This document shows, in pieces, positions 1 through 64,000 of a DNA stretch of 64,000 nucleotides (positions within the stretch are counted from its first letter, which is position 1; every line of letters starts with the position of its first letter). Below the pieces are notes generated by a model. The model was not told the DNA's origin, searched no databases, and saw only the letters and a program-made list of their open reading frames with translations. Source of the stretch: Candidatus Nomurabacteria bacterium. GTDB taxonomy: Bacteria > Patescibacteriota > WWE3 > UBA101185 > UBA10185. A program made the position numbers and the translations under genes. The stretch covers positions 363,118-427,117 of the forward strand of contig JACKGU010000001.1 in assembly GCA_020631855.1 (NCBI GenBank), given 5' to 3'.

Positions 1-33
1 TGATTAAGATCGAAAATTTGCTAAAATAATTGT

Positions 34-1020
34 GTGGATAGACAAATTATCATCTCAATAAAAACCATACTTCTTGTAGCTGCGGGTATAGCAACAACGT
101 TCATTGTTTATCAAATGAGAGGGATATTTTTAATCCTACTCATTGCCCTGCTTCTTGTCATATCTCTTGAACATGCGGTTTTATTTTTTCAAAAACAAAC
201 TGTGCTGAATAAACCCGTTCCCAGAAGCTTGGCCGTGATAATGGCCTATTTAAGCTTTGTACTAATAATTTTGCTGGCGGTTACAGTTGTAATGCCGCCT
301 GTGTTAATTCAAACTCAAATCTTGATTTCAAAAATATCGGGACTAAGTTTTCAGGTACAAGGAACGGAATTTAAATTTCAAAACCTAGTTCCTGACTCAG
401 CAACACTCTCCTCTCAACTTTTTAACAGGTCGCGCTCCTTATTTACCAATCTCGCAAATATTATGAGCGTTCTTATCTTGGCACTATACATTTCCTTAGA
501 CTGGGAAAACATGAAACGAAGAGGCATCTCGTTACTTAACGACCCGTATAAAACTTTAGTCAAGAATATTATATCTGAAATTGAGGTAAGCATAGGGCAG
601 TGGGTTAAGGGTCAGGCCATACTAATGTTAACGATCGGGTCAATAAGTACAGTCGGCCTGTTGATATTGGACGTTGATTATGCGATACCTCTGGGAATTG
701 CTGCAGGCATGCTAGAGGTCGTACCTTTGTTGGGACCGATTGTTGCAACGGTACTAGCCGGAATTGTCGGCTTCACAGACAGCTATACTAAAGGCCTGGC
801 TGTCACAGCCATGTTTATAATAGTACAGCAGCTTGAAAACAACCTTCTAGTGCCCAAAATAATGCACAAAGTCTCCGGTTTCAGTCCATTGGTCATTCTA
901 ATGGCAATGCTTATAGGAACTGACTTGCTGGGGGTTGTGGGGGCTTTACTGGCCATACCAATGATGATGATAGGGGTAATTGTATTCCGAAGAGTAGCAA
1001 AATATCCCGTTAAGTCCTAG
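34..1020 (+). CDS. AI-2E family (PerM/YhhT-like) polytopic membrane transporter
   Basis: 328 aa with about 8 hydrophobic helices; overall pattern matches the AI-2E/UPF0118 permease family; stop TAG at 1018-1020. Confidence 0.5.
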   Translation: MDRQIIISIKTILLVAAGIATTFIVYQMRGIFLILLIALLLVISLEHAVLFFQKQTVLNKPVPRSLAVIMAYLSFVLIILLAVTVVMPPVLIQTQILISKISGLSFQVQGTEFKFQNLVPDSATLSSQLFNRSRSLFTNLANIMSVLILALYISLDWENMKRRGISLLNDPYKTLVKNIISEIEVSIGQWVKGQAILMLTIGSISTVGLLILDVDYAIPLGIAAGMLEVVPLLGPIVATVLAGIVGFTDSYTKGLAVTAMFIIVQQLENNLLVPKIMHKVSGFSPLVILMAMLIGTDLLGVVGALLAIPMMMIGVIVFRRVAKYPVKS

Positions 1021-1029
1021 AAGGAGGCT

Positions 1030-1368
1030 TTCGCAGAAAGCCCGTAAGCCGGATTCTGTATTATGTAGCCATCTATCTACGCCCCATCTTTATACCTCGC
1101 CGAGTAAGCTATAGCGGTAAATTCGTGGGTTGCTGCAGGTGGGATTGCCCGTTTCAACTTAAACCTTATGCAAGCACTTAGGCTCAAGCTCGTCTCTGTT
1201 GCTCTCAAAGAATGTCGATTCACTCTCTGTTCTATTAACTTTTCAATTAACAGACACCAGCGCTTTTCCCGCAAGCGGGATTATACGTCGGGGCTTGCGC
1301 CCCGTCCCCTACTCTGTGCAGTCCGGACTTTCCTCCTTTGTTAAAAGGCGACTACTAGGCTTTCTGCA
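1030..1368 (-). ncRNA. rnpB: RNase P RNA (bacterial type A)
   Basis: On the minus strand: GGAGGAAAGUCCGGACUGCACAGAGUAGGG (universally conserved P4 region), CGCAAGCGGGA, and the 3' ACAGAAUCCGGCUUAC box. The 5' GCAGAAAGCC pairs with the 3' GGCUUUCUGC to form P1. Three ORFs of the track (1077..1274, 1199..1420, 1309..1605) lie inside this RNA and are rejected. Confidence 0.8.
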
Positions 1369-1416
1369 TCGATTATTGTACCAAATTTTGGCGCAATATG
1401 TTAACATAACTCTGTT

Positions 1417-2493
1417 ATGAACACAGATCTGGATCCATCTAAGTACCATGTTATTAGCGTCCAAAAACTTAAGAAAATAGTTTTTTTCAGCCTCATCGGC
1501 ATAGCTATTATCGGTCCGCTTGTTTCCTACGGATACTATAAGTTTGCAGTTACCAGGCCTTCTCAAACCGACAAGGAAGTTACCTACAGGGTTGAAAAGG
1601 GTCAAAGTGTCGCAGATATCTCAAACGAACTGTACAGTGCCGAAGCTATAAATTCTGCTTTCCTGCTAAAGCTATATATCGTAATAAATAAACTTCAAGA
1701 CAATATTCAAGCCGGAAACTATATAATACCTGCCGGAAGCTCGGTAGCTGAAGTCGCTAACCTTCTTCAGCACGGGAAAGATGACGTAGATATAACTTTC
1801 ACCGAAGGTATGAGGGTAGAGGAATACGCTCTTGCTGCAAGCAAAACATTTAAAAATATAGGATACGAAAACTTTATCGAACTTGCTAAATCATACGAAG
1901 GAACTCTTTTCCCGGAGACATACAGATTTAATATAGAGGTGAAAGAAAATGAAATTATAGATCAAATGAGAGAAACTTATAAACAACGCACAGCTTCTAT
2001 CTTAACTCAAGAAAACATATTAAAAACGGGACTTTCAGAAAAAGAGATATTAATTTTAGCATCAATTGTTGAGAGAGAGGCATCTGATCCTGCTGAAAGG
2101 CCCGTAGTTGCGGGAATTCTAATAAACAGATTCAAAGAGGGGGAACTTATAGGAGCAGACGCTACAACCCAGTATGCAATTGCGGCAAAAAGATATGGAT
2201 GTGATACAAACTCTCCGGTGGTGTGCCCTAATAAAACCCAGGCAGAAGAGGTGAACTGGTGGCCACACGATCTTACCGTAGACGAGCTTAAAGACCAAAG
2301 CCCCTACAATACTAGGGCGATCGTAGGGCTTCCGCCTGCACCAATTTGCAGCCCCGGCCTTGATGCAATAGAAGCAGTAATTAACTACACACAAACCGAC
2401 TATAATTACTATCTCAATGATTCACAAGGAAAAACTCATTACGCCAAAACCTTAGAGGAGCATAATATAAACGTATCTAAATACCTACGATGA
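1417..2493 (+). CDS. mltG: endolytic murein transglycosylase MltG (YceG-like)
   Basis: N-terminal TM anchor; motifs ITFTEGMRVEE, ASIVEREA and GLPPAPICSPGLDAIEAV match the YceG/MltG family. Confidence 0.8.
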   Translation: MNTDLDPSKYHVISVQKLKKIVFFSLIGIAIIGPLVSYGYYKFAVTRPSQTDKEVTYRVEKGQSVADISNELYSAEAINSAFLLKLYIVINKLQDNIQAGNYIIPAGSSVAEVANLLQHGKDDVDITFTEGMRVEEYALAASKTFKNIGYENFIELAKSYEGTLFPETYRFNIEVKENEIIDQMRETYKQRTASILTQENILKTGLSEKEILILASIVEREASDPAERPVVAGILINRFKEGELIGADATTQYAIAAKRYGCDTNSPVVCPNKTQAEEVNWWPHDLTVDELKDQSPYNTRAIVGLPPAPICSPGLDAIEAVINYTQTDYNYYLNDSQGKTHYAKTLEEHNINVSKYLR

Positions 2494-3081
2494 ATTAATC
2501 GCTGATTCCAACAATTCTTTGGTAATTTTAATACCTGCTTCTTCCACAACCTTAGGGCTTAATAATATAGGCACATTTAGCTGATAAGATAAACAAAGCC
2601 CGTCAACAAGATCAATCAAAATCTCGGCAGTTTCAGAGGCAGAGGCATGTGTCTCTTTATACAGATCTTCGGGCCCGCCTTTGTCTGCAAAGGCGGGCCC
2701 CGGAACAACAAAAGAAGACAATTCCGAGCCACTACCCGCAACATCGGTGCTGCCAGGCTTGAAAAATGTTTTCAAGCTGTTACAAGATTGCCCCGAACAC
2801 GATAACACCACATAGGAATAAAGGGCGTTGTCTACAATTTCTGAGATGGAAAAGTGAAGTAAATGGATATTATAATAGCAAAGAACGCGTTTTACAGTGT
2901 CCCAGATAGTTGGGGATGCTGCGGGTTCTTTTTTCATTGCCTCAAGCAAAACTAAACCACGAGTATAAGATTCTTCTATTGGCACTAGTACTTTCTCAGC
3001 TTCATCAAAAAGGTAGATAGTACAAGAATCCGGATTATCATTATTTCTGGTAATATATTTTACTGAATATCTTCCATACAT
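2485..3081 (-). CDS. hypothetical protein
   Basis: 198-aa ORF with no recognisable motif; it contains a 12-bp perfect GC-rich inverted repeat at 2671-2700. Confidence 0.35.
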   Translation of the reverse strand: MYGRYSVKYITRNNDNPDSCTIYLFDEAEKVLVPIEESYTRGLVLLEAMKKEPAASPTIWDTVKRVLCYYNIHLLHFSISEIVDNALYSYVVLSCSGQSCNSLKTFFKPGSTDVAGSGSELSSFVVPGPAFADKGGPEDLYKETHASASETAEILIDLVDGLCLSYQLNVPILLSPKVVEEAGIKITKELLESAINSS

Positions 3082-3083
3082 AG

Positions 3084-3116
3084 TTGTATGAATATATTAA
3101 GCTTTTAGGGTATAAT
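3084..3116 (+). promoter_or_regulatory. candidate sigma70-type promoter (-10 TATAAT at 3111-3116) upstream of 3128 CDS
   Basis: Perfect TATAAT lies 12 nt upstream of the ATG; the -35 is weak (TTGTAT/ATGAAT). Confidence 0.25.
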
Positions 3117-3127
3117 ACTATTAAAGT

Positions 3128-3544
3128 ATGCTTGCCCAGCTTAAAACCATATACTCAAGAATCGAGGCTCTAAAAGGGCCCAAACTCCTAATATTGCTAT
3201 TTGGAATCTTTTTGCTGTTTTTTGCAACAGGAGGACTCCTTAATTACTTTATCGATAAAAAATTAATAAATGATGAACTTTTAGTAAGCGGCCAACCTGA
3301 ACCACAAAAGGTTTCCATAAGCTACACAGGAAAGATAGTCTTTGCGGGAGAGCTGTCAATGCCTGACGAAAAGATTAAATATAAATTATTGGATGAGGAT
3401 AACAACGATATTATCTATCTTTATGCTAAAGACCAAAAGCTTGAAGTATCAGAAGGTCTATACGCTACAGTAGAGGGAACTATTTTCAAAACGCAAGACG
3501 GCCAAGATGTGTTAGAAGTATATAAAATTACACTAAAAAGGTGA
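3128..3544 (+). CDS. small membrane-anchored protein (hypothetical), first gene of ftsEX cluster
   Basis: 138 aa with one N-terminal TM helix; it abuts ftsE with a 1-nt gap. Confidence 0.45.
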   Translation: MLAQLKTIYSRIEALKGPKLLILLFGIFLLFFATGGLLNYFIDKKLINDELLVSGQPEPQKVSISYTGKIVFAGELSMPDEKIKYKLLDEDNNDIIYLYAKDQKLEVSEGLYATVEGTIFKTQDGQDVLEVYKITLKR

Positions 3545-3545
3545 T

Positions 3546-4232
3546 ATGAGCCAAATAGAATTTTTTAATTTAACTAAACAATACGAAAATGGCTTTTACG
3601 CGGTCAAAGACGTGTCCTTCGCAGTATCTAAAGGTGAATTTGTATTTATAGTAGGATCTTCCGGAGCCGGTAAATCAACTCTGGTGAGATGTCTCATAAG
3701 AGAAGAGGAGCCTACGGCGGGGCAAATACTTTTTAACGGAAAAAACGTGATAGAAATACCTAAAAAAGAGCTACCGGAACTAAGAAGACAAATAGGTGTA
3801 GTTTTCCAGGACTTTAAAGTCTTGGATACAAGAAATGTTGCCGACAACGTAGCAGTTGCACTAGAGGTTGTAAACACACCTGCCGAAGTAAAAAACGAAA
3901 TAATACCAAACGTATTAAACATGGTAGGGCTTCAAGATAAATCTAATCTGTTTCCATACCAGCTTTCGGGAGGCGAAAAACAGCGCCTGTCTATTGCAAG
4001 GGCACTGGCGCACGAGCCTGATGTGCTAGTAGCAGACGAACCCACCGGCATGATAGACCCCAAAGCTACATGGGAAGTTATGGAAATTTTGGAAAAAATT
4101 AACACGCTGGGAACAACTATTTTAATGGCTACCCACGATCAAAGTATAGTGGATAAGTTGAGAAAACGGGTTGTCAGAATTGAAAAAGGCCAGATAGTTT
4201 CTGACGTAGAGAAAGGCAAATATGAAGAATAG
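3546..4232 (+). CDS. ftsE: cell division ABC transporter ATP-binding protein FtsE
   Basis: Walker A GSSGAGKST, ABC signature LSGGEKQR and Walker B LVADEPT are present, and the gene is fused in an operon with ftsX. Confidence 0.85.
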   Translation: MSQIEFFNLTKQYENGFYAVKDVSFAVSKGEFVFIVGSSGAGKSTLVRCLIREEEPTAGQILFNGKNVIEIPKKELPELRRQIGVVFQDFKVLDTRNVADNVAVALEVVNTPAEVKNEIIPNVLNMVGLQDKSNLFPYQLSGGEKQRLSIARALAHEPDVLVADEPTGMIDPKATWEVMEILEKINTLGTTILMATHDQSIVDKLRKRVVRIEKGQIVSDVEKGKYEE

Positions 4233-5091
4233 CTTTTACAAAAAAGAGAAACTGCTAATTGCAACAAACATAATATCTGTAACTATAACCTTTTTATTGC
4301 TTGGGGGGCTTGCCTTTGTAATAGCTTTCACACAAACAGGAATAAGAAAGCTTGAAGAACAAGCACAAATAACTATTTTTTTTGAAGATGCCTATCCTGA
4401 GTCATCAATACTCAACCTTGCAAACGAGCTAGAAAACGACCCTCAAGTAAGTAACGTGAACTACGTTTCAAAAGAAGAGGCCTATAGCATATTTACCGAT
4501 TTAAACAAGGACGAGCCTGTTCTTTTAGAATCAATAACTCCGGACATACTTCCGGCCAGCCTTGAGATAAAAACCAAAAAACTTGCCGATATGAACGATA
4601 TCTCAGAGAGACTATCGAACATGGATGGGGTTGAAGAAATAAAATTTTACAAAGATGTGATTGAACGCTTTACTTTTTGGACCAATGTTTCCTATGCTGT
4701 GGGAATAGCCCTCGTGTCATTGTTCTTGATAGTTTCGTATGCAATTATTCTCATAACGCTGCGCATAAACATAGGGTACATCGGCAAAGAACTTGAAATT
4801 CTAAAGCTAGTTGGTGCTTCAGATGCTTATATAAAAAATCCTCTAGTTAAGCAGGGGGTGAGTCTGGGATTAATTTCAGCATTTATTTCGGGAGCATTGC
4901 TACTTTCCTTTGCCCTGATCGTTCAATTTGCTCATCTTATTAACACAAACATTAAATTCGGCTTTATTCCTGAAATAGAAATAGCTTTGCCGATTTTCGC
5001 ACTAATTATAAATTTTGTACTTGTTGCTTCAGGTGCTGCACTAGGCTACATTGGTAGCGTTTCAGCAATTCAAAAATATATAAACCACTAA
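4222..5091 (+). CDS. ftsX: cell division permease FtsX
   Basis: TM1, a periplasmic domain and three C-terminal TM helices; it overlaps the ftsE stop. Confidence 0.75.
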   Translation: MKNSFYKKEKLLIATNIISVTITFLLLGGLAFVIAFTQTGIRKLEEQAQITIFFEDAYPESSILNLANELENDPQVSNVNYVSKEEAYSIFTDLNKDEPVLLESITPDILPASLEIKTKKLADMNDISERLSNMDGVEEIKFYKDVIERFTFWTNVSYAVGIALVSLFLIVSYAIILITLRINIGYIGKELEILKLVGASDAYIKNPLVKQGVSLGLISAFISGALLLSFALIVQFAHLINTNIKFGFIPEIEIALPIFALIINFVLVASGAALGYIGSVSAIQKYINH

Positions 5092-5093
5092 AA

Positions 5094-6305
5094 ATGAGGA
5101 TAACAAAAATACTACTATCGACAACTTTTCTTCTGGGCGCGCTATTTTTTATAGGAAAAACTTCTATTTTAGCGCAATTAGAAGAAGGGCCTATCTATGG
5201 AGCAACAGAGGGTGGCGACGATTTCGACAAAACAATGAAAGAGCTGGAAAAAAAGAAGCAGGAATATGAAAAGAAAATTAAAGACCTCCAGCAGGAAGAA
5301 AATTCTTTGCAGAAACAGATTGATACAGCAACCACACAAATATATTTAACACAAACTGAAATTAATATTAAACAACAAGAGATTGCAGAAACCGAAAAAG
5401 AGATACGGGAGTTAGGGGAAGATATAAGCGACCTTAAGAATAGAATAGCAAAGCTTAAGAAAACTATAGCGATACAACAAGATTACTTATCAGAGAGAAT
5501 GCGCGCAAGATATAAAACGGGAGAAAATTCATATGTAATAATGGTTTTTGGGTCAGATAAGTTCAATTCACTTTTACAAAAAACAAAATTCTTAAAAGTA
5601 ATGGAATACCAAGATAAAAAGCTTATTGCTGAAATGGACGCCACAAAAGCCGCCTACAACGACCAAAAAGATATTGCCGAAGACAAAAAGAAAGAAGCCG
5701 AAACACTACAAGATCAGCTGGAAAGGCAGCAAAACGAACTTGCAGCGGCCCGAGCGGAGCTTGACAGGCAAAAGGCAGATAAAGAAACTTTGCTCCGAGA
5801 AACTCAAAATGACGAGCAAAAATACCAATCCTTGCTCGCACAAGTAGAATCGGAAATGGCAGCCCTCAATATGGCTATAAACCTCCCTGAGGGGGGAGAA
5901 GAGGTGAAAAAAGGCGACATAATAGGTTTAATGGGAAATACGGGATGTTCCTCCGGACCGCACGTACATTTTGGCTTTATTAAAAACAGCAAAGCGGTCG
6001 ATCCTCTCCCCTACCTTAACGACGGCCATCTAAAGTGGCCTGTCAGTGACTGGCAGATAACCCAAGGGTTTGGCGCAAATTACTGGTTCTACATGAACAA
6101 CTTTGGGATTCCCGGACACGATGCTTTAGATATTGTCTCAAGAGGTCAGTGGTCAGGCGCGCCAATTAAGGCGGCCCGTGATGGAAAGTTACGCTATGCT
6201 CAAGATGCAAGAGTCTACTGCCCGTGGCTAAACAACTCCATCGGCAAGGGCGCGATTATTGACCACGGAGACGGAGAGAAAACTATCTACTGGCACCTGC
6301 AGTAA
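5094..6305 (+). CDS. coiled-coil M23 (LytM-type) peptidase, EnvC-like; M23 domain apparently circularly permuted
   Basis: N-terminal signal/TM and a long coiled coil (residues about 40-250). This is followed by GDIIGLMGNTGCSSGPHVHF...VDPLPYL (the C-terminal third of an M23 domain, with HxH), and only then by GHDALDI...(HxxxD)...GAIIDHGDGEKTIYWHLQ, which is the N-terminal two-thirds of the domain. Confidence 0.75.
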   Translation: MRITKILLSTTFLLGALFFIGKTSILAQLEEGPIYGATEGGDDFDKTMKELEKKKQEYEKKIKDLQQEENSLQKQIDTATTQIYLTQTEINIKQQEIAETEKEIRELGEDISDLKNRIAKLKKTIAIQQDYLSERMRARYKTGENSYVIMVFGSDKFNSLLQKTKFLKVMEYQDKKLIAEMDATKAAYNDQKDIAEDKKKEAETLQDQLERQQNELAAARAELDRQKADKETLLRETQNDEQKYQSLLAQVESEMAALNMAINLPEGGEEVKKGDIIGLMGNTGCSSGPHVHFGFIKNSKAVDPLPYLNDGHLKWPVSDWQITQGFGANYWFYMNNFGIPGHDALDIVSRGQWSGAPIKAARDGKLRYAQDARVYCPWLNNSIGKGAIIDHGDGEKTIYWHLQ

Positions 6306-6423
6306 AATCTTAATTCTTTATTGGCGAAAAAATGTAATGCCAAGGCCAAAATCAAAAAGGCATAAATCTATCCTACTTGTAATAGACACTTTTGCGCAAA
6401 GTTTTATATTAGCAATATAGAAT

Positions 6424-6915
6424 TTGATCGTGGGTATTTTCACAGCAACAAAGATTCTAAAATTTTTTGTATATCTCGCTACCTCTTTTTGTCTACTAAA
6501 AGCAAACGTGGCCGGTGCCCGAACTTTAAATTTTTATATCAAATCAAAATTTTTTGAAAATAGTACACCTATTATACTGAGCACAGACTCTGGCAAGGTC
6601 TTAGATGACAGAGTAATTCTATACAACCTAAGCACCTCAAACGGGACTGTAGAATATTACTTGGAGAAAGAAAAGAGATGGATATTTCCTGCGATAGATG
6701 AAGTGAAATTAAACGAGAAAGGCGAGATAAAGCTACGGCTTAATGTGGGCAATTCCTTTAGTACTATAGTGACAATAACAGTAGTGGACAAAAGAACAGG
6801 CGCCAATCTAGGTACTACACAATTTAAAATTTATAATAAGAAATATGCTATGTACTATATCCAACGGCTGAGCTCGTACTTAGAGAAACAAAAAGAAACG
6901 ATAAAAAATAACTAG
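6424..6915 (+). CDS. hypothetical secreted protein
   Basis: 163 aa with an N-terminal hydrophobic segment. Confidence 0.4.
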   Translation: MIVGIFTATKILKFFVYLATSFCLLKANVAGARTLNFYIKSKFFENSTPIILSTDSGKVLDDRVILYNLSTSNGTVEYYLEKEKRWIFPAIDEVKLNEKGEIKLRLNVGNSFSTIVTITVVDKRTGANLGTTQFKIYNKKYAMYYIQRLSSYLEKQKETIKNN

Positions 6916-6948
6916 AACACCAAGGTAAATATCGTGTAAAATTACTAG

Positions 6949-7326
6949 GTGAAAAAAAATAAAAAACTACTACGATGGTTGCCCTCAGTAATAGTTGCAA
7001 CAATAATTTTTGCGGCATCTACCATACCCGGAGATCAGATACAAGCTTCGGGGTATGGGCAAGAAAAGTACCAAATAAACGCCCATTTCGTCTTATACAT
7101 GGCATTAGCCGGGGCAGTTTATTATGCATCACAAAATCCAAAAAGAACAGTGCTGATTTGTTTTGTTTATGCACTATCTGATGAATTTCATCAGGTATTT
7201 ACGCCACAGAGATCTCCGCAGATCTTTGACATAGCTGTAGACATGGTCGGTGTTATAATATCTACATTGCTATGGAGTACAATATTACCGAAATTTCGCA
7301 AACACAAAAACTTGCCGAAAAAATAG
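6949..7326 (+). CDS. VanZ-family membrane protein
   Basis: TM helices plus the C-terminal motif DEFHQVFTPQRSPQIFDIAVDMVGVII, typical of the VanZ-like family. Confidence 0.55.
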   Translation: MKKNKKLLRWLPSVIVATIIFAASTIPGDQIQASGYGQEKYQINAHFVLYMALAGAVYYASQNPKRTVLICFVYALSDEFHQVFTPQRSPQIFDIAVDMVGVIISTLLWSTILPKFRKHKNLPKK

Positions 7327-7706
7327 CCAAAGAAATCAGCGAAAATACCGTAATTTTACTTTTCGGAGACCTTGGATCCGGTAAAACAACCTTTAGTAGA
7401 TTTTTCTCTATAGCCATGGGAAGCGAAAACAGGGTTCAAAGCCCCACTTTTGTAATACATCGCCAATACATTGCGCCGAATAACGAAAATGTTCAAAGAA
7501 TAAACCACTACGACTTGTATAGAATAACAAATAAAGCAGAACTGGAGGATTTGAGCATCTACGAAGCGCTTAACGAACCGGAGCAAGTAAGTTTAGTTGA
7601 ATGGCCGGAATTATTAGAAAAAACACAAATTACAGCTAAAATAATAAGTATAGAATTTGAAGATAATAATGGAAAAAGAATCGCAAAAATTAACACTAAT
7701 AATTAA
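7272..7706 (+). CDS. tsaE: tRNA t6A biosynthesis ATPase TsaE (YjeE)
   Basis: P-loop GDLGSGKTTF, SPTFVI, HYDLYRI and the LVEWPE motif. The start is uncertain because it overlaps the preceding ORF by about 55 nt. Confidence 0.7.
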   Translation: MEYNITEISQTQKLAEKIAKEISENTVILLFGDLGSGKTTFSRFFSIAMGSENRVQSPTFVIHRQYIAPNNENVQRINHYDLYRITNKAELEDLSIYEALNEPEQVSLVEWPELLEKTQITAKIISIEFEDNNGKRIAKINTNN

Positions 7707-7995
7707 CGCCTCCGATAGATACAGCAAAAAAATAACGCTGTGGTCAGAAACCGGAAGTATAGATGAAATAGAAGGAGATATAGACATCGTCTTTGAAATG
7801 CATAACATACTTATTAGAAACGGTTTAGATATTTCTGACATCATCGAGATAAAGAGCTTTCCCGGACCCGGGTCCTTTACCGGCTTGAAGATAGGGGCAG
7901 TTATAGCAAACGTTCTTAACTGGGCTTTAAATAAGAAAAATCTAGAACAGCTAGAATATCCTGCTTATGGCAGTGAGCCAAATATTCAGAAATAG
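7657..7995 (+). CDS. tsaB: short TsaB (YeaZ)-like protein
   Basis: GPGSFTGLKIG motif of the Kae1/TsaB family; only 112 aa; adjacent to tsaE. Confidence 0.5.
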   Translation: MKIIMEKESQKLTLIINASDRYSKKITLWSETGSIDEIEGDIDIVFEMHNILIRNGLDISDIIEIKSFPGPGSFTGLKIGAVIANVLNWALNKKNLEQLEYPAYGSEPNIQK

Positions 7996-8096
7996 TAACT
8001 TCCGCACTAACAAATAACGGTTCTTACAACTACCCCGCGGCTTTCTCTTCTAGAGCGGCAATTTACGCACACTATAAAATACTGTAAAATATACGT

Positions 8097-9071
8097 ATGA
8101 AGATTTTGGTAACAGGGGCGGCAGGATTTATAGGTTCCAACTTATGCGAGTTTTTACTTTCAAAAGGCCACCAGGTTATAGGGCTGGACAATTTTAACGA
8201 TTACTACAGCCCAAAGGTCAAAAGATTCAATATAGAGTCATTTGAAAAAAATGCAAATTTTCAACTTGCTGAAATAGATATACTAAATGTTGAGGGCCTT
8301 GAGAGCATGTTCACGACTCATAGACCTGAAGCAATAGTCCATCTAGCAGGTTGGGCAGGAGTAACTTACTCTGTATCAAATCCAAAAATTTATCTTGAAG
8401 TAAATATAGTCGGAACAAACAACCTAGCGCAAATGGCCACAAAACACGGAGTAAACAGTTTTGTTTTTGCTTCAACGTCATCAATATACGGAAACACAAA
8501 TCCGGTACCTTTCAACGAATCCATGGACTCAAGCAAACCTGCGTCTCCTTACCCAGCATCTAAAAAAGCTGCAGAAGTTCTTCTTTGGACATATAAAACA
8601 AACTTTGACCTAAATGTAACAATATTTAGATTTTTTAATCCTCTTGGACCAAAATTAAGGCCCGACATGGCGCTGCCTAAACTTGTAAAAGCCGCAGAAT
8701 ACGGACTTGAATTTCCATTATATATGTTAAATATTCAAACAGCTGCTAGAGACTATACTCACATAGTTCCAATGCTGGAAACAATGGAATATGTATGTGA
8801 GAATCCTTTATCTTATGAGATTCTAAATTTAGGAAATTCTCAACCGATAGAACTTGCCAATCTAATTCAAATGGTAGAGCGAGTAACAGGAAAATCTATT
8901 AAGATAGTAAAAAAACCTCTTCCGGGACAAATGGAAGTTACATATGCTAACGTAGAAGCCGCAAAGAAAATTGCAAACTACAATCCAAGATTTTCTGCTG
9001 AACAAGCTGTTGAAGAATATTATCAATGGTTTTTAAAACAACCTGAATGGTACAAGAAAGGAGAATACTGA
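8097..9071 (+). CDS. NAD-dependent nucleotide-sugar epimerase/dehydratase (GalE/UDP-glucuronate 4-epimerase family)
   Basis: Rossmann motif VTGAAGFIGSNL, catalytic YxxxK (YPASKKAAE), 324 aa. Confidence 0.8.
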   Translation: MKILVTGAAGFIGSNLCEFLLSKGHQVIGLDNFNDYYSPKVKRFNIESFEKNANFQLAEIDILNVEGLESMFTTHRPEAIVHLAGWAGVTYSVSNPKIYLEVNIVGTNNLAQMATKHGVNSFVFASTSSIYGNTNPVPFNESMDSSKPASPYPASKKAAEVLLWTYKTNFDLNVTIFRFFNPLGPKLRPDMALPKLVKAAEYGLEFPLYMLNIQTAARDYTHIVPMLETMEYVCENPLSYEILNLGNSQPIELANLIQMVERVTGKSIKIVKKPLPGQMEVTYANVEAAKKIANYNPRFSAEQAVEEYYQWFLKQPEWYKKGEY

Positions 9072-9117
9072 TCGGAGCAAGCTTGCCTCAAGGCACGCAT
9101 AACTCGAAGAATTAAAT

Positions 9118-10092
9118 ATGACAAAAAAGGAAAATAAATTTATATCAATAGTTATACCTTGCAGAAATGAAGAAGGTAACATGGTGGAGAATATAAGGGG
9201 TATTTCAAAAGTTCTAACTGAAGCCCAATACAGACACGAGATCATCTGTATTGACGACGGGAGTAAAGATAAAACATGGGAAAAAATACAAGAACTCTCT
9301 AAGAAATATACCGAGCTCAAGGGCATAAGATTCATGAGAAACCACGGAATGACGCAGGCTTACTCCGCCGGCTTCGATTCCTCTAAAGGAGATTACGTAA
9401 TCACTATGTCCGCCGACATGGAGATACCAGCAAAAAACCTATTAAAAGTGATTGAACTACTAGACGAGGGGTACGACTTTGTTAACACTAACCGCGAAGG
9501 AAGGTGGGGAAATGCCGACAGGGCGCTCCCAAGCAAAATTGCTAACAATATTATTGGAAAAATCTCAGGAGTTTACATGAAAGATACCGGTTCGGGAATG
9601 AAGGGTTTTAGAAGAGTGCTTATAGATAACTTTTCTTTATACGGTGAGATGCACAGGATGATCCCGGCTTATTTAAGTTCTTTTGGGGCTAAAATGACTG
9701 AATTCGATGTTGAGTTCAAAGATCGTACATACGGAACATCTTCCTACGGTGGGCTAAGCAGAACTTTTAAGGTTTTGTTGGACATTATAACAATGGCATT
9801 TATGATAAATCTAACTAAAAAGCCTTTCATGGCAATCCCGGGAAGATTATTCGGAGCAACCGGGGCGTTGATTTCGGGAATGGGCGGTCTCATAGCTTTT
9901 TATCTTCTTATACTAAAGCTTATGGGACAAAGTATAGGGGGGAGGCCGTTATTTTTTGTATCTATATTCATGATAGTAATAGGTTTACAATCTTTAATGA
10001 TCGGCATGATAGGAGAACTGCTCATGAGAACTTACTTCGAGGCCTCAGGTAGAAAAACCTACACTATCAGGGAAAAAATAAACATAGCCTAA
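9118..10092 (+). CDS. GT2 polyprenyl-phosphate glycosyltransferase (DPM1/GtrB-like) with C-terminal TM helices
   Basis: ISIVIPCRNEEGN, a DDGSKD acidic motif, and two C-terminal TM helices. Confidence 0.75.
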   Translation: MTKKENKFISIVIPCRNEEGNMVENIRGISKVLTEAQYRHEIICIDDGSKDKTWEKIQELSKKYTELKGIRFMRNHGMTQAYSAGFDSSKGDYVITMSADMEIPAKNLLKVIELLDEGYDFVNTNREGRWGNADRALPSKIANNIIGKISGVYMKDTGSGMKGFRRVLIDNFSLYGEMHRMIPAYLSSFGAKMTEFDVEFKDRTYGTSSYGGLSRTFKVLLDIITMAFMINLTKKPFMAIPGRLFGATGALISGMGGLIAFYLLILKLMGQSIGGRPLFFVSIFMIVIGLQSLMIGMIGELLMRTYFEASGRKTYTIREKINIA

Positions 10093-10163
10093 GTAAGCAA
10101 AAGCACACAACGGGAAACATTTACTTTCATACTCAGTGCCAATCTCGTGGTAATAAAGGAAGG

Positions 10164-10239
10164 TGGTGGGTGATCCTGGGCTCGAACCAGGGACCACTCG
10201 TGTATAAGACGAGCGCTCTACCAACTGAGCTAATCACCC
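10164..10239 (-). tRNA. tRNA-Ile (anticodon UAU), CCA encoded
   Basis: A manual fold gives acceptor GGGUGAU/AUCACCC, a GCUC/GAGC D-stem, and an anticodon stem CUCGU/ACGAG with loop CUUAUAC (anticodon UAU). The T-loop is UUCGAGC and the 3' end is ACCA. Confidence 0.8.
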
Positions 10240-10261
10240 ATATACTAAAAGTTAGTGACCT

Positions 10262-10285
10262 AGTATAGCAAAAAAAGGCGCCTTT
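10262..10285 (-). terminator. intrinsic terminator (AAAAAGGCGCCUUUUC palindrome with flanking A/T runs), downstream of hpf
   Basis: GC palindrome GGCGCC flanked by an A7 run and a T4 run. On the minus strand the hairpin is followed by UUUUUUU. Confidence 0.4.
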
Positions 10286-10389
10286 TCAAATGCCGGACAC
10301 AAACCCTTAACGTATCTAGAATTTAACAGCCGACCTAAAAAGTTGACCACCTGTAAATGCCGAAAAGGCGCCAACAACCTTAAACTATT

Positions 10390-10746
10390 CTAAAGAACCA
10401 GATCGTCTTCCGATACTACTTTCGCATCTCTAACGCGATCCCATTTTTCAGACCTGTCAGTATCTTTTAGCACACTACGTTCAACTTTATTTACTGCAGA
10501 CACCAAGGCTTCTTCAAAGCTATAGCCAATTCCGTCGGCATAATATATCTCACCTTTAACGTTGGCTTCGATCTTGACCTCAAATTTCGTGTCAGCTCCC
10601 GGGGCACTATTTAAAACTACCCTTATATTAGTTAGATCTTCCTCTATTCTTCCCCACAACTTCTCGAGTTTGCCCATTTTGGACATTACCAAATTTTGCA
10701 TACTTGCAGTCACCTGCATATTATCTGACGTAATTTGATATTTCAT
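10390..10746 (-). CDS. hpf: ribosome hibernation promoting factor (HPF/RaiA, sigma54-modulation protein family)
   Basis: MKYQITSDNMQVTASMQ...KLEKLWGRIE...FEVKIEANVKGEIYYAD matches the YfiA/HPF fold signature. Confidence 0.8.
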   Translation of the reverse strand: MKYQITSDNMQVTASMQNLVMSKMGKLEKLWGRIEEDLTNIRVVLNSAPGADTKFEVKIEANVKGEIYYADGIGYSFEEALVSAVNKVERSVLKDTDRSEKWDRVRDAKVVSEDDLVL

Positions 10747-10811
10747 ATTTATATTTTACCATTTTAAGGACTCGCTGGGGGCTAAGTTCACTGACCTTAT
10801 AATTTTTTATG

Positions 10812-11132
10812 TCAGTTGTCTTTGGGGAATATTTTATTACCATCTTTATCGTATAAAATAATAGCGGCAGTGGGACAAGATTGAGCAGCCATTAATAATT
10901 CATCATCGCTTATTTTCTCTCCGTTTTCTTTAACAACTGCTATGCTATCATCGTCCATCTCAAAAGCCTGGGGTGAAACCACTACACAAGTTGTCGCCCC
11001 AATGCAAAGCTCTCTCACAACCTCAATTCGATGTATTAATTTTGTCTTTGGATCCGATGAAACATCTTTGCCCAAAACTAGATTTTTATTTTTTTGAGCA
11101 TCGGGTACTTTTTTCGACATATCACTCTTCAA
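10812..11132 (-). CDS. small ferredoxin (3-Cys CxxAxxC...CP cluster motif)
   Basis: CIGATTC plus SCPTAAI resembles single-cluster ferredoxins (CIGCGAC...CP) with the second Cys replaced by Ala. It is the last gene of the suf operon. Confidence 0.5.
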   Translation of the reverse strand: MKSDMSKKVPDAQKNKNLVLGKDVSSDPKTKLIHRIEVVRELCIGATTCVVVSPQAFEMDDDSIAVVKENGEKISDDELLMAAQSCPTAAIILYDKDGNKIFPKDN

Positions 11133-11370
11133 AATTTATAACTTCATTTACTCTTTCTATTAATTCAGCGATCTCTTCGTCGCCCATCCCGTGTATCTTT
11201 GCGCCCATCTCTATTGTGTCAAAGGTATTAGCAAAGCACCCTACACAGTGTAACCCGTAATCCAGCAAAACCTCTGCAGCCTCGGGGTACTCCATAACAA
11301 GCTCTCCAAGATTTGTTTCTTTAGTTACCTTAGAGTGGGATAGCGTCGACGTATCCGCAGTATTAGCCAT
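11122..11370 (-). CDS. DUF1858 (hybrid-cluster-protein-associated redox disulfide) domain protein
   Basis: LGELVMEYPEAAEVLLDYGLHCVGCFANTFDTIEMGAKIHGM matches DUF1858. The start was moved to the internal Met (MANTAD) to avoid a 47-nt overlap with sufU. Confidence 0.5.
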   Translation of the reverse strand: MANTADTSTLSHSKVTKETNLGELVMEYPEAAEVLLDYGLHCVGCFANTFDTIEMGAKIHGMGDEEIAELIERVNEVINFEE

Positions 11371-11425
11371 AACATCTTTTCCCACCTTATCTGCAGGAGC
11401 TGGTTTTATACTATTTTTATTTTGT

Positions 11426-11806
11426 TTAATCTTTTTTGTCATATGATTGTAATGCGACCTGCAGGGCATCAAGTATCAAAGTCGCACATTTAACCCTACT
11501 GGTAGTTAAATCTATCGACAATAAATCCAGTATATCATTCTTAGTAAAGCTTCGAATCTCAGATATCGACCTTCCTATTAAAAAATCCAGTACTAAAGAA
11601 GCGGCTATAATACTAACCGCGCAGGAGTCTCCGGTAAAACCGGCGTCTATAAGCTTGCCCTCTGCAAATTGTAATTCGAGATCAAGACTATCTCCGCACA
11701 TTTCATTACGAACACTTGTACTTACGGTAGGGCTTTTTATCTTTGCCCTGTGCATAGGATTTTTATAAATCTCTAATAAATCTTCTCTGGTGTATATGTC
11801 TGCCAT
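11426..11806 (-). CDS. sufU: Fe-S cluster assembly scaffold SufU (NifU-like)
   Basis: MCGDSL, GDSCAVS and a C-terminal Cys provide the three conserved cysteines of SufU/IscU. Confidence 0.7.
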   Translation of the reverse strand: MADIYTREDLLEIYKNPMHRAKIKSPTVSTSVRNEMCGDSLDLELQFAEGKLIDAGFTGDSCAVSIIAASLVLDFLIGRSISEIRSFTKNDILDLLSIDLTTSRVKCATLILDALQVALQSYDKKD

Positions 11807-11840
11807 AGTTTATATGAATTTAAACAGTAAAATTAAGTAA

Positions 11841-13070
11841 CTAAGCTCCCCTAAGTAATTTTATAGCTTTTAATATGGCGTCGCACAGCGCGTCAATGTC
11901 TTCCTTTGTTGTATATATTCCAAAGCTTGCTCTTATTGTTGAATTTACCTGAAGCTTATCGTGCAAAGGCATGGTGCAGTGCTGGCCGGATCTTACCGCT
12001 ATACCCTCCGCATTTAACACCGCCGCAACATCGTGAGAATGTAAACCTTCAAGAGAGAAAGAAACCAGGGCCCCGCGCTCAGCTGCTACTTTCGGACCAT
12101 ATATGAACATGCCGTCAATCGAACTCAGCCTATCAATAGCGTACCCGGTAATCTCTTCACCATGCGAAACAATAGAATCCATACCAATAGAATTGATGAA
12201 ATCTACAGCAATACCTAAACCATAGGCACCGGCAACATTTGGGGTTCCAGCTTCATATTTTTCGGGAGAGGGGGCCCAAGTAGAAGAGTTCAAACTTACT
12301 GTTCTTATCATGCCGCCGCCAAATTCAAACGGAGGTATTAAATCGTGCAACGACTTCTTTATATAAAGAGCCCCCACTCCCATGGGACCATACATTTTGT
12401 GAGCAGAAAAACTATAAAAATCGCACCCTAAAGAAACGACATCTACAGGTATGTGCCCCACTGCCTGGGCACCGTCGACACTAATTACCGCCCCTCTAGA
12501 GTGTGCCAACTTCGCAAGTTGTTTAATTGGATAAATATTGCCAAGAACATTTGATACATGAGCGAGAGAGATAATTTTTACTCCCGGAGTAAAATATTTT
12601 TCAACCTTTTTTAAATCAAGCGAGCCATCTAATTCAAGGGGTAAAAAAATTAATTTAAGTTTTAGGATATTTGCTATCTCCTGCCATGGAACAAAATTGC
12701 TATGGTGTTCGGAATCCAACAGCAAAATGGAATCTCCCTCCTTGAGTGCTGAAACCGCATAGCTCATCGCAACTCTATTTAGACCTTCGGTAGCTCCTTT
12801 AGTAAAAATAACTTCTGTGGAAGATTCTGCATTCAAAAATTTTTGAACCTTTATTCTTGCTTGCTCGTATAAGTCGGTAGACTCATCTGATAAAAAATGC
12901 ACACCTCTGTGAACATTCGCATTGTGTAGAGAGTAATACTCAGTTTGAGAATCAATAACTGAGTAGGGTTTTTGACTTGTTGCTGCAGTATCCAGATAAA
13001 CTAAAGGCTTACCGTTGTAGATTCTTTTAAAAATAGGAAAATCATTTTTGACGGTGTTTATATCTTTCAC
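11841..13070 (-). CDS. sufS: cysteine desulfurase SufS (class V aminotransferase)
   Basis: PLP lysine context SAHKMYGPMGVGALY, active-site Cys in RSGQHC, 409 aa. Confidence 0.85.
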   Translation of the reverse strand: MKDINTVKNDFPIFKRIYNGKPLVYLDTAATSQKPYSVIDSQTEYYSLHNANVHRGVHFLSDESTDLYEQARIKVQKFLNAESSTEVIFTKGATEGLNRVAMSYAVSALKEGDSILLLDSEHHSNFVPWQEIANILKLKLIFLPLELDGSLDLKKVEKYFTPGVKIISLAHVSNVLGNIYPIKQLAKLAHSRGAVISVDGAQAVGHIPVDVVSLGCDFYSFSAHKMYGPMGVGALYIKKSLHDLIPPFEFGGGMIRTVSLNSSTWAPSPEKYEAGTPNVAGAYGLGIAVDFINSIGMDSIVSHGEEITGYAIDRLSSIDGMFIYGPKVAAERGALVSFSLEGLHSHDVAAVLNAEGIAVRSGQHCTMPLHDKLQVNSTIRASFGIYTTKEDIDALCDAILKAIKLLRGA

Positions 13071-13669
13071 TTTTCCCCAATTCCGAGCAAAGGCTCTAAA
13101 TAATTCTTGACAGAGGCTTCTTTAATGTTACCAAGTACCGACTCAAAGAAACCTCTTACAATTAAACCTTCAGCTTCGTTTCTGGTCAATCCCCTACTTT
13201 CCAAGTAGTACAGCATACTCTCGTCAACTCTGCCGGTAGTCGAGCCGTGCGATGCCTTTACTTCATTTGCTTCTATCTCTAAAATCGGGTCGGAGCGAGT
13301 GTGCGTACCTTTACCCACGACAAGAACCGCATCGTCAAGAAAAGAGCTTGTATCAATTGCAGTTTTTTCAATTTTTATTTTACCTAAATAATCAGAAAGA
13401 GAATTGTCACGGAGAACTGCACGAACAACAGTGTTACAAGAAGTTGATCTTGCAACATGTCTCGCTGAAGTTCTCAACTTCACTGGAGAAAGCTCGTCAC
13501 AGCTATATAAAGCTATTATCTCCGAAGTTACTCCGGGAGTATTAAATAAAAACTCTACTTCAACAACATCCTGCCCTTTCAATAGCTTAGGATCAAAAAC
13601 ATACTGCGCCGAGCTTGAAACCTCAATTATATTTTTAGACGGTATTTTATCAATTAATATAGTGCGCAT
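13067..13669 (-). CDS. sufD: short SufD-like Fe-S assembly protein
   Basis: The C-terminal SufB/D beta-helix region shows similarity to the SufB C-terminus (GSTTGRVDESMLYYLESRGLTRNEAEGLIV). The gene is 200 aa and sits between sufB and sufS. Confidence 0.6.
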   Translation of the reverse strand: MRTILIDKIPSKNIIEVSSSAQYVFDPKLLKGQDVVEVEFLFNTPGVTSEIIALYSCDELSPVKLRTSARHVARSTSCNTVVRAVLRDNSLSDYLGKIKIEKTAIDTSSFLDDAVLVVGKGTHTRSDPILEIEANEVKASHGSTTGRVDESMLYYLESRGLTRNEAEGLIVRGFFESVLGNIKEASVKNYLEPLLGIGEK

Positions 13670-15069
13670 TAACCAACCGATCCTTCCATTTCAAGCTCAA
13701 TAAGCCTATTCAACTCTACCGCGTATTCAAGCGGAAGCTCTTTTACAATGGGCTCGATGAAACCCGAAACAACAAGCCCCATCGCCTCGGCTTCAGTTAA
13801 ACCCCTGCTCATAAGATAAAAAAGCTTTTCTTCGCCAACCTTACTTACAGTAGCCTCGTGTTCGATCTGAGCAGTATCATTATCTATCTTCATTGTTGGA
13901 TAGGTGTCTGATGCCGATTCCGCATCTAGTATAAGCGCGTCGCATTCAACTCGGCACTTTGCATTGTTTGCCGTAGGAGTAACAGACACCAAACCTCTAT
14001 AGCTGGACCTGCCGCCAAGCACACTAACAGACTTTGAGATAATTGTAGAAGAGGTATTAGGAGCTAAATGAACCATTTTGGCCCCTGCATCTTGGTGCTG
14101 ATGCTTGCCTGCATACGCTATGGATAGTACTTCTCCATGAGCACCCTCGCCCACTAAATAACACGAGGGGTATTTCATAGTAAGACGCGATCCCAAATTG
14201 CCATCAACCCACTCCATAACTCCGTTTTTTTCTACACGAGCTCTCTTTGTTACAAGATTGTAAACATCGTTCGACCAATTCTGAATAGTTGTATATCTAA
14301 AACGCGCGCCCGGCTTAACAATTACTTCAACAACAGCAGAGTGCAAAGAATCTTTTGAATAAACCGGTGCTGTACAACCCTCAACATAATGTGCGTAACT
14401 TCCCTCATCGGCAATTATTAAAGTTCTTTCAAACTGCCCCATATTCATAGCATTAATTCTAAAATATGCTTGCAAAGGTCTTTTAACATGTATGCCTTTT
14501 GGAATATAAACAAAAGAACCGCCCGACCAAACCGCAGTATTCAACGCGGCAAACTTATTATCTGCGGCAGGGATAACGGTACCAAAATACTGTTCAAAAA
14601 TTTCAGGGTATTTTTTCAGAGCATCATCAGTGCCTAGGAATATAACTCCCTGCTCCTCCAACTCAGCCATCAAAGAACCGTAAATAACTTCAGAATCAAA
14701 CTGTGCTTTTACTCCGGCCAAGTGCTCTCTTTCAGCTTGAGGAATTCCTAGCCTTTCAAACGTGTCTTTAACTCCTTGAGGAACATCGTCCCAGCTTTTT
14801 TCTTCTTTATCGGCCGGCTTTAGATAATAATAAATGTCATCATAATTAATTTTGCTCAAATCTCCTCCCCAAGTAGGATTTGGTTTAGATAAAAAAATTG
14901 AATATGCTTTCAAGCGCAACTCTCGCATCCATTCGGGTTCGTGTTTCATTGCAGATATTTGAGAGACTATATCTTCATTTAACCCTTTTGGGGTTTTGAA
15001 AACAAAATCCTCTTTTACATTAAAGCCGTACTTGCTTTTGTAATTTGAATTAAGTTTTATATCTTGCAT
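13669..15069 (-). CDS. sufB: Fe-S cluster assembly protein SufB
   Basis: 466 aa with a conserved SufB core (…[26 protein letters not shown]…FYLMSRGL…). Confidence 0.85.
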
Positions 15070-15082
15070 AATTTAATTATTC

Positions 15083-15817
15083 CTACTCGCCAAAAGGAGC
15101 GTACCCCTTATCTTCTAGTTCCTGCGCTAACGAACTATCTCCTTCTTTTACAATAATGCCCTTTCTCATAATGACAACTTTATCAGGCTCTAAATACTGC
15201 AACACACGGGTGTAGTGGGTGATTATTAAAACTGCCATTCCCTTTTCCTGCCTTAGATAACTCACGGCCTTTGCGACTATTTTTAAAGCATCAATATCGA
15301 GTCCGCTATCAGTTTCGTCCAACACAGCGAGCTTAGGTTCAAGAACCAACATTTGCAGCATTTCCATTCTTTTTTTCTCACCACCAGAAAAACCTTCATT
15401 AAGATATCGGGACATAAAATCTTCAGGCATTTCTAGAATAGATAGTTTTTCTTTTAAAATCGTTCTAAACTTTGCCGGAGAAATCTTAGTGTTATTTTTC
15501 TTATTGTAAATTAATCGCAAAAAATTAGAGATTGTTACGCCTGTAACCTCACTGGGATACTGAAAAGATAAAAATAAACCTAAATTCGACCTTTCATTAG
15601 CTTCCAAAGAAAACAATTTTTGAGAATCAAACAAAGCATTTCCGTCTGTTACAGTGTAAGCAGGGTTTCCCATTAGGGTTTGAGCTAAGGTACTCTTGCC
15701 GGAGCCGTTGGGGCCCATTAAAGCTACGACCTCCCCTTCACCAAGCTTCAAAGTAATACCTTTCAATATTTCTTTATCTTCAATAGAAACTCTAAGATTA
15801 TTTATTTGCAATAACAT
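15083..15817 (-). CDS. sufC: Fe-S cluster assembly ATPase SufC
   Basis: Walker A GPNGSGKST, signature FSGGEKKR, Walker B LAVLDETDSG. Confidence 0.85.
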   Translation of the reverse strand: MLLQINNLRVSIEDKEILKGITLKLGEGEVVALMGPNGSGKSTLAQTLMGNPAYTVTDGNALFDSQKLFSLEANERSNLGLFLSFQYPSEVTGVTISNFLRLIYNKKNNTKISPAKFRTILKEKLSILEMPEDFMSRYLNEGFSGGEKKRMEMLQMLVLEPKLAVLDETDSGLDIDALKIVAKAVSYLRQEKGMAVLIITHYTRVLQYLEPDKVVIMRKGIIVKEGDSSLAQELEDKGYAPFGE

Positions 15818-15820
15818 TTG

Positions 15821-16147
15821 TTATTTTTCCTTAAAATTACTGACTGTAATATTTTTCATAACACAAGGGGCGTTAATTACAGGGCAAGTTTCGCTTATGC
15901 TATAGAAGGCCTCCTTGCCTACCTTGGATCTATTTAGTAATCCCGATTGCTGCATTTGTTGCAGATGGTGTGTAACTGTAGGCTGAGACAACTTTAGCAT
16001 TTTGGCTAAGGTTTTAACATTTGCCCTACCTTCAGTTTGAAGGTAGCCATATATAGTATATTTGGCCTCCACACCTAAGTTTTTAAAGCATGCTGTACAT
16101 TGAGGTGCTGAAACACTATCTCTATGCCCTGAAGATGAATTTTTCAC
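15821..16147 (-). CDS. ArsR/SmtB-family winged-helix regulator with Cys pairs (SufR-like candidate)
   Basis: HTH LKLSQPTVTHHLQQMQQSGLL and Cys motifs CTAC / CPVINAPC. It is the first gene of the suf operon, with a GTG start. Confidence 0.55.
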   Translation of the reverse strand: MKNSSSGHRDSVSAPQCTACFKNLGVEAKYTIYGYLQTEGRANVKTLAKMLKLSQPTVTHHLQQMQQSGLLNRSKVGKEAFYSISETCPVINAPCVMKNITVSNFKEK

Positions 16148-16182
16148 ATATAGATACTAATCTATATGTGCCTAAAAGTCAA
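16147..16182 (-). promoter_or_regulatory. suf operon promoter (-35 TTGACT, 17-nt spacer, -10 TAGTAT) with overlapping 9-bp inverted-repeat operator CATATAGAT-acta-ATCTATATG
   Basis: On the minus strand: TTGACT (16177-16182), a 17-nt spacer, and TAGTAT (16154-16159). A perfect palindrome at 16147-16168 overlaps the -10 and the predicted start. Confidence 0.4.
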
Positions 16183-16203
16183 AGTCTTTTAAAATCAGTT
16201 TCT

Positions 16204-16348
16204 AGCCGGTGGGTTTTACGCAGCAATCAAACACCACCGGTCTACGCAGGTGGTTTATTGTAATTTATTTGAATTGCAAAGCCCAACAGGTTAGATGACG
16301 ATGTCTACTAGCTTACGCAAGCAGTTCAAGTAACGAAATTATAAAAAA
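16204..16348 (-). repeat. copy C of a 120-nt intergenic repeat family (inverted relative to copies A/B)
   Basis: The reverse complement aligns at about 75% with 26808-26930 and 37944-38180. Shared blocks: TTTATAATTTCGTTACT, AAGCTAGTAGA, GTTGGGCTTTGCAA, AAACCACCTGCGTA..GGTGG. Confidence 0.6.
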
Positions 16349-16349
16349 A

Positions 16350-19300
16350 CTATCTCTCCGCTCGGCTGCTGGTTACAGCTTGATACCACCTATATGCCGC
16401 CGTTGCAGATCCCATGCGAAACCATTGATCAAAAGGACCTATTAAATCCTCCCCGTCGGGACCTGTCGGGGGGTCATTATTATAATTAATCTCGGGTTCA
16501 ATTGGACAAATATCTACGTAATTGCCAAAATCCGGGTGGAAACCGCAAGACATAAGCCCCATGTTGCTGTGTTCTGAATCAATAAGGTTTAAAGGCAGGT
16601 TGTCGTAGCCTTCGTAAGGAAGAGGGTCGCTGCAATACTGTGCAAACCCCGGATACACTACGTATGGGTCATTGTATTGAGTAAGTTTGTGTCCACAATT
16701 TTTATAAAATGGCGATGTATATCTAGAAAATGCTCTCACAGAAGAATAGTAATCAAGATTTGAAGCTGAAGTCCCGGAATGCGCAATAAAAATTCTTGCG
16801 GCATCAACGCCCGATTCATAAAGGCCCGGAAGACAAGATTCAAATGTTGTATCTCCTTCCTCGCAAGGGGGATAAGTTTTACCAACATCAGGTTCGTTCT
16901 CGCCTAAGACCCTACCACTTATAATTGAACGGTTAGGGGCGTTTGTGCCGCCTGTTTCGTTATAATGAAGACCCGCAAATATCTCGCATGCTAAACCTGT
17001 AACATCCTCAAGCGCGGCATAAACGCCCTCAACCTGGGGGGAAACATTCGGCACATCCGATGTTGTCGGAGATAAATTCGGAGCATTCTTCAAAAAAGTA
17101 CTGGCAAAAACAGAACCGTTGCATTTACCATCAAAGCCTGGAGGTGGGGGCGTAGTCCCGGTACCATCGTCACCTTTATCAACAAGTTCGGGAGCTTCCA
17201 TTCCGGAGTATGATGTTGAATTCGGCACCTTCACATATGAGCTGACGTTTTGCAAGGTTGTCACACCACTACCGCCACTGTTCATGGCATAACGTTCTTT
17301 GTCGTAGTCGGAAAGCAAGTTTTGAGGATCAATATCGTGGAATGTCATACTGCCTGTTCTGTAGGCTTCTTGAGACGGCAGTCTAAAAGTCAGAGCAGCT
17401 AACTCAGTTGCCGCAGAGATCTCTTTAGGATGAGTCGGGTCTTCAGGAGCATACATTATGCCAGTGTATGGCCCGACAATATCCCCCCTGCACTGAGAAA
17501 GCCCGTCGGGATTATACACAGTGGCCTTTCTAAATATACACTGATACGAAGTTGCAGGAGAGATGCCCGTGCAAACAGCATCCCAACCGTATGTGTCACA
17601 GGCGGTCTCAGGAACACTAGTGCATTGAGAAACCTCACACCAATCCTCCCTTATATCACAAGATTGGCCTGCCGCCATATCTACAAAAGGCAGACACTCA
17701 CTTCCTATCATTGAAGGATCCCAATTATCCATAGTTGGCCCGCCGAACTTCGAAACAACATCAACGTACTCGGTAGAATAAGCTCCCAGGGCTCCTTGGC
17801 CACTCACAGATCCGGCAAAATCAATTTTTTCTTGGTCTGCAAATAACGTGTGGAACGTAATTAAAAAGAAAAATCTCTGTAACCACGAAATAAGCGACGG
17901 ATCTTTTGTTAAATACCTGTAACCAGAAGTAAAAGGGCTCTTTACATCTCCTTTTGTCTTGGAGTCCCACTCATATAATTTTTCTTCGCATGCACCATCT
18001 ACAAAATTGCAGCTACAAAGCAGGTAGGGCTTGCCAATCTGGTAATGTCCTTTTCCTGATCTTATAATTCCTGTATCCGGGCCGGGCATTAATTGAGGAA
18101 TACGTACCCCGTTTTCATCCAACCCAAAAGGAAGACCCGGCAACAAACGAACTGCCCCCAAAGGCCCTTTTAATCCCATGTCTTGAGCAACTTTTTCGCT
18201 AGCGTACATTTCCGAAGCAAATAAATTGGTCTCGGGAACACCTGACGGAATTATAGGTAACATGTTATAAGATTTCATATCTTGTTCCACTTCGTTATCA
18301 TCAAGACGAGCTTTTCTCGAACACGCTATATCAGGATTTCCATCGGTTAAAATACAATCCGCAGAGTCTTTAGTATTTTCATAAAATGCCTGTCCATAAA
18401 CTGTTGTGTCTATTGCAGATAAAACAGCCAAAACAGGATATTCGCTAAACGAAGAAGACGGAACTCCGTCATCAAAAGGATTTGGGAAGTCATTATAATA
18501 TTTATAATTTGTACCATCTTTGCAAACTGCAGGATTAGCTATTTTAGCTACCTCATGCAAACTTTCTAAAGCATTAGGGAGCTGCATTGTAACCGAATAG
18601 TTGTAACACGTATTCATACTTTGAGAAGGTTTTTCATTTGTTTCTGGAATTACAAGACGATTACAGGCCTCAATATTTTCACATAGGGGTAACTTGGCGA
18701 GCCTCTCTTCTTCCGTGCCTTCAACAAAAGGATCAACCTGCCTATCTTCTTCTCCTCGATACGAGCCGAAGGGGTTTTCAGTCACCTTGGCCCCTAGCCC
18801 AGTAGTACTGTCTCGGCCCTCTAAATCTTCTTTCGAGGGTTGGACGGAATAAGGCAAGCGAGTTGGCACGCCGTTTACAAACCCTACATCTTTATTGTCA
18901 TAAGAACCATCAGCTCCTTCTCGTCCTACATAAGCCTCGCGCCTGTAACCAAGGGCTATTTCAGAAGACCCCGATAAATTAAGTTCGGCCGGAGTACTGT
19001 TCTCATCTCCAAAACAAGCTAGTGGTTGTTTCTCGTTGTAAAGTTTTTGCAAAGAAAAAGTTAACGGAGCAACAGCGGGACGATCGTAATTTAAATCGGA
19101 ACAAGAAATTTTATGGTTCATTTCAACAACGTTGTTACTTAAGTCAACAGACCAGGCATCAACTACCTGATCGTCTTCTTCACACGTCAGCAGTAAATAA
19201 ACCGAGTTATTAAAAGAGCCTCCATCAGCCTTTCGCGTACATTGAATTTCATAATTTCCATCTCCATCGGTTGTAGTGGAGGCATCCCAATCAACAAAAC

Positions 19301-20516
19301 CGGAGACATTGCCGGACTCTGTATCCCAAGTGCCTTGATAACAATGCAAACCTACGCCTCTAATGGGGGCGTCTACCTTCATTCTATTTCCGTCAAGTGT
19401 GTCACGAACCGGATTAAGGTTTGTAACCTTTCCCCTTATAGTTACTTTTACATCAAATGGGTCGGTCTTCACCATACAACCATTTGGAAAACAGTCTCCG
19501 TTAATATCCCACCAACACTCCGATTCGGGCTCGTTAGGCCCGGCTATTGCATAAACCGTACCACTGGCTCCGGCGTTCACCAACTCCAAAAAAGCCAGAT
19601 ACTCCTCGGGGGTTTCAAAAGCCGAGCCGGTCAGATCTCCAATTCTAATTATTGGCGTAGCGCCCTTAGCTATTGCAGCATTTACAGCTTGAATTGTAGA
19701 AGACGCATCTGCGTCCGTTGAAATTTCGACAGTATAACCTAAGCCTGCCGACCCTACACCGTCATAAAAATAGCTCGGGGCTGGGGTGTAAGCGGCTGAG
19801 TGCGCTCCAACCTTCGAACAATCCTCATTTCCGTCTGGCCCGGGACACAATGACCTTACCGCCTCGCCCGTAACACCTCCATTGCTACCTACTGACCCAG
19901 TCGACAAAGAATGATAGAAGAAGCCCTCCGGATAACTTGCGGCGTTGCCGGTATTAAAAATGTTAAATAAAATAGTAGCCTCAATGATTGGATCTCCCTG
20001 AAGCTGAACTAGCTGCTGCTGCAATTCAGCTATAGTTTCTGGCCTATCTCTAACCTGTCTAAGGGGCGGATACCAGCCTGCCTCGGTGATAATAATCCTT
20101 TTATTTGGAACAAGACTTTTTAAACGTCCCACGTATTCCGTAATTGTACCTTGAAGCTCAGCCCCTGAATTGTATGTGTTGTATGCGTTGCCCGACAGAG
20201 CGTAAAAATCATTTAAGCTGTAGGGGGCAAGGGATGCATCCATTTCCAAAACAATAGATTGTAATAAACTTTCAGGAGCTGTTAAATTAAATGTAGGAGA
20301 TAGTAACTCAATATTATTCAGCTGACCTGCATTTTTAGCCGCCAACAAAGGCTTAGCAAAACTTGCGATTCCCCTGCCTACACACTCTGCTGTAGCAGTA
20401 GACACATTTCCGCCCGCATTAGACCTTAGGGCACCAAACCAAAAAGAAAAACCCAGCGAAGTAACAAATATAAGGGTTAATACTAACTTGTTTTGTAAAA
20501 ATTTGAGCGCAGCCAT
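16350..20516 (-). CDS. giant secreted/surface protein (1388 aa), Cys-rich C-terminal two-thirds; N-terminal region carries glycoside-hydrolase clan GH-A-like motifs
   Basis: Signal peptide/TM at the N-terminus; IIITEAGW (TExG-like) at about residue 147 and GPNEPE (NEP-like) at about residue 330; more than 60 Cys in the C-terminal region. Confidence 0.7.
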   Translation of the reverse strand: MAALKFLQNKLVLTLIFVTSLGFSFWFGALRSNAGGNVSTATAECVGRGIASFAKPLLAAKNAGQLNNIELLSPTFNLTAPESLLQSIVLEMDASLAPYSLNDFYALSGNAYNTYNSGAELQGTITEYVGRLKSLVPNKRIIITEAGWYPPLRQVRDRPETIAELQQQLVQLQGDPIIEATILFNIFNTGNAASYPEGFFYHSLSTGSVGSNGGVTGEAVRSLCPGPDGNEDCSKVGAHSAAYTPAPSYFYDGVGSAGLGYTVEISTDADASSTIQAVNAAIAKGATPIIRIGDLTGSAFETPEEYLAFLELVNAGASGTVYAIAGPNEPESECWWDINGDCFPNGCMVKTDPFDVKVTIRGKVTNLNPVRDTLDGNRMKVDAPIRGVGLHCYQGTWDTESGNVSGFVDWDASTTTDGDGNYEIQCTRKADGGSFNNSVYLLLTCEEDDQVVDAWSVDLSNNVVEMNHKISCSDLNYDRPAVAPLTFSLQKLYNEKQPLACFGDENSTPAELNLSGSSEIALGYRREAYVGREGADGSYDNKDVGFVNGVPTRLPYSVQPSKEDLEGRDSTTGLGAKVTENPFGSYRGEEDRQVDPFVEGTEEERLAKLPLCENIEACNRLVIPETNEKPSQSMNTCYNYSVTMQLPNALESLHEVAKIANPAVCKDGTNYKYYNDFPNPFDDGVPSSSFSEYPVLAVLSAIDTTVYGQAFYENTKDSADCILTDGNPDIACSRKARLDDNEVEQDMKSYNMLPIIPSGVPETNLFASEMYASEKVAQDMGLKGPLGAVRLLPGLPFGLDENGVRIPQLMPGPDTGIIRSGKGHYQIGKPYLLCSCNFVDGACEEKLYEWDSKTKGDVKSPFTSGYRYLTKDPSLISWLQRFFFLITFHTLFADQEKIDFAGSVSGQGALGAYSTEYVDVVSKFGGPTMDNWDPSMIGSECLPFVDMAAGQSCDIREDWCEVSQCTSVPETACDTYGWDAVCTGISPATSYQCIFRKATVYNPDGLSQCRGDIVGPYTGIMYAPEDPTHPKEISAATELAALTFRLPSQEAYRTGSMTFHDIDPQNLLSDYDKERYAMNSGGSGVTTLQNVSSYVKVPNSTSYSGMEAPELVDKGDDGTGTTPPPPGFDGKCNGSVFASTFLKNAPNLSPTTSDVPNVSPQVEGVYAALEDVTGLACEIFAGLHYNETGGTNAPNRSIISGRVLGENEPDVGKTYPPCEEGDTTFESCLPGLYESGVDAARIFIAHSGTSASNLDYYSSVRAFSRYTSPFYKNCGHKLTQYNDPYVVYPGFAQYCSDPLPYEGYDNLPLNLIDSEHSNMGLMSCGFHPDFGNYVDICPIEPEINYNNDPPTGPDGEDLIGPFDQWFRMGSATAAYRWYQAVTSSRAER

Positions 20517-20661
20517 TCACAACTATTATACATCAAAGCTCGTGCGTGGAGTAAAAATACTAAGAAATAATTTTTATGTTAATATTGTTAGCATGAGACC
20601 AAAAACTTTTGTCTACACTTTCATAAAATCAATATTTAATTTGCAATACTATAACGACATA

Positions 20662-21456
20662 ATGAAAGCAAAAGTATCCTTTTCAATAAGATACTACTTA
20701 ATGCTTACCCTTTTATTGTCTTTGGGATATGCTGTAGTTACAACTACAAATACCGGACCGGTAGTAATTGAAAAATATTACGAAGTACGTAACGAAGCTT
20801 TAAAATACTACCCCGATGATTTATCTATAATAGGGGAAGACGGGGTTGTCACGACAAATCAGGGGGATCCTTACTTCTTCCCGCTTCCTAAAGAAATAGA
20901 ACTTGGAGACGGCGAGATGCTTAAAAATGCGATAGTTTTTTCTAAACAAGGAACAATCGAAGACATATTCAACTATGAAAGCTTCGCACTGGTTAACAGT
21001 AAAAATATAATCTACCGAAGTAGCCCCGGTACAAATAACAAACTTGAAATAGAACCCACTAAAAACTTAGGTAATTTTACATTTACGAAGGCCGACTTAG
21101 AGAAAGCGGCTCAATACGTAGATACCTACATAAAATACACCTACGCAATAATTGGAGTAAGTGTTTTTATAGCATTCGCTTTATTTATGTTGCTATGGAT
21201 AATGACAGGAAATGTTATTTTATCTGCAATAATGACCGTGGCAAGCAAACTTATGAACAAAAAACTACCATTTGAAAAAGCCTTTCAAATTGCACTTCAT
21301 ACGGCCACACTTCCTCTTATTGTGGGGGCTCTTATTGATGCCTTTGGAATATGGATGCCTATAAGTTTCTGGTTTTCGGGACTGCATTTTCTTTTAGCAT
21401 TGATAATAATATTGAATTTAAAAGAAGAGGCACAAACTTCGCCTGCGCAAGCTTAA
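20662..21456 (+). CDS. hypothetical membrane protein
   Basis: The start is taken at the internal Met (MKAKVSF) preceding the first TM helix. The track ORF begins at 20488 inside the divergent promoter region. Confidence 0.45.
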   Translation: MKAKVSFSIRYYLMLTLLLSLGYAVVTTTNTGPVVIEKYYEVRNEALKYYPDDLSIIGEDGVVTTNQGDPYFFPLPKEIELGDGEMLKNAIVFSKQGTIEDIFNYESFALVNSKNIIYRSSPGTNNKLEIEPTKNLGNFTFTKADLEKAAQYVDTYIKYTYAIIGVSVFIAFALFMLLWIMTGNVILSAIMTVASKLMNKKLPFEKAFQIALHTATLPLIVGALIDAFGIWMPISFWFSGLHFLLALIIILNLKEEAQTSPAQA

Positions 21457-21634
21457 AAGAAATAATCGAAAATAAGAGATTGATATAGGTGTTTAAAGGA
21501 GAAAATCTCAGATCTTTTGTGAAAAGGGCACTGCATTGAAAAACATAACAACAGTGTGTTAATATTCTGTACAGTTTTGAACACTCGGCCCGTACGTAAC
21601 AACTACACAAGGCCGCAAAAAACTTTACGAGCGG

Positions 21635-21709
21635 TCCCCTGTAGCTCAATGGTAGAGCGCCCGGCTGTTAACCGGTAGGTTGGTGGTTCGAGTCCACCCG
21701 GGGGAGCCA
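21635..21709 (+). tRNA. tRNA-Asn (anticodon GUU), CCA encoded
   Basis: U1-A72 acceptor (UCCCCUG/CGGGGGA), D-arm GCUC-AAUGGUA-GAGC, anticodon loop CUGUUAA, T-loop UUCGAGU, and a G discriminator followed by CCA. Confidence 0.8.
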
Positions 21710-22945
21710 AGTAGAATCAGTAGGCTCAGAAACACCATATTTAGCTGTGACAGCAACTAAATCCACTGGTTCTAACCGTCTATTTTTCACATATTCAGGA
21801 TTTTTACCCTCCTTGAATATCAAGAAGGGTTTTTCCAAGTCAATACACAGTTTTCTGTTATTAAGCATGAGGTTCTGACCAAGTAAAGATAAGATTTCTC
21901 TTTTAACAGTAAGTCCGCCATTTTCAAATCTCTCACGAACACTTGTAGCAAAGTTGAATACATCTTCAATCTTTTTGAGATATGCCTCTCTATTTTGTTC
22001 ATCTGCACTTAGTTCATCTTTAAGCTCGTCTCGTTTAGCTTTTACTTCAACTTTAATGTCTAGGTACTCTTCGCTAGAAATCTCATTATTCATACGCATG
22101 GTCAACAAATCTGCCAACTGCTTCTCTAGTCTTTTATATTCTTTTTGTTTTGATTCCAAGATTTGAAGAGAAGTTTCAGATTCGGTTTTACTCTTTTCAG
22201 TGAGGTATTTAACCGCCCAATCACGAAACTCAATTGGTATTTCGATTGATGACACCAACTCTATTATCTGCTCTTCTAAATCTAATAATGTTATAGATTT
22301 TTGCTTGCATTTAACGTGGGGTTTTCTTTTGGAACAATGATAGTAATCATATATGCCTATATTGCCCGTTTTAGGATAGTGCTTTTCCTTATGTGTTGCC
22401 GTTATAGCACACCCACATTCAGCACAATGTATCAGACCCGTATAAAGATGTACGTGTGTCTTTGGTTTTCGTTTAAGCTTTCTGCTCAGGATTTCTTGCA
22501 CCGAGTTAAATTCCTTTTTGGTCACCATTTTGGGGTGTTCACCTTTCCGTAACTGACCCTTATACCTAAAGTAACCATAATAAAAGGGGTTACTGAAAAT
22601 GTCATATAATCCTGATTTAGATATAGGTTTGCCACCAGATTTTTTTCTCTTAATAGAGCGGTAATTCCATTGGTTATTAGCAATTTCAAGTATTTCAGGA
22701 ACTGTATATGCTCCTGTAAGCATCAAATCCCACATTTTCCTTACCAAATCGAAGCGTTCTTGGTCTTTAATGATGGTGTTTTTACCTTTTTCCTTATACA
22801 TTGTGTTTAGATAACCCGCAGGAGCAACAGAAGGTAACCACCCTTTTTCAACTTTGGATTCTAGACCATCTGCAACTCTTTCCCCTTTTACATCATTCTC
22901 AAATTTAGCATTAAGCATGTTGTATTGGAGCATTAAGATTCCCAT
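21668..22945 (-). pseudogene. 5'-truncated large serine recombinase (lacks catalytic resolvase domain); C-terminal 14 codons antisense to tRNA-Asn
   Basis: It aligns with residues from about 150 onward of the intact recombinase at 60434..62047 (GWLPSVAPAGY vs LSPTPKYGY; FSNPFYYGYF vs FRDPFYYGVL). Zn-ribbon cysteines CAECGC...HC and a coiled coil are present. The resolvase domain and its catalytic serine (conserved RSxE/DQ context) are absent. Confidence 0.65.
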
Positions 22946-24755
22946 TGGCGTGGCTTCAATCGCCTTTTTAGTATCAATAGGATACGGGCTTCAAGATTTG
23001 GTAATTTCACGAGTAGCGCGATTAGACGAAATGCAACAAGCTGAAATCTACTCCCCTCCAGCAAGTAATACAAAAATAAACGACGAGTCAATAGCAAAAA
23101 TAGCAAATGTCCAAAATGTAGAAAAAGTTTTACCTCTTATTACTCTAGTAGCGAAAGTTAACTATAATAACTCAATTTCCGACATGGCGGTATACGCTGT
23201 AACAAGCGACTATCTTGAACAATCTGCAATAAAACCTGTTAAAGGAAAAATATTCGACAACGATTTAACAAGCTTTAATCTCACTGAAGAAGATGAAAAT
23301 AAAGAGGAAGTGGCCGGGGCATCGAGCTCCCGTCAAGGCGGTGAACAGGGTGGAGAAATTTCTGCATCTCAAAACAATAATCTTAATGAGGGTCTGACGA
23401 ATATTGAAGTCGGAAAAAGAATTACAGAAGCAGAAATTTCAATATTTCCTGAAACTTGGGTTAGAGTGAGAGAAAAACCTTCCTTAGACAGCAAAATTTT
23501 AGGCTACACTAAAAGACCCGAAGGAAAGCAAACAGGCTACGAGGTCTGGGGAAACTCCTACCCGGATAATATAAACGGAACAATACAGGCTGCTGACGGC
23601 AAGGTATACGGCAAATGGGTTGAATCAAAAGTATTTTTATGGGAAGAAAAAAATAACGGCTATATTCAAGTTATTGATGAGCAAGGAAGTCAAGTACAAA
23701 AAACAGGATTTATGGCCGAAGTTAATTTAGGATTGCAGCGTTATACTCTGGAAAGACAGCCCGAAGTACTTGCAGAGGCCGACACAAGGGCCGTAACTGA
23801 TTCTACGGAAACACAAACAGATTCGCAAATAACTACAGGCACCGGGCAGGCTGCGGCAGAAGATGCAACTACTTACGAGGATTTAAAATTTGACGGAACA
23901 GACTGGATACTAATAGAAGAAGGGAATAAGACTGAACAGATTGAGAGAGTACAAGTTTCCGAAAAGGCCACAAGAGAAGCAGTAGCTAATACTGCGATGT
24001 TAGATGTTTTGGGACTAACAGAGTCCGAGGCAATAGGAAAAGAAATAGAAGTTTCTTTTATTGTTACCGCATCATTATTAGAGCCGGGGGCGGCTAAAAT
24101 AGAGTCTGTACCAACTAAATATAAAATTATTGGGGTCGTACCCCAAAAAGATGCACCATATTTTTATGTACCTTTTATAGATATTAGAAGCCTGGGAGTA
24201 ATGAATTATTCACAAGCAAAAATAATTGTGCAGGATCAGCAAAGCCTTACAGATGTAAGGAAAAAGATTGAGGCGATGGGTTTTGAAACCACATCAGTTG
24301 TAGACACAGTAGAGCAAATAAATACACTTTTTGCGACACTTAGAAAAATGCTGGCGCTTGCAGGAACCGTGGCACTAAGCGTTGCCGCACTGGGGATGTT
24401 TAATACTCTAACTGTTTCTCTTTTGGAAAGAACCAGGGAAATAGGACTTATGAAAGCAATGGGAATGAAATCTTTTGAAGTTAAGGAGCTGTTTTTAACA
24501 GAATCTATGATAATGGGAGTTTTCGGAGGAATTATAGGCGTATCCTTAGGCGCACTCGCCGGAGAGTTACTTGGGTTTATCATTTCAATATTTTCTATTT
24601 CGAAAGGTTTGGGGTATATTGATGTAGCATCAATGCCCGTCGGATTTACGCTGTTTGTGCTTTCCCTTTCATTAATAGTTGGGACTCTAACAGGAATCTA
24701 TCCCGCCCGCAGAGCCACAAATATATCAGCACTTAACGCAATGAGGTACGAATAG
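22917..24755 (+). CDS. ABC transporter permease, FtsX/MacB-like with large extracytoplasmic domain
   Basis: N-terminal TM IPIGVASIAFLVSIGYG and a long periplasmic region. The C-terminus has 3 TM helices (LAGTVALSVAALGMFNTLTVSLLERTREIGLMKAMGM...). The start was moved to the internal Met, which overlaps the recombinase fragment by 29 nt. Confidence 0.65.
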   Translation: MLYWSIKIPIGVASIAFLVSIGYGLQDLVISRVARLDEMQQAEIYSPPASNTKINDESIAKIANVQNVEKVLPLITLVAKVNYNNSISDMAVYAVTSDYLEQSAIKPVKGKIFDNDLTSFNLTEEDENKEEVAGASSSRQGGEQGGEISASQNNNLNEGLTNIEVGKRITEAEISIFPETWVRVREKPSLDSKILGYTKRPEGKQTGYEVWGNSYPDNINGTIQAADGKVYGKWVESKVFLWEEKNNGYIQVIDEQGSQVQKTGFMAEVNLGLQRYTLERQPEVLAEADTRAVTDSTETQTDSQITTGTGQAAAEDATTYEDLKFDGTDWILIEEGNKTEQIERVQVSEKATREAVANTAMLDVLGLTESEAIGKEIEVSFIVTASLLEPGAAKIESVPTKYKIIGVVPQKDAPYFYVPFIDIRSLGVMNYSQAKIIVQDQQSLTDVRKKIEAMGFETTSVVDTVEQINTLFATLRKMLALAGTVALSVAALGMFNTLTVSLLERTREIGLMKAMGMKSFEVKELFLTESMIMGVFGGIIGVSLGALAGELLGFIISIFSISKGLGYIDVASMPVGFTLFVLSLSLIVGTLTGIYPARRATNISALNAMRYE

Positions 24756-24790
24756 TACCTCTCTAAGAAAATTTATTGGAGGGGCTAAAA

Positions 24791-25360
24791 TTACTCCCCT
24801 AAAATTATGATGGCAACTTTCCGGGCCAGCTCTTTCAACTGCTCGTTGTCTGCAGTGTTTGGCGTTCTATCAACACGCACAAACTTGTTCGGCGTCATTA
24901 CTAAATAAATAGCGTTAATATTTCCGTCATCTTGCATTGCAATAAAATGTTCCATAGGAATGGAGGAGTCTGTTTCGATAGATCTTCCAGCAATCTTGTG
25001 TCCTTCTTTTTGAGTGTCTGCAGACAAGTAAGAAACTTGAACGAGGATGTGTTCATAACGTGCTTTGTTTGTGAAATATGTGCAACCCGTGCCTGTACTT
25101 GTAGAGGAATCAGACACTTCCTGAATCGGTATGCCAATAATATCTGAAACCAGTTCTGAAGGAACTTCTTCACAAACCGAAAGCCCAAAAGAATCTTGGC
25201 CATCCATAGGTCTTTTAGCTACGTATTTTTGCGAACCTAATTGCTGTTCTTCAATTGTTACTGAGGTATTATTTTTTGGGGTTTGGCTAGTTTTAGAAAG
25301 TACAATAAGACCGAAAGATACAGCAACTAAAACTGCCCCCACGAGAATTATTTTTTTCAT
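24791..25360 (-). CDS. hypothetical secreted/lipoprotein-like protein
   Basis: 189 aa with N-terminal signal MKKIILVGAVLVAVSFG. Confidence 0.4.
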   Translation of the reverse strand: MKKIILVGAVLVAVSFGLIVLSKTSQTPKNNTSVTIEEQQLGSQKYVAKRPMDGQDSFGLSVCEEVPSELVSDIIGIPIQEVSDSSTSTGTGCTYFTNKARYEHILVQVSYLSADTQKEGHKIAGRSIETDSSIPMEHFIAMQDDGNINAIYLVMTPNKFVRVDRTPNTADNEQLKELARKVAIIILGE

Positions 25361-25407
25361 ATTCTGATTATATGCCGTTAATTTAAAAAAATATAGCGAG
25401 ACCGATT

Positions 25408-26775
25408 TTAGGGCTTTGGAAGTAATAGTTGATCTAGATCTTCAGGTGTCGGATTCTTGTAGTTAATTAGAACATACTGGGAAGGAGTGAACATATTTTC
25501 GTCCGCCACCCAATCTTCACATAAATTTTCTTGATCTTTAATAGCTGCTATCTCTGCATCAACGATTGATGCTACAGAAGAATACTGCGATTGAGTTTCT
25601 GCGGTATATTCTTCAGATGTTAATTTCCACACATAACTACCTGTTGCAGGAAGAGTTTCAAACTCCTCCCATATAAAATAGTCATCATTTACGTGCAGAA
25701 TATTTCTTGTAGGTCCGGAGTTAATATTACCGCCAATCGAAGAGACGTAATAGAAATATTCACCTGCTTCATGGTACTCAAAACTTTTATTGTTAGTACA
25801 AAGAAGGCCATTTTCGGGCATATTAGAAAAATCTATTTCATAGATTACAACATCCTCTTCACCAATGAGACTTGAGAATACGGATCTTTTTGGTTCTGTT
25901 TCATTCAAGCTTTTTCGATCCTTGTCACCATTCTCTCCGCCTAAATTCTGCTCCTCACTCATAACAGGCATTTCGGAAGTTTGCTGTTTCTTAGAATCAG
26001 ACCTTTCTTGCCAATAAGGAATAAGGGCCTTTGCAGATAAAAATCCTGCAGTAGTCATTAATAAAGCCAACAAAACTGCCCCCGCAATTGTAAATGCTTT
26101 TTTAATTGAGAAGCCTTCTTTATAAACTCCAAGCTCTACTTCGTTCTTTTCTTTAGGCCCAGGCTCTTGTTCGAAATTTCCTGCATAAGTATCTTCTGAC
26201 GTAAGCAAAGGTTCGCGATGTACCTCTTCTTCAGCGAGCGTGTTTCCCTGCTCCCCCTCAAGCTCGTCTTTCCCTTCTGTTGCCTCAGGACTTAACTCAA
26301 ATTCAGGTGCCGACTGAGTTTCTTCTGCGCCAACCTCCTTATTGTCTTCTACTCCGACGTTATTTTCAGGGGCATTTTCGAAATTATTATTATCGACACC
26401 GGGCTCAATGTTTGAGGCAGCTTTTTCATGTGGCTCAGTCTCAGGGTATTGAGGCCGTTTTGCAGAAAATTCTGCGTTTGGCGAAAAATTGTTGCGGTTT
26501 TCTACGGGCCCACTACTACCGTTGCTGAAGCCATCTCTTGTTATTGGCGGAATAGAGTTCTCCGAGGCTGTTTCTTGACGTGAAGTTAAGGGGTCGAATC
26601 TCTCGTTTGGAAGACTTGTTTCAGGAAAAACTCCGCCCTCACCTTGTAAAGAATGTGCTTCTGAATCTGGACTGGGCGACATAGCCGAGCTCTCCGAATT
26701 TGCTCCTAGTGGGGCTTCGAGATTTTTGTTTGGGCCCTCATTTTCCGGAACTATGATGTCTTCTTTTTCAGCCAT
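25408..26775 (-). CDS. bitopic membrane protein with disordered acidic/Pro-Ser-rich N-terminal half and extracytoplasmic C-terminal domain
   Basis: Low-complexity residues 1-220, a single TM (AFTIAGAVLLALLMTTAGFL), and a C-terminal globular region. Confidence 0.45.
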   Translation of the reverse strand: MAEKEDIIVPENEGPNKNLEAPLGANSESSAMSPSPDSEAHSLQGEGGVFPETSLPNERFDPLTSRQETASENSIPPITRDGFSNGSSGPVENRNNFSPNAEFSAKRPQYPETEPHEKAASNIEPGVDNNNFENAPENNVGVEDNKEVGAEETQSAPEFELSPEATEGKDELEGEQGNTLAEEEVHREPLLTSEDTYAGNFEQEPGPKEKNEVELGVYKEGFSIKKAFTIAGAVLLALLMTTAGFLSAKALIPYWQERSDSKKQQTSEMPVMSEEQNLGGENGDKDRKSLNETEPKRSVFSSLIGEEDVVIYEIDFSNMPENGLLCTNNKSFEYHEAGEYFYYVSSIGGNINSGPTRNILHVNDDYFIWEEFETLPATGSYVWKLTSEEYTAETQSQYSSVASIVDAEIAAIKDQENLCEDWVADENMFTPSQYVLINYKNPTPEDLDQLLLPKP

Positions 26776-26807
26776 AAATTAATTCTAACATAAATAAGTG
26801 CATTAAT

Positions 26808-26930
26808 TTTTATAATTTCGTTACTAAAACTACTTACATAAGCTAGTAGATGTGGTTTACCCAACATGTTGGGCTTTGCAACGCAAAGAAGGTACGGCAA
26901 ACCACTTGCGTAAGCTGGCAGTGTTTAATA
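26808..26930 (+). repeat. copy A of 120-nt intergenic repeat family
   Basis: TTTATAATTTCGTTACT...AAGCTAGTAGATG...CCCAACATGTTGGG (perfect 14-bp palindrome)...GCAAACCACTTGCGTAAGCTGG. It sits between the stop of 26942..28624 and the start of 25408..26775. Confidence 0.6.
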
Positions 26931-26941
26931 TCAGCAGAAAA

Positions 26942-28624
26942 TTACTGATTCTGAGGAAACTTGTAACTAACTGTTTCCAATAATTCGGAGAAAACCTCAT
27001 CCAGCTTTCCCGGAACTTCTTCACTTTTTACAAGTACCACAACTCGATTTGAATCCGAAATATAACTAAAATAAATCTCTCCCCACCAAGCATAATTAGT
27101 TAAATGAGTCCAGACAAAACCGTTTACTTCAAAAGTCTCATCTGAAACTTCCGGTTCAATTCCTACCACAACCCTATACTCCTCTTTTAGAAGTTCTTTT
27201 TGTTCGGCCATAAAACTTTCGTACGTCTCATCGTTTTTTAAGGTAAGTGAATAAGCAGCAAGGCCGTTGAAAACAGCCTGGTCATCTTCGCCAATACTTA
27301 ATGGGTCCACCGCTACAAAATACTTTGTAACCTCGCCTGCAATTGGCCCCCTAAGATTACAACACGTATCGTCCCAATCAGAAGGATAGCTAACAGCAAG
27401 TTCCGGATTGCCATGGACAATCTTTGTCCAGGTATCTTTTGGCTCAGGAGCAATTATGTTTGTAAATTTAAAAGCCTCGCGAATTAGGTCCGTCTGTGCC
27501 TGATAGCGCTGTTTAAAACCAACATCGCCTCTGTATGCTTGGGCAATTTCATACATGTTTGATCCCTTTATTAAGAAGGTTTCAACATAATTTACATTAC
27601 AATTATCCACAACAAAAGTTTTAGCCGGTTCTCCGGAAATCACAGCATCTTTGATATCTCCATATTCAGCAGTTGCAGGGCACAAACTTAGATAGCCCGA
27701 TCGCTTATTAAGTGCGATCTGAGCTAAATCGGTATTTAAAACATTTTTATACATTGTTATTTTTACCAAATAACCATCAGAGATATCCGTAGCCGTAGTT
27801 ATAGCTTCGTCTTGCTTTTCTCCCGCATAAGTTATCGTGTAAGTAACTGATTGTGCCGCCATATCAGAAGGTAACTTAAATAGAGTTTCTTTGGGGTAAT
27901 CTATTTGAAATTCGTATTCTCTGTTTACATAGGTCTTCCAGTCAGGATCGGGTTTGGAAGGAGTTTCGATTACAACAGGGGTTTCAGGATTTTCTGTCGG
28001 CAAGGGCTCGACGGCCCCCGGCTGTAGACTGGAGTTGTTATATAGATATACTAGAGACGACCCTAGACCAATAACAACAAAGGAAATTAGTAGAAATACG
28101 TATAGAGTTCGATTTGGCATAAAGCTGAATATTCTTCGGGATGGCTTGTTTTTTGATGTGGTTGTGGCGGCCGGCGCCCCAACAGCCCCCTCCCCATCTG
28201 CAGGAACGTATGGATTTTGAGCTTGAAAAGAAGAGCCTCCGTCGCCGGCCGCCGGATCTTCTTCACTTACCGTATCTAAAAAATGTGGGGCAACAGTACC
28301 ATCCTCAGAAACCTCTTCAGACAAAGCGCTGCCCCCTTCCAAAACCTGAGAAACAGGAACATCCTTACCCTCGTCACTAGCAGTACCGCTGTCTACTACA
28401 GGCGGCTCTTGCAATTTCGCACCTTGATCTTCAACAGAAATATTTTCAGCAACAGGGTGCGGGCCAGAATCTTCTGGTCCGGAAACCGTTTGGTCAACAA
28501 CGTTTTCTGGGATATTTTCTTGCTTTGCCGTACTACCCGAACGGGTAATTCCAGGATTATTGTTATCCGAGCTACCATCATCAAGAGGCTGGATCGGTAT
28601 TATATTGGGCTGTTCATCACTCAT
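26942..28624 (-). CDS. bitopic membrane protein with disordered N-terminal region and large extracytoplasmic domain
   Basis: 560 aa; acidic/Pro-rich N-terminus; a single TM (LYVFLLISFVVIGLGSSLVYLY). Confidence 0.45.
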   Translation of the reverse strand: MSDEQPNIIPIQPLDDGSSDNNNPGITRSGSTAKQENIPENVVDQTVSGPEDSGPHPVAENISVEDQGAKLQEPPVVDSGTASDEGKDVPVSQVLEGGSALSEEVSEDGTVAPHFLDTVSEEDPAAGDGGSSFQAQNPYVPADGEGAVGAPAATTTSKNKPSRRIFSFMPNRTLYVFLLISFVVIGLGSSLVYLYNNSSLQPGAVEPLPTENPETPVVIETPSKPDPDWKTYVNREYEFQIDYPKETLFKLPSDMAAQSVTYTITYAGEKQDEAITTATDISDGYLVKITMYKNVLNTDLAQIALNKRSGYLSLCPATAEYGDIKDAVISGEPAKTFVVDNCNVNYVETFLIKGSNMYEIAQAYRGDVGFKQRYQAQTDLIREAFKFTNIIAPEPKDTWTKIVHGNPELAVSYPSDWDDTCCNLRGPIAGEVTKYFVAVDPLSIGEDDQAVFNGLAAYSLTLKNDETYESFMAEQKELLKEEYRVVVGIEPEVSDETFEVNGFVWTHLTNYAWWGEIYFSYISDSNRVVVLVKSEEVPGKLDEVFSELLETVSYKFPQNQ

Positions 28625-28635
28625 GTAGTTATATT

Positions 28636-30507
28636 CTAAATCTTTCCTAGAGTTTTTGCTAGTTCTGTTGCTTTCGCTAAATCATTTGAGATCTTCGCCA
28701 AACCTAAATCCCAAACCTCTCTTTTAGTAATATCAATGCCAACGGTTAAAAACGCATCTTTTGGCGAAACAGAACTACCTAGAGAAAGAATATGTTTAAA
28801 ATCATCTATAAACCTAGGGTCTAGTCGAACCCTTTCTTGAAGAGCTTTGGAAATTAACAAACCACTTGCATATGAATAAACGTAAAAAGGTCTTCTAATA
28901 TGTGACCACATTGCCCAGTGCCTGCCTGCTCCTTTTGAATTCTTGCCCAGATACAAACTCATCTTTTCTTCAAATATTTCCCCTATGAGCTCTTCTGGCA
29001 GGTAGTTTTCTTTTGTGTATGTGTCGTAAAGCGCAAGTTCAAAAATATAACAGGCTATCTGTCTGTGAACAGTGGATATATCGTCATCTAATTTCAGCAT
29101 TTTATAAATCAGTTGCTCTTCGAGAGTTAACTCTTTAACCAAAAGCGCATTAGCAAAATCTTCCATAAAAGTGCTCGCCACCTCGGCTATACCCATAGGA
29201 TAGTCGGCATTTAATGCATTTTGTGCACTTGAAGATATAAAATGATGAATAGCATGGCCCATCTCATGAGCCAAGGTCGAAACATCTCTAAATTCGTTGT
29301 TATAGTTTAGCAGTATATAGGCAGGATAATCATTTGTTATAGAGACACAGAAAGCACCTCCCGACTTCCCCTTCTTTGGAAAGAAGTCTATATTACCGCC
29401 ACACAGCATGGACTCGAAATATTCCCCAAATATCGGGTCTAAGGACATGAAACAGTCATGAACTACCTCGACTGCTGTAGCAACATTAATTTCATGTTTT
29501 AATTTTCCATATTCAATGTTTCTTTGATTGTAAGTGAGGACTTTTTTACCCAATAATTTTGCCTTTAAATCATAAAATTGGGCGGAAACACCAAAATTCG
29601 CCGACACTGCTTCAATTAGAACGTCAATTGTGGCGGCGTCCATATCTTCACTCAACAAGCGACGCTCATCGGCTCGCTTAAAGTTTCGTAGCTTATTTAA
29701 AGTTTTTAGATAGTATAAAATGGCATTTATCTCTCGTTCCGCTGTTTTAATATGCTTCTCTAAAACTTGCTCCAAAGATTTAGATGCATACTTCTGTACT
29801 TTATCATCCGAACTTTTCAAGTATTTTGAAATTTCCGAAATAGAAATTGTGATTTTCTCGTGTCTTTCGTTTAGAACTTTTACTGTTTCCAAAGAATAGA
29901 AGGTACTCACCATGTCTACCCAGTCACCATAGGCACCCTTTGAAATCAAATTCAATAGTTGCTCCTCTTTTTCCGACAAGTCGTGCTTTGCAGAAGCAAA
30001 AAGCTGTTCTAAGTAATGTTTGTAATCTTGTAGGTCATGATGAGACAGAAACTCTTTTTGCTTTTCTTCAGGAATTTTACCTAATGTGAGTGCGAAAAAT
30101 TCAAGTTCATTATATTTTTCTGTCAAAAACTCGTTTAAAGAATTTAACTTCGCCTTAATTTTGTTATCAGCTGAATCGAGACTGGAACGCAAGTAAAAGT
30201 AAAAACCGGCCCTCCCCCCTACAGAAATTAACCTTGAAAGCTTCTCATACTCGTCTAGTGCGTTTTTTAAGGCCGGAGCAGAAGTTAAATAGTCTTTTGA
30301 CTCTCTGTGCTTTGAAACAAACTGCTCTACTGATTTAGCGATTTCCGTTCTCTCAAGATCCTGCGCCGCATCTTCATCAGATTTCATAAGCACCGATAAA
30401 TCCCATTGAGAAGGAAACTCCCAAACAGCAGGGCTATTTGAAAAAGTTACTTTTATTTTCGGTTCTTTGGGGTCTGCTTTTTTGGGACTATCTTTCATAG
30501 CTTTCAC
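28636..30507 (-). CDS. pepF: oligoendopeptidase F (M3B family)
   Basis: HEMGHAIHH zinc motif; 623 aa; M3-family pattern downstream. Confidence 0.8.
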   Translation of the reverse strand: MKAMKDSPKKADPKEPKIKVTFSNSPAVWEFPSQWDLSVLMKSDEDAAQDLERTEIAKSVEQFVSKHRESKDYLTSAPALKNALDEYEKLSRLISVGGRAGFYFYLRSSLDSADNKIKAKLNSLNEFLTEKYNELEFFALTLGKIPEEKQKEFLSHHDLQDYKHYLEQLFASAKHDLSEKEEQLLNLISKGAYGDWVDMVSTFYSLETVKVLNERHEKITISISEISKYLKSSDDKVQKYASKSLEQVLEKHIKTAEREINAILYYLKTLNKLRNFKRADERRLLSEDMDAATIDVLIEAVSANFGVSAQFYDLKAKLLGKKVLTYNQRNIEYGKLKHEINVATAVEVVHDCFMSLDPIFGEYFESMLCGGNIDFFPKKGKSGGAFCVSITNDYPAYILLNYNNEFRDVSTLAHEMGHAIHHFISSSAQNALNADYPMGIAEVASTFMEDFANALLVKELTLEEQLIYKMLKLDDDISTVHRQIACYIFELALYDTYTKENYLPEELIGEIFEEKMSLYLGKNSKGAGRHWAMWSHIRRPFYVYSYASGLLISKALQERVRLDPRFIDDFKHILSLGSSVSPKDAFLTVGIDITKREVWDLGLAKISNDLAKATELAKTLGKI

Positions 30508-30552
30508 CTAATTTCTTTCCACAATATAACAAATTATGGCACAATATAATAG

Positions 30553-31869
30553 ATGAGCCCACTCGCCCAAGAACCAATTTCAATAGCTGAAGATAATAAT
30601 TTAATAATTAACAATACCGACGAAGTTCGGGAGAGCTTAATAGATCAACTTATTTACTCTGCAGTGTTCGGCTCGGGCAAGAAAAAGGGCGACGCTAGGT
30701 GGATAATAAAAAAAATTGGCCAAAAACTAGGAGTAAACTTTGCTTCAATAAACGTTTTTTACAAGAAACGTGCTAAAGAGAGCTCGATAAAACCATTCAC
30801 AGTTCCGGCATTTAATATTAGGGGTCTTACATACGACACGGCTCGCACACTTTTTAAAACCGCAAAAAAATTAAATACGGATGCTTTTGTTATAGAAATA
30901 GCAAGAAGCGAAATGAACTACTCTAAACAAAACCCCGAAGAATTTGCGACATGCGTTATAGCAGCAGCAATTAAAGAAAACTACACATGGCCAATATATC
31001 TACAAGGAGACCACTTTCAGGCAAAAGCTAAATCGCCCGGCATTGCAGATGTAGGTGAAATGGAAGCCTTAAAAAAATTAATTTCTGAGGCAGTTGCTGA
31101 AGGATTCTACAACATAGACATCGACACCTCCACCCTAGTAGATCTTGGACAAAAAACAATACAGAAACAGCAACTGCCGAACATACTAGCCACAGCCGAA
31201 CTCACCGACTTTATTAGAACAACCTACACCTCACCAAATTACCCAACAATTTCAATAGGCGGGGAAATTGGCCATATAGGAGGTAAAAACAGCACCGCAG
31301 AAGAATTTGAAATATTTATGCAAGGAGTAGAATCTGAAACTCAAGGAGCTGCGGGCTTAAGCAAGATAAGCATACAAACAGGAACCAGTCATGGGGGAAT
31401 GGTAGACGACAATGGAAATATCTTAGATGTGGAGGTAGACTTCGCATTACTTAAAAATATATCCTTGATAGCGAAAAATAAATTTAATATGGCCGGAGCC
31501 GTGCAGCACGGTGCCTCAACACTACCCGACAACTTATTCAGGATGTTTCCTAAGAATCTTACTGCAGAAATACACCTAGCAACAGGAACACAAAATATAA
31601 TATTTGACCATCCCCTATTTCCGGAGACGCTAAAAAAAGGCATGGATTCTTGGGTTCTACAAAATCTTCAGAAAGAAAGAATGCCCGGATGGAACAACGA
31701 ACAAACTATTTATAAACTACGCAAAAAAACTTGGGGCCAATTTAAAAAAGATCTATGGGAAATAGACGCAAACACAAAAAAAGCCATCTTTGCTGACCTT
31801 CAAAAAAGGTTCATTTTTTTATTTGCTGAGCTTGGAATTTCAGACGTTAAAACACAAAGCCAAAACTAA
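30553..31869 (+). CDS. class II fructose-bisphosphate aldolase family protein (FbaA-type, long form)
   Basis: VPAFNIRG, FVIEIARSE, YLQGDHF, SIGGEIGHIGG, QTGTSHGG and AVQHGAS align with the E. coli FbaA motifs LPAVNCVG, PVIVQFSNGG, LHTDHC, ELGCTGGEEDG, FGNVHG and FHGGSG. Confidence 0.6.
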   Translation: MSPLAQEPISIAEDNNLIINNTDEVRESLIDQLIYSAVFGSGKKKGDARWIIKKIGQKLGVNFASINVFYKKRAKESSIKPFTVPAFNIRGLTYDTARTLFKTAKKLNTDAFVIEIARSEMNYSKQNPEEFATCVIAAAIKENYTWPIYLQGDHFQAKAKSPGIADVGEMEALKKLISEAVAEGFYNIDIDTSTLVDLGQKTIQKQQLPNILATAELTDFIRTTYTSPNYPTISIGGEIGHIGGKNSTAEEFEIFMQGVESETQGAAGLSKISIQTGTSHGGMVDDNGNILDVEVDFALLKNISLIAKNKFNMAGAVQHGASTLPDNLFRMFPKNLTAEIHLATGTQNIIFDHPLFPETLKKGMDSWVLQNLQKERMPGWNNEQTIYKLRKKTWGQFKKDLWEIDANTKKAIFADLQKRFIFLFAELGISDVKTQSQN

Positions 31870-31895
31870 CAAACATCCTATACTAAATAGTATTT

Positions 31896-32300
31896 TTGGT
31901 TTATTATCTAAATATGACAAACACAACGAAGCAAAAAACAGAGCCCGAACAAATCAGTAAAACACTTACCGAAGTGGTGCAAGACGAAAAAAGCCTTGCA
32001 ATAATAGCGCACATAGGAGGGATATTCTTTGGGATTATAGCTCCCCTTATTATATGGATTCTTCAGAAAGATAAACCAAACGCGTCATTCTCAACCCATC
32101 ATGCCAAAGAAGCACTAAATTTCCAAATATCAGTACTACTAGCAAGTGCGGTAGCGGGACTTACAACCATAGTATTAATCGGATTCTTGTTCCTACCAGC
32201 TGTTATGGTAGCGAACGTAATATTTTGTATATTAGCTGCCATAGAAGCTAATAAGGGCCTACCTTACAACTACCCCTTCTCTTTGAGGTTAGTGAAGTAG
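31896..32300 (+). CDS. small membrane protein (hypothetical)
   Basis: 134 aa with three hydrophobic helices. Confidence 0.4.
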   Translation: MVYYLNMTNTTKQKTEPEQISKTLTEVVQDEKSLAIIAHIGGIFFGIIAPLIIWILQKDKPNASFSTHHAKEALNFQISVLLASAVAGLTTIVLIGFLFLPAVMVANVIFCILAAIEANKGLPYNYPFSLRLVK

Positions 32301-32338
32301 GATCTGGTAAGTTTAAGGATTTGAAAGGTACTTAAAAT

Positions 32339-34024
32339 ATGGAAGAAAATGAAGCAGTAATTCAAAACAAAGATTTGCCCTCCGAAGCAGAAGATCAGAA
32401 AAACTCTCGCATAAATAAACTTAAGTTTAGAATTAATGGGAAAAAGTTACTAATTCTTGGGGGTGCTGTTGTTTTAATTCTTCTTCTAATCTCTGCCGTT
32501 TTAGTTAGTAATAGTAAATCTAAAAAAGTCACGCCAAGCACTGCAAACGAATCACAAGAGACTATGAAACAAAAGCCAATAAAAAGTTCAGAATACAATC
32601 CTTCAACAGAAGGGGAAGTAGTTTTGCCTTGGACACCAAACAATATAAATACTTCTCATGATACATATTATTTATTCGGTGAGGTTAAAACAGACGGTGA
32701 CCTATTTCACGTTGATTTATTCACAAATGGGGAGCTTGTTGATGATTATACGATTGGGGTAAATAATTACCTGCTAGGGTTGAATTTCGGCCTAAGCAAC
32801 AGTGGTTTCGTCATCGAGAAGGGTAGAGCTCACAAAAATTTTTATTTTCCTATTAGAGATTTAAAGGTTGGCGAAAACAATGTATCAATTAAACTTTACA
32901 CAGACGATACTAAAGAAAAAGTATTAAGTGAAAAATCGGTTATTATCACAAGATCGGATACAACCTACAATTCAGAAGTGACTTTATACAACAGCCCGAG
33001 AGAAGTTAGTGCTGAAGAGATTTTCAATAAAGCGGGCATAGATTTTGAGAACGAGAAGTTATGGGAGTACTTTCATAATCAACCGTCTTGGTTCTTAGAC
33101 AACAAAAGTAACGATTTCTTCTACGGCAAGGCTGGGGATTGGATCGACTACAAAATAGAGGCTATGGGAGAAATAGGCATTAAAAATGAAAAAACATCTT
33201 TGTACAGATTCCTTTACACTCATCCAGGCGAAGGTCCGGGTCCTAGCGCATACAATAACTCGATATACTTTTACATTGTTAACAACCAAGCATATTTCGT
33301 AACAAACACACTTGTATCAGACGAGTATTTTGCTCCAATTTACCTTTTTTATATGCAACCTTCACCTTATATATTTGAGGATACGGTGGCTGAACTGGAA
33401 GAAATTTCTATCAATGAGAATAATACCCTAATTCCATCTGCTACCGGTGTTGGAGTACTTAGATATTGTGACCCAGCTAAGATTGAGGGGGAAAAGATTT
33501 ACACCTATCAATCATTTTCTGTATATGAAAACTTTGATGTATACGACCAATACGGGAATTGTAAAAACTTTAGATTGGTTCCTAGCTACTTTAGAGACGA
33601 TACATACGGCACATACCCCGGTGCCAGTGATTGGAATGACGGAGTAACCCCAGATTTTAATAAAATGACTGTTAATCTTGATGATGGTAAAAGTCTAGAC
33701 AGTTTTTATAACCCTTATTGGTATTGGTGTGCTCGTTCCCGTGGGTACAGAACCATAGATAGCAGTAATTACTTGGAAAAAGTAGGTAAAACTTCAACAG
33801 GAGAAGATGTTTATATATACAGTACTAATATGCCGTTCCCAAAGGACAGCCATCTACTGCCCTCTTCCACAAAAGAATATCCATACTACACAGCCTCTGA
33901 GGAAAATTGGCAAGAATTTCTAAATAATCAAAAAGAAACTTACCCGGTTTTAGTAATCAAAAATGTTTTTGGTGAATGGGTGGTGTACATAAATGCCGAT
34001 TATCTTTTTGCTCCGGGTTGCTAG
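32339..34024 (+). CDS. hypothetical membrane-anchored extracytoplasmic protein
   Basis: 561 aa; N-terminal TM (LLILGGAVVLILLLISAVLV); Tyr/Asn-rich beta-type composition. Confidence 0.45.
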   Translation: MEENEAVIQNKDLPSEAEDQKNSRINKLKFRINGKKLLILGGAVVLILLLISAVLVSNSKSKKVTPSTANESQETMKQKPIKSSEYNPSTEGEVVLPWTPNNINTSHDTYYLFGEVKTDGDLFHVDLFTNGELVDDYTIGVNNYLLGLNFGLSNSGFVIEKGRAHKNFYFPIRDLKVGENNVSIKLYTDDTKEKVLSEKSVIITRSDTTYNSEVTLYNSPREVSAEEIFNKAGIDFENEKLWEYFHNQPSWFLDNKSNDFFYGKAGDWIDYKIEAMGEIGIKNEKTSLYRFLYTHPGEGPGPSAYNNSIYFYIVNNQAYFVTNTLVSDEYFAPIYLFYMQPSPYIFEDTVAELEEISINENNTLIPSATGVGVLRYCDPAKIEGEKIYTYQSFSVYENFDVYDQYGNCKNFRLVPSYFRDDTYGTYPGASDWNDGVTPDFNKMTVNLDDGKSLDSFYNPYWYWCARSRGYRTIDSSNYLEKVGKTSTGEDVYIYSTNMPFPKDSHLLPSSTKEYPYYTASEENWQEFLNNQKETYPVLVIKNVFGEWVVYINADYLFAPGC

Positions 34025-34245
34025 TTGAGGGTTTGAAGAGTAAGAAAAAGGGCATGGCGGGATAGAAGATTGATTGGCTGATATCTCCAATCCACAGAAT
34101 ACCACGAAGCAAGCTTACTAATAGCCCCTGCGCCTGCAGAGAGGCCCATTAAATAAATCTCAGGTTTGTCGTAGCCGCAAATTTCTTTTGAATGTACTAT
34201 TGCATAGTTAAGCATATTTCTTAAAAATGTATCCAAATTACCCAC
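34021..34245 (-). pseudogene. fragment of an alpha/beta-hydrolase (GxSxG nucleophile elbow YLMGLSAGAGA)
   Basis: A 74-aa ORF that contains only the nucleophile-elbow segment typical of esterases/lipases. Confidence 0.3.
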
Positions 34246-34371
34246 ACATGAGCTGCCTTTTATTAGAACTGCTGCTAAGACTTGTTCGACATATCAAGAC
34301 CCTCGAAATTTAGACACTTTTAGCCACTGGTTTCAAGGTAATTAGGGAATTTGCTTCTGTTGAATCTTCTT

Positions 34372-34390
34372 TGGTGACCCCACGGGGAAT
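34372..34390 (-). repeat. 19-bp direct repeat of the tRNA-Glu 3' end (TGGTGACCCCACGGGGAAT)
   Basis: Identical to 34507-34525 (the tRNA-Glu 3' end including CCA) and lying 117 nt downstream of the tRNA. Confidence 0.55.
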
Positions 34391-34459
34391 AAGCAAAGCT
34401 TGCATTTGTCTTCGACAAAAGTCGAACCTAGCTTCGCTATAGCTCTCTCATACCAGCAG

Positions 34460-34486
34460 CATCACATGAACAAAAACCTCCACCTA
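34460..34486 (-). terminator. intrinsic terminator downstream of tRNA-Glu (CUCCACC-GGUA-GGUGGAG + GUUUUUGUU)
   Basis: 7-bp stem with a 4-nt loop, followed by a U-rich tract on the minus-strand transcript. Confidence 0.45.
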
Positions 34487-34506
34487 CCGGTGGAGAACTT
34501 TGTTCA

Positions 34507-34581
34507 TGGTGACCCCACGGGGAATCGAACCCCGATTTACAGACTGAGAACCTGCCGTCCTAACCGTTAGACGATGGGGCC
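34507..34581 (-). tRNA. tRNA-Glu (anticodon CUC), CCA encoded
   Basis: Acceptor GGCCCCA/UGGGGUC, D-arm GUCU-AACGGUUA-GGAC as in bacterial tRNA-Glu, anticodon loop UUCUCAG, T-arm CGGGG-UUCGAUU-CCCCG. Confidence 0.7.
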
Positions 34582-34697
34582 ATAAACTCTAGAGCATAAG
34601 AGAATGGCGGTTTGGTAACCGAGAGATAACACATAAAGCCTTTCTCAATAGCCAAAGACTATAATTAAAGCTTTTTGTTTTCGACTCTAACCAAACG

Positions 34698-35327
34698 ATG
34701 AAAGCATTATACCAAAACTTCACATTTGCTCAACAAAACAATATAATAAGTATAATGACCCCAATGTTTAAAAGAAAATCCCGTACTTCTAATAATTTTG
34801 TAGAGCAAGGTGCGCAGCACCCCAACGCTTTGCCCAACCATAAAAGCAAAAAACTCAATAAAGCTACAAAGCACGTTACAAAAATACTTATAGCGTGCCT
34901 GTTTCTACTGGGGGCGGTTTTTTCATATTACTTCTTTAATTTAGAAAAAAGTGTAACCAGAACTTCAATAGATTCTGAGGTCATGGGGATTTCGAAAAAA
35001 ATTAACTCGGGAGAGACTGATACCACTTCTCTTTATTTTGAGGATAAAGTATTACACGTGCCCTCGGACGCTAAGCTTTTGAGCTCAATTCAAAATTTTG
35101 TAAGTGTGGGTAAAACTTATGAAACCAGTCTTAAACCAATTGAAATATTTGATTTCTACGCCAATAATCTTGGAAATGCGGGTTGGGAAGAGGTCAAAAG
35201 AATAACCCCGACTGATACAGAATACTATGCAACATACAGACTTGATAGAACAGAAACAACCATAAAAGTAACTTATGAACCTAGCCTACAAAAGTCAATA
35301 CTTAGTGTAACTTTATCTAGAGAGTAG
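34698..35327 (+). CDS. hypothetical membrane-anchored protein
   Basis: 209 aa; basic N-terminus then a TM (ILIACLFLLGAVFSYYFF). Confidence 0.4.
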   Translation: MKALYQNFTFAQQNNIISIMTPMFKRKSRTSNNFVEQGAQHPNALPNHKSKKLNKATKHVTKILIACLFLLGAVFSYYFFNLEKSVTRTSIDSEVMGISKKINSGETDTTSLYFEDKVLHVPSDAKLLSSIQNFVSVGKTYETSLKPIEIFDFYANNLGNAGWEEVKRITPTDTEYYATYRLDRTETTIKVTYEPSLQKSILSVTLSRE

Positions 35328-35331
35328 GTTT

Positions 35332-37266
35332 TTATTTTGTACCAACCAAATAAACAGCCCTCCACGGCTGGTACCTGGTTACAAAAGTGTCTTCAATTAT
35401 TTTTTTATCATCTTTATATACTATTCTGTTAAAACTGGCCGTTGCTCCCCAAGCAGCAAAATCTACCTGTTTAACTACACCCTTCGGCAAAGTTGGGTCG
35501 TCTTGATATAACGCAGGGGGAGGAGGAGATTGATTGGAAACAACTGGTTCCGAAATTTCAACTTTCCGACCGTCGGGAGTTCCATATAATTTAAAAGTTA
35601 AGGAATATTCGACTTCGTTGGGAACTGCTTCTATTAAAATAAAGTTTGGCGTATCATTTTTAAATTCAAAATCAAGCGATGGCTGATATATTGAGGCGTC
35701 AACTCCAACGGGCGATTCAATTTCGTAGTAACCGACACGATAGGCATGGGGGTGCCTAGTAACAATGGGTAAGCCCGAATTTAGCGCTGCGCGAAACAAA
35801 GTTGTGGATGTTTGGCACACTCCCCCACCGTCTCCCAAAACAGTACGACCGTTAGATATAACATAGGCCGTAGCATATCCGGTAGAACTACTTATTTTCC
35901 CAACCGAAGTATTAAATGAATAAATCTCTCCGGGCGGTACAAGAACTCCGTCGGTTCTCTTGGCCGCCAAAAGCAAATTATGAATTCGGGAAGGGGCTGA
36001 TCCGGTATATTTGGAAGTTCCCTCGCCAATAAGTTTGTAGATGCCGTACTTTGAGGGATCTGCCGCACCTTCTATTTTATTAAAGGTCAAAACAACAGAA
36101 GTAGGTTTTTTCTCTTCTAGACCAATATCATCAACAGGAGTTTCCCATAACAACGCGTCTTTTAAGTTTCTCTCGAATGATTTTTTTTCAAGTTCGTAGC
36201 CGGGCTCAACGAACTCAAACTCTGTTACGATATCGTTTGAGATAGCGGTTATTTTCCCTCGCGGTAATGTATTTACCTCCTGAGCAATAGCCGAGGTGTA
36301 GGCTTCGAACTGAGGTTTATTTATGACCAGGCTGTACGAATCGTCAACTTTGGAAACTTCTACCAAACTAAGCTTTTCTAAATCCGATAAAATAATAGGC
36401 TCAAAATTTGGAAAATTTGAAACACTTTCACTCCCTAACTTGCTATTACCGTTTTTCGACTCGGGATCCTTCTCGTCATCTTTGGTGACTTTTATTTTTT
36501 CTTGCGTTTCGCCCTCGCTATTGTTGCTTGCAGGTACTGCTTGAGGAACTAAAGTTATTTCATTTTTTAAAAGGGCTTTTATTTTTGGCTCAAACAATTT
36601 AAGTGCGACGGTGTTAACCTTAGGATACACTTTTTCTACTAATAAAATTTTTTGAGTAAAATCAAAATTATTTAGTGACCACAAAGACTGATCATATAAA
36701 TTTTGGTGGTCTACCTTAAAGCCAGCGGAAGATTCTACAAGAGACAAACGGCCTTCTTCATCAAGGCTAAAACGGGCGTCTTTTGCCTGCACATCAAGAG
36801 TTCCAACTATTACTGCGAAAAAGTTGTTTAAAGCCTTTTCATCATGAGTTAAAGAGGCAGGTACAGTTAACTTTTTACCTATTAGGCCGGCAATTTTGTC
36901 TTTGGTGTCTATGTAAAGATTTCCGGTGCGCCCAACTTGCAAAGCTCGTTGGACAGATTGTGACGGATTGTAAGTAATATCTAAATCAGACAAAGAGGTT
37001 GTGTAAACATTATCTTCAAAAACAAAAGATAGCTCAGAAGGCAAAGAACTTATTGTATCCGCGAGTTTTTTCTCGGCATCACCATAAGTTAAACCCCCTA
37101 CATCAACAACACCAACATATACTCCAGGAATAATTTTGCGACCAAAAAAAACATGGTAGGCTGCAAAAAATGCAAGCAAAGCGCAAAGTAAATAAAAAGC
37201 TACCAAGCCAAGTCTAAGCCGACTAAACATTTTTGAACTTAGTAATAAAAATTTGCGAAATAGCAT
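35332..37266 (-). CDS. VanW-family protein with N-terminal TM anchor
   Basis: C-terminal GGGVCQTSTTLFRAALNSGLPIVTRHPHAYRVGYY matches the VanW domain signature. Confidence 0.65.
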   Translation of the reverse strand: MLFRKFLLLSSKMFSRLRLGLVAFYLLCALLAFFAAYHVFFGRKIIPGVYVGVVDVGGLTYGDAEKKLADTISSLPSELSFVFEDNVYTTSLSDLDITYNPSQSVQRALQVGRTGNLYIDTKDKIAGLIGKKLTVPASLTHDEKALNNFFAVIVGTLDVQAKDARFSLDEEGRLSLVESSAGFKVDHQNLYDQSLWSLNNFDFTQKILLVEKVYPKVNTVALKLFEPKIKALLKNEITLVPQAVPASNNSEGETQEKIKVTKDDEKDPESKNGNSKLGSESVSNFPNFEPIILSDLEKLSLVEVSKVDDSYSLVINKPQFEAYTSAIAQEVNTLPRGKITAISNDIVTEFEFVEPGYELEKKSFERNLKDALLWETPVDDIGLEEKKPTSVVLTFNKIEGAADPSKYGIYKLIGEGTSKYTGSAPSRIHNLLLAAKRTDGVLVPPGEIYSFNTSVGKISSSTGYATAYVISNGRTVLGDGGGVCQTSTTLFRAALNSGLPIVTRHPHAYRVGYYEIESPVGVDASIYQPSLDFEFKNDTPNFILIEAVPNEVEYSLTFKLYGTPDGRKVEISEPVVSNQSPPPPALYQDDPTLPKGVVKQVDFAAWGATASFNRIVYKDDKKIIEDTFVTRYQPWRAVYLVGTK

Positions 37267-37293
37267 CCGAACTCCAAAAACCTTATTGGATAA

Positions 37294-37884
37294 CTAGGAC
37301 TTATCATTCTTTGCAGCCCCTGCATTATTCTTGGGCTTAGGCTCAACCCCTTTTGGAATAAAAGGAATACGAGGCTTTCTAATTATGTATTTCTTTGGAT
37401 CCGCACACATATCAATGACATCGTCAGCCTCGTCAAACAACTTGGTTGAACCGGTTTTGCTAAACGCTACAACCTCTGTTCGAACGCCTTGACTTTTTGC
37501 ATACTGCAACAAGTGAATGTAGTCACCATCGCCTGATATCAAAACCATAACATCTATTTTTGGAAGCATTCTAACAACATCCATGCATAGACCAACGTCC
37601 CAGTCACCTTTTTTTGAACCATCTATAAAAATTTGGAGCTCCTTTGCCTTAACCTCATACCCGCGCTGGGTAAGAGCATCAAAAAACTCCTTTTCTAAAC
37701 CAACATCTGCTTTGATAACATAAGCAAAAGCCCTAACTAAACGGCGGTTTCCCACAGACTCAGTTAAAATTCGGCCAAAGTCTACCTTTCCCGAATATAG
37801 GTTTTTAGCGGAGTAATACATATTTTGTACGTCAGCAAAGATCGCAACTCTCTGTTCCGGATGTTTTGTTGTGTCAGCATTCAT
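37294..37884 (-). CDS. NYN-domain (LabA-like) protein
   Basis: VAIFADVQNMYY, DVGLCMDV and VLISGDGDYIHLL motifs of the NYN/LabA family. Confidence 0.65.
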   Translation of the reverse strand: MNADTTKHPEQRVAIFADVQNMYYSAKNLYSGKVDFGRILTESVGNRRLVRAFAYVIKADVGLEKEFFDALTQRGYEVKAKELQIFIDGSKKGDWDVGLCMDVVRMLPKIDVMVLISGDGDYIHLLQYAKSQGVRTEVVAFSKTGSTKLFDEADDVIDMCADPKKYIIRKPRIPFIPKGVEPKPKNNAGAAKNDKS

Positions 37885-37943
37885 ACGGTCATTTTAACAG
37901 AATTACTCTAAAGATGCGAAAAACTACTTAAAGCAACTGAGAT

Positions 37944-38180
37944 TTATAATTTCGTTACTTAAACCTACTTACCCGAGCTAGTAGATGTAGTTTACCCAAC
38001 ATGTTGAGCTCTGCAAGGCAAAGAAATTACAGCAAACCACCTGCGTAAGCTGGTGATAGTTGATAATTTCGTTACTTAAACCTACTTACCCGAGCTAGTA
38101 GATGTAATTTACCCAACATGTTGAGCTCTGCAAGGCAAAGAAATTACAGTAAGCCACCTGCGTAAGCTGGTGGTAGTTGA
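37944..38180 (+). repeat. two tandem copies (period about 118 bp) of the 120-nt intergenic repeat family (copies B1, B2)
   Basis: 37944-38062 and 38064-38180 are about 95% identical to each other and about 80% identical to copy A. Confidence 0.7.
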
Positions 38181-38351
38181 TAGCCATATGCAAGGATACG
38201 TATTACAATACAACTGCTACTGTTTGAAACAAACGACGATCTGCCTACATAAAGACAGCTTGCAACTTCCCAACTACGGGCCGGTCAGTGTTAAAAGTAG
38301 TAACTAAAAAAGGTACAAAAAACCATATATAAATAGAAGGGAGGCGAAAAA

Positions 38352-38594
38352 ATGCTAAATAAAATAAAGGATCTACTTAAAATAGGAGATAAAAAATCTT
38401 GTTGCGGAGGGGCAAAAGACGATTGTTGCCAAAACCACGAGGATTCTTGTTGCGGCGGACATTGCTCGCCCGAGGACACAGAGAAAGGCTGCTGTTGCAA
38501 CGGTAACGGACAGTGCAATTGCTCTAAAGACGAATGCTGCTGCGAATGCAAAGAGGACGAAACTTGCGAATGTAAATGCCATACAATAGAATAA
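38352..38594 (+). CDS. Cys-rich small protein (19 Cys in 80 aa), metallothionein-like
   Basis: A GGGAGG RBS lies 8 nt upstream of the ATG. The sequence is SCCGG..DCCQNHEDSCCGGHCSP..GCCCNGNGQCNCSKDECCCECKEDETCECKCH. Confidence 0.55.
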   Translation: MLNKIKDLLKIGDKKSCCGGAKDDCCQNHEDSCCGGHCSPEDTEKGCCCNGNGQCNCSKDECCCECKEDETCECKCHTIE

Positions 38595-38611
38595 CTGCCC
38601 AAAAACAAAAG

Positions 38612-38640
38612 AAAAAGCACGCCGAAAAGGGCGCTTTTTG
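38612..38640 (+). terminator. weak intrinsic terminator after Cys-rich gene
   Basis: CGCC-gaaaag-GGCG stem followed by a T5 run. Confidence 0.3.
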
Positions 38641-38735
38641 GAAAGTTGATAGCCGTAGTATCTCCGGATATACGGAAAGAGAAGGTACGAAGAAGTTAAC
38701 AAACTAGCTCGCCCGCGATATAATGTCGGGCACAT

Positions 38736-38809
38736 TGGGGGATCGTCTAATGGTAGGACACTGCACTCTGGATGCAGGAATTGGGGTTCGAATCCCTGTC
38801 CCCCAGCCA
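38736..38809 (+). tRNA. tRNA-Gln (anticodon CUG), CCA encoded
   Basis: U1-A72 pair (UGGGGGA/UCCCCCA), the Gln hallmark; D-arm GUCU-AAUGGUA-GGAC; perfect anticodon stem CUGCA/UGCAG with loop CUCUGGA; T-loop UUCGAAU; ends GCCA, as in E. coli tRNA-Gln. Confidence 0.8.
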
Positions 38810-38867
38810 AGGAAAATATCCCTAAGCCTGAGAGGTTTGCGGATGTTTTTCTTTAACGGTTTAGACA

Positions 38868-39341
38868 TTAAAGTTCTCTAATTGCTATTGCTTGAAAAAC
38901 TGAACTTTCAGAATATCCCCATGTTTGGTAACCGTGAATTTCTACTTTTTTATCTATGTATTTTTCTAAATCATAAAAGTCCTTGCTATTAGGTCGTAAC
39001 ACTTGTATTTTATCAATATATAATGGCAATCCGGAAGCATTATTCATCAATAGATAGGGCTCCTCAAAATATATCCAGTACCAATAATCTCCCAACTCCA
39101 GCTCATCAGGAATATTTTCTTTTTTTAACGTGCCTTGTAAAAAAATTGGATTATCTTCCCCAGTAAATTCTATAACTCTATCTTGATCTTTTTCAACGTC
39201 CTTTGTAAAAGAGTCATTAACTACCGAGTATTCAATCTGCTTATTTATCTTTTTGATGGAATAAAAATAATAAGCAAATAAAATATTTATAAATAACGAA
39301 AGTGCTAATAAAGTAGATAAATATTTTTTAAACATAAACAT
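38868..39341 (-). CDS. hypothetical membrane-anchored protein
   Basis: 157 aa with an N-terminal TM helix. Confidence 0.45.
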   Translation of the reverse strand: MFMFKKYLSTLLALSLFINILFAYYFYSIKKINKQIEYSVVNDSFTKDVEKDQDRVIEFTGEDNPIFLQGTLKKENIPDELELGDYWYWIYFEEPYLLMNNASGLPLYIDKIQVLRPNSKDFYDLEKYIDKKVEIHGYQTWGYSESSVFQAIAIREL

Positions 39342-39434
39342 ATTTTACTACTTTATGGCAGTACGAAATAGCATATATGTGCAATTGACTTAAAAAATGG
39401 GTTTATATTTTTATAAGTACCAATTTGTGACCAT

Positions 39435-39512
39435 ACGGCCAGCCATATAGCCTTAAGAAACTACGTACAAGATAGAACTACCTTTTTGATGCTAGACCCA
39501 TATGCTCAGCCA
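39435..39512 (+). repeat. cassette-junction repeats J1a (39435-39478) and J1b core CTAGACCCATATGCTCAGCCA (39492-39512)
   Basis: J1a matches 44646-44687 (ACGGCCAGCCATATA...AGAAAC...ACA.GATAG). J1b matches the cores at 40455, 41168 and 43588. Confidence 0.55.
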
Positions 39513-39514
39513 GG

Positions 39515-39551
39515 AATTTGGCAATCAGCCTGAAGGGCTGGTTGCCAAATT
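39515..39551 (+). repeat. 16-bp near-perfect inverted repeat AATTTGGCAATCAGCC-tgaag-GGCTGGTTGCCAAATT
   Basis: 15 of 16 positions are complementary (one U-G in RNA); it lies between junction repeat J1b and the attR-like copy. Confidence 0.5.
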
Positions 39552-39640
39552 ACTTGTTGAGAGCGAAAGGATTCGAATGGCGCAGGCACGACGGTGCCGA
39601 GCCGAGGTCGGGCAAAAATTCAGCAGAATTTTATGCGTGA

Positions 39641-39661
39641 CCGAATCCCTGTCCCCCAGCC
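39641..39661 (+). repeat. exact 21-bp copy of tRNA-Gln 3' end (attR-like)
   Basis: Identical to 38789-38809. Confidence 0.7.
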
Positions 39662-39730
39662 AGGGTTTCTCCCTATAACAACAATCCCAAATATAGGCCA
39701 TCAGGTAATTCGAACTGATATAATGTTCTT

Positions 39731-40402
39731 ATGAAACTAATTTTGGGCGGAGGCGGGGATGAAAACACCTCCATACAATCACATAAACGCTTTTTTGATC
39801 TTCTGAAAAATTCTAGAAAAGTCTTATACATCCCAATAGCAATTCTTTCAGATAAATATACACCAGAAGGGTGCCTTTCTTGGTTTTCAGGAGCTTTTAA
39901 AAATATGGGAGATCTAGATATCGAAATGGTCACTAGATTTGAGGATATCGATAGTGACTTAGGCAAGTATGCTGGTATCTATATTGGTGGTGGAAATACC
40001 TATAAGTTACTTCATGAGATGAAAAAATCTGGTATCGATGAGAGATTAGATACATATAAGGGAGTAGTCTATGGGGGCAGTGCTGGAGCTATCATATTTG
40101 GTAAAGATATATCTACTGCTGAACATGCGGATATAAATAATGTTGGTTTAAAAGATATTTCTGGGTTAAATTACCTAAAAGGTTATAACTTGTGGTGTCA
40201 CTATAAAGAAGAAGATATTCCCCTAATAGATCGGCTAGTAGAAAAGGGGCAGAAAATTATATCTATTGAGGAAGATTCGGCAATTTACATCAATAATACA
40301 CATATAATTCAAAGTATTGGTAATAATGTAAGAATTCATATACAAGGAAAAGATACTTTCAAACTTTTACCAAAAGAACAGTTCGAACTTCTTCCCCGAT
40401 GA
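39731..40402 (+). CDS. peptidase S51 (dipeptidase E/cyanophycinase-like) family protein
   Basis: IYIGGGNTYKLL and VYGGSAGAIIF (Ser nucleophile) align with the PepE motifs IIVGGGNTFQLL and IGWSAGA. Confidence 0.7.
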   Translation: MKLILGGGGDENTSIQSHKRFFDLLKNSRKVLYIPIAILSDKYTPEGCLSWFSGAFKNMGDLDIEMVTRFEDIDSDLGKYAGIYIGGGNTYKLLHEMKKSGIDERLDTYKGVVYGGSAGAIIFGKDISTAEHADINNVGLKDISGLNYLKGYNLWCHYKEEDIPLIDRLVEKGQKIISIEEDSAIYINNTHIIQSIGNNVRIHIQGKDTFKLLPKEQFELLPR

Positions 40403-40454
40403 ACAACCAAATGGCCTGGATACGCATCGTACAGGATAGAACCCTATTTTAGTA

Positions 40455-40500
40455 CTAGACCCGCATGCTCAGCCAAATATCCTGGAGAAACTGTGAATGG
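40455..40500 (+). repeat. cassette-junction repeat J2: core CTAGACCCGCATGCTCAGCCA + tail AATATCCTGGAGAAACTG
   Basis: The core is shared with J1b, J3 and J6; the tail is shared with 42961-42985 and 44659-44687; it is flanked by the inverted pair CAGGATA/TATCCTG. Confidence 0.6.
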
Positions 40501-40522
40501 GATATAGTGATATTATAATATC

Positions 40523-41158
40523 GTGAAAGAATTCGAGAACATAAAAAAATATATAGAATTTATTAACTCATTAGATTTAACTTTCGATAAAAATCCGGAA
40601 GAATATGGGTACAAAAACCCAGTAATACTCTTGATGGACGCAACCCTTTCAATAAATAGACAGTACAACAAATTTGTTCTTCCAAGAATTGAATATTTTA
40701 AACAGAGTTTTCCTAATATAAATACTCTTGAGAAACTTAATAATTTGATAAAAGAGACGGGTATAAATGACTTCGAAAACGTGTGGAATTATAATCATCC
40801 TAAGAGGGTGGAAATATTACAAAACCTAGCTAAGTTTTTTCTCGAATATAAAACTGAAAATTCTATCAAGGATGATTTAGAAAGTATGAAACATTGGGCT
40901 AAGAGTGTAGATATAAATTCTGGAAAAATATTACCAATAGATGGAATGGGATTTGCAACAAGCCAATATATAAGAAAGATGTTAGGCGTTGATTCTGTGA
41001 AACCAGATGTTCATATAAAAAGATCTATTATTGAAGGGATAGGAGAAAAAATGTCTGACAAAAAAACTGTGATGTTTATAGAAATTGTTGCAAAGGAAAT
41101 GGGTATTACTCCAACAGCTCTAGACCATGCTATTTGGAAACATTACTCCTTGAAATAA
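40523..41158 (+). CDS. HhH-GPD-like (DNA glycosylase superfamily) protein
   Basis: GMGFATSQYIRKMLGVDSVKPDVHIKR resembles the helix-hairpin-helix Gly/Pro-rich loop plus Asp of HhH-GPD proteins. It has a GTG start. Confidence 0.4.
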   Translation: MKEFENIKKYIEFINSLDLTFDKNPEEYGYKNPVILLMDATLSINRQYNKFVLPRIEYFKQSFPNINTLEKLNNLIKETGINDFENVWNYNHPKRVEILQNLAKFFLEYKTENSIKDDLESMKHWAKSVDINSGKILPIDGMGFATSQYIRKMLGVDSVKPDVHIKRSIIEGIGEKMSDKKTVMFIEIVAKEMGITPTALDHAIWKHYSLK

Positions 41159-41167
41159 CGTTTGGTG

Positions 41168-41188
41168 CTAGACCCGTATGCTCAGCCA
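41168..41188 (+). repeat. cassette-junction repeat J3 core CTAGACCCGTATGCTCAGCCA
   Basis: 20 of 21 identical to the J2 core; it lies about 40 nt upstream of the RyR gene ATG. Confidence 0.6.
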
Positions 41189-41229
41189 ATAGCTTGGAGA
41201 ATATAACTCTATATCTGTATAATTACGGA

Positions 41230-41445
41230 ATGAATTTCAACAAAGAGATGTTAGAAAGACTTGCCGAACTAGAACATAGACAATGGGCCACTTGGATGAA
41301 GTATATGCTAAAAAATCTTACATCTGAAAATATAGAAAAGTGGAAAAAGCAAGCTGATACCCCATACAAAGATTTAACCGAAAAGGAAAAGGACAGCGAT
41401 AGAAATTGGGCTAAAGAAGTGCAAAAAATACTTAATGGTTCTTGA
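41230..41445 (+). CDS. small RyR-domain protein
   Basis: LAELEHRQWATWM...TPYKDLTEKEKDSDR matches the bacterial RyR (ryanodine-receptor-like) domain pattern EHERW...PY..L.E.EK..DR. The start is taken at the internal Met MNFNKEM. Confidence 0.45.
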   Translation: MNFNKEMLERLAELEHRQWATWMKYMLKNLTSENIEKWKKQADTPYKDLTEKEKDSDRNWAKEVQKILNGS

Positions 41446-41462
41446 CCTGCTTGCTCAGCCAA
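41442..41462 (+). repeat. cassette-junction repeat J4 (TTGACCTGCTTGCTCAGCCAA)
   Basis: Shares GACC...GCTCAGCCA with the other cores; it lies 45 nt upstream of the HD gene. Confidence 0.5.
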
Positions 41463-41506
41463 GGCAGTAACTATTATTTTTAATAGTAGTAACGTAAAAT
41501 ACTCTT

Positions 41507-42142
41507 ATGAATACTTCGGAAATAGTCTCGTTCATTACATTCTCTGAAAAATTAAAAAAATTAGAAAGATTTAAAGGACAATTCTACTGGAAGGACTATC
41601 CCACGTTACCAAGATATGAGTCTGTAGCGGATCATTCTTGGCGATTATCTTTATTGATTTACGCTTTTGAAAAAAAACTTTCGCACCCCATAAATATTGA
41701 AAAAGCACTAAAAATGACAATTATTCACGATTTACCTGAAATTATTTCTGGCGATGATAGTCCAATGGGAAAAGATGGAACTGGTAAAGATTCGCATGCC
41801 TATAACGGTGATGTTCAAAAACAAAGACACGAAAGAGAAAAAGATGCTGCAAAGGAACTGTTCAGCAAACTTCCAAAAGATATTGGTGAGGAAATGTTTA
41901 ACTTGTGGGTTGAATATGAATCTCAGGAATGTTTTGAAGCAAAAGTAGTTAAAGCACTAGATAAAATTGAATGCTTGCTACAAGTACTTGAATATAGTAA
42001 TGGGAATTTGTTTAAAGACCATCTGGAATTTAGTATTAGTTATGGATTAAAACATGCGAATATCGATCCTGCCATTAAAAGCTTTGGGGAAGAAATTGCT
42101 CAAGAGATGAGAAATTCTTATAAGGAATACGTAAATGAATAG
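41507..42142 (+). CDS. HD-domain phosphohydrolase (YfbR-like 5'-deoxynucleotidase family)
   Basis: ESVADHSWRLSLL (H motif) and HDLPEIISGDD (HD motif) align with E. coli YfbR ENVSEHSLQVAMV and HDASEVLTGDL. Confidence 0.65.
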   Translation: MNTSEIVSFITFSEKLKKLERFKGQFYWKDYPTLPRYESVADHSWRLSLLIYAFEKKLSHPINIEKALKMTIIHDLPEIISGDDSPMGKDGTGKDSHAYNGDVQKQRHEREKDAAKELFSKLPKDIGEEMFNLWVEYESQECFEAKVVKALDKIECLLQVLEYSNGNLFKDHLEFSISYGLKHANIDPAIKSFGEEIAQEMRNSYKEYVNE

Positions 42143-42297
42143 TGGGTGAAAGTTTAAATAGCGTACAGTACGAACGGCCAAATTGAAAAAACACTACTTT
42201 CCTTTATAACCGCAAGTTCCAAAACACGCTAAAAAACGTAGGCCAATTTGAACTTTGGAACTTGCAGAATGTATGCAATAAAATGGTATCGTCTCTT

Positions 42298-42762
42298 CTA
42301 AAAGAAAAAACCTTTGGATTTAGATTTTAAGAAGTGTTTTAATTCGATCAAAAACTCTCGCACTTCTATAGGAAGCCTGCTTAATCCGTTTGTTTTTCCA
42401 TCCAACCAAGATATATATTTCTCATAAGAGACTTTACTATCAATGTAATAACTGTTTTTTGCTAACAAAGTATTTATTACAGGTTGAATTTTATCCATTA
42501 AGTAAACGGATTCAGATTCTGGGCTACTCTTGTTCTCATACTCTTCAATAGAAGTGTGTAAACCGTCAAAATCTTGCCATCTCTCTTTTATATTATTAAG
42601 TGCTTCCTGTTCTCTATCGAATTTATTGTTCTTTTGCTCTTCTGATGCGTTATGAGAGTCCGTATCACCGGCTTGAATTTCTACTAAATCATGCGTAAGG
42701 GCATACTTAAAGACCTTTAATAAATCCAAATTTAGGTTAAATTTCTCAATAAGATACAGCAA
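42298..42762 (-). pseudogene. degenerate HD-domain (YfbR-like) paralog lacking the N-terminal His motif
   Basis: It retains LTHDLVEIQAGDTDS (the HD motif), but the upstream region has an in-frame stop where the ExxxEHS motif should be. The ORF has a TTG start. Confidence 0.35.
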
Positions 42763-42943
42763 GTAATCGCTAGTTTGAAACTATGCTCTGGGTCTGTTTC
42801 CATTTGGTCTCGTCCACGGATAGGTGCTTTTCGATATATCTGGTCAAAATCATGTAAATAATCAATGAGGGAACAAAGCGCGTTATGTTATCCATATCAT
42901 GATTAAAACATTCCACAACTTATAAAAGTTCCAACCAAATCTC

Positions 42944-42985
42944 AACTGCCCAGTCATTAAACCTGGAGAAACTGCTTACAGGATA
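42944..42985 (+). repeat. cassette-junction repeat J5 (…CCCAGTCATTAAACCTGGAGAAACTGCTTACAGGATA)
   Basis: The tail is identical to the J2 and J7 tails; the core is degenerate. Confidence 0.5.
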
Positions 42986-42989
42986 ATAA

Positions 42990-43541
42990 TTATCTCCTTC
43001 TAGCCACTAAAATTTCACGTTCTTGGTTCATACCTGATTTAGTTCCACCTATTACTTTGTCGTGTAACAACACATCCCAGGATTTATATTTATTGACTAG
43101 ATAGTCTCCAACAAAATAGCATTTTTTATGGTTAATATTAAATTCACCTTGGTCTGTAAAACCAACGATTATATTTATTCCATCTGTTGCAGTATGTTCC
43201 TGTATCGAATCTATGAGTTTGTCTCCGGACGAAAGTTTTAAAAAATGAAAAGTAAAGAAGGAAATGATGTCATCATAAGTGTCGTTTATAATATAGTTAT
43301 TAAGATCTGCTCCTTCGGTATGTATGTTTAGATTGTTTTCATTTGCAAATATTTTTAAGTCATTAAGCGCTGCGTTATCCTTATCTATATTCATAACTTC
43401 AAACCCATTTCTTGCAAGAAAAATTGCGTTTGTTCCATCTGATCCGCCTAAATCCAAAACCTTTCCAGTCTTTAAATCAGCTAAATATTTTACCAATAGT
43501 TTATTAGGCTCCTTTGACCATCGTGAATTAATCACAGTCAT
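42990..43541 (-). CDS. class I SAM-dependent methyltransferase (TehB-like)
   Basis: Motif I VLDLGGSDGTNAIFLARNGFEV; 183 aa. Confidence 0.65.
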   Translation of the reverse strand: MTVINSRWSKEPNKLLVKYLADLKTGKVLDLGGSDGTNAIFLARNGFEVMNIDKDNAALNDLKIFANENNLNIHTEGADLNNYIINDTYDDIISFFTFHFLKLSSGDKLIDSIQEHTATDGINIIVGFTDQGEFNINHKKCYFVGDYLVNKYKSWDVLLHDKVIGGTKSGMNQEREILVARRR

Positions 43542-43587
43542 ATCTTTCAGTTTAACATCAATTTCTACACTAGATAATAAGTTGGTT

Positions 43588-43619
43588 CTAGATCTATTTG
43601 CTCAGCCAGTGTTTTCTCC
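43588..43619 (+). repeat. cassette-junction repeat J6: CTAGATCTATTTGCTCAGCCAGTGTTTTCTCC
   Basis: Core plus CAGCCAGTGTTTCTCC, which matches the attR flank CAGCCAGGGTTTCTCC at 39656-39671 at 15 of 16 positions. Confidence 0.6.
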
Positions 43620-43682
43620 TTGTCAAAACAACATAAAACAACCCATACCCAATAGAGATTAGAACTAAGGTATACTTTATGT

Positions 43683-44612
43683 ATGGAAAATAACTTTACC
43701 GACTTTCTAATAGAATTAACAAATATCTCACCTAGACGAGGTATTAACGAACAAAAAGCAGCCCAATCAATTAAAAAATATTTAACAGAAGCAGGTGTTG
43801 ATTTTACTACTCAAGAATTTGAAACGATAATCCCTGATATAAAAAAAGCTGAATTATATGCTGATGGTGAAAAAATTCCTTGTTTAGGAGCATCCTTTGT
43901 TAGCGGACATATAGACAACAAAGCAACTATAGTTAATGCAACAGGACCTAATGTGCAAAATCCCATGATAATTTTTAATCCGGTGTCGTTAGGTGTGTGT
44001 TTACAACAGTTTAAAAAATACCCTGCAGTTACTATAAATAGAGATTCAGTTATTCAATTAATAATGGCCAACAATATCAAGGGTGAGGTTATTGTAGAAG
44101 ATTTTAAATTTATATCCCAAAATATTTTAGTCGGTAACACGAGTAATCCTGAAAATATTGTTTTTGCTCATTATGACTCTTTAATAGGTGGTGCCTTAGA
44201 TAATGGAGGAGCTGTAGATGTTTTATACCAATTAATAACTGATGATAAAAATTTATTAATCAATAATCTTTTTGTTTTTATTGGTAGTGAGGAAGAATCA
44301 ACTTCAAGTGAAGATGGCTTATGGGGTTTTAATATTTTCGACAAAAAATATCATGAATTACTATTAAGCTGTAAAAAGGTTATAGTTCTGGATGGAGTAG
44401 GTATCGGAAAACCCAAATTTGTGTCTAACCATATTGATTGGGTTTTTGGAGTAGACCGTGATATGGATAAAATTAGTCCTAAAGTACTTTGGATGCAAAA
44501 CGATCAAACAATAGTTATGAAATACTATCATTCTGACTTGGATACAATATCAATCTTAAAAACCGAACATCTAAATGAAGCTAAAGAATTATTATTAAGT
44601 GAAATAAGTTAA
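43683..44612 (+). CDS. M28-family metallopeptidase-like protein
   Basis: FAHYDSLIGGALDNGGAVDVL...FVFIGSEEES matches the H-x-D / D / EE metal-ligand pattern of M28/M20 peptidases. Confidence 0.55.
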   Translation: MENNFTDFLIELTNISPRRGINEQKAAQSIKKYLTEAGVDFTTQEFETIIPDIKKAELYADGEKIPCLGASFVSGHIDNKATIVNATGPNVQNPMIIFNPVSLGVCLQQFKKYPAVTINRDSVIQLIMANNIKGEVIVEDFKFISQNILVGNTSNPENIVFAHYDSLIGGALDNGGAVDVLYQLITDDKNLLINNLFVFIGSEEESTSSEDGLWGFNIFDKKYHELLLSCKKVIVLDGVGIGKPKFVSNHIDWVFGVDRDMDKISPKVLWMQNDQTIVMKYYHSDLDTISILKTEHLNEAKELLLSEIS

Positions 44613-44645
44613 ATTTGAGTAAATATAGTTCTAACTTCGCAAGCT

Positions 44646-44687
44646 ACGGCCAGCCATATATCCTGTAGAAACGGCTTACAGGATAGA
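44646..44687 (+). repeat. cassette-junction repeat J7 (ACGGCCAGCCATATATCCTGTAGAAACGGCTTACAGGATAG)
   Basis: Matches J1a and the J2/J5 tails; it contains the inverted pair TATCCTG...CAGGATA. Confidence 0.55.
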
Positions 44688-44823
44688 GATTCTTTATGGT
44701 ACTACATCCATATACCCAACCAAAGTGAACACATCCATGACCGTGATTTGTGAGAAGTCTTAAACATCTTTGTTATTTTGAAGTTTTGCTATTGAGATTC
44801 GGACCGTTTTTGGCTTGTGGTTA

Positions 44824-45597
44824 CTAATCGATCTTGAAAAGATAAAATTTATCTTTTAGTTGAAACCCATTTTTTATCAATCCTTTATAAGACCCTGTTG
44901 CTTCCTCGGCTATTGAAATGAATTTATTAACGCCATGATTTACACCGAAATTACATCGTTCGTCCACGAGTGCGGTGTGCAGCCCCCTTCTTCTGTGATC
45001 TTTTACCACACCTGCGTTATGAAGGTAGGCCAATCCCAAACTTGTATCTACTATAACTGATCCTGCACCTATAATTTCTTGTTTATGTTTTGTTACAATA
45101 GTTTCGAATTTGCGATCCTCTTGGCCTTCCTCTTTATATTTTTCATAAAGTCTACAATAATATGATTCCCCAGGCCAACCAGGATGACAGCTCTCAAGGA
45201 CTTTTATGACCTCATTTAAGCTATATTCATTTGACAGATAATAGTCTGTCGGAAGGTTTGGATTTGTCTGTTTCCCAATCTCTTTAACTAGGTAGCTATC
45301 AGAGCCCAATTTTTCACCTCCATATTTTTTCACGAAAGGTAAATAGTTATCTTTTAATTTTTCGTTAACATAAAAGGACAGCTTTTTCCCTTCCGATTTA
45401 CTCTTGTGTATGATCTGGTCGATTAAGGATATATTTAGCTTTTTAGGATCAGATAGTTTTGGAACAACAAAGTTGTACCACTCATCTTTAAAATGAGAGT
45501 CAACATAAAAAAAATCGTTATACTCTATAAAACGAATCGAATTTGTGCCAAGAAATATTCTCATAATATCGGTAAAAATCGCACTAAAGTAATTCAT
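44824..45597 (-). CDS. GNAT-family N-acetyltransferase domain protein
   Basis: The C-terminal IGAGSVIVDTSLGLAYLHNAGVVKDHRRRGLHTALV matches GNAT motif A (acetyl-CoA binding R/Q-x-x-G-x-G/A). Confidence 0.55.
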   Translation of the reverse strand: MNYFSAIFTDIMRIFLGTNSIRFIEYNDFFYVDSHFKDEWYNFVVPKLSDPKKLNISLIDQIIHKSKSEGKKLSFYVNEKLKDNYLPFVKKYGGEKLGSDSYLVKEIGKQTNPNLPTDYYLSNEYSLNEVIKVLESCHPGWPGESYYCRLYEKYKEEGQEDRKFETIVTKHKQEIIGAGSVIVDTSLGLAYLHNAGVVKDHRRRGLHTALVDERCNFGVNHGVNKFISIAEEATGSYKGLIKNGFQLKDKFYLFKID

Positions 45598-46338
45598 GAT
45601 GAAATTATACTATAACAGTAACTAATAATTAGAATTTTTAAATCCTCGAAGTAAAATGGTTTTGTTATGGATATAGGGCGGAAGTTCTTACGCAACATTT
45701 TTGACTCGGCCGAAAAAATCTATACTATTATACATATATGCATGGCTTTAAAACACATGAACTTAAGAGTTATTATAGAACACATATTAAGCTGGGCCTT
45801 AAGATTGCTATTTTTAGCCTTTTTATAATAACAAGCAACAACAAATCTTATGCCGCAGAAATTAACCTAACATCTTCAGAATATCACTTCAGGATAGACG
45901 GCGCTGCGGCAAAAGACTTCCTAGGCATTACAACATACCTTAATATTTGAATTTTATTCTTAAAATTAAGTTCCGGATATTTGCAAATAGTTGAAGCGAT
46001 TGAGTTACTTCTTGATAATAGCAACATAAAAACCAGGTGATTTCTCTTGCAGCATTTCCGCATGCCTAAAAGATACAAGCCTAGTGGTACAGATTTGGTT
46101 GGAAAAGATAAACATGCCATAGATAAAATGTTGAGCTTTAACGCCCCTGCTTACAATGAGAAAGAAACAATTTCCATATATAACACTTTAATCAATTCAA
46201 ATGTTACAAACTCGAATAGTCGCAAGAACAATAATGTAGAGGTAAAATAATACGTAGAAACTAATTAAATATACCTTTTTACAGTATCCTATTTCTTGAA
46301 AAATTATTCATAAATCGCCTTTTATAAAGTAGTATCTA

Positions 46339-47949
46339 GTGTATATGATATTTGCTATCAGTGTAGTGATTACTTGGGTATATTATTTTTTTCTTTTTCA
46401 GTCATGGGGAATTCTTCTATTACAAATACTCAATAGAAACCACACGTCTAGGAAAGAATACCCCGTGCTTCGTATAACCACCACAAACATTCTAGGCATG
46501 ATATTTCTGACAGCTTTAATTTCAGTATTAAATATTTTTTTTAAAATTGATTTTCCCATTAGACTGCTGGTATCTTTGAACATAGCTATTTTTTATAAAT
46601 CGCTGTATAGAACTGCGCTGATTATAATTTCCGAAATTAAATATTTATTAAAAAATAGACCAGTTTTATTTTGTTTCTTTACAATCCCTGTTTTTCTCCT
46701 CTTAACTTCCTTGTCAATGCCTATACTCACTTACGATACAGGTTTATATCATGCCCAAAGTGTCAAATATATTACTGAATTTAAATTAATTCTAGGATTA
46801 GCGAACATACATTGCAGGCTTGGGTTCAATTCGAATCTATTTGTATTACAAAGTGCCTTAGTAATTATAGATTATAAATACATTATCAATTCCTATTTGA
46901 TACTTCTACTTTCATTAAATACAGTGTTTCATGCAAATAAAAGGAATAAGTCGCTCTTTCTAGCCAATATAGCTTCGATTTGTTTTATATTTTTATTCTT
47001 TTTTTTCAACATAAATGGTTTATCTAATGATGTTTTCGCAACTATTTTAGGCGTCATTTTAATAGATCTTTTACTTACTAATGAAAAAGATTATTCATTT
47101 AATAACCAATTACCCATACTGATTACTTCCTATCTAATAACTATAAAGTTAAGCGCAGTAGTTTTCGGAATTTTAATAATTTATCTGCTGGTTAAAAATA
47201 GGAATAAACTTATATATGGCATGTTACTTTCCGCTTTAATAATTGCACCTTGGCTAGTTAGAAACATAATGATAAGCGGCTACCTTATTTTCCCATATCC
47301 TCAAGTTGATTTATTTAATTTGCAATATAAAGTTCCAAAAGAGACAGCTTATGAAACTTTTTACGATATTAAAAATTGGGCCAGAACAGGTACCACTATG
47401 TCAATGCCATTTATTGAATGGGTAAAGACATGGTCTTCAAATTTTCAATATATAGATATAGTAAGTCTTTTAAGTTTATCGCTGCTTTTTTTAGTTATTT
47501 TTCATATGATTATTTACAATAGAAAAAACCACGATTTTTTGATCTACTGTTGTATTGGAGTTGTTGGTATATTTTTTTGGTTCTTTACAGCACCCGATAC
47601 TAGATTTGGAATGGTATATTTTGTTTACTCAACTTACTTATCTACCTACTATATTTTCAAAAATATACGTAAAAGTAGCGATGTCAAAATAGTGTATACA
47701 TTAACTCTAGTTAGTTATTTTTTAATTTCATTAATATCAGATGTGGGCATATGGAATCAGTATAGAAATGAGAACATAAATTACTATCCTGAGGTATATA
47801 CGGAAAGTTTGAGTAATGGCATCTCCATAAATGTATTGGAAAAAGGAGATCAGTGCTGGTACACACCCCTACCATGCACTTACAAAGTAAATACTGGTTT
47901 AAAATTAATTGGTACCACACTAGAAGATGGATTTAAAATTGATAAATAA
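46339..47949 (+). CDS. AT-rich polytopic membrane protein (about 12 TM; possible GT-C/O-antigen-polymerase-like)
   Basis: 536 aa, extremely Phe/Ile/Leu/Asn-rich and very low GC, with a C-terminal soluble tail. The functional family is not resolved. Confidence 0.5.
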   Translation: MYMIFAISVVITWVYYFFLFQSWGILLLQILNRNHTSRKEYPVLRITTTNILGMIFLTALISVLNIFFKIDFPIRLLVSLNIAIFYKSLYRTALIIISEIKYLLKNRPVLFCFFTIPVFLLLTSLSMPILTYDTGLYHAQSVKYITEFKLILGLANIHCRLGFNSNLFVLQSALVIIDYKYIINSYLILLLSLNTVFHANKRNKSLFLANIASICFIFLFFFFNINGLSNDVFATILGVILIDLLLTNEKDYSFNNQLPILITSYLITIKLSAVVFGILIIYLLVKNRNKLIYGMLLSALIIAPWLVRNIMISGYLIFPYPQVDLFNLQYKVPKETAYETFYDIKNWARTGTTMSMPFIEWVKTWSSNFQYIDIVSLLSLSLLFLVIFHMIIYNRKNHDFLIYCCIGVVGIFFWFFTAPDTRFGMVYFVYSTYLSTYYIFKNIRKSSDVKIVYTLTLVSYFLISLISDVGIWNQYRNENINYYPEVYTESLSNGISINVLEKGDQCWYTPLPCTYKVNTGLKLIGTTLEDGFKIDK

Positions 47950-48185
47950 TCCCATTGAAATATATTTAATATTTTCAGATGTAATAAGGAAACTTTCAGA
48001 ATATAGTATGGGATTTTTTTAAACACTCCTACAAACAGGTACTACAACTAAACCTTATAGCTAGAGGATTGATAGGATTTTAAGCAGGCGTTGTAGTATA
48101 AACAATTGTTATTTGCGAATTAGTATTATAAGTCAAGAGATAATAACAAAAAAATATAGATAAAAAGGTAGTATATAATACTTAT

Positions 48186-48947
48186 ATGAAAAAGCTTGTA
48201 ATAGTTGCGGATGATTTTGGAACCCTACCCTCAATAAATAGCGGGATAAGTTTCTTATATAAAAATATACCGACACTTGAAATTTCAATGGTTACTAAAG
48301 CGAAATACTCAAAAGAGGCGGCAACCATGGTGAAAGAGCAAAGTATTCAAAACATTGGTATACATATGGAATTGTTAGGCTTAGAAGATCTAGGTAGACC
48401 AGTTACTGCAAAAGATTACATCAAACTATTTAAAGAAAAAACTTATGAGGAGATTGAAAAAATTGCTTCAGAGGAACTAAAGGCTTTTGAAACAACTATT
48501 GGCAAGCCACCAACACATATTACATCACACAAAGGAATTCATGGAAACTTCAAGCTCTTGAATTTTATTATTGCATATGCAAAAGAAAAAAATATCCCAA
48601 TTAGAAAACCAGTTACTGCTTTAAATGTTGAATTGGGAAACCAAAATTATGCGGCAGAGATTTCTTTATCCAGGGCTAAATTAAAATCAACAAATTATCT
48701 TTTTGCCCATATGTTGGGAAATAACCTAGACAAAATTAAAAACGCATTCATAACAGACCTTGAAAAAGTAAATGAGGGGGAGACAGCTGAAATAGTAATA
48801 CACCCTGCATTTTTTGATGAAAGATTATTAAATTATTCATCATTAAATTATTTACGCACAAGAGATATAGATTTATTTACAGATCAAAATTTTATAGACC
48901 AAATAAAAAAAATGGGGTTTAAATTTTGTACTTACAAACAAATATGA
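48186..48947 (+). CDS. YdjC/ChbG-family carbohydrate deacetylase-like protein
   Basis: N-terminal VIVADDFGTLPSINSGI matches the YdjC motif ADDFG..xxxNxGI. Confidence 0.6.
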   Translation: MKKLVIVADDFGTLPSINSGISFLYKNIPTLEISMVTKAKYSKEAATMVKEQSIQNIGIHMELLGLEDLGRPVTAKDYIKLFKEKTYEEIEKIASEELKAFETTIGKPPTHITSHKGIHGNFKLLNFIIAYAKEKNIPIRKPVTALNVELGNQNYAAEISLSRAKLKSTNYLFAHMLGNNLDKIKNAFITDLEKVNEGETAEIVIHPAFFDERLLNYSSLNYLRTRDIDLFTDQNFIDQIKKMGFKFCTYKQI

Positions 48948-49768
48948 ACACAAAAATAACAAAAAAAAGAGTGGTATTTACGCTACATGATTTTGGAAAG
49001 TCTTTCTCTGTAAACGATGGGATTGTGTTTGCAATGAATCATGCTGAAAACATAGCAACACAGTATTCATTATTACCTAACGGCATTGCAAGCAACCAAG
49101 CCGCGCAAATCGCAAGAGAAAGAACCGATCTGTCTTTTGACTTGTGTTTTACTTTTACCGATTTCAAACCAATAGGTAAAGGGTACAAAACACTAACAGA
49201 CTCAGATGGGTACTTCTTAAAAGCAAACACCGCACAATGGGACTTTTCTGTTTTAGACAATTATAATTCTTACGAGATAGAGAAAGAGATTGAAGAACAA
49301 TATGAGTGGTTTCTAACTAATGTAGGAAGAAAACCTACGGCGCTAACAACCCAGAAATCAGAACATGGGGACCCTAAGATTTTAATACCAATAACAGACC
49401 TTGCAAAAAAAGAAAATATTCCGTTAAGAACTCCGGCGTGGCAATGGTTTAGTAATTATGCGGCGCAGTCGTATGTGGAAGACCTTGGCTTGACATTCTC
49501 TAACAGTGTTTTTGTGGCAACCAAAGACTGGAAGGGCGAACATGGATATAGCTTGGAAGAAGATGTTGACTTACTGATATCTGATATAAAAAATACAGAA
49601 GGCATTTCAGAAATAGTTGTACTGGCTGGTTTTGTGGATCAGGAACTATTCGACATGAGTTCTGTAAGTTGGCAAAGAGGAGAATACCTTAATCTACTAG
49701 TAAGAAAGCCTGAAATCTTAAAAAGATACGCCACTGAGTTTGATATTATAAGTTATTCGAAAATATAG
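48926..49768 (+). CDS. divergent YdjC-family paralog (ADDFG changed to LHDFG)
   Basis: VVFTLHDFGKSFSVNDGIVFAM parallels the upstream paralog; the two genes are tandem and overlap. Confidence 0.45.
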   Translation: MYLQTNMNTKITKKRVVFTLHDFGKSFSVNDGIVFAMNHAENIATQYSLLPNGIASNQAAQIARERTDLSFDLCFTFTDFKPIGKGYKTLTDSDGYFLKANTAQWDFSVLDNYNSYEIEKEIEEQYEWFLTNVGRKPTALTTQKSEHGDPKILIPITDLAKKENIPLRTPAWQWFSNYAAQSYVEDLGLTFSNSVFVATKDWKGEHGYSLEEDVDLLISDIKNTEGISEIVVLAGFVDQELFDMSSVSWQRGEYLNLLVRKPEILKRYATEFDIISYSKI

Positions 49769-49961
49769 TTCCAGATTTTTTAACTGTCAGAAATCCTGCT
49801 GGTATTTTCTGGGCCATATAGTAGTAATTTATCTACTTGTATTCATAAGAGTCGTAAGTTAAGTCAAAAAGCAATAACTTCTCCATAGCTATACCTCTGG
49901 GGCACCATACTAAGTCAGATAAACATCGGGCCTCTGCCCTAAATTGTAGTGAAGGAGAGCA

Positions 49962-49990
49962 TTGACAACGCAAAATTGTACAACTATTAT
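49962..49990 (+). promoter_or_regulatory. sigma70-type promoter (-35 TTGACA, 17-nt spacer, -10 TATTAT) predicting a leaderless mRNA for the FG-GAP gene
   Basis: TTGACA at 49962-49967 and TATTAT at 49985-49990. The ATG at 49999 lies 8 nt after the -10, and there is no SD between them. Confidence 0.4.
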
Positions 49991-49998
49991 TTGATATA

Positions 49999-51834
49999 AT
50001 GCAAAAAAATGCAAAAGTTCTTTCCATTATAATTTCTGTCACTTTAATTTTTAATTTTTTCCTTCAGCCAATGGCGGCTTTCGAACAAAATACCAGCTTG
50101 GCCGACTCCGACGCATCTTTTGCAGCAAACGTTCTTGGAGATAATGTTGGGAATGCCCTATCAAGCGCAGGAGATGTAAACGGGGACGGTTATGACGACT
50201 TTCTATTAGGCGTACGTTACGGCGGGGATATAGAGGCCGGCGCAGTTTATCTGATACTAGGAAAGGCAGAGGGCTGGGCTATGGGAGCAGATATAGACGA
50301 TGCAGACGCTTCTTTTGAAGGCGAAGAAGCTTACGACAACGCTGGATACTCAATCGCCGGCGCAGGAGATGTAAACAACGATGGTTATGACGATTTCTTA
50401 ATCGGTGCCCCAGATGCTGATTCCGGACTAGGTAAAACGTATCTGATTCTTGGTAAAGAAGAGGGTTGGGCTATGGAAACAAGCCTAGCTGACGCAGACG
50501 CTTCTTTTGTGGGAGAGTACGAATCTGATTACTCGGGCTCCTCAGTCTCCGGAGCAGGCGATGTAAACAACGATGGTTATGACGATTTCTTAATCGGTGT
50601 CTCAGATGCTGATTCCGGAATAGGTAAAACGTATCTGATTCTTGGTAAAGAAGAGGGTTGGGCTATGGAAACAAGCCTAGCTGACGCAGACGCTTCTTTT
50701 GTGGGAGAGTACGAATCTGATTACTCGGGCTTCTCAGTATCCGGAGCAGGTGATGTAAACAACGATGGTTATGACGATTTCTTAATCGGTGCCCCAGATG
50801 CTGACTCAGAAACAGGAGAAACATATCTGATTCTTGGTAAGGACGAAGGCTGGGCAGCAGAAACAAGCCTGGCTGATGCAGACGCTTCTTTTGTGGGAGA
50901 GTACGAATCTGATTACTCGGGCTTCTCAGTCTCCGGAGCAGGTGATGTAAACAACGATGGTTATGACGATTTCTTAATCGGTGCCCCAGATGCTGACTCA
51001 GAAACAGGAGAAATATATCTGATTCTTGGTAAAGAAGGGAGTTGGGCTATGGAAACAAGCCTAGCTGACGCAGACGCTTCTTTTGAAGGCGAAGAAGCTT
51101 ACGACAGCGCTGGATACTCAATCGCCGGCGCAGGAGATGTAAACGATGATGGCTATGATGATTTTCTATTAGGATCTCCGTGGTATAACGAAACAGAGGA
51201 CGCATACGAAGGAAAATCCTATTTAATACTGGGCAAAGAAGGGGGTTGGGCTATGGAAACAAGCCTGGCTGACGCAGACGCTTCTTTTATAGGAGAATAC
51301 ATATACGATTATTCAGGGCAAGCAGTCTCGGGTGCAGGAGATGTGAACGGGGATGGCGCAGATGACATACTTATAGGGGCTCCCGGAGATGGTGAAGATG
51401 AAAACCTATACGGAAGGGTGTATCTACTACTAGGCACTCCTTCGGAAGAGGATCCCTCCGAGGACATAATAACTAACGATAACAACAACCCCACCCCAAA
51501 AAACACATTCAAAAAAGATGCCAAATGCCGATGGCAAGATCCTAACGAACTCACGTGGGTTTTGCTAGAACCAATGGACAAAAACGGAGTGTCAGGAATC
51601 AATCTTACATGGGTACAGTATGGTGCCGATAAAATTAATATTAAAATAGACGACGGCACAGGCAGCTACCCCTGGAATATAACAGAAATTTCAAACGATG
51701 GGCAAGAGTTTCTTCCAAACGTATTTGCATGGCAAAATATAAAAGTGCAGGCGGTGAACCACTGTAACAAAGGTAAGTGGAGCCAAGAATTTTCTTACAC
51801 TTCCTATCCTGAGGGCTGGTATAACGTTAAGTAG
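49999..51834 (+). CDS. FG-GAP repeat (integrin-alpha-like 7-bladed beta-propeller) secreted protein with C-terminal beta-sandwich domain
   Basis: Signal peptide; seven repeats of GDVN(G/N)DGYDDFLIGAP...YLILGKEEGW...ADADASF. Confidence 0.75.
   Translation: MQKNAKVLSIIISVTLIFNFFLQPMAAFEQNTSLADSDASFAANVLGDNVGNALSSAGDVNGDGYDDFLLGVRYGGDIEAGAVYLILGKAEGWAMGADIDDADASFEGEEAYDNAGYSIAGAGDVNNDGYDDFLIGAPDADSGLGKTYLILGKEEGWAMETSLADADASFVGEYESDYSGSSVSGAGDVNNDGYDDFLIGVSDADSGIGKTYLILGKEEGWAMETSLADADASFVGEYESDYSGFSVSGAGDVNNDGYDDFLIGAPDADSETGETYLILGKDEGWAAETSLADADASFVGEYESDYSGFSVSGAGDVNNDGYDDFLIGAPDADSETGEIYLILGKEGSWAMETSLADADASFEGEEAYDSAGYSIAGAGDVNDDGYDDFLLGSPWYNETEDAYEGKSYLILGKEGGWAMETSLADADASFIGEYIYDYSGQAVSGAGDVNGDGADDILIGAPGDGEDENLYGRVYLLLGTPSEEDPSEDIITNDNNNPTPKNTFKKDAKCRWQDPNELTWVLLEPMDKNGVSGINLTWVQYGADKINIKIDDGTGSYPWNITEISNDGQEFLPNVFAWQNIKVQAVNHCNKGKWSQEFSYTSYPEGWYNVK
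50173..51400 (+). repeat. seven tandem 192-bp intragenic repeats (FG-GAP blades); units 2-5 nearly identical at nucleotide level
   Basis: GATGTAAAC recurs at 50173, 50368, 50560, 50752, 50944, 51136 and 51340. Units 50368-51135 are more than 90% identical. Confidence 0.7.
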
Positions 51835-51919
51835 AAACATAAAAGTTACACTTAAAAGTTCGAGAAATAGGCACGGACAAACAATACTCCCCAACAACCT
51901 TATAGTGTAAAATAAAAAA

Positions 51920-53116
51920 ATGAATATATCTTTGGAGAATCAGATTAAAAACTATATTGACCTGCTAGACATTCCTGCTGAAAGATTACAAAAAAGCGGC
52001 TATTCGAAAGAGAACCTTGCGCAAGAATTACTTAAAAAATTGGAAGAGATTAAGAGCGAACTTTTAGAAGTAGATAAAAAACTTAGCAAGAAAATAAATG
52101 TAGCCATAATATTTGCGATGTGGGGAGAGCAAAACCGACTGATGCCAAAATCTTCCAGCAATCCTTCAGGCGAAAATGCGCTTCGAGAAAAATATAATCA
52201 ACTTAGCGGTCTTTTTGAAAATACAAAAAACTTTTCATGGACACTTTATCCTGTAGACGATGGGTGCCCTCATGACAGCTTTGGTGTTGCACAGAAGATT
52301 GTCGCTCAGAATAAGCTAGAAGACCATGTAAAAGTTATTGCTCTGCAAGAAGGGGTAGATAAATCTTTTAAAGGCCTGTCCTCGGTAGACGAATCAAGAA
52401 AAGGCGGCTCAATAGCTTATGGAGCCTCGAGGGCGATTGAGGATGGCGCAAATATAATAATCTATACAGACACCGACCTGTCAGTTCACTTAGGACAAGC
52501 CGGCCTATTATTAACTGCTCTCCTGACCAACCCATCTCTTGTAGCGGCAATTGGAGACAGAAATCTTCCGGGCTCAATTAAAATAAAGGACGGAGTAAGG
52601 TGGGGTAAGGGCGTAAAGTTTTTTAGACACATACAAAGAATGGTGGGTAAAGAAATATTTTCAATAGGCATCACAGACACCCAAGCGGCTTTTAAAGCTT
52701 TTACTGCTAAGGCGGTTAAAGAGCTAATAGCTAAACAAAAACAATTTGACTTCGCCTTTGACACAGACTGGCTGCTTAATACAATTCAAACTTTCGGCCA
52801 AAGTTCTATTAAGCAGGTGCCGGTTGTTTTTATCGACTCCGACCGCGAATCGACATCAATACAGCAGGAAGCAGACTACCCGGGCATGAAAACATGGGAA
52901 CAGTTACTAAAAGGCATAACTCAAACCGTAAGTTCCAACCCTAACACACTGGATAAAGATTTAGTTGAGACAATTATGGGGCTGGATGCCTTGAAACTCG
53001 CAAAACTAGTTACAATAGTGCCCCCTCAGTTAGAAAATGTACGAAACGAGGATCTTGGAAAAATAGAAACAATGTCTCCAAAGGATATAGTAAGATTTAT
53101 AAAGGAGCATGAATAA
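51920..53116 (+). CDS. GT-A fold glycosyltransferase (GT2-like)
   Basis: VAIIFAMWGEQNRL, a DxD-like IIIYTDTDLS motif, and ITDTQAAFKAF. Confidence 0.5.
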   Translation: MNISLENQIKNYIDLLDIPAERLQKSGYSKENLAQELLKKLEEIKSELLEVDKKLSKKINVAIIFAMWGEQNRLMPKSSSNPSGENALREKYNQLSGLFENTKNFSWTLYPVDDGCPHDSFGVAQKIVAQNKLEDHVKVIALQEGVDKSFKGLSSVDESRKGGSIAYGASRAIEDGANIIIYTDTDLSVHLGQAGLLLTALLTNPSLVAAIGDRNLPGSIKIKDGVRWGKGVKFFRHIQRMVGKEIFSIGITDTQAAFKAFTAKAVKELIAKQKQFDFAFDTDWLLNTIQTFGQSSIKQVPVVFIDSDRESTSIQQEADYPGMKTWEQLLKGITQTVSSNPNTLDKDLVETIMGLDALKLAKLVTIVPPQLENVRNEDLGKIETMSPKDIVRFIKEHE

Positions 53117-54632
53117 ATATTTAAAAACAGCGGCAGGCTTATACTCAAGACCTGTATCAAAAATAAGCAGAATAAAAATTATTAATATACTTATTATAAT
53201 TTCGCTGCTCTTTTTTGGAGGTTTTTTAAGATTTTCAAACTTAGGGTATTCAGAATTTCAAGATGATGAGAAGAAAGCAGTTGTAAGAAAAATAAACGGA
53301 GAAACAACAGCTGAATTTTTACTTAACCAAAGAAAGGGGCCTCTGCAATTTGCTGTTACCTCAGCTACACTCCTTATTAATCAAAATAAAAGCGAGCTGG
53401 TTTTAAGAGCTCCCTTCACTTTTCTAAACCTTCTGTCCATAGTCGTTGTTTATTTTCTATTAAAAGAAATCACCGGCTCCAAAACCGCAGGATTTTTTGG
53501 AGCGTTCATCTTTTTGACAAACGGTTTTATAGTGGGTTTTTCCAGAATAGCGCAATACCAAAACTTAAATATATTCTTCTCTTTGTTATCATTACTTTTT
53601 TATAGAAATCTTGTCACAAAACAAACAAAACTTGCACTTTATTCGGTTCTTGGAACAATTTGCTTTTCCTTATCTGTCTTAGCACACTGGGATGCAGTTT
53701 TTTTTATTGTACCAATCGTCTACTTTTACATTGTATTTTTAATAAGGAAAGATATAACGAAACGAAGTAAATTGATTATTACCAGTATAAATTTTCTAGC
53801 TGGAAGCTTTGTTATACTACCTTTTCTTCTACCCTATTTAAATAATCTGTCAGCAAACTCAGGAAACTTAGAATACTTTGACAAAAGAATGGGACTACTC
53901 GCCTACCCTTTAAGCAGGCATAAATATATTTTTGAACTATATAATCCGTTTTATGCGCTATATTTTATTGGGGCATTAAGTGCTATAGCAATTTTTAAAA
54001 TTAAACAGAGCTGGCCTTATATGATGTGGCTGATCATAAATTTTGCGGGGATTTTTATATTCATGGAAAAACCCGGAACACATATTTATAACTACTTTAT
54101 ACCCGCGATTTTTCTTACAAGTTTTGGAATAAGCGCGCTTGCTAAAAATAAACACATTTTTATTCTTTTCCTTCTGCCCCTAGCACTGTCGGTATCATTT
54201 TTATACTTACAATCATATAAAATATTTGTTGATCATAAACAAGAGTATCCTTGGGATAGTAAAACAATAATCACTCTTTTTGGTACTAAATACGACACCA
54301 AAATTTATGACGATAAAGAAGTACTAACTTTTGGATTCCCTCATTTCAGAAATTGGAAAGAGGTGAACGAAATAATTAAGTCTGACAAGGATGGGTGTTC
54401 ATATATTACAAACGAGGGAAAAGAAATTTCACAAATATATGTTGAAGAGAAATACGGTATTCTAAACTCGAGGAGATGCTACTATATAGTTCAAGTTGTT
54501 AAACCTTTTATTACAAGGGGTAACGGGGCTAAGTTTGCTAAAATCTCGGGAAAGTCTCCGGTGTATACCTATAAAAAAGACGGCGAAACGCTTTTAAAAA
54601 TGTACAGGATCGATAATAAAAACTTTAAATAA
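53109..54632 (+). CDS. GT-C membrane glycosyltransferase (PMT/ArnT GT39/83-like)
   Basis: About 11 TM helices; a first extracytoplasmic loop with the acidic motif SEFQDDEKK; a C-terminal soluble domain. It overlaps the upstream GT-A gene. Confidence 0.5.
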   Translation: MNKYLKTAAGLYSRPVSKISRIKIINILIIISLLFFGGFLRFSNLGYSEFQDDEKKAVVRKINGETTAEFLLNQRKGPLQFAVTSATLLINQNKSELVLRAPFTFLNLLSIVVVYFLLKEITGSKTAGFFGAFIFLTNGFIVGFSRIAQYQNLNIFFSLLSLLFYRNLVTKQTKLALYSVLGTICFSLSVLAHWDAVFFIVPIVYFYIVFLIRKDITKRSKLIITSINFLAGSFVILPFLLPYLNNLSANSGNLEYFDKRMGLLAYPLSRHKYIFELYNPFYALYFIGALSAIAIFKIKQSWPYMMWLIINFAGIFIFMEKPGTHIYNYFIPAIFLTSFGISALAKNKHIFILFLLPLALSVSFLYLQSYKIFVDHKQEYPWDSKTIITLFGTKYDTKIYDDKEVLTFGFPHFRNWKEVNEIIKSDKDGCSYITNEGKEISQIYVEEKYGILNSRRCYYIVQVVKPFITRGNGAKFAKISGKSPVYTYKKDGETLLKMYRIDNKNFK

Positions 54633-54667
54633 CCAGCCACCGCCAACTTTACGCAGGTAAGCCGCTA

Positions 54668-56482
54668 TTATTTCCTTCGTGCGGCCCTGACACGCTGAGT
54701 GGTATCTAATATTTTCTTTCTTAAACGCAGGCTTTTTGGTGTAATCTCAAGAAGTTCATCTTCTTCAAGAAAACTTAAGCTTTGTTCTAAACTCATGTTT
54801 TGAGGAGGAGCTATTGTGATAGCCTCCTCGCCCAAAGACCTGACATTACTTAAAGCTTTACCTTTACAAACATTAATTTCCAAGTCTTTATCTCTACTGT
54901 TAAGGCCTACTATCATGCCTGTGTACACATCTGTACCGGGACCCACAAAAGTTATTCCATTATCTTGAGCTACTCTTAGGCCGTAGACAGTGGTTGACCC
55001 CGTATCGGAAGATATTAATACGCCCTTACGCAACTTATCCATACCTGCCGACATTTTTTGGTATCTTAGAAAAATAGTGTTTACAACAGCTGTGCCTTTT
55101 GTCTGCGTACTTAAAACTCCTACTAAACCAATAATGCTTTTGGTCGGAAGTTCAAATATCATTCGGGCGGTATTTGAGCCTAAATCTTCTTGAAAAACCT
55201 GTATTCCGCGCCTCCGGCCAAGTTCGCTTTTAACAGCACCGTCATAATCATTAGCAACATCAATTGTAACTTCTTCTATAGGTTCCATAACTACCCCATC
55301 CACTACCTTTGTTATAACCCTAGGCTGCCCAACCTCAAGCTCGTACCCTTCGCGCCTCAAAGTCTCTAAAAACACGGAGATGTGCAATTCCCCTCGTCCC
55401 GAAACAACATACTGCCCGGAAGAATCGATATTAAATTTCATGGCAATGTTTGTTTGTATCTCTTTCTCAATGCGAGCTAAAATTTGCCTACTATTGACAA
55501 AATCCCCCTCTCTTCCTTTAAAGGGAGACGTATTAGCTCCTATGGATACACTTAAAGTTGGTTCCTCTAAGTCAAGGTCCGGCAATCTTTCTGGGGAGGA
55601 CGGATCAGCAAGAGTATCTCCTATATCTGCATTTTTAATACCGGATATTGCCACTATATCCCCCGCCTTGCCTTCTTCAATATCAACTCTTTTTAATCCT
55701 TCTGTCATATAAACCTTATCTACAACACAATCTTCTTGAGAACCGTCATGTTTCAGCAACAACACTTTCTGACCCGCAACAACCTTGCCTCTATTAATTC
55801 TTCCCAAAGCATATTTCCCTTTATGGGTATCCCACGCCAGTGTTGTCACCTGAATTTGAAAAGGCCCTGTCGGATCTAAATTCGGCTCCGGGATAAAAGA
55901 TAAAATCGCATCAAAAACCGGAGACAGATCTGCTGGTAACGAAGGGTCGTCGGGTATTTTGGTCCATGCTTTGGCCTCACGACCAATTGCATATATTATA
56001 GGGAATTCCAGTTGACTCTCGTCGGTAGCTAGATCAAGGAATAAATCATAAACCCTCCCCACTGTATGATCTATATCAGCGTCGCGTTTGTCTATTTTAT
56101 TAACAACTACTATAGTTTTCAATCCCAACCCTAAGGCTTTTTTCAAAACAAATTTTGTTTGTGGCATAGGGCCTTCTTGAGCATCTACCAGAAGCAGGGC
56201 ACCGTCTGCCATATTTAAAGTTCTCTCAACTTCTCCCGCAAAGTCCGCATGGCCGGGAGTATCTATAATATTTATTTTTACACCTTTATATTTTACGGAA
56301 GTGTTTTTAGCCAATATTGTTATACCACGCTCTCGCTCCTGCTCATTGGTATCCATAATCAAATCCTGAGTCATGTAAGACTCGTGTTCTTGAAAAGTCT
56401 TGGATTGCTTTAATAAACCGTCAACTAGTGTGGTTTTTCCGTGGTCCACGTGTGCAATTATGGCTATATTTCTTAAATTCAT
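54668..56482 (-). CDS. typA: translational GTPase BipA/TypA
   Basis: G1 AHVDHGKTT, DTPGHADF and NKID, domain order as in EF-G/LepA, 604 aa. Confidence 0.85.
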   Translation of the reverse strand: MNLRNIAIIAHVDHGKTTLVDGLLKQSKTFQEHESYMTQDLIMDTNEQERERGITILAKNTSVKYKGVKINIIDTPGHADFAGEVERTLNMADGALLLVDAQEGPMPQTKFVLKKALGLGLKTIVVVNKIDKRDADIDHTVGRVYDLFLDLATDESQLEFPIIYAIGREAKAWTKIPDDPSLPADLSPVFDAILSFIPEPNLDPTGPFQIQVTTLAWDTHKGKYALGRINRGKVVAGQKVLLLKHDGSQEDCVVDKVYMTEGLKRVDIEEGKAGDIVAISGIKNADIGDTLADPSSPERLPDLDLEEPTLSVSIGANTSPFKGREGDFVNSRQILARIEKEIQTNIAMKFNIDSSGQYVVSGRGELHISVFLETLRREGYELEVGQPRVITKVVDGVVMEPIEEVTIDVANDYDGAVKSELGRRRGIQVFQEDLGSNTARMIFELPTKSIIGLVGVLSTQTKGTAVVNTIFLRYQKMSAGMDKLRKGVLISSDTGSTTVYGLRVAQDNGITFVGPGTDVYTGMIVGLNSRDKDLEINVCKGKALSNVRSLGEEAITIAPPQNMSLEQSLSFLEEDELLEITPKSLRLRKKILDTTQRVRAARRK

Positions 56483-56590
56483 GCGGAGTGATTATACATA
56501 AATAAAGAGAAAATACATAACAACTGGACCAAAAAACTTTTAACATGGTCGGGTTTTGCCCCCGGCCTTGAAGCAATAGAATAGTCTGTG

Positions 56591-57792
56591 CTAAGAGTCT
56601 TGTTGCAGAGTAGGGGCACTTAAAGCATATAATATGCTTCCAAGTTCCTTCTTCTGCTCTTCATTTAATAACATCTGTGGTTGTTCTTCAGGGTAGACGT
56701 TTTCAAGACTTTTAAGAAGTCCTAGTGCCTTCTGCAAGGGCAGTCTTGCCTCCAGATCTAAGATTACTTCGTTAAAACGAGTCCGCATTGGAAGCAAATT
56801 GTTGATTACTTCCTCTGAAAACACAGGAGAGAGAGAGCAGCCCAAAGTCTAGGACCTGCTACCATCTCTAGAAACCCACGCTCCCCCAAAGACATGCCTT
56901 GTACTGCTCTTAAAAACTCGACGGTGTCTTTTGCTGAGTAGTTCGTCGAATTAGCAAAAGTAATAAAATCGGGACGTGTTTCCCAAAAATGTCGGAGTGA
57001 CGAGGAGATTCTTTCTTCGATTTTATTAGAAAAAACTCCTCCTAGATCAGCGTAAACTGCGCAGGCAACTACCTGAGGCAAAACTGGTATGTGCGTCCCA
57101 GAAGCACACACCGCGTCAACTAGATCTTGGGCATCAATTATTTTTGTACGAGTAAGAGCGGCTGGCCAAGATCCTCCAACAAGATCCTCGGTATGTATTC
57201 TCAAGTTAGTTGCTGCGATAGTCCCCACAGCTACAAGCACAATAGCTTCATAGTCTAGGATTTCATCCCGTGAATTTTCGTTTATTGCGTTGGCCGAATA
57301 TAACATAGCCGCTATGGACTCGGTTTCGTTGCTGAGGCTAAAATTAGGACCTCGGCCATGTAGAAAAACGATCGAATCGTGGTATGCCATGCCCATTAAA
57401 AGTCCGAAGATTTGTTCCTTAGTGAGGGATTCTTTACATAAATCCGTAACTGTAGACAACCTCTCTATAGTTTGAAGAGTGTGAAGCTCGTCGTGATAAA
57501 CCCTATGATGAGCCTCTGATCCCTCTAACCTATATACTTCTGGAAACCAAATTCCATTTAACACTAAGTGTTGTAGGGAATTTTGAGCGTGCCCACTAGT
57601 AGCACAAGCTATAACATTACTAGAAATAAACCCTTCTACTGTTTTGGCCGCCGGTACACTCAGCCCCAGGCCTACAAATCTACTAAAAAGCTCTTCGCTA
57701 GAAAAGGCTACATCAAGCCTCCACCTTTTGTCTCCAGATGCAGCCCTTGCAATGCCTCCATCTTCAGGTTTTGGGCCTCCTTTGGTCGCCAT
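56591..57792 (-). pseudogene. hypothetical protein split by a frameshift (56806..57792 + 56591..56845), GC-richer than surroundings; possible HD-like motifs
   Basis: Two same-strand ORFs overlap by 40 nt in different frames. AHHRVYHD and MAYHDS motifs are present. The local GC content is visibly higher than the flanks. Confidence 0.35.
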
Positions 57793-57815
57793 ATAACTTT
57801 TCCTCTCATTAAATT

Positions 57816-59096
57816 TTATCTTGCAATAATGTTACTCAAATAATTACCAACTTTTTCGGCCACACTAACAAACTCTGCGTATGTTGTATTTTTACTCATT
57901 AAGCAAACTACAGCCCTAGCCTCAATTTGAGAGCTATCATACACTATACCGCAGTCGTGCCAAGATCCGGTATTTCCCCAACTTCCTATTTTATGCGAAA
58001 AAGAAAGTCCGGAATTTAGGCCGGAGCTTATTCTATCATCAAAATAAGTATTGAACATGGTTTTAATTATTGTAGAAGATCCATCGTTTCCTAAATAATA
58101 GTTCTTGTTAGAGCCAATGATCTGAAGAAAAAGATGTTCAAATATCGAGCCCACCTCGACAGGGGTAGTGATATTCTCTTCAAAAAAAATGCTTCCGGGA
58201 TTACCGGAAATGTTCGAGAACCCCTCTTCGATTTTAGAAAGGCCAATGTATCTGACAAGCATGTTTTGCGCAACATTGTCTGATTGTTTTAGTAATAAAT
58301 CCAGCAACTCCTTGACGGTAAATCTTGTCCCGTAAGGGTAAGTATTAATACTTCCTGTTCCTCCGTAAAAATCTATACGCAAATAAGAAACTTCGTCTTC
58401 TAGCGAAATTGTCCGGTCTTCAATTTGCTTTAGTACCGACACGGCAACGGGAACTTTGTACAAAGAAGCTCCAAAAAAACTTTCGTCAGCATTGTACTTA
58501 TACTCACTGCCCGAGGACAAATCTTTAATATATAAACCAAAAACACCTTGTGCTTGTTGAATCTCCTCAACAAGTTCTTCAAATAACTCTTTGTTGTTAA
58601 CACCGCCATTTAAACCTTCATGAAACTGCGTAAGTGGCTCCGGCGAGAAAGGCTTAGGCACTGTCTCTAAAGAAGGTTCTATTGTATTATCGTTATTGAA
58701 ATCCTCTCCTATTATTACAAAAGAATCGTTCGAAAGTGTTTGTACCTGATCACGATAAAAATCTAAAAAACTTTGTGCCGCAAACCAACCACGACTAACT
58801 TCTGAGGGCATGTTGTCTGAAACATATATCAGTTCTGCATAGGGCAGCGATTGAAAATCGGCAGAAAAATATGAGACTGAAAGTTCTTGGAAATTACTAT
58901 AAAAAAATGCAAGAATCCCGGCGCGATTTTCAATCGCCTTAAATCCTACTAAAAACAGGCAGCCGGCAAGAAAAAAGCCTGCAAGGCCCCACAATAAATG
59001 TGAAAGGAAAAACTGTACTTTTTGAATATACTCAAAAAAATGCTGGCTATCTCTCTCGTCCCACAAAACTTTATACTTAAAAAGACACTTATGCAT
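57816..59096 (-). CDS. membrane-anchored class A beta-lactamase-like serine hydrolase
   Basis: SxxK (GASLYK), SDN (KQSDNVAQNMLV) and a KTG-like HKIGSWG motif; N-terminal TM. Confidence 0.6.
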   Translation of the reverse strand: MHKCLFKYKVLWDERDSQHFFEYIQKVQFFLSHLLWGLAGFFLAGCLFLVGFKAIENRAGILAFFYSNFQELSVSYFSADFQSLPYAELIYVSDNMPSEVSRGWFAAQSFLDFYRDQVQTLSNDSFVIIGEDFNNDNTIEPSLETVPKPFSPEPLTQFHEGLNGGVNNKELFEELVEEIQQAQGVFGLYIKDLSSGSEYKYNADESFFGASLYKVPVAVSVLKQIEDRTISLEDEVSYLRIDFYGGTGSINTYPYGTRFTVKELLDLLLKQSDNVAQNMLVRYIGLSKIEEGFSNISGNPGSIFFEENITTPVEVGSIFEHLFLQIIGSNKNYYLGNDGSSTIIKTMFNTYFDDRISSGLNSGLSFSHKIGSWGNTGSWHDCGIVYDSSQIEARAVVCLMSKNTTYAEFVSVAEKVGNYLSNIIAR

Positions 59097-59159
59097 AATG
59101 TAATTTTATCACCCTGGCGTGTTTTTAGTCTCAAACATTAAATGTATAATTAAATTTAA

Positions 59160-60338
59160 ATGAGCCAACACAAAAAAATTTATATAGAAAAAAACTCACA
59201 TTTAAAAGCTTTTGCGGCTGTACTAATTTTAGGCGTTCTTATGTTCCTCGGAACCAACGCGCAAACAACCCACGCACAAAGCGAGTTCTACCCTCCGCAA
59301 TTAACTCAAACAGCAGTAAAGGGAATGGTTACTGAGGTAGTTAAAGAGCAGCTTATCCAGAACGAATACGCAAAATACACATATCAAGAACTAAAAATAA
59401 AACTGACGCAGGAACCATACCTAAATCAAGAAATTATAGTAAAAATAAACGAAACTCCTACATCTAACAGCACAAGATACGAAGTAGGAGATAAACTCAA
59501 TCTGCTTAGGGTGGAAGACGAAAACTCAAAGATCTCGTACTACATAACCGACTTCGATCGTACAAACGCTATTGTACTAATTTTTTTCGCTTTCATTATC
59601 TGCGTTTTATCGGTCAGTAGATTTTGGGGGCTTGCCGCAGTAATAGGAATGGTCTATTCCTTTGCGATTATTTTTAAACTCATGTTACCGCAAATTCTAA
59701 ACGGGCACGATCCCCTGCTCATAGCTATACTTAGCGCCTTTCTAATTGCGCCCGCCTCTTTTTATTTATCACACGGTATAAATAGAAAAACCACTATTGC
59801 CCTAATCTCAACAACAATTGCCCTAATAATAACCGGGATCCTCTCCATAATTGCAATTAACATGTCTAAACTCACAGGATTTGGCTCCGAAGAAGCATAT
59901 TTTTTGCAGCTTGCGAAACACGGCGAAATAAATATAAAAGGACTTTTATTGGCCGGCATAATAATTGGAACGCTGGGAATACTTGACGACGTAACTGTAT
60001 CGCAAGCCTCAATAGTAACTCAGCTTAAACACGCAAACAAAAGGCTATCCCAAATAGAGCTATATAAATACGCCATGCGTGTTGGGCACGACCATATAAC
60101 CTCAACAGTTAACACTCTTGTACTCGTTTACACCGGGGCCGCAATGCCACTACTTCTACTTTTTATTAATTCAGAAAAGAGCTTTACCGAGGTTATGAGT
60201 CTAGAAATTATTGCAGACGAAATAATTCGAACGCTTGTAGGAAGCATCGGGCTTATTCTTGCCGTACCCATAACAACATTCCTCGCCGTCAAGTTTGCCG
60301 ACGAAAACGACACATCTGCAGAACGACACTCTCACTAA
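59160..60338 (+). CDS. YibE/F-family membrane protein
   Basis: Signal/TM, an about 100-aa extracytoplasmic domain, then 7-8 TM helices, matching the YibE/F topology. Confidence 0.55.
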   Translation: MSQHKKIYIEKNSHLKAFAAVLILGVLMFLGTNAQTTHAQSEFYPPQLTQTAVKGMVTEVVKEQLIQNEYAKYTYQELKIKLTQEPYLNQEIIVKINETPTSNSTRYEVGDKLNLLRVEDENSKISYYITDFDRTNAIVLIFFAFIICVLSVSRFWGLAAVIGMVYSFAIIFKLMLPQILNGHDPLLIAILSAFLIAPASFYLSHGINRKTTIALISTTIALIITGILSIIAINMSKLTGFGSEEAYFLQLAKHGEINIKGLLLAGIIIGTLGILDDVTVSQASIVTQLKHANKRLSQIELYKYAMRVGHDHITSTVNTLVLVYTGAAMPLLLLFINSEKSFTEVMSLEIIADEIIRTLVGSIGLILAVPITTFLAVKFADENDTSAERHSH

Positions 60339-60413
60339 GTGGTATAATTGCTAAATAACTTCTAGCGAAATAAACTTGGATGAAAGCCCTAGGCCATTTC
60401 CACTAGAGTTCAT

Positions 60414-60491
60414 CGGGGTATAGCTCAGCTTGGCTAGAGCGCACGATTCGGGTTCGTGAGGCCGCAGGTTCGAATCCTGCTACCCCGACCA
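60414..60491 (+). tRNA. tRNA-Pro (anticodon CGG), CCA encoded
   Basis: Acceptor CGGGGUA/UACCCCG, D-arm GCUC-AGCUUGGCUA-GAGC, anticodon stem CACGA/UCGUG with loop UUCGGGU, T-arm GCAGG-UUCGAAU-CCUGC, ends ACCA. Confidence 0.8.
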
Positions 60492-62047
60492 TTGGATTTT
60501 TCCCTCTGTTTGAATAGGGTGTTGAATGGTTCTTTTAGTTGGTATGAAAGGATTTCGTCATCTCCAACATCGATGTTCAAGAATATAAATCGGCAAATTG
60601 CATCTTTTACAGCAGGACCGCCGTTTTTTACTGCTACTGGAGCGTTTTTCGATAAGTTCAAGAATTGTTCCAAACTTATCTCCTCTACCTCTGATTTTTC
60701 CAGCTTTTCATTTAATTTCTCCATTTCCATTTCCAATTCCTCTTGTTGAATTGATAAATTCTCGATTTCCTGTTCACCAACTTTTCTAGCCGTCTTGTTT
60801 GTGGATGACTTCAATACAGATAAGGACAATTCCTTTATTTGAGTTTTAACAAAGTTCAGAGAACCTTGCGTGCTATGCAACAAGGTCCTTAACTCAGCCC
60901 TTCTTTTATCGCTTATCTGCTTGAGGCTTCCGTAATAAGCGTTGTACTCCTTTTCAGTAAAATTGAGACCATCATCAAGTAGTTCATATATAAAATCCAT
61001 TACGAACTTCATCCTGACTGATTTTTTGATACCATTTGGGTTTTCTTCAGTCTCTTGGTAGCGTAAACAGCTCTTGTTATCACACCTTGCATACAGATTC
61101 CTCGTCACTTTATTTCCACTTAAAGAAGGTGCGATATACATATTCCCACCACAAAAAGCACACTTAACAATTCCTTTTAATGGATAGAAAGCTAGTCTCT
61201 GTCTAGTCCTGTAGGGGGTCTGATGGACTCTGGATTGTTGCTGTATGCGAAAGAAATCAGCCTCTGCAACCGCAGGGACAAAGTCATAAATTTCTCTCAA
61301 GTCCACGCTTTGGTTAGCCTGTACCAAAACACCATAATAAAAAGGGTCTCTAAACATTTCAGAAAGTTTCTGAGGTGTCATCTTTGTTTTCCTCCTAGTC
61401 TTTTTTATTTCTCTAAAATATCCAAAGGAATTTATAGTTTCAGAAATTTCTTCGTGGGGCTTTCCCTCTAGCTTCATACTCCATGCAGTTTTAATGAGTT
61501 CGTGGTTATCACCATCTGGTCTGTATATGCCATCCTCATTTTTGTAACCGTATTTAGGTGTTGGTGATAGACCCTTTTTCAGGTTATCTCTTACTCCTCT
61601 TGTGACATCCACTGATAGCTTGTCAGAATACTGTTTAGATAACACAAATGCTATACCTAATAGCATTTTTCCACTAGGCGTGTTTTCGAAGTGATGAGTT
61701 ACAAATTTCAGATCTACTATAGATCCCTCATCCAACATGTTTATTATTTCTCCTCCCTCCTTCATATTCCTTGCTAGACGGTCTGGGTGCCACGATAATA
61801 TGCCATCGTACTCTTTTCTTTTTAACTTACGTAATACTTCAGTAAACTTTTCTCGTTTCCCTGGAGATTTTGCGGAACCTTCTTCCTTTATTATCTCTAC
61901 GACATTAAGACCCTTATACTTAGCGAATTTTTCACAGACATCTTTTTGTTGAGGAATCGATTTCAACTGACCCTCATTGTCCTCTCGGGATCTTCTTAAA
62001 TACATTACATATTTTAACTTTGTAATATCCAATTGCTCATCTATCAT
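60434..62047 (-). CDS. large serine recombinase (integrase), full length; last 19 codons antisense to tRNA-Pro
   Basis: N-terminal resolvase domain YLRRSREDNEGQLKSIPQQ (catalytic Ser), a recombinase domain, a Zn-ribbon (CAFCGG...CDNKSC) and a coiled coil. The stop codon TAG lies at tRNA-Pro nt 21-23 on the opposite strand. Confidence 0.85.
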   Translation of the reverse strand: MIDEQLDITKLKYVMYLRRSREDNEGQLKSIPQQKDVCEKFAKYKGLNVVEIIKEEGSAKSPGKREKFTEVLRKLKRKEYDGILSWHPDRLARNMKEGGEIINMLDEGSIVDLKFVTHHFENTPSGKMLLGIAFVLSKQYSDKLSVDVTRGVRDNLKKGLSPTPKYGYKNEDGIYRPDGDNHELIKTAWSMKLEGKPHEEISETINSFGYFREIKKTRRKTKMTPQKLSEMFRDPFYYGVLVQANQSVDLREIYDFVPAVAEADFFRIQQQSRVHQTPYRTRQRLAFYPLKGIVKCAFCGGNMYIAPSLSGNKVTRNLYARCDNKSCLRYQETEENPNGIKKSVRMKFVMDFIYELLDDGLNFTEKEYNAYYGSLKQISDKRRAELRTLLHSTQGSLNFVKTQIKELSLSVLKSSTNKTARKVGEQEIENLSIQQEELEMEMEKLNEKLEKSEVEEISLEQFLNLSKNAPVAVKNGGPAVKDAICRFIFLNIDVGDDEILSYQLKEPFNTLFKQREKSNGRGSRIRTCGLTNPNRAL

Positions 62048-62342
62048 CTATTTAATTATAAAGGTGCAGATTAAACTTATAAACTGTTCAAGACATTCCA
62101 CGCTAATACTTTAAAAGTTGATTCGACCTCCATTATTATCACTCATTGAGGTTGCATTTATAGGCATTAATAACTGTTCATCAATGTTAAGCAAATATTC
62201 AACTAAACCTATTAGGTTTTTAGTTTGATTATTTACGGGGACTTTAGTCTCCTTTTGCTTAACTTTTTTAGCCATATATCTTGTTCGTAAAACATGTAAT
62301 TTTTTAGGTTATGAGGGATGTAGTTACACATCCCCCACACAT

Positions 62343-62855
62343 TTATCCTCTTTGCCAATTTCTAAGCTTTTCTGGTAAATTCTGTCCCAAAAGAAACTTT
62401 AGTTTCGCTTGAGGGTCGTCTCTAAACATTTCCAGTTTTCTTTCAAAAAGCATGTTCTCATCGATTTCCATGTTATCCAGCTCCCTAAGAGCCTCTAACA
62501 TCTTCATTTTTAATTCTGGTTCACTTGTTTCTTCTAGTCCGTCTTCTAATAAGTCCTGTACCTTCGCTTTCTTTCTCATGACCTCTGTTTCTTGAGTAAC
62601 CAAATCAGTAAGTAATTGTCTGATTTGTCCCAATGTATAGCCTTCTGACTTCAATACATCGATCAGCTCGAGATAGTCCACCATTGCTTCTGGGTAGTAT
62701 CCAGTTGACCCTACGCCTCCTTCTGGAAGCTTTTTCCTCAACATTCTAGGTAAAAGACCTTCTTTTCTTGCGGATTCAATGCTAGTACTTATGTTCCTAT
62801 TTAATATCTCTTTTTCCATCTGAGTTCTTGTTAGGTATTTCATTGTTATCACCAC
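62343..62855 (-). CDS. MerR-family HTH transcriptional regulator (phage-type)
   Basis: KEGLLPRMLRKKLPEGGVGSTGYYPEAMVDYLELIDVLKSEGYTLGQIRQLL matches the MerR DNA-binding domain pattern (GLL.P.R..g..R.Y......L..I..L...G.sL.eI..LL). Confidence 0.5.
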   Translation of the reverse strand: MVITMKYLTRTQMEKEILNRNISTSIESARKEGLLPRMLRKKLPEGGVGSTGYYPEAMVDYLELIDVLKSEGYTLGQIRQLLTDLVTQETEVMRKKAKVQDLLEDGLEETSEPELKMKMLEALRELDNMEIDENMLFERKLEMFRDDPQAKLKFLLGQNLPEKLRNWQRG

Positions 62856-63194
62856 CTTTAGTTGTTAAAATTTGCAACAAAAAAAGGAACTCGCCCACAA
62901 AGATTTGCAAATCCTCATGTTTGAATTCCTATTACTGATACTCGTTGAAAAAGTTATAAAAATATAACTTAGTAGATAGATTCTATTACAATTAAGAACA
63001 TGCGTCAACCACTATTTACTGTACCTAAAGCAAATTCCTTAGGCTTTCTACGAATTTTCAAGCCTTAAAATACCTTATAGTTGCGTTTGGGTAAGGACTT
63101 AAAAATACAAATACTTTAAGTACAACAAATATGGCAACTCGTTAAATATATTTAACGTTTATAAATTGATATTACTCGTTGATATAATACAAAC

Positions 63195-64000
63195 ATGGAA
63201 AACGAAATAAATGTAGAAGAACTAATTGCAAATATAGAAGATGCATCCTCCGACTATAAATACGATCACCAAATTGCCGATGCCTTCCGAAAGATTATCG
63301 AGGATAACAAAGAGAAACTGACGGATGAACAACATAAATACTTGCAGTGGGAATTCCTGCTTTTCAGATTAATGACAAAAAACAGATTTAACAACGACAT
63401 GATTAAGACACCTAGGTTTGTCCCGATGGCTACATTTACAGATGGAAGTATCTTTCCAGATCCCGACACATTCCCTAAAGAATCCTTTGAATATTTCAGT
63501 CGTAGAACTAAAAAAACCAAGAGTCCTATCTTTAAATCACGTTACTTGGACTTTCTCTGGGAAAAATCAGATCTGGAAAACAAACATCTATTTGCAATTG
63601 AAGCAATAGAGGAGTACCTAAAAGCAATAGATGCTTATGAAAATGAGGATGCAATAATAGAAAAACTAGATTGTATGCAACGAGCAGCAGAACTTGCGCT
63701 CATTTTAGAGAATTCTCTAGACGAAAAACCAAACATACTAAAGGTATCAGATAAAGTAAAGGAAATGATAACTGCAACTAGAGAATCTGGAAAACACAGA
63801 TGGCTGCTAGAACAGTTTGAGTTAGTCATTGCTCTGTCTGATTTCTTTTCCAGAGAAGAGATAGAAGAATATATTGGGTTAGTTGAAACCATAGTCAAAA
63901 AATATCATGCCGACGGTAATTTTCACTTGCAAAGAAGTTTCTTGGATATAAAGGGTAACCTAGCGACCCTACTTGAAGATAATAAGGATACAAAGAACAA
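63195..64000 (+). CDS. hypothetical protein, 3'-partial (runs off window); absent from ORF track because unterminated
   Basis: ATG at 63195 and no stop codon through 64000 (268 codons); MENEINVEELIANIED... Confidence 0.45.
   Translation, partial: MENEINVEELIANIEDASSDYKYDHQIADAFRKIIEDNKEKLTDEQHKYLQWEFLLFRLMTKNRFNNDMIKTPRFVPMATFTDGSIFPDPDTFPKESFEYFSRRTKKTKSPIFKSRYLDFLWEKSDLENKHLFAIEAIEEYLKAIDAYENEDAIIEKLDCMQRAAELALILENSLDEKPNILKVSDKVKEMITATRESGKHRWLLEQFELVIALSDFFSREEIEEYIGLVETIVKKYHADGNFHLQRSFLDIKGNLATLLEDNKDTKN

Follow-up and report, generated by a model that had tools for sequence, protein, structure and literature searches.

A candidate membrane-tethered, metallothionein-like protein family encoded between an NYN gene and tRNA-Gln in WWE3 bacteria

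Between a gene for an NYN-domain protein and a tRNA-Gln gene, the genome of a WWE3 bacterium (Patescibacteria) contains a short open reading frame whose predicted product is nearly one-quarter cysteine. Is this frame a gene at all, and if so, what would a bacterium whose longer proteins are poor in cysteine do with such a product? An earlier note on the same DNA, made from the sequence alone, had described the product as metallothionein-like, had remarked on its likeness to the precursor of a ribosomally synthesized and post-translationally modified peptide (RiPP), and had placed the gene in a recombination hotspot. Here, we address these readings for the window, that is the whole 64-kb (64,000-nucleotide) stretch of DNA that was analyzed, and for the corresponding locus in other genomes. 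The following features of the window, numbered from its first nucleotide, enter the argument.

35332–37266, minus strand: gene for a VanW-like protein (from the Pfam annotation of the neighbors)
37294–37884, minus strand: gene for an NYN-domain (LabA-like) protein, the divergent conserved neighbor (PF01936, E = 8e-31)
37946–38182, plus strand: two tandem copies of a 117-nt element (2.0 copies, 96% identity) in the spacer between the NYN gene and the small ORF
38339–38344, plus strand: Shine-Dalgarno sequence GGGAGG, read from the sequence, 7 nt 5' of the ATG
38352–38594 including the stop, plus strand: gene for the 80-amino acid Cys-rich protein (ATG to TAA, 80 codons)
38352–38387, plus strand: predicted amphipathic helix, residues 1–12, MLNKIKDLLKIG, a proposed peripheral membrane tether (hydrophobic moment 0.59–0.64 per residue)
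38400–38591, plus strand: acidic Cys19His3 core, residues 17–80, a proposed metal-thiolate domain (29.7% Cys, no aromatic amino acids)
38490–38522, plus strand: family core motif CCCNGNGQCNC, residues 47–57 (alignment A1 shows no variation at C47, C49, C55 and C57)
38612–38639, plus strand: weak terminator-like hairpin ending in T5 (−15.6 kcal/mol, z = −1.7)
38696–38724, plus strand: near-consensus promoter TTAACA-17-TATAAT (11/12 positions) ahead of tRNA-Gln
38736–38809, plus strand: tRNA-Gln(CTG), the conserved downstream landmark

The reading frame and its product

The frame encodes MLNKIKDLLKIGDKKSCCGGAKDDCCQNHEDSCCGGHCSPEDTEKGCCCNGNGQCNCSKDECCCECKEDETCECKCHTIE, in which the N-terminal segment MLNKIKDLLKIGDKKS is followed by a core of 64 amino acids. 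The protein (8.67 kDa, pI 4.8) contains 19 cysteines, 3 histidines, 17 aspartates and glutamates taken together, and 10 lysines, and has no phenylalanine, tryptophan or tyrosine. Cysteine accounts for 23.8% of the whole protein and for the 29.7% of the core listed above, with 7 CC, 6 CxC, 2 CCC and 1 CxxC motifs (overlapping occurrences counted), and the chain ends in CECKCHTIE. The earlier description of an acidic 80-amino acid frame with 19 cysteines in CC, CCC and CxC clusters is borne out by the sequence, save that it gave the protein one histidine where we count three. This density of cysteines is far above chance. When the entire 64-kb window was shuffled 20 times, the maximum for a stop-free stretch of 64 amino acids was 5–9 cysteines, compared to the 19 observed, and the long ORFs across the window contain merely 0.87% cysteine.

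Upon inspection of the protein at the level of single residues, two parts can be told apart. On a helical wheel, residues 1–12 place M1, L2, I5, L8, L9 and I11 on a hydrophobic face and lysines and aspartates on the opposite face. In the core, SCCGG (48 nt apart), K-D-[DE]-C-C, and CECK (24 nt apart) are each encoded by short repeats in the DNA, which suggests that the core grew by internal duplication. The protein contains no transmembrane segment (the KD19 maximum is −0.22) and likewise no hydrophobic stretch that resembles a Sec signal, and it should therefore be cytoplasmic; a secreted disulfide-rich peptide was rejected as a candidate for want of a hydrophobic signal sequence. No GG-type cleavage motif stands in register in the sequence of the protein. 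Given the single sequence, AlphaFold returns a low-confidence model (pLDDT 56.7) in which residues 1–21 form no helix; at this pLDDT, the model could not serve for a fold search.

The frame is accompanied by signals for expression. The strong ribosome-binding site GGGAGG that the earlier note had pointed out is present, and so is the hairpin with a T5 run after the stop, which is as weak as the note had said and which a consensus terminator scan detects on the minus strand only. In an independent assembly, an ENA metagenome contig, the identical 80-amino acid protein was called; this contig is 99.8% identical to the window over 1166 nt, and one of the two differences adjoins the Shine-Dalgarno sequence. 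The ORF is a genuine coding gene, conserved by position.

A hypervariable family at a fixed locus

Direct searches with the protein came back empty throughout. Neither the 80-amino acid protein nor its core alone matched any Pfam or NCBIfam model at E ≤ 10, the HMM of the BmtA/SmtA metallothionein family (PF02069) included, and the protein matched no sequence in the PDB at the same threshold; the search of Pfam for metallothionein families that the earlier note had proposed thus yielded nothing. A word-indexed search of 5.8 billion proteins, an exhaustive phmmer search of 1.84 billion representatives, and a tblastn search of plasmids and phages likewise returned no match to it. In a local phmmer control at the same database size, the protein detected itself at E = 3e-44, and a copy that kept its cysteines and had 70% of all remaining positions changed still scored 1e-11. 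The empty search is therefore not an artifact of composition filters. Rather, reasonably close relatives have not been gene-called in the searched libraries, from which the protein itself is evidently absent, too.

The family came to light by position. Using the NYN protein as bait, we collected 80 loci from GTDB assemblies (one genome per species) and 80 metagenome loci, about 160 in all. The best matches to the bait are MAGs of candidate division WWE3/Patescibacteria, and across the 80 GTDB species-representative loci the NYN protein is 53–78% identical to that of the window, so that the window's WWE3 bacterium has no close sequenced relative. In the fetched WWE3 loci, tRNA-Gln(CTG) lies upstream of the NYN gene and on the opposite strand, which is the arrangement of the window, and a small ORF on the strand of the tRNA is often present between these two divergent genes. 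The spacer between them ranges from 64 to 1970 bp. Spacers of about 300–500 bp typically contain one small ORF on the tRNA's strand, and those under about 130 bp, found in some species, contain none. Because the order of NYN, small ORF and tRNA-Gln recurs across WWE3, the locus is ancestral, with the ORF present or absent. The window ORF occupies this same position, and the NYN gene and tRNA-Gln are the only neighbors conserved in other genomes. We conclude that the ORFs found by synteny, together with that of the window, appear to make up a new, unannotated family with hypervariable content at a fixed locus. As a lesson of method, synteny recovered a family where exhaustive direct homology searches had found nothing.

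This conservation of gene order bears on the proposed recombination hotspot. The landmarks on which the earlier note relied are real: its tandem repeats of about 120 nt are the two copies of the 117-nt element, and the neighboring tRNA-Gln is where the note had put it. The hotspot with imported DNA does not hold up, as the order of the three genes is ancestral in WWE3 and it is the content of the locus that varies. On the same grounds of conserved order across WWE3, we rejected the idea that the gene is the cargo of a mobile element inserted at a tRNA. Further copies of the 117-nt element lie at 26812–26918 (88% identity) and at 16235–16342 (77%, minus strand); it is a member of a dispersed repeat and probably no part of the function of the Cys-rich gene. 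On the other side of the ORF, tRNA-Gln owns a near-consensus promoter and is therefore probably transcribed apart from the small ORF. Beyond it follow genes for a 157-amino acid protein without a Pfam match and for a peptidase S51, and an Rfam scan over the window found tRNAs only. A Cys-codon attenuation leader for the tRNA was also considered and rejected, given that a terminator-like hairpin follows the ORF and a separate promoter precedes the tRNA, that Cys-free orthologs exist, and that nothing evident connects the downstream tRNA-Gln to the supply of cysteine.

Positional orthologs are built from a short amphipathic terminal motif (MLxKIKxLL or MGLFDxLKxLFG) and a low-complexity acidic tail that contains from 0 to 21 cysteines. 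The window protein fits the terminal helix type M-L-x-K-[IL]-K-x-[ML]-L of alignment A1, and this motif is kept in L002 (MFDNLKKMLGM), L004 (MLTKLKTMLKS), L009 (MVSKVIEKLKKLL), L010 (MLDKLKAMLGM), L011 (MNTLISKIKTMLNIG), L017 (MISELIKKLKSVIKK), L029 and L162, where the L numbers denote the loci. The second style of helix reads MGLFDSLKNLF, MGLLDSVLKLFGGGG, MSLFDKLFGK and similar. In two members, the helix stands at the C-terminus instead (…GGLMGMLKKLFRS in L013 and …GFLAKLKKMLGM in L021), suggesting that it works independently of its position. This two-module architecture holds across the family.

The tails are highly variable. Seven of the orthologs (L003, L036, L042, L043, L102, L141 and L152) have an acidic Pro/Glu/Ala tail without a single cysteine, and at the other end of the range L031 contains 21 cysteines in 79 amino acids after refinement of its start and L034 contains 18 in 105. 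Several relatives are rich in histidine, among them L019 with 10. The members from the 12 loci with 4–21 cysteines (L002, L004, L009, L010, L011, L013, L014, L017, L019, L029, L031 and L034) can be aligned to the window protein over the stretch that runs from Met1 to the end of the Cys motif. What the Cys-bearing members have in common is the core C-x-C-[GN]-G-x-C-x-C(-x-H). The CCCNGNGQCNC of the window corresponds to CCCNGNCACNH in L009, CECGGNCGCGH in L011, CHCGGGCGC in L004, CACGGNCDCH in L017, CVCGGNCGCH in L029 and CGCGGNCGCNHN in L031. A search with the core as a regular expression, run over the 2.27 million residues obtained by six-frame translation of all the collected sequence, finds 16 distinct ORFs, 12 of which belong to the family and four of which are evident junk frames. 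The module also occurs in L026, where it forms the C-terminal tail (CVCGGNCGCNNH…CKCECHKG, compared to the terminal CECKCHTIE of the window protein) of a 224-amino acid protein with two predicted transmembrane segments. L013, L031 and L034 begin with MC[DS]TCGC, which puts cysteines at positions 2, 5 and 7; this start is absent from the window protein. The apparent orthology of the Cys-rich and the acidic forms is judged only from their position and the short helix motif, and because Cys-free positional orthologs exist, the locus may originally have served a purpose other than thiolate metal binding.

Profile searches with the family alignments A1 and A2 retrieved six proteins only, all from Patescibacteria and all unnamed, and family members in the databases are labeled 'hypothetical' or have not been called at all. 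The family belongs to no described family and has no Pfam or NCBIfam model. Our literature searches for metallothionein in the candidate phyla radiation (CPR), and for small cysteine-rich proteins of Patescibacteria, found none.

Signs of a coding gene extend to the orthologs. AGGAGG, GGGAGG or AGGGGG stands at the same Shine-Dalgarno distance in L010, L013, L019, L031, L034 and L105, and the MGLFD-type orthologs share, instead, a conserved TTGACA-17-TAT(C/G)AT; 7 nt separate the end of its −10 box from the ATG, as in genes with leaderless mRNAs. The codons of two pairs of orthologs were compared, and both pairs show an excess of synonymous changes: L011 and L162 agree at 27 codons and differ at 8 synonymous and 5 non-synonymous ones, and the counts for L019 and L105 are 28, 16 and 16 in the same order. 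All indels in both pairs are in frame, and the positions of the cysteines are kept. To judge from these two pairs, the family is under purifying selection, the only close sequence to the window gene itself being the 99.8% identical contig.

These data also speak to the reading that there is no gene here, the frame being a chance or relic one in the NYN/tRNA-Gln spacer, or the real product lying on the minus strand. The direct searches without database homologs, the long open antisense frames and the weak terminator would all agree with it. Both overlapping minus-strand ORFs mentioned in the earlier note do exist, and as the note had supposed, they look like shadows cast by the composition of the sense frame: the codon composition avoids antisense stops, which is why so many members have open antisense frames. 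In L004, L011 and L105, these frames are interrupted, and the window's 145-amino acid antisense ORF crosses the tRNA-Gln gene. By contrast, the sense frame has the Shine-Dalgarno sequence, is shared with orthologs in synteny, and contains every conserved motif. Similarity between the window and its orthologs is likewise stronger in the sense frame, with a best E of 7e-10 and collinear from Met1, than in the antisense frames, with 1e-4 at best. The check that the note had suggested, whether homologs conserve the antisense ORF, thus came out on the side of the sense frame, which is the better conserved. Together with the purifying selection seen in the ortholog pairs, this makes the absence of a gene a very improbable reading.

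A putative metal-thiolate protein and its rivals

On balance, we lean toward the view that the product is a membrane-tethered, metallothionein-like metal-thiolate protein of WWE3, with metal binding, tethering and role all read from the sequences. The helix of residues 1–12 would rest against the membrane from the cytoplasmic side and thereby anchor the protein. The tail of residues 17–80 would remain in the cytoplasm, where its reduced cysteine thiolates could wrap around Zn, Cu(I), Cd, and possibly Ni or Fe. Mammalian metallothionein holds 7 divalent ions with 20 cysteines, and by analogy the capacity here might be about 6–7 divalent ions, or more of Cu(I). The role may then be the buffering, storage or detoxification of metal beside the membrane. 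The tether is suggested by the occurrence of the helix at either end of the protein, by the acidic disordered tail that follows the helix, and by the real transmembrane helices that take its place in L026. As for the metal, the protein has the sequence hallmarks of metallothioneins: a mass under about 10 kDa, a cysteine content within about 15–33% in CC, CxC and CxxC motifs, and no aromatic amino acids. The label chosen in the earlier note is therefore apt at the level of sequence hallmarks; as a statement of kinship with a described metallothionein family it does not stand, with no match among Pfam, NCBIfam or the PDB. In the Pfam-annotated part of the window (about 20–59 kb), there is no metal transporter and no metal-sensing regulator, and no hydrogenase maturation genes were seen near the Cys-rich gene.

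Composition alone would be compatible equally with metal storage and with a cytoplasmic thiol-redox buffer, or with a small iron-sulfur or sulfur-carrier protein that does not store Zn or Cu. Against the 0.87% cysteine of the long ORFs, a protein with 24% cysteine, if abundant, would hold a large share of the thiols, and another small, membrane-anchored, Cys-rich protein, PF12669, has been linked to iron (PMC8749426). The spacing of the cysteines points away from such roles, as CC, CCC and CxC predominate, CxxC occurs once, and a CxxCxxC-type ferredoxin pattern is missing. So do the His-rich stretches of the relatives and their HypB-like MCxTCGC, both of which are typical of Ni/Zn binding, and no Fe-S assembly genes adjoin the gene in the annotated part of about 20–59 kb. 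We regard a redox or iron-sulfur role as unlikely. Slightly less probable still is that the anchor and the disordered polyanionic tail are themselves the function, as a membrane regulator, a spacer, or a binder of hard cations, and that the cysteines reflect lineage-specific drift. The many positional orthologs with a helix and an acidic tail containing 0–3 cysteines would be expected if this were so, the length and composition of the tail vary widely even among species whose NYN proteins are 60–78% identical, and the short internal repeats suggest growth driven by slippage. Drift, however, would not yield 19 cysteines in a proteome with 0.87%. Moreover, C-x-C-[GN]-G-x-C-x-C is kept in many species and recurs on an unrelated transmembrane protein (L026), and both codon-compared pairs (L011 with L162, and L019 with L105) retain their cysteine positions with an excess of synonymous changes.

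The likeness to a RiPP precursor fares worst. That reading takes MLNKIKDLLKIGDKKS for a leader and has a maturase encoded elsewhere act on the Cys-rich core, which the superficial leader-plus-core layout would allow, the inspected portion of the genome being 64 kb. As the earlier note had observed, no radical-SAM or other maturase gene is nearby: the CxxxCxxC radical-SAM motif is absent from every window ORF of at least 100 amino acids, and no Pfam domain of a maturase, leader peptidase or RiPP exporter occurs in the annotated part of about 20–59 kb. In other genomes, too, only the NYN gene and tRNA-Gln are conserved as neighbors. The supposed leader contains the conserved amphipathic helix, which is also found on Cys-free relatives and which in two members is C-terminal, and a strongly acidic core of 64 amino acids is atypical of RiPPs. 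We give a RiPP precursor hardly any credence.

The preferred metal-thiolate reading can be extended to the whole family, although we consider this extension rather unlikely: a conserved amphipathic anchor would carry a fast-evolving, low-complexity, exchangeable tail. In such a 'swap-tail' metal buffer, the tail would be retuned among polycarboxylate forms for hard cations, His-rich forms, and polythiolate forms for soft metals. If this were true, the family would be a membrane-tethered, metallothionein-like class specific to the ultra-small CPR bacteria, through which they adapt to the metals of their habitat and which perhaps substitutes for canonical metal-homeostasis systems that CPR bacteria may lack, and the window protein with its 19 cysteines would be among the most extreme thiolate forms. 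The series from 0 to 21 cysteines at one locus could show how metal-binding low-complexity proteins originate.

Comparison with known systems

A parallel in concept is the FeoB-associated PF12669, a very small protein with a membrane anchor and a Cys-rich cytoplasmic tail that is thought to bind metal (PMC8749426). The idea of an anchor with a Cys-rich tail is common to both, and the relative in L026 is even anchored by true transmembrane helices. The window protein differs in that it does not match the PF12669 HMM at E ≤ 10, has an amphipathic rather than a transmembrane helix, and contains many more cysteines with other spacing; no feoB lies in the annotated part of the window (about 20–59 kb). 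A second parallel concerns three of the relatives. The N-terminus of E. coli HypB, CxxCGC with cysteines 2, 5 and 7, forms a Ni(II) site of picomolar affinity (PMC12284835), and L013, L031 and L034 have cysteines at these same positions in a similarly disordered, ligand-rich context. In the window protein, by contrast, the N-terminus is taken up by the helix and the motif is absent, and no GTPase domain is attached.

For the proposed tether, the comparison is with SepF, FtsY, MinD and FtsA, which are targeted to the membrane by terminal amphipathic helices. Like these, the window helix comprises about 11–12 residues with a hydrophobic face and flanking lysines, sits at the extreme terminus, and continues into an acidic disordered linker; its hydrophobic moment is at least that of the SepF, FtsY, MinD and FtsA examples. 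The cargo of the window helix is a Cys-rich tail and not a folded domain, and the likeness implies no homology.

What unites metallothioneins is function and composition, not membership in one homologous family, and few bacterial families of them (BmtA/SmtA, MymT and the Pseudomonas metallothioneins) have been described to our knowledge. With these, the window protein shares its small size, 24–30% cysteine as CC, CxC and CCC, the lack of aromatic amino acids and the few histidines, and it is also acidic, predicted to be cytoplasmic, and built with modular internal repeats. It is far denser in cysteine than SmtA, as the earlier note had stressed for SmtA and BmtA, with 19 cysteines in 80 amino acids versus 9 in 56. 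It differs from them in having no sequence relationship to any metallothionein family in Pfam or NCBIfam and in having a core motif of its own, and we know of no metallothionein with an N-terminal amphipathic helix. Should the family bind metal, it would constitute a new metallothionein-like family with an unusual membrane anchor, and an entry point to metal handling in the Cys-poor CPR bacteria with their reduced genomes.

Start signals of the small ORF

We compared the 45 nt 5' of the small ORF, the positional ortholog between the NYN gene and tRNA-Gln(CTG), in twelve loci from other WWE3 and Patescibacteria (L003, L022, L036, L042, L043, L102, L117, L130, L141, L142, L151 and L152). Most MGLFD-type orthologs, that is, those with the terminal motif MGLFDxLKxLFG, lack an SD and share a conserved cTTGACAaca-17-TAT(C/G)AT, with 7 nt separating the end of the -10 box from the ATG. 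Because the -10 box ends so close to the ATG, the upstream sequence suggests that these orthologs have leaderless mRNAs. The -35 region deviates from this consensus in L003 and L151, and L003 has AGGGGG at SD distance. Unlike most of the MGLFD-type orthologs, the window's gene uses a GGGAGG SD. Compared with L001, an independent ENA metagenome contig encoding the same 80-aa protein, the window displays only two differences, one of which is an A->G at 38338, immediately 5' of the SD (GAAGGGAGG -> GAGGGGAGG).

Surroundings of the gene in the window

The earlier note had placed a tandem 120-nt repeat here. Its tandem arrangement stands, but the unit measures 117 nt and is dispersed as well:

37946-38182: two tandem copies
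26812-26918, + strand: further copy, intergenic, 88% identical
16235-16342, - strand: further copy, intergenic, 77% identical

Every copy in the window starts with TTATAATTTCGTTACT and ends in a conserved hairpin, CCACCTGCGTAAGCTGGTGG; at one of its base pairs both bases have changed in a compensatory manner. The repeat had no match in Rfam; it could represent a miniature mobile element, a REP-like element or a small-RNA family.

Two further features of the window stand out:

21668-22945, - strand: ORF carrying the domains of a large serine recombinase (Recombinase and Zn_ribbon_recom)
42990-43541, - strand: TehB-like SAM methyltransferase of the tellurite-resistance family (E = 4.5e-23)

The recombinase ORF adjoins and overlaps tRNA-Asn (21635-21709), possibly the boundary of an element that has integrated there. 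Within the annotated part of the window, the methyltransferase gene, 4.4 kb downstream of the Cys-rich gene, is the only one with any connection to metalloids. Cysteine is very scarce in the predicted proteome: it makes up 0.87% of the window's stop-free frames of at least 150 aa, and only four of its ORFs of at least 100 aa contain even one CxxC.

Cys modules and termini at other loci

The following proteins carry distinctive Cys modules or termini:

L026 11806-12480, + strand: protein of 224 aa, predicted to have two TM segments, with a weak DUF5671 match
L019 4391-4618, - strand: Cys/His-rich ortholog
L105 2238-2420, - strand: Cys/His-rich ortholog
L013 5517-5888, - strand: Cys-rich ortholog starting MC[DS]TCGC
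L031 1029-1274, - strand: the same start
L034 1542-1859, - strand: the same start

The C-terminal tail of the L026 protein, encoded ~5 kb from the NYN gene of that genome, is the same Cys module as that of the window's family (CVCGGNCGCNNHEVEFCGDSCECKGTCMCGLCDKTECKCECHKG). The L019 and L105 orthologs have in common a conserved acidic C-terminal motif, DLDDDSDLGD[VI]DLDTDM. In the L013, L031 and L034 orthologs, the shared start places cysteines at positions 2, 5 and 7. The N-terminus of E. coli HypB forms a high-affinity Ni(II) site with cysteines at 2, 5 and 7 (PMC12284835), a placing that these three orthologs match.

Follow-up and report, generated by a model that had tools for sequence, protein, structure and literature searches.

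Downstream of a tRNA-Gln gene in a 64-kb window (the whole stretch of 64,000 nucleotides analysed here), we find a tandem array of small units, in which cassettes without a recombinase have probably accreted one after another at the 3′ end of this tRNA gene. A 21-nt repeat of the tRNA tail would be one junction of this array, and we infer that a large serine recombinase acted in trans. The array layout is common to many related candidate-phyla (CPR) bacteria and was probably built by large serine recombinases.

The 21-mer CGAATCCCTGTCCCCCAGCCA occurs exactly twice in the window, at 38789-38809 and at 39642-39662. The preliminary description had the pair right, except that it placed the second copy one base off (39641-39661). 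The two copies start 853 nt apart with 832 nt in between, which agrees with the separation of about 0.83 kb given there. None of 100 dinucleotide-preserving shuffles gave a chance match with up to 3 mismatches, and a 16-mer search for further tail copies at 3 mismatches yielded just the two known ones. Copy 1 is the last 21 nt of an intact tRNA-Gln(CTG) gene (anticodon CUG; 38736-38809, plus strand; CCA encoded; detected by ARAGORN, Rfam tRNA 58.4 bits), which anchors the array and is preceded by a promoter-like site on the same strand (38696-38724; TTAACA-17-TATAAT, 11/12 positions, a consensus match only). The identity between the copies ends within the T-loop (GGGGTT|CGAAT versus GCGTGAC|CGAAT). 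The repeat thus begins at the T-loop CGAAT; this boundary is identical in the related arrays L044 and L073, and in L030 it lies 18 nt from the end. We rejected a second tRNA or another known RNA at copy 2, as ARAGORN and Rfam (E up to 10) found no tRNA there and Rfam returned nothing beyond chance-level miRNA matches on the hairpin. Hence, the earlier claim that copy 2 is no second tRNA-Gln gene holds.

The locus has an intact tRNA at one end and a displaced 3′ fragment at the other, as in tDNA islands of the Islander type, and a direct repeat of about 20 bp that runs from the T-loop to the tDNA 3′ end, as in the Dehalococcoides ssrA islands. The internal integrase of a tDNA island is missing, with no recombinase encoded in 38810-49900. 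Six viral contigs carry the 21-mer within full tRNA-Gln genes or 40-45-nt fragments and belong to unrelated high-GC viruses. These matches show that the tail serves as an att site elsewhere and are uninformative on the WWE3 lineage. Searching the viral contigs for the mimic-arm motif described below, we obtained no match.

The junctions follow a common grammar. In most of them, the tRNA tail is mimicked by a 25-nt sequence, GGTTCTAGACCGACATGCTCAGCCA, which equals the tail in length and frame and matches it at 16/25 positions. Conservation ends right after CAGCCA, where four types of trailer start: a terminator-like hairpin, H (TATATCCTGGAGAAAC...TACAGGATA), G (GGGTTTCTCCCTATAACAAC...) and L. 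The H trailer has inverted arms of 9-12 bp around a 6-9-bp spacer. Its reading as a structured hairpin was rejected because the two halves vary without compensation (e.g. in L073 and L026), and we therefore treat them as sequence motifs. Fold z-scores for the arm-plus-trailer sites and a 67-nt unit were 0.18, -1.43, 0.98, -1.64 and -0.18, the last value being that of the 67-nt units, which show no significant structure. The ...CAGCCA box has about 12 copies, all on the plus strand between 38809 and 44722, and is found nowhere else in the 64 kb.

Fewer units end in an exact tail. In these tail-bearing units, the tail pairs with a segment upstream of it, and the two co-vary (GGGATTTG/CAAATCCC in L073, GGATTCG/CGAATCC in the window). 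Aligning six of them, we find a common architecture with little sequence in common, except between L044 and L073. One tail copy in L073 departs from its host tRNA at two positions and is identical to the window version. Tail copies thus move along with the units, and not every one of them is a displaced host tail.

Two internal junctions (39445 and 39512) divide the 853-bp interval, whose GC content is 25-35%, and it is for this reason resolved into three units rather than one islet: the ORF157 cassette (636 nt), an empty unit of 67 nt and a structured unit of 150 nt that closes with the tRNA tail. The junction repeats noted earlier within the interval are thus present. Unit 1 (38810-39445) starts right after the CCA with a terminator-like hairpin as its left end, or T-type trailer (38810-38852, plus strand; -19.7 kcal/mol, z = -4.6), and a hairpin occupies the equivalent place after the tRNA or an arm in L044, L045, L073 and at tRNA-Glu. 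It encodes ORF157 (157 aa; 38868-39341, minus strand), the sole gene between the 21-mer copies, which has an N-terminal membrane anchor and belongs to no Pfam family; the single small membrane-protein gene of the preliminary description is confirmed by this ORF and its hydrophobic N-terminus. The ORF157 family comprises 16 clusters, both clusters with a source name are from Patescibacteria, and homologues in other species lie in the same tRNA-Gln to TypA region. The unit is closed at junction 39445 by a degenerate mimic arm, GTGACCATACGGCCAGCCA (39421-39445, plus strand), which is a weak profile match (E = 0.56); this arm site shares 84% identity over 43 nt with the site at 44645-44687.

The 67-nt empty unit (39446-39512, plus strand) consists of an H-type trailer, TATAGCCTTAAGAAAC..., and a mimic arm, GCTAGACCCATATGCTCAGCCA, ending at junction 39512. 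Equivalents of 66 nt stand at 40410-40475 and 44657-44722 and also in L147. Such empty units are just one permuted site and are found in two different organisms. The 150-nt unit (39513-39662, plus strand) has no ORF and is strongly structured (fold z = -5.8). It holds a hairpin at 39515-39551, which proved to have 17 pairs where 16 bp had been reported, and a GC-richer spacer with an inverted T-arm copy (GGATTCG) that pairs with the exact tail at 39642-39662, at the end of which lies junction 39662. The same architecture occurs in L044, L073 (two units) and L030, and at tRNA-Glu in the window.

The array continues on the plus strand with a G-type trailer (39663-39730; GGGTTTCTCCCTATAACAAC...TGATATAAT) that contains an extended -10-like box at 39716-39724, 6 nt before an ATG. 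We regard this box as a putative promoter. The repeat copy together with the G trailer (39642-39728) is 92% identical to L044 and 89% identical to L073, and the genes that follow are unrelated in each genome. In the window, what follows is a Peptidase_S51 cassette with a degenerate arm (39731-40409, gene 39731-40402; junction 40409). Next come the 66-nt empty unit of H-type trailer and mimic arm (40410-40475, junction 40475); an H-type trailer, ORF211 (40523-41158, no family) and a mimic arm (40476-41188, junction 41188); a small RyR-domain ORF with a mimic arm (41189-41461, junction 41461); and a cassette of two HD-domain ORFs (41507-42142, plus; 42298-42762, minus) with the degenerate arm GCCCAGTCA (41462-42959, junction 42959). 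Further downstream lie an H-type trailer, a TehB-like methyltransferase gene (42990-43541, minus) and a mimic arm (42960-43608, junction 43608); a G-like trailer, an M28-like peptidase gene (43683-44612) and an arm (43609-44656, junction 44656); and another 66-nt empty unit with the degenerate arm CCCAACCA (44657-44722), which ends at the last recognisable junction. Five of the 11 genes in the window array (38868-45597) run opposite to the strand of the boxes.

The array lies inside a low-GC tract. The rest of this tract (44723-49900; GC 29-34% against about 40%) holds a GNAT gene, a membrane protein gene and two YdjC genes and carries no recognisable arms; this DNA, which separates the array from the TypA flank, may be older or may have been acquired in another way. 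The distance from tRNA-Gln to TypA is 15.9 kb in the window and 3.6 kb in L045.

Twelve related WWE3-type genomes and 65 metagenome contigs also have mimic arms downstream of tRNA-Gln, without exception on the tRNA strand. An arm profile gave 48 matches across the window and 80 related loci, and another 118 in the 65 metagenome contigs. All 166 are on the tRNA-Gln strand, with none on the opposite strand of these sequences, and the mimic-arm matches among them are all downstream of the tRNA. A reading as dispersed intergenic repeats (REP or MITE) was rejected because of this restriction to one strand and, for the mimic arms, to one type of locus. The tRNA-Gln gene stands just upstream of the first arm in 24 metagenome contigs (CTG in 21, TTG in 3). 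Synteny of tRNA-Gln, NYN, VanW and tRNA-Glu is conserved, and the region downstream of tRNA-Gln is hypervariable, with multiple tandem units and 297 ORFs that have very few families in common. In 33 related species, almost none of the proteins encoded by the window cassettes is found again downstream of tRNA-Gln, and the arms are far more conserved between species than the cargo.

We also examined the cassettes themselves. The non-redundant set (n = 72) has a median length of 708 nt and a median coding fraction of 83%, and 81% of the 57 cassettes of 200-1600 nt have a single ORF covering at least 60% of their length. Cassette ORFs lie on the tRNA strand in 41 cases and on the opposite strand in 16 (72% against 28%). 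The arrays are mosaic at the level of cassettes: a UDG-family cassette aligns from junction to junction between position 1 in L031 and position 2 in L076, and a 98% identical block common to L136 and L147 stops exactly at a junction, with unrelated flanks.

Large serine recombinases are the only recombinases that we repeatedly see at the junctions. In L078, L069, L031, L110 and L158, such a gene or its relic is encoded on the opposite strand and runs across the junction at its 3′ end; in L041 and L115 it comes just after an L-type trailer, and L161 has one inside the array. The window has an intact one at tRNA-Pro (60434-62047) and a truncated one at tRNA-Asn (21668-22945), both on the opposite strand as in relatives. 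In a Pfam census of 75 array ORFs, Recombinase and Zn_ribbon_recom were the sole recombinase domains with at least two members among the best 25 of 121 families. In a weak check with a single XerD query, no XerD-like tyrosine recombinase was found in the Patescibacteria loci searched or in 0.42 Mb of metagenome arrays; the sole match was an unrelated gammaproteobacterial locus.

A serine recombinase or its relic is within reach in just about 10 of the roughly 100 arrays examined, and the window genome has no recombinase in or beside its tRNA-Gln array. A reverse-strand serine recombinase of the Dehalococcoides type (Resolvase, Recombinase and Zn ribbon domains) abutting attL is likewise absent from the window tRNA-Gln; it is present at tRNA-Gln in L078, L069, L041 and L115. 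Searching for the attR of the tRNA-Pro element, we found no tail repeat of at least 9 nt within 11.5 kb, one mismatched 9-mer being at chance level. Large serine recombinases thus need not generate long tail copies.

The neighbouring tRNA-Glu gene, 4 kb from tRNA-Gln, has a duplicate of its tail 135 nt downstream in a unit of the same architecture. Comparing strains at this locus, we find flanks of 99.98-100% identity that diverge at a junction of the tRNA-Gln array kind. The conspecific GCA_020427845.1 departs from the window directly after the CCA of the tRNA-Glu duplicate. Its insert encodes a full-length large serine recombinase of 524 aa (L187 1675-3249) adjoining a type IV secretion coupling protein, and the C-terminus of the recombinase is encoded by the complement of a tRNA-Glu copy. 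GCA_020631795.1 carries a type IV secretion element with a tRNA-Glu-tail mimic arm at its end, and its identity to the window breaks within the common GGGTCACCA. These strain insertions tie such junctions to serine-recombinase conjugative elements.

Taken as accretion at the tRNA-Gln 3′ end, the array would have grown by repeated insertion of units at the extreme end of the gene, at ...CAGCCA|, each new insertion moving older units downstream. Every unit has its trailer first and its arm last, the arm being either an exact tRNA tail (as at 39642-39662) or the 25-nt mimic. The enzyme would be a large serine recombinase that conjugative or prophage-like elements provide in trans, and the crossover would fall inside CAGCCA or at its border (TCACCA in the case of tRNA-Glu). 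The mimic arm would be the element-borne half-site (P arm), and the arm|trailer sites would therefore be attR-type junctions. Since the three proximal units contain no recombinase, they would be cis-mobilizable or fossil units. It counts against a serine recombinase that the arm|H-trailer and tRNA|H-trailer sites have an identical right half, whereas the attP and attB of these large enzymes are classically asymmetric. Judged by its inverted arms and spacer, the H trailer fits a tyrosine-recombinase core site too.

An empty junction would read GGGGTTCGAATCCCTGTCCCCCAGCCA|GGGTTTCTCCC (also written GGGGTTCGAATCCCTGTCCCCCAGCCA|GGGTTTCTCCCTATAAC), and the circle junction of the block would read TTTATGCGTGACCGAATCCCTGTCCCCCAGCCA|AGGAAAATATCCCTAAG. 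Single-unit circles would give, for example, ...GTGACCATACGGCCAGCCA|AGGAAAATATCC and ...CATATGCTCAGCCA|TATAGCCTTAAG. The unit is identical in 14 independent conspecific contigs from several samples, with no empty site, circular form or rearranged array among them. The organism is present in SRR14234115, SRR14234051, SRR23493589-91, ERZ27248703, ERZ27257475 and JGI 3300010350. In the comparison with related genomes proposed earlier, the tail|trailer junction recurs in L044, L073 and L063, and all 14 conspecific contigs carry the insert. We see no sign of current movement of the tRNA-Gln unit.

It is possible, and we put it forward tentatively, that the locus is instead an integron-like platform for cassette capture in WWE3-type Patescibacteria. 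The tRNA-Gln tail with its trailer would be a fixed acceptor (an attI analogue) and the arm-plus-trailer of about 60 nt a cassette site (an attC analogue). Recombinases encoded elsewhere, on conjugative or prophage-like elements, would be large serine recombinases that insert, excise and shuffle single-gene cassettes in trans, and the exact-tail 150-nt units, like the empty units of 66 nt, would represent minimal cassettes made up of a site alone. The size, coding density and co-orientation of the single-ORF units agree with such a platform, as do the empty units, the conservation of arms over cargo, the cassette found at different array positions and the common block that stops at a junction. 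The promoter-like box of the G trailers, just upstream of unrelated genes, points the same way. However, the platform has no linked recombinase gene, neither a free or circular cassette nor within-species variation is seen at the tRNA-Gln array, and decay of larger elements with selection retaining useful genes could give the same picture. The sites also lack an attC-like fold, and the integron analogy is therefore functional and not one of homology.

In the original interpretation, the 21-mers are attL and attR of one 0.83-kb mini-islet put in place by an integrase, here taken to be a conventional tyrosine integrase; we now consider such a mini-islet improbable. Its geometry is typical of tDNA islands and is also seen for the Dehalococcoides ssrA islands (PMC3146451), and the low GC of the interval agrees with it. 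The tail|GGGTTTCTCCCTATAACAAC... junction lies 175 nt from tRNA-Gln in L044, 1110 nt in L073 and at zero distance in L063, where the G-type trailer is directly 3′ of the tRNA; this variable spacing is consistent with a displaced original tail. Site-specific insertion at the tRNA 3′ end, with an att-type junction, is retained from that interpretation. However, scanning ORFs and Pfam domains between the 21-mer copies, we find no integrase. The junctions at 39445 and 39512 make the supposed islet three units, of types that recur independently elsewhere, and these stand closest to the tRNA in an array with about 12 junctions. The L073 tail copy that follows the window version and not its host tRNA also speaks against a single islet, and so does the single XerD query, which found no tyrosine recombinase in the 0.42 Mb of arrays, the window or the related loci; the supposed canonical tyrosine integrase thus finds no support.

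That no recombination took place, and that the boxes are RNA-level signals (tRNA-like 3′ processing or stability elements, or terminators) or replication-slippage duplications, is very improbable: every box is on the tRNA strand, the 150-nt unit and the post-CCA hairpins are strongly structured (z = -5.8 and -4.6) and an upstream segment co-varies with the tail in L073 and the window, but 28% of the cassette genes and five of 11 in the window array oppose the boxes, a 25-nt 3′ fragment alone cannot make a tRNA-like fold, the 67-nt units fold at z = -0.18, conserved boxes enclose unrelated cargo in different species and, arguing strongly against it, near-identical strains differ at tRNA-Glu by kilobases of foreign DNA with recombinase and conjugation genes.

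Routes of gene gain are little described for the CPR/Patescibacteria, which have tiny genomes, and full-text literature searches gave no relevant result on integrative elements with serine recombinases in these phyla. The locus is a lineage-conserved hotspot, in which gene-sized units with 25-nt tail-mimic boundaries are stacked behind one tRNA gene. If the cassettes are individually mobile, it would represent a second, integron-independent route to a gene-cassette array and a source of natural pairs of large serine recombinase and tRNA-tail target, of interest for genome engineering. If they are mere decay products, it would still be a clear example of tRNA-gene accretion in an uncultured phylum.

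Integrons and CALINs, the latter being attC clusters without a nearby integrase, resemble the array in their mainly single-ORF, gene-sized and co-oriented cassettes, conserved separating site, fixed anchor and empty cassettes. They differ in that IntI is absent here (no IntI-type tyrosine recombinase lies beside the array in the window), a tRNA gene serves as the anchor and large serine recombinases are the enzymes associated with the array type. An integron/attC reading was rejected, because the arm is a direct tRNA-tail-like sequence and the sites have neither an imperfect palindrome across them nor a significant single-strand fold.

The closest known systems are the Dehalococcoides ssrA islands, the cis-mobilizable elements (CIMEs) and the tycheposon islands. 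The ssrA islands (McMurdie et al. 2011, PMC3146451) have a large serine recombinase of about 540 aa on the reverse strand beside attL; some are without the integration module, and extra conserved sequence lies just upstream of their repeats. Like our array, they target the 3′ end of a tRNA-like gene with a repeat of about 20 bp that starts in the T-loop, and they form tandem units in a hypervariable region. They target tmRNA and measure 10-30 kb, whereas the targets here are tRNA-Gln (plus tRNA-Glu, tRNA-Pro and tRNA-Asn) in a Patescibacteria host and the units are mostly single-gene cassettes of 0.6-1.5 kb. Moreover, their six-gene integration module is absent here, 66-67-nt empty units occur, and most junctions carry a diverged 25-nt tail mimic rather than an exact repeat.

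CIMEs are att-flanked, lack integration and transfer genes and can be mobilized in cis or trans (Pavlovic 2004; Bellanger 2011; PMC5704250). Our units are likewise att-flanked, free of recombination and transfer genes and in tandem at one site, as CIMEs accumulate with integrative conjugative or mobilizable elements at one target. The CIMEs described so far derive by decay from conjugative or mobilizable elements, measure several kb, usually number one or two per site and mostly use tyrosine integrases; here, up to about 12 gene-sized units per array have a sequence-conserved arm common to many species. The Prochlorococcus tycheposons have a tyrosine recombinase in 910/937 elements and often replication genes (Hackl et al., bioRxiv 10.1101/2020.12.28.424599). 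Their islands are similarly tRNA-anchored, with full and partial tRNA repeats left by successive integrations, older elements moved inward and cargo that outlasts the mobility genes. The partial tRNAs of tycheposons are real tRNA fragments, whereas our arrays carry a conserved mimic, and the host and element families are unrelated.

The window has exactly two copies of the 21-nt tail of tRNA-Gln, CGAATCCCTGTCCCCCAGCCA (38789-38809 and 39642-39662); with up to three mismatches permitted, the 21-mer gave 0 matches in 100 shuffles. The first copy forms the 3′ terminus of an intact tRNA-Gln(CTG), found by ARAGORN and Rfam at 38736-38809, with a good promoter-like site at 38696-38724. The preliminary description, which set the second copy one base too low (39641-39661), had taken the pair for the attL and attR of one integrase-made islet. 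It rightly denied that the second copy is another tRNA-Gln: ARAGORN and Rfam find no tRNA there, and identity between the copies ends within the T-loop. Its inventory of the enclosed 853 bp also stands, namely one small membrane-anchored ORF (ORF157, 157 aa, 38868-39341 on the minus strand, no Pfam family), repeat boxes and a hairpin, which we count at 17 pairs (39515-39551). An ORF and Pfam scan found no integrase gene between the copies.

Performing repeat searches, we found a box, (G)CTCAGCCA, repeated between the genes across 39.4-44.7 kb, on the plus strand only. The tRNA tail, GGTTCGAATCCCTGTCCCCCAGCCA, and a mimic arm, GGTTCTAGACCGACATGCTCAGCCA, have equal length and frame and are identical at 16 of 25 positions. 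After every CAGCCA comes one of a few trailer types, among them a terminator-like hairpin, type H (TATATCCTGGAGAAAC..TACAGGATA) and type G (GGGTTTCTCCCTATAACAAC...). Taking the last A of CCA as the junction position, the first six junctions of the array lie at 38809, 39445, 39512, 39662, 40409 and 40475, and the last six at 41188, 41461, 42959, 43608, 44656 and 44722. An interval between junctions either carries a single gene (in one case two) or is "empty", consisting of 66-67 nt of trailer and arm only. The 853 bp resolve into three units: unit 1 (38810-39445) carries ORF157, unit 2 (39446-39512) is empty, and unit 3 (39513-39662), which lacks an ORF, is strongly structured (z = -5.8) and ends with the exact tail. 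The duplicate as first described is an ordinary signature, and reading it as tail insertion was right in principle; the scale was wrong, as the repeat is one junction within an array and not a single islet.

A low-GC tract (~33% versus ~40%) encloses the array and extends to ~49.9 kb. An FG-GAP repeat protein gene (49999-51834), with 192-nt tandem repeats in 6-7 copies of 74-100% identity, sits where GC returns to ~42-45%. One cassette holds an intact HD gene (41507-42142) and, opposite it, a shorter HD-domain ORF of 154 aa (from 42298, minus strand) followed by a 48-aa ORF fragment (42770-42916); taken together, the latter two (42298-42916) resemble an HD-domain gene copy that has been cut short or split. 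An extended -10-like box, TGATATAAT (39716-39724), ends 6 nt upstream of the S51 peptidase ATG, and this position implies a putative leaderless or nearly leaderless transcript. The identical box lies in the conserved G-type trailer of a related locus (L044), where the gene that follows is unrelated.

The window is identical to contig JACKGT010000005.1 of GCA_020631805.1, a Patescibacteria metagenome-assembled genome labelled Candidatus Nomurabacteria at NCBI. With the neighbouring NYN protein as query, a scan of species-representative genomes brought up candidate division WWE3 and allied Patescibacteria, and the order tRNA-Gln(CTG)-NYN-VanW-tRNA-Glu(CTC) is kept in ~33 of these species; 7 contigs among the conserved-synteny loci end at tRNA-Gln or within ~55 nt beyond it. 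Between the NYN gene and tRNA-Gln, the window has an 80-aa ORF (38352-38594) with 26 cysteines in CC, CCC, CxC and CxxC runs, metallothionein-like in look and matching no Pfam family. Upstream of it, a 117-nt tandem repeat (37943-38176; two copies, 96% identity; no Rfam match) is single-copy in three same-species contigs (L003, L004 and L011), and 11 kb off (26808-26924) there is a third copy, 77% identical.

Downstream of tRNA-Gln the relatives are hypervariable, with only a few families in common among 297 ORFs, and the distance to TypA is 15.9 kb in the window versus 3.6 kb in L045. Exact tail duplicates recur 155 nt after the tRNA in L044 and 915 and 1090 nt after it in L073, and in L030 an 18-nt copy, mismatched at one position, lies ~105 nt past the tRNA. 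The distal copy in L073 equals the window version and differs at two positions from its own tRNA. The second window copy and the 66 nt after it match L044 at 92% and L073 at 89% identity; the NYN proteins of these two loci are merely 62-68% identical to that of the window. The mimic-arm profile gave 48 hits in the window and 80 loci, and a metagenome exact-motif scan found 65 contigs, which contain 118 profile hits. Every arm-profile hit shares the strand of tRNA-Gln, and the mimic-arm hits lie without exception downstream of this tRNA, which is visible just upstream in 24 of the 65 metagenome contigs (CTG in 21, TTG in 3). The H trailer immediately follows the tRNA in L026, L031, L034, L073, L075 and L076.

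The units behave as gene-sized cassettes. Among 72 non-redundant inter-junction segments the median length was 708 nt; in 81% of the 57 segments of 200-1600 nt, a single ORF spans at least 60% of the segment (median coverage 83%), and 41 cassette ORFs lie on the tRNA strand versus 16 on the opposite one. A UDG-family cassette alignable from junction to junction at 70% nucleotide identity comes first in the L031 array and second in that of L076. Two contigs, L136 and L147, have in common a 2965-nt block (98% identity) whose end coincides exactly with a junction, and the DNA on either side is unrelated; a 66-nt empty unit is also present in the unrelated L147.

Direct population evidence for insertion comes from a site 4 kb away, tRNA-Glu(CTC) (34507-34581, minus strand), where an 18-nt tail duplicate lies 135 nt downstream of the tRNA (unit region 34372-34581, minus strand). 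This unit runs hairpin (terminator), spacer, tail, the same architecture as unit 3 at tRNA-Gln. Comparing loci L001, L179, L183 and L187, we find that three genomes with flanks 99.98-100% identical are unlike at the tRNA-Glu junctions. The window reads tRNA-Glu, unit-tail, core. GCA_020427845.1 diverges from it right after the CCA of the duplicate, and its insert contains islands, a mimic arm (…GAGCTCACCA), a second unit copy, a second tRNA-Glu, a type IV secretion coupling protein gene and a full 524-aa large serine recombinase with its C-terminus read from the tRNA complement. GCA_020631795.1 carries a type IV secretion element whose end is a tRNA-Glu-tail mimic joined to the unit, and it loses identity with the window inside the common GGGTCACCA. 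Together these genomes show that DNA enters at tRNA-tail junctions in this species, that incoming elements bear a tail mimic at the far end, and that a serine recombinase belongs to at least one of them.

Large serine recombinase genes or relics (Resolvase, Recombinase and Zn-ribbon domains) also lie on the opposite strand at array junctions. In L078, L069, L031, L110 and L158 their last codons cross the junction into tRNA or arm, giving C-termini such as ...WLGGRDSNP from the tRNA complement and ...SIWLSM from the arm; in L161 the gene is inside the array. A third conserved trailer, type L (GAATGGGCAC..GACCACGAAGCCTC...), follows the tRNA-Gln tail or mimic arm in L041, L056, L062, L049, L115 and L047, and one family of recombinase-bearing elements may have it as its left end, since a full-length serine recombinase comes directly after it in L041 and L115. 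When 75 array ORFs were surveyed with Pfam, Recombinase and Zn_ribbon_recom were the sole recombinase domains seen at least twice among the best 25 of 121 families.

At tRNA-Pro(CGG) the window shows this arrangement too, with an intact 537-aa large serine recombinase (60434-62047, minus strand). It overlaps the last 58 nt of the tRNA (region 60414-62047), and its C-terminal 19 codons are tRNA complement. A MerR-like gene lies next to it, with DUF7380/EMARD_N genes farther along in L106; no tail repeat was found within 11.5 kb, and the far end of this element thus lacks a marker. A 425-aa relic (21668-22945, minus strand) with Recombinase and Zn-ribbon domains and no catalytic Resolvase domain overlaps the 3′ end of tRNA-Asn(GTT) (region 21635-22945). 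With it, four window tRNAs (Gln, Glu, Pro and Asn) bear a tail repeat or serine recombinase at the 3′ end. The window tRNA-Ile (10164-10239) carries a TAT (UAU) anticodon, uncommon among bacteria.

These circumstantial observations incline us modestly towards a large serine recombinase as the responsible enzyme, and the enzyme class first proposed is probably wrong. Against a serine recombinase, the arm-H and tRNA-H sites have a common right half, unlike classical attP/attB pairs, and the H-trailer geometry also fits a tyrosine-recombinase core site. A weak check, with one approximate XerD query, found no XerD-like tyrosine recombinase in the Patescibacteria loci searched.

Tandem accretion at the tRNA-Gln 3′ end is the reading with the best support. 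Each unit would be an integrated element with its own trailer first and its own arm last, and the newest would adjoin tRNA-Gln. From the mimic arms we infer that the crossover falls within CAGCCA or at its edge, on the 3′ side of the divergent part, because the tRNA would otherwise once have had a non-functional tail. Lacking a recombinase, the three units of the 853 bp fit the definition of cis-mobilizable elements (PMC5704250). We saw no sign of current movement of the tRNA-Gln array: all 14 contigs known for the species, which come from several samples, show no difference along it.

Full-text literature searches gave nothing relevant on serine-recombinase integrative elements in CPR/Patescibacteria. 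The closest match to the array is the Dehalococcoides ssrA islands, which have a 20-bp repeat starting in the T-loop, a large serine recombinase on the reverse strand at attL and a tandem arrangement with some integrase-less members (PMC3146451). Tycheposon islands are alike in their "push inward" build-up with partial tRNAs but unlike in using mainly tyrosine recombinases (bioRxiv 10.1101/2020.12.28.424599). In form the array is reminiscent of integrons, which likewise combine a fixed anchor with gene-sized cassettes, some of them empty; however, the two defining features of integrons are missing, as IntI is absent and the fold of the sites is unlike that of attC. That the array is a serine-recombinase, tRNA-anchored analogue of the integron is a possible reading, less likely than not. 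Peculiar to it are the conserved tail-mimic arm, the gene-sized units and a tRNA-Gln anchor common to a CPR lineage.

Follow-up and report, generated by a model that had tools for sequence, protein, structure and literature searches.

Downstream of a tRNA-Gln gene in the 64-kb stretch of DNA analysed here (the window), we identify a row of 12 modules covering positions 38810-44722. Eight modules carry a single gene, three are "empty" 66-nt units and one is structured and has no gene. The boundary sequence common to the modules is that of the last bases of the tRNA-Gln gene (...CCCCCAGCCA): all 12 end at their 3' side in C(A/C)AGCCA, always on the + strand. GC content is 0.29-0.34 at about 40-50 kb of the window and about 0.39 elsewhere. 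D and B below denote the junction motif and its tail hairpin.

38736..38809, +, tRNA-Gln(CTG), the anchor (ARAGORN; Rfam tRNA, 58.4 bits)
38810..39446, module 1, 157-aa gene without known function (38868-39341, minus strand), end TACGGCCAGCCA at 39435-39446
39447..39512, +, module 2, empty 66-nt B-spacer-D unit, D1 at 39492-39512
39513..39662, +, module 3, structured gene-less 150-nt unit (RNA fold z=-5.9; repeat D11)
39663..40409, +, module 4, S51 peptidase gene at 39731-40402 (Pfam; 5' arm alignment)
40410..40475, +, module 5, empty 66-nt B-spacer-D unit, D2 at 40455-40475
40476..41188, +, module 6, B arm, 211-aa gene without known function (u211, 40523-41158), D3 at 41168-41188
41189..41461, +, module 7, degenerate B arm, RyR-domain gene at 41230-41445, D4 at 41441-41461
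41462..42180, +, module 8, HD_3 / YfbR-like gene at 41507-42142 (Pfam; sequence reading)
42181..42956, -, module 9, HD_3 pseudogene, ORF 42298-42762
42957..43608, module 10, B hairpin at 42957-42987, TehB-like methyltransferase gene at 42990-43541 (minus strand), D6 at 43588-43608
43609..44656, +, module 11, type-2 5' arm at 43609-43682, M28 peptidase gene at 43683-44612, end TACGGCCAGCCA at 44645-44656
44657..44722, +, module 12, degenerate empty 66-nt unit, B at 44659-44685, D7 at 44702-44722

Pfam confirmed the S51, RyR, HD_3, HD_3 fragment, TehB and M28 assignments of a first-pass annotation, as well as a GNAT gene; its HhH-GPD-like protein gave only a faint OGG match (E=0.002). A suggested role of the cargo in phage defence found no support in PADLOC. 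The N-terminal part of the HD_3 gene in module 9 is broken by stop codons, and D4 overlaps the stop codon of the RyR-domain gene. Distinct from D, a TATAAT-like box lies 3-6 nt ahead of the start codon of each gene. Module 4 opens with a conserved "type-2" 5' arm containing TATAAT (39663-39730) and ends in ...TTCGAACTTCTTCCCCGATGAACAACCA, an end that also closes a large serine recombinase (LSR) element in locus L079 and one module in L030. Module 3 closes with 21 nt identical to the 3' end of tRNA-Gln (39642-39662), and the module is about 90% identical to a WWE3 locus.

All seven junctions that had been proposed exist, within 1-2 nt, and the match of CAGCCAGTGTTTTCTCC and CAGCCAGGGTTTCTCC into the tRNA-Gln flank is real and marks where a conserved cassette 5' arm of roughly 75 nt begins. 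The boundaries that we added at 39446, 40409, 42180, 42956 and 44656 are weaker. Among these, modules 8 and 9 have degenerate ends (...ACGAACGGCCA at 42169-42180, a weak boundary, and ...CCCAGTCA at 42945-42956). D7 is the last recognisable boundary, and the flank beyond it (44723-44745) is similar to a right-arm consensus found after tRNA-Gln or D in other genomes.

The junction motif and its distribution

The D core, CTAGACCCNYATGCTCAGCCA, occurs with 0-1 mismatch at 39492-39512, 40455-40475 and 41168-41188, with degenerate copies at 41441-41461, 43588-43608 and 44702-44722; 100 dinucleotide-preserving shuffles gave 0 matches. The sequence GCTCAGCCA occurs 5 times against 0.29 expected. Tail hairpin B lies at 42959-42985 and 44659-44685, and degenerate copies at 39447-39476, 40410-40440, 40476-40507 and 41189-41217. 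Without exception the D and B copies are on the + strand, even where flanking genes lie on the opposite strand (modules 1, 9 and 10). Over the 64-kb window the D profile has no match outside the array, which confines the motif to 39.4-44.8 kb. D matches tRNA 3' ends at 12.4/24 positions, a score reached by 5/5000 shuffles, and is tRNA-like as judged from sequence. The unit is better described as beginning directly after a ..CAGCCA end and running through B and a spacer to a D that itself closes in ..CAGCCA.

In an exact-match scan, 16 CPR species (Saccharibacteria, WWE3 and Shapirobacteria) each had a single copy of the D consensus CTAGACCCNNATGCTCAGCCA per genome, and 35 metagenome contigs also contained it. 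Across 51 D-bearing loci the D profile gave 88 matches in the orientation of the tRNA and 1 against it. Of the 23 loci with enough upstream DNA, 16 have a same-strand tRNA-Gln gene upstream; the other seven have none within 4.5-9.7 kb. Successive D copies are spaced by 67-73 nt or by 0.44-6.1 kb, mostly 0.44-2.4 kb. The gene that ends ahead of D is usually co-oriented with it (43 vs 7), the distance from D to the next start codon ranges from -10 to 377 nt, and 14/51 downstream genes are on the opposite strand.

Module polymorphism and recombinases in relatives

Every insertion or replacement polymorphism seen between related genomes breaks within or directly after CCA. L021 and L032 are 99.9% identical over 1541 nt up to CAGCCA; from there they are set apart by a 2.4-kb module that brings a D along, which places the crossover within CATGCTCAGCCA; L067 and L059 differ in the same way. 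The B-u211-D cassette is present with the same boundaries and other neighbours in L079, L077 and L087, four genomes including the window. L077 also has an empty unit of the module 2 kind, module 5 is missing from the equivalent junction of L079, and in L074 a homologue of the module 1 gene (58% amino acid identity) is located close to one of u211. L030 retains the VanW-NYN-tRNA-Gln flank and the junction motifs, and none of the cargo of the window. The same module grammar recurs in several CPR lineages, with single cassettes keeping their boundaries in different arrays. Within the source species, all strains >99% identical to the window share an identical array, and neither strain-level variation nor a circular junction was observed, leaving no sign of current activity there.

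As the first-pass annotation had stated, there is no integrase in cis: the array of the window contains no recombinase, LSR or LSR remnant. Because 50/51 D-bearing loci also lack an LSR, the link to these enzymes comes from a handful of loci. In L079, L083 and L081/L082, LSR genes are convergent with tRNA-Gln and overlap its 3' end, and in L084 an LSR gene convergent with a tRNA gene adjoins its 3' end, with the element on the far side. A D-type arm ends two LSR elements in relatives. L081/L082 holds a tandem in which tRNA-Gln is followed by E2 (LSR and Rep), which ends in ...CTGCTCAGCCA, and then by E1 (LSR, primase and RT). In L040, A-D adjoins an LSR, and in L025 just about 100 nt of an LSR 3' end are left beside tRNA-Gln, indicating decay. 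Serine recombinases had been put forward as candidate enzymes, and those abutting tRNA-Gln in relatives are in keeping with this. The LSRs of the window itself, proposed to act in trans, are unlikely to be cognate to the array, judging from their positions at tRNA-Pro and tRNA-Asn and from their 24-33% identity to the tRNA-Gln-associated LSRs.

Discussion

Our data support the earlier central reading of a cassette-array-like island at tRNA-Gln, made of single-gene modules with att-derived junctions. We propose that it is probably an accretion island that arose through site-specific recombination at the 3' end of tRNA-Gln and now consists of recombinase-less cassettes, the junction motif being the recombination scar. 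A circular element or cassette with the attachment site D...CAGCCA/right arm would recombine with one of two targets, the 3' end of tRNA-Gln or the CAGCCA terminus of a module already in place. Crossover inside the common CATGCTCAGCCA/CAGCCA segment would leave the tRNA intact, and each newcomer would displace older modules distally. An LSR from the family seen next to tRNA-Gln in relatives is the most likely enzyme; it would serve full elements in cis and recombinase-less modules in trans. The modules of the window may be miniaturised or decayed derivatives that keep a right arm, one self-promoted gene and a D arm, and the three 66-nt units could be elements cut down to two arms.

Several features sit uneasily with LSR-driven accretion. 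To our knowledge, canonical LSRs recombine only attP with attB, and inserting repeatedly beside a tRNA that has already lost its original right flank is non-standard behaviour for them, although tandem LSR elements do exist (L081/L082). We found no obvious dyad symmetry around CCA, and the conserved A motif and structured gene-less modules are not accounted for.

Alternatively, the repeat could be a miniature non-autonomous transposon (MITE/PATE-like, for example with IS200/IS605-type single-strand transposition) that inserts on the 3' side of ...AGCCA and has AGCCA as its own end, the genes between copies being ordinary island genes that it does not mobilise. The three gene-less 66-nt units directly after a ...CCA end, one of them absent at the same L079 junction, are consistent with this, as are sharp boundaries without target duplication, strict orientation, a hairpin B that begins 2-4 nt inside the left end and the lack of a recombinase in cis. 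We nevertheless regard it as unlikely: TnpA/TnpB were not found in the window, the units occupy one locus per genome rather than being dispersed, LSR-bearing elements end in D arms, and whole genes travel with the arms, as in the four B-u211-D cassettes and the L032/L021 module.

It is quite unlikely that no dedicated system is involved and that the repeats arose by local duplication of the tRNA-Gln 3' end with its flank and are decaying, with modules swapped between genomes by homologous recombination across them. In its favour, D and the remaining module ends resemble tRNA 3' ends, the source species has a static array, and in L035 and L023 the 50-70 nt that follow tRNA-Gln agree to about 90% with those that follow D, a length sufficient for homologous exchange. 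However, independent local decay would not be expected to conserve a non-tRNA consensus over Saccharibacteria, WWE3 and Shapirobacteria, the window and a WWE3 genome share a 173-nt stretch at 90% identity, which implies transfer, LSR elements carry D-type arms, and the segment shared at breakpoints is only about 12 nt.

A role at the RNA level, in which the tRNA-like 3' end serves as a processing, stability or termination signal of island transcripts, seems very unlikely to us. D ends in CCA and mostly follows co-oriented genes, B with its T-rich tail scores as terminator-like at 44659-44685, and module 3 is strongly structured; yet there is no Rfam family match, a cloverleaf or acceptor stem cannot form, the orientation stays fixed beside oppositely oriented genes, and polymorphisms breaking exactly at CCA would be left unexplained.

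The first-pass annotation had itself raised a promoter or operator common to a regulon, and D does end 42-75 nt upstream of four start codons in the window. This is already largely refuted and highly improbable: the motif is not found genome-wide upstream of core genes but at one locus per genome in 16 species, with an 88:1 strand bias and variable start distances; promoter-like sites are not enriched (26 found vs 27 expected), and the genes have separate TATAAT-like boxes. Finally, an integron cassette array or CALIN (an attC cluster lacking its integrase) served by an IntI encoded at another place in the genome is extremely improbable. Single-gene, mostly co-oriented cassettes with a 3' recombination site and no integrase in cis would fit, but neither IntI nor another tyrosine recombinase was found in the window or beside tRNA-Gln in the sampled loci (Pfam subset; upstream ORFs by eye), the boundaries have no GTTRRRY / RYYYAAC core, and the sites are conserved in sequence, not structure.

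The likeness to integron and pdif arrays noted earlier is one of architecture only; the defining features of both were tested and are absent, and neither these systems nor a regulon fits the array. As in integron arrays and CALINs, the same cassette occurs in different arrays, but here there is no attI or attC structure, each cassette brings its own promoter, insertion is at the CCA terminus of a tRNA gene, and the recombinases associated in relatives are serine, not tyrosine. The pdif/Xer arrays of Acinetobacter plasmids consist of small gene modules between short conserved recombination sites, with the recombinase encoded elsewhere. The tRNA-Gln array shares this layout, but lacks the 11-6-11 XerC/XerD-type dyad, has sites that are all direct rather than alternating, and is chromosomal and tRNA-anchored. 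LSR elements that target tRNAs, namely those of L079, L083, L081/L082 and L084 and the tRNA-Pro and tRNA-Asn LSRs of the window, have the LSR gene convergent with the tRNA and adjoining its 3' end, the element lying on the far side. Repeated stacking at one tRNA and LSR-less cassettes with the same arms are atypical of LSR biology.

Although the array looks integron-like, it is best read as a kind of tRNA-anchored island. The tycheposon islands of Prochlorococcus are anchored at tRNA genes and grow by tandem integration of integrase elements, a minority of which use large serine recombinases (bioRxiv 10.1101/2020.12.28.424599). Shared features are an island beside a full-length tRNA, direct partial-tRNA/att repeats between modules, newcomers that, in our model of the array as well, enter at the tRNA and displace older elements distally, persisting degraded remnants without integrases, and a streamlined host genome with few classical mobile elements. 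Unlike tycheposons, nearly all modules here are single genes without integrase or replication genes, gene-less 66-nt "arm-only" units occur, and the repeat, rather than copying the local tRNA, is for the most part a diverged consensus (D) that is conserved across CPR lineages and travels with the cassette.

The array looks frozen here, as the window lacks a cognate recombinase, one of the cassette genes is a pseudogene and strains show no variation, and it is apparently static in the source species. Its layout recurs with different genes, which suggests that the downstream side of tRNA-Gln is a gene-acquisition hotspot common to several lineages of tiny-genome CPR bacteria such as this host.

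Anatomy of the tRNA-Gln array

We resolve the island downstream of tRNA-Gln into 12 modules (38810-44722) built around two recurrent arms: D, a 21-nt core that closes modules, and B, a tail hairpin that opens one class of them.

Features of the array, with motif positions and module boundaries
38736-38809, plus strand: tRNA-Gln(CTG), intact, the anchor of the array
39492, 40455 and 41168, plus strand: D core, CTAGACCCNYATGCTCAGCCA, at 0-1 mismatch
41441 and 43588, plus strand: D core at 3 mismatches
44702, plus strand: D core at 5 mismatches
42959 and 44659, plus strand: B hairpin, TATCCTGGAGAAAC-N-GCTTACAGGATA
39447, 40410, 40476 and 41189, plus strand: degenerate B hairpin
39642-39662: exact 21-nt duplicate of the tRNA-Gln 3' end
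38809, 39446, 39512, 39662, 40409, 40475, 41188, 41461, 42180 (weak), 42956 (weak), 43608, 44656 and 44722: module boundaries

The first-pass annotation had reported shared motifs at the junctions, and these were located as described: all lie on the plus strand, D copies included, and the expectation for D in shuffled sequence is 0 matches. A D-unit profile run over the 64-kb window identified no sites besides the array copies, and a boundary search past 44722 found none further. Read in register, the modules all close with ...C(A/C)AGCCA, the terminal bases of tRNA-Gln. Besides the exact copy there are 11 tRNA-3'-like ...AGCCA ends, all on the plus strand.

Eight modules hold a single gene (u157 and u211, named for their 157-aa and 211-aa products, S51, RyR, HD, an HD pseudogene, TehB and M28), three are gene-less 66-nt B-spacer-D units, and one is a gene-less structured unit of 150 nt that closes with the exact tRNA copy. 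Type 1 cassettes (u211, RyR and TehB) have B at the start and D at the end. Type 2 cassettes (S51 and M28) start with a conserved arm of ~75 nt, G.GTTTCTCC...ACAACAA...GGATTCGAACT...TATAAT, and end in ...TTCGAACTTCTTCCCCGATGAACA(A/G)CCA or TACGGCCAGCCA. GC content is 0.29-0.34 at ~40-50 kb, against ~0.39 elsewhere in the window. D itself resembles tRNA 3' ends (T-arm, acceptor strand and CCA), matching at 12.4 of 24 positions, a level reached by 5 of 5000 shuffles; the likeness is not Gln-specific apart from the terminal CAGCCA.

In most units outside the window (loci L021-L036, L039-L073 and L077 of the other CPR genomes and metagenomes compared), D is preceded at a variable spacing of 8-44 nt by motif A, TGTCTCATTTGTCTCATT, which consists of two 9-nt direct repeats and often follows TTTTTATA(C/G)T. 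Motif A is absent from the window units and bears no similarity to the tRNA 5' half; an accessory protein may bind to it. The full A-B'-D arm was also considered as a full-length pseudo-tRNA and rejected, the part upstream of D having no significant tRNA 5' similarity.

Structured gene-less modules of ~150 nt are found in the window (module 3, 39513-39662), in L024 and in L030 (4870-5204), with the layout hairpin, GAGAGCGAAAGGATTCGAAT, 64-nt GC-rich insert, T-stem 3' strand, acceptor strand and CCA. Module 3 has an RNA fold z-score of -5.9, and the two analogues in L030 differ from it in sequence. Rfam searches, at the gathering threshold and at E<=5, returned tRNAs only, with no family over D, B or module 3; identification of module 3 as a group I intron or a split tRNA was rejected for want of such a match.

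Two further features of the region were observed. Between the NYN gene and tRNA-Gln, 37946-38182 holds a 117-nt tandem repeat (2.0 copies, 96% identical), of which strain L003 appears to be one copy short. On the minus strand, in 34372-34581, tRNA-Glu(CTC) is separated by 117 nt of hairpin-rich sequence from an exact 18-nt repeat of its own 3' end (34372-34389), a layout that parallels module 3 at tRNA-Gln. Strain L001 (GCA_020427845.1), otherwise 99.7% identical, departs from the window precisely at 34372, with other genes past that point; tRNA-Glu is therefore the anchor of another variable island, with strain-level polymorphism.

Modules behave as units between genomes

Five lines of evidence establish that modules behave as units. 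L021 and L032 are 99.9% identical over 1541 nt, up to ...CAGCCA, after which L032 carries an extra 2.4 kb that closes in its own A-D before similarity to L021 resumes. The sole sequence common to both breakpoints is the 12-nt CATGCTCAGCCA, and the comparison confines the exchange site to this segment. The sequence right after tRNA-Gln in L059 and L043 is the one that follows another element's D unit in L067 (100% over 51 nt). L030, labelled Saccharibacteria and the only syntenic locus found, shares VanW, NYN and tRNA-Gln with the window and has the same junction motifs (B immediately behind the tRNA, D, copies of the tRNA 3' end and the two type 2 arms), and the two have no cargo genes in common. 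The B-u211-D cassette recurs in L079 (87% amino acid identity), L077 (75%) and L087 (83%, with a degenerate D), each time among different neighbors, and at the junction preceding u211 the window holds one 66-nt unit more than L079. Finally, a 173-nt stretch spanning a window D and module 3 is ~90% identical to a WWE3 genome, which points to horizontal transfer.

These comparisons identify the junctions as boundaries of recombination at the tRNA-Gln CCA end, where modules have been gained, lost and re-assorted across CPR lineages. The island reading of the first-pass annotation is thus supported by module-level variation between related genomes, with caveats, one of which concerns strains. The window is 100% identical to contig JACKGT010000005 of GCA_020631805.1. 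One of its proteins has an identical counterpart labelled Candidatus Nomurabacteria; under this label or that of L030, the organism is a CPR/Patescibacteria MAG. Over the array, ten contigs recovered from other samples match the window at 99.2-100% identity and hold the same modules; the presence/absence polymorphism looked for among strains did not appear, so nothing indicates that the array is active in this species at present.

Some u211 homologues are not part of any array (L074 and L085). In L080 (1-815), one with 61% amino acid identity begins 90 nt after tRNA-Leu(TAA), and beyond it comes a series of small accessory genes that lack D motifs; other tRNAs may host comparable arrays built on different arm families.

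Distribution across CPR lineages

A scan with one genome per species identified exact D in 16 genomes, with one match each, where ~4 chance matches were expected over the whole collection. Their labels are Saccharibacteria/Saccharimonadia, WWE3, Shapirobacteria and "Patescibacteria group", with two called just "bacterium". Metagenomes added 35 D contigs, many of them ending at D or close to it. Viral contigs gave 0 exact matches, and two hits to a looser pattern, both GC-rich and in coding sequence, were taken as chance. A D profile over these loci gave 88 matches in the same orientation and 1 in the opposite one, 16 of the 23 loci with enough upstream sequence have a co-oriented tRNA-Gln upstream, and D-D spacing is 67-73 nt or 0.44-6.1 kb (mostly 0.44-2.4 kb). 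Orientation, tRNA linkage and spacing together indicate that window-like arrays occur in other lineages, as in WWE3 loci L034, L049 and L053 (four D sites) and in L070, L026 and L077. Our literature search found no description of this CPR array.

Cassette genes and their expression

Pfam agreed with the earlier gene calls save for the protein named HhH-GPD-like (u211), which has no Pfam match and a faint OGG match only. Three cassettes lie on the minus strand. On the plus strand, a TATAAT, TAAAAT or TATACT box of its own stands ahead of every cassette gene; it ends 3-6 nt short of the start codon, and the gap contains no Shine-Dalgarno sequence.

Sites of the -10-like boxes, plus strand
39719-39733
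40514-40525
41218-41232
41495-41509
43671-43685

This arrangement suggests that plus-strand cassettes yield leaderless mRNAs and are self-contained expression units. The suggestion that the cargo serves phage defense was not borne out, as PADLOC gave only weak, generic matches to the window cargo and scored none as defense. No relatives of the TehB cassette were found in the protein database.

Arrays elsewhere (L073 and L021/L032/L033) carry defense-like or mobile-element-like cargo, including a nucleotidyltransferase-like protein, an XRE/ImmA pair, a LexA-like S24 peptidase and DUF4145. A zinc-ribbon protein of 399-447 aa recurs there at the end closest to D or not far from it: in L021/L032/L033 it immediately precedes the A-D unit, and in L073 it lies two ORFs upstream of D. 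Outside the window array, the FG-GAP repeat protein gene at 49999-51834 contains 192/384-nt tandem repeats (50302-51164) and varies in length by strain: 483 aa in L001, 547 aa in L004 and 611 aa in L002.

Recombinases at tRNA genes

The first-pass annotation had noted no tyrosine integrase, and Pfam likewise found no tyrosine recombinase, IntI or Phage_integrase domain among essentially all window ORFs of >=100 aa. In the other loci, the Pfam-sampled subset has no integrase beside tRNA-Gln or D, and the ORFs upstream of tRNA-Gln in seven loci, read by eye, include none; both sets comprise cargo-type genes only. The sole window recombinases are two large serine recombinases (LSRs), each at another tRNA.

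LSR genes of the window
60434-62047, minus strand: LSR, 537 aa, overlapping the 3' end of tRNA-Pro(CGG); site 60414-62047
21668-22945, minus strand: LSR, 425 aa, truncated, without resolvase domain, overlapping the tRNA-Asn 3' end; site 21635-22945

Four of the five window tRNA genes bear a mobile-element signature at the 3' end. No LSR lies in 38810-46340, where tblastn at E<=10 gave chance matches and a tRNA-overlap artefact.

Relatives carry LSRs at tRNA-Gln in the same position as the window LSRs at tRNA-Pro and tRNA-Asn. The window LSRs, candidate trans-acting enzymes in the first-pass annotation, are just 24-33% identical to the tRNA-Gln-associated ones. Integrase or replication genes are absent from the window array and are found only in relatives. 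L079 reads tRNA-Gln, LSR ... S51 ... type 2 end, B-u211-D. L083 has an LSR (67% identical) at tRNA-Gln. In L081/L082 two elements are stacked: tRNA-Gln is followed by E2 (LSR-510 and a rolling-circle Rep), ending in ...AAAGTTCCAACTAAATCCCAACTGCTCAGCCA, and then by E1 (LSR, primase and RT), so that an LSR element closes in a D-type arm and meets the next element exactly at CCA. A more distant relative (46% identity) is at tRNA-Ala.

L040 (Ga0136601_1002110, 5763 nt) has identical first and last 44 nt spanning D and 22 nt of flank, and places A-D beside a 428-aa LSR; the contig may represent a D-type element in circular (excised) or tandem form. It also encodes a 107-aa protein just beyond D, homologues of which follow D in L051 and L073. 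In L025 the last ~100 nt of an LSR gene is all that remains beside tRNA-Gln, which indicates that such elements decay into recombinase-less modules. Counting against the LSR link, 50 of 51 D-bearing loci lack an LSR.

Relation to known systems

Integrons use an IntI-type tyrosine recombinase and promoterless cassettes expressed from a common Pc promoter; attC is a structure-conserved imperfect palindrome with RYYYAAC...GTTRRRY cores and crossover between G and TT. pdif modules are flanked by 28-bp XerC-spacer-XerD sites of alternating orientation. Membership in either class fails on defining features. Array boundaries read ...CAGCCA followed by variable sequence, with no GTTRRRY, D is conserved in sequence, the cassettes are self-promoted and not Pc-driven, three are reversed, and an IntI-type enzyme was not found in the window. 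Unlike pdif sites, those of the array are in direct orientation (88:1) and have no 11-6-11 dyad at the boundary. The mark of an LSR element, a protein with Resolvase, Recombinase and Zn-ribbon domains at the tRNA-proximal end, is not in the window array; it is present at tRNA-Pro and truncated at tRNA-Asn.

The closest known systems are probably tRNA-anchored tandem-integration islands such as tycheposons, a comparison based on layout. In Prochlorococcus, tycheposons form such islands by tandem integration, with partial tRNAs between elements; newcomers push older elements inward, degraded remnants are found, and LSRs are a minority (10.1101/2020.12.28.424599). The array likewise starts at an intact tRNA and has direct partial-tRNA/att repeats between modules, but the integrase and replication genes of a tycheposon are missing from it. 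It differs further in its single-gene, self-promoted, recombinase-less cassettes, in its 66-nt arm-only units, and in a diverged att arm that moves with the cassette and has been conserved from lineage to lineage.

Proposed mechanism and alternatives

LSRs recombine attP with attB, with a 2-bp crossover at the center of 40-50 bp sites. We propose that a circular element, with a site composed of D...CAGCCA and a right arm, would recombine with the tRNA-Gln 3' end or a resident CAGCCA end. Crossover would fall within the common 6-12 nt and keep the tRNA whole, and modules would stack with the newest beside it. The tRNA-Gln-associated LSR clade may supply the enzyme, as the best candidates, in cis or in trans, and the window array would comprise miniaturized or decayed derivatives, currently inactive. 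This mechanism leaves motif A, the structured gene-less modules and LSR tolerance of a replaced right half-site unaccounted for.

A bolder proposal, which we advance tentatively and regard as rather doubtful, is an integron-like CPR capture platform with the tRNA-Gln CCA end as docking site. There, serine recombinases acting in trans would actively excise and re-insert self-promoted, recombinase-less single-gene cassettes carrying a conserved ~25-65-nt att arm (A-B'-D), and lineages would exchange these cassettes.

Homologous exchange alone, acting on tRNA-flank repeats, may underlie some of the events, because in L035 and L023 the stretch behind tRNA-Gln and the one behind D are ~90% alike, but it leaves the conservation of the non-tRNA D consensus across lineages unexplained. 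The structured module may act at the RNA level, although such a role would not explain the DNA polymorphisms. A small IS200/IS605-type (PATE) or MITE-like element would account for the 66-nt units, the sharp duplication-free boundaries and the B hairpin just inside the left end; however, no TnpA/TnpB was seen in the window, units occupy one locus per genome, and genes travel with the arms. A promoter or operator, the alternative in the first-pass annotation, is disfavored by the single D locus per genome, a D-to-start distance of -10 to 377 nt with 14 of 51 downstream genes on the other strand, the lack of enrichment of promoter-like sites, and the -10 box that each gene has of its own.

Implications

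CPR/Patescibacteria have tiny genomes and few recognized mobile elements, and to our knowledge how they gain accessory genes is poorly understood. tRNA-Gln in combination with the 21-nt signature marks a conserved, easily spotted acquisition hotspot common to Saccharibacteria, WWE3 and Microgenomates-type lineages, in which cassette-level turnover is visible and at least one stretch was recently exchanged between lineages. It provides a simple sequence-based way to locate flexible genes in CPR metagenomes, and suggests a natural recombinase/att-site pair that might serve the genetics of organisms that are hard to manipulate. Should recombinase-less cassettes prove to be mobilized in trans, the array would be an integron-like system with an origin independent of integrons, and, were the capture platform real, a cassette system would have evolved separately in minimal-genome organisms.
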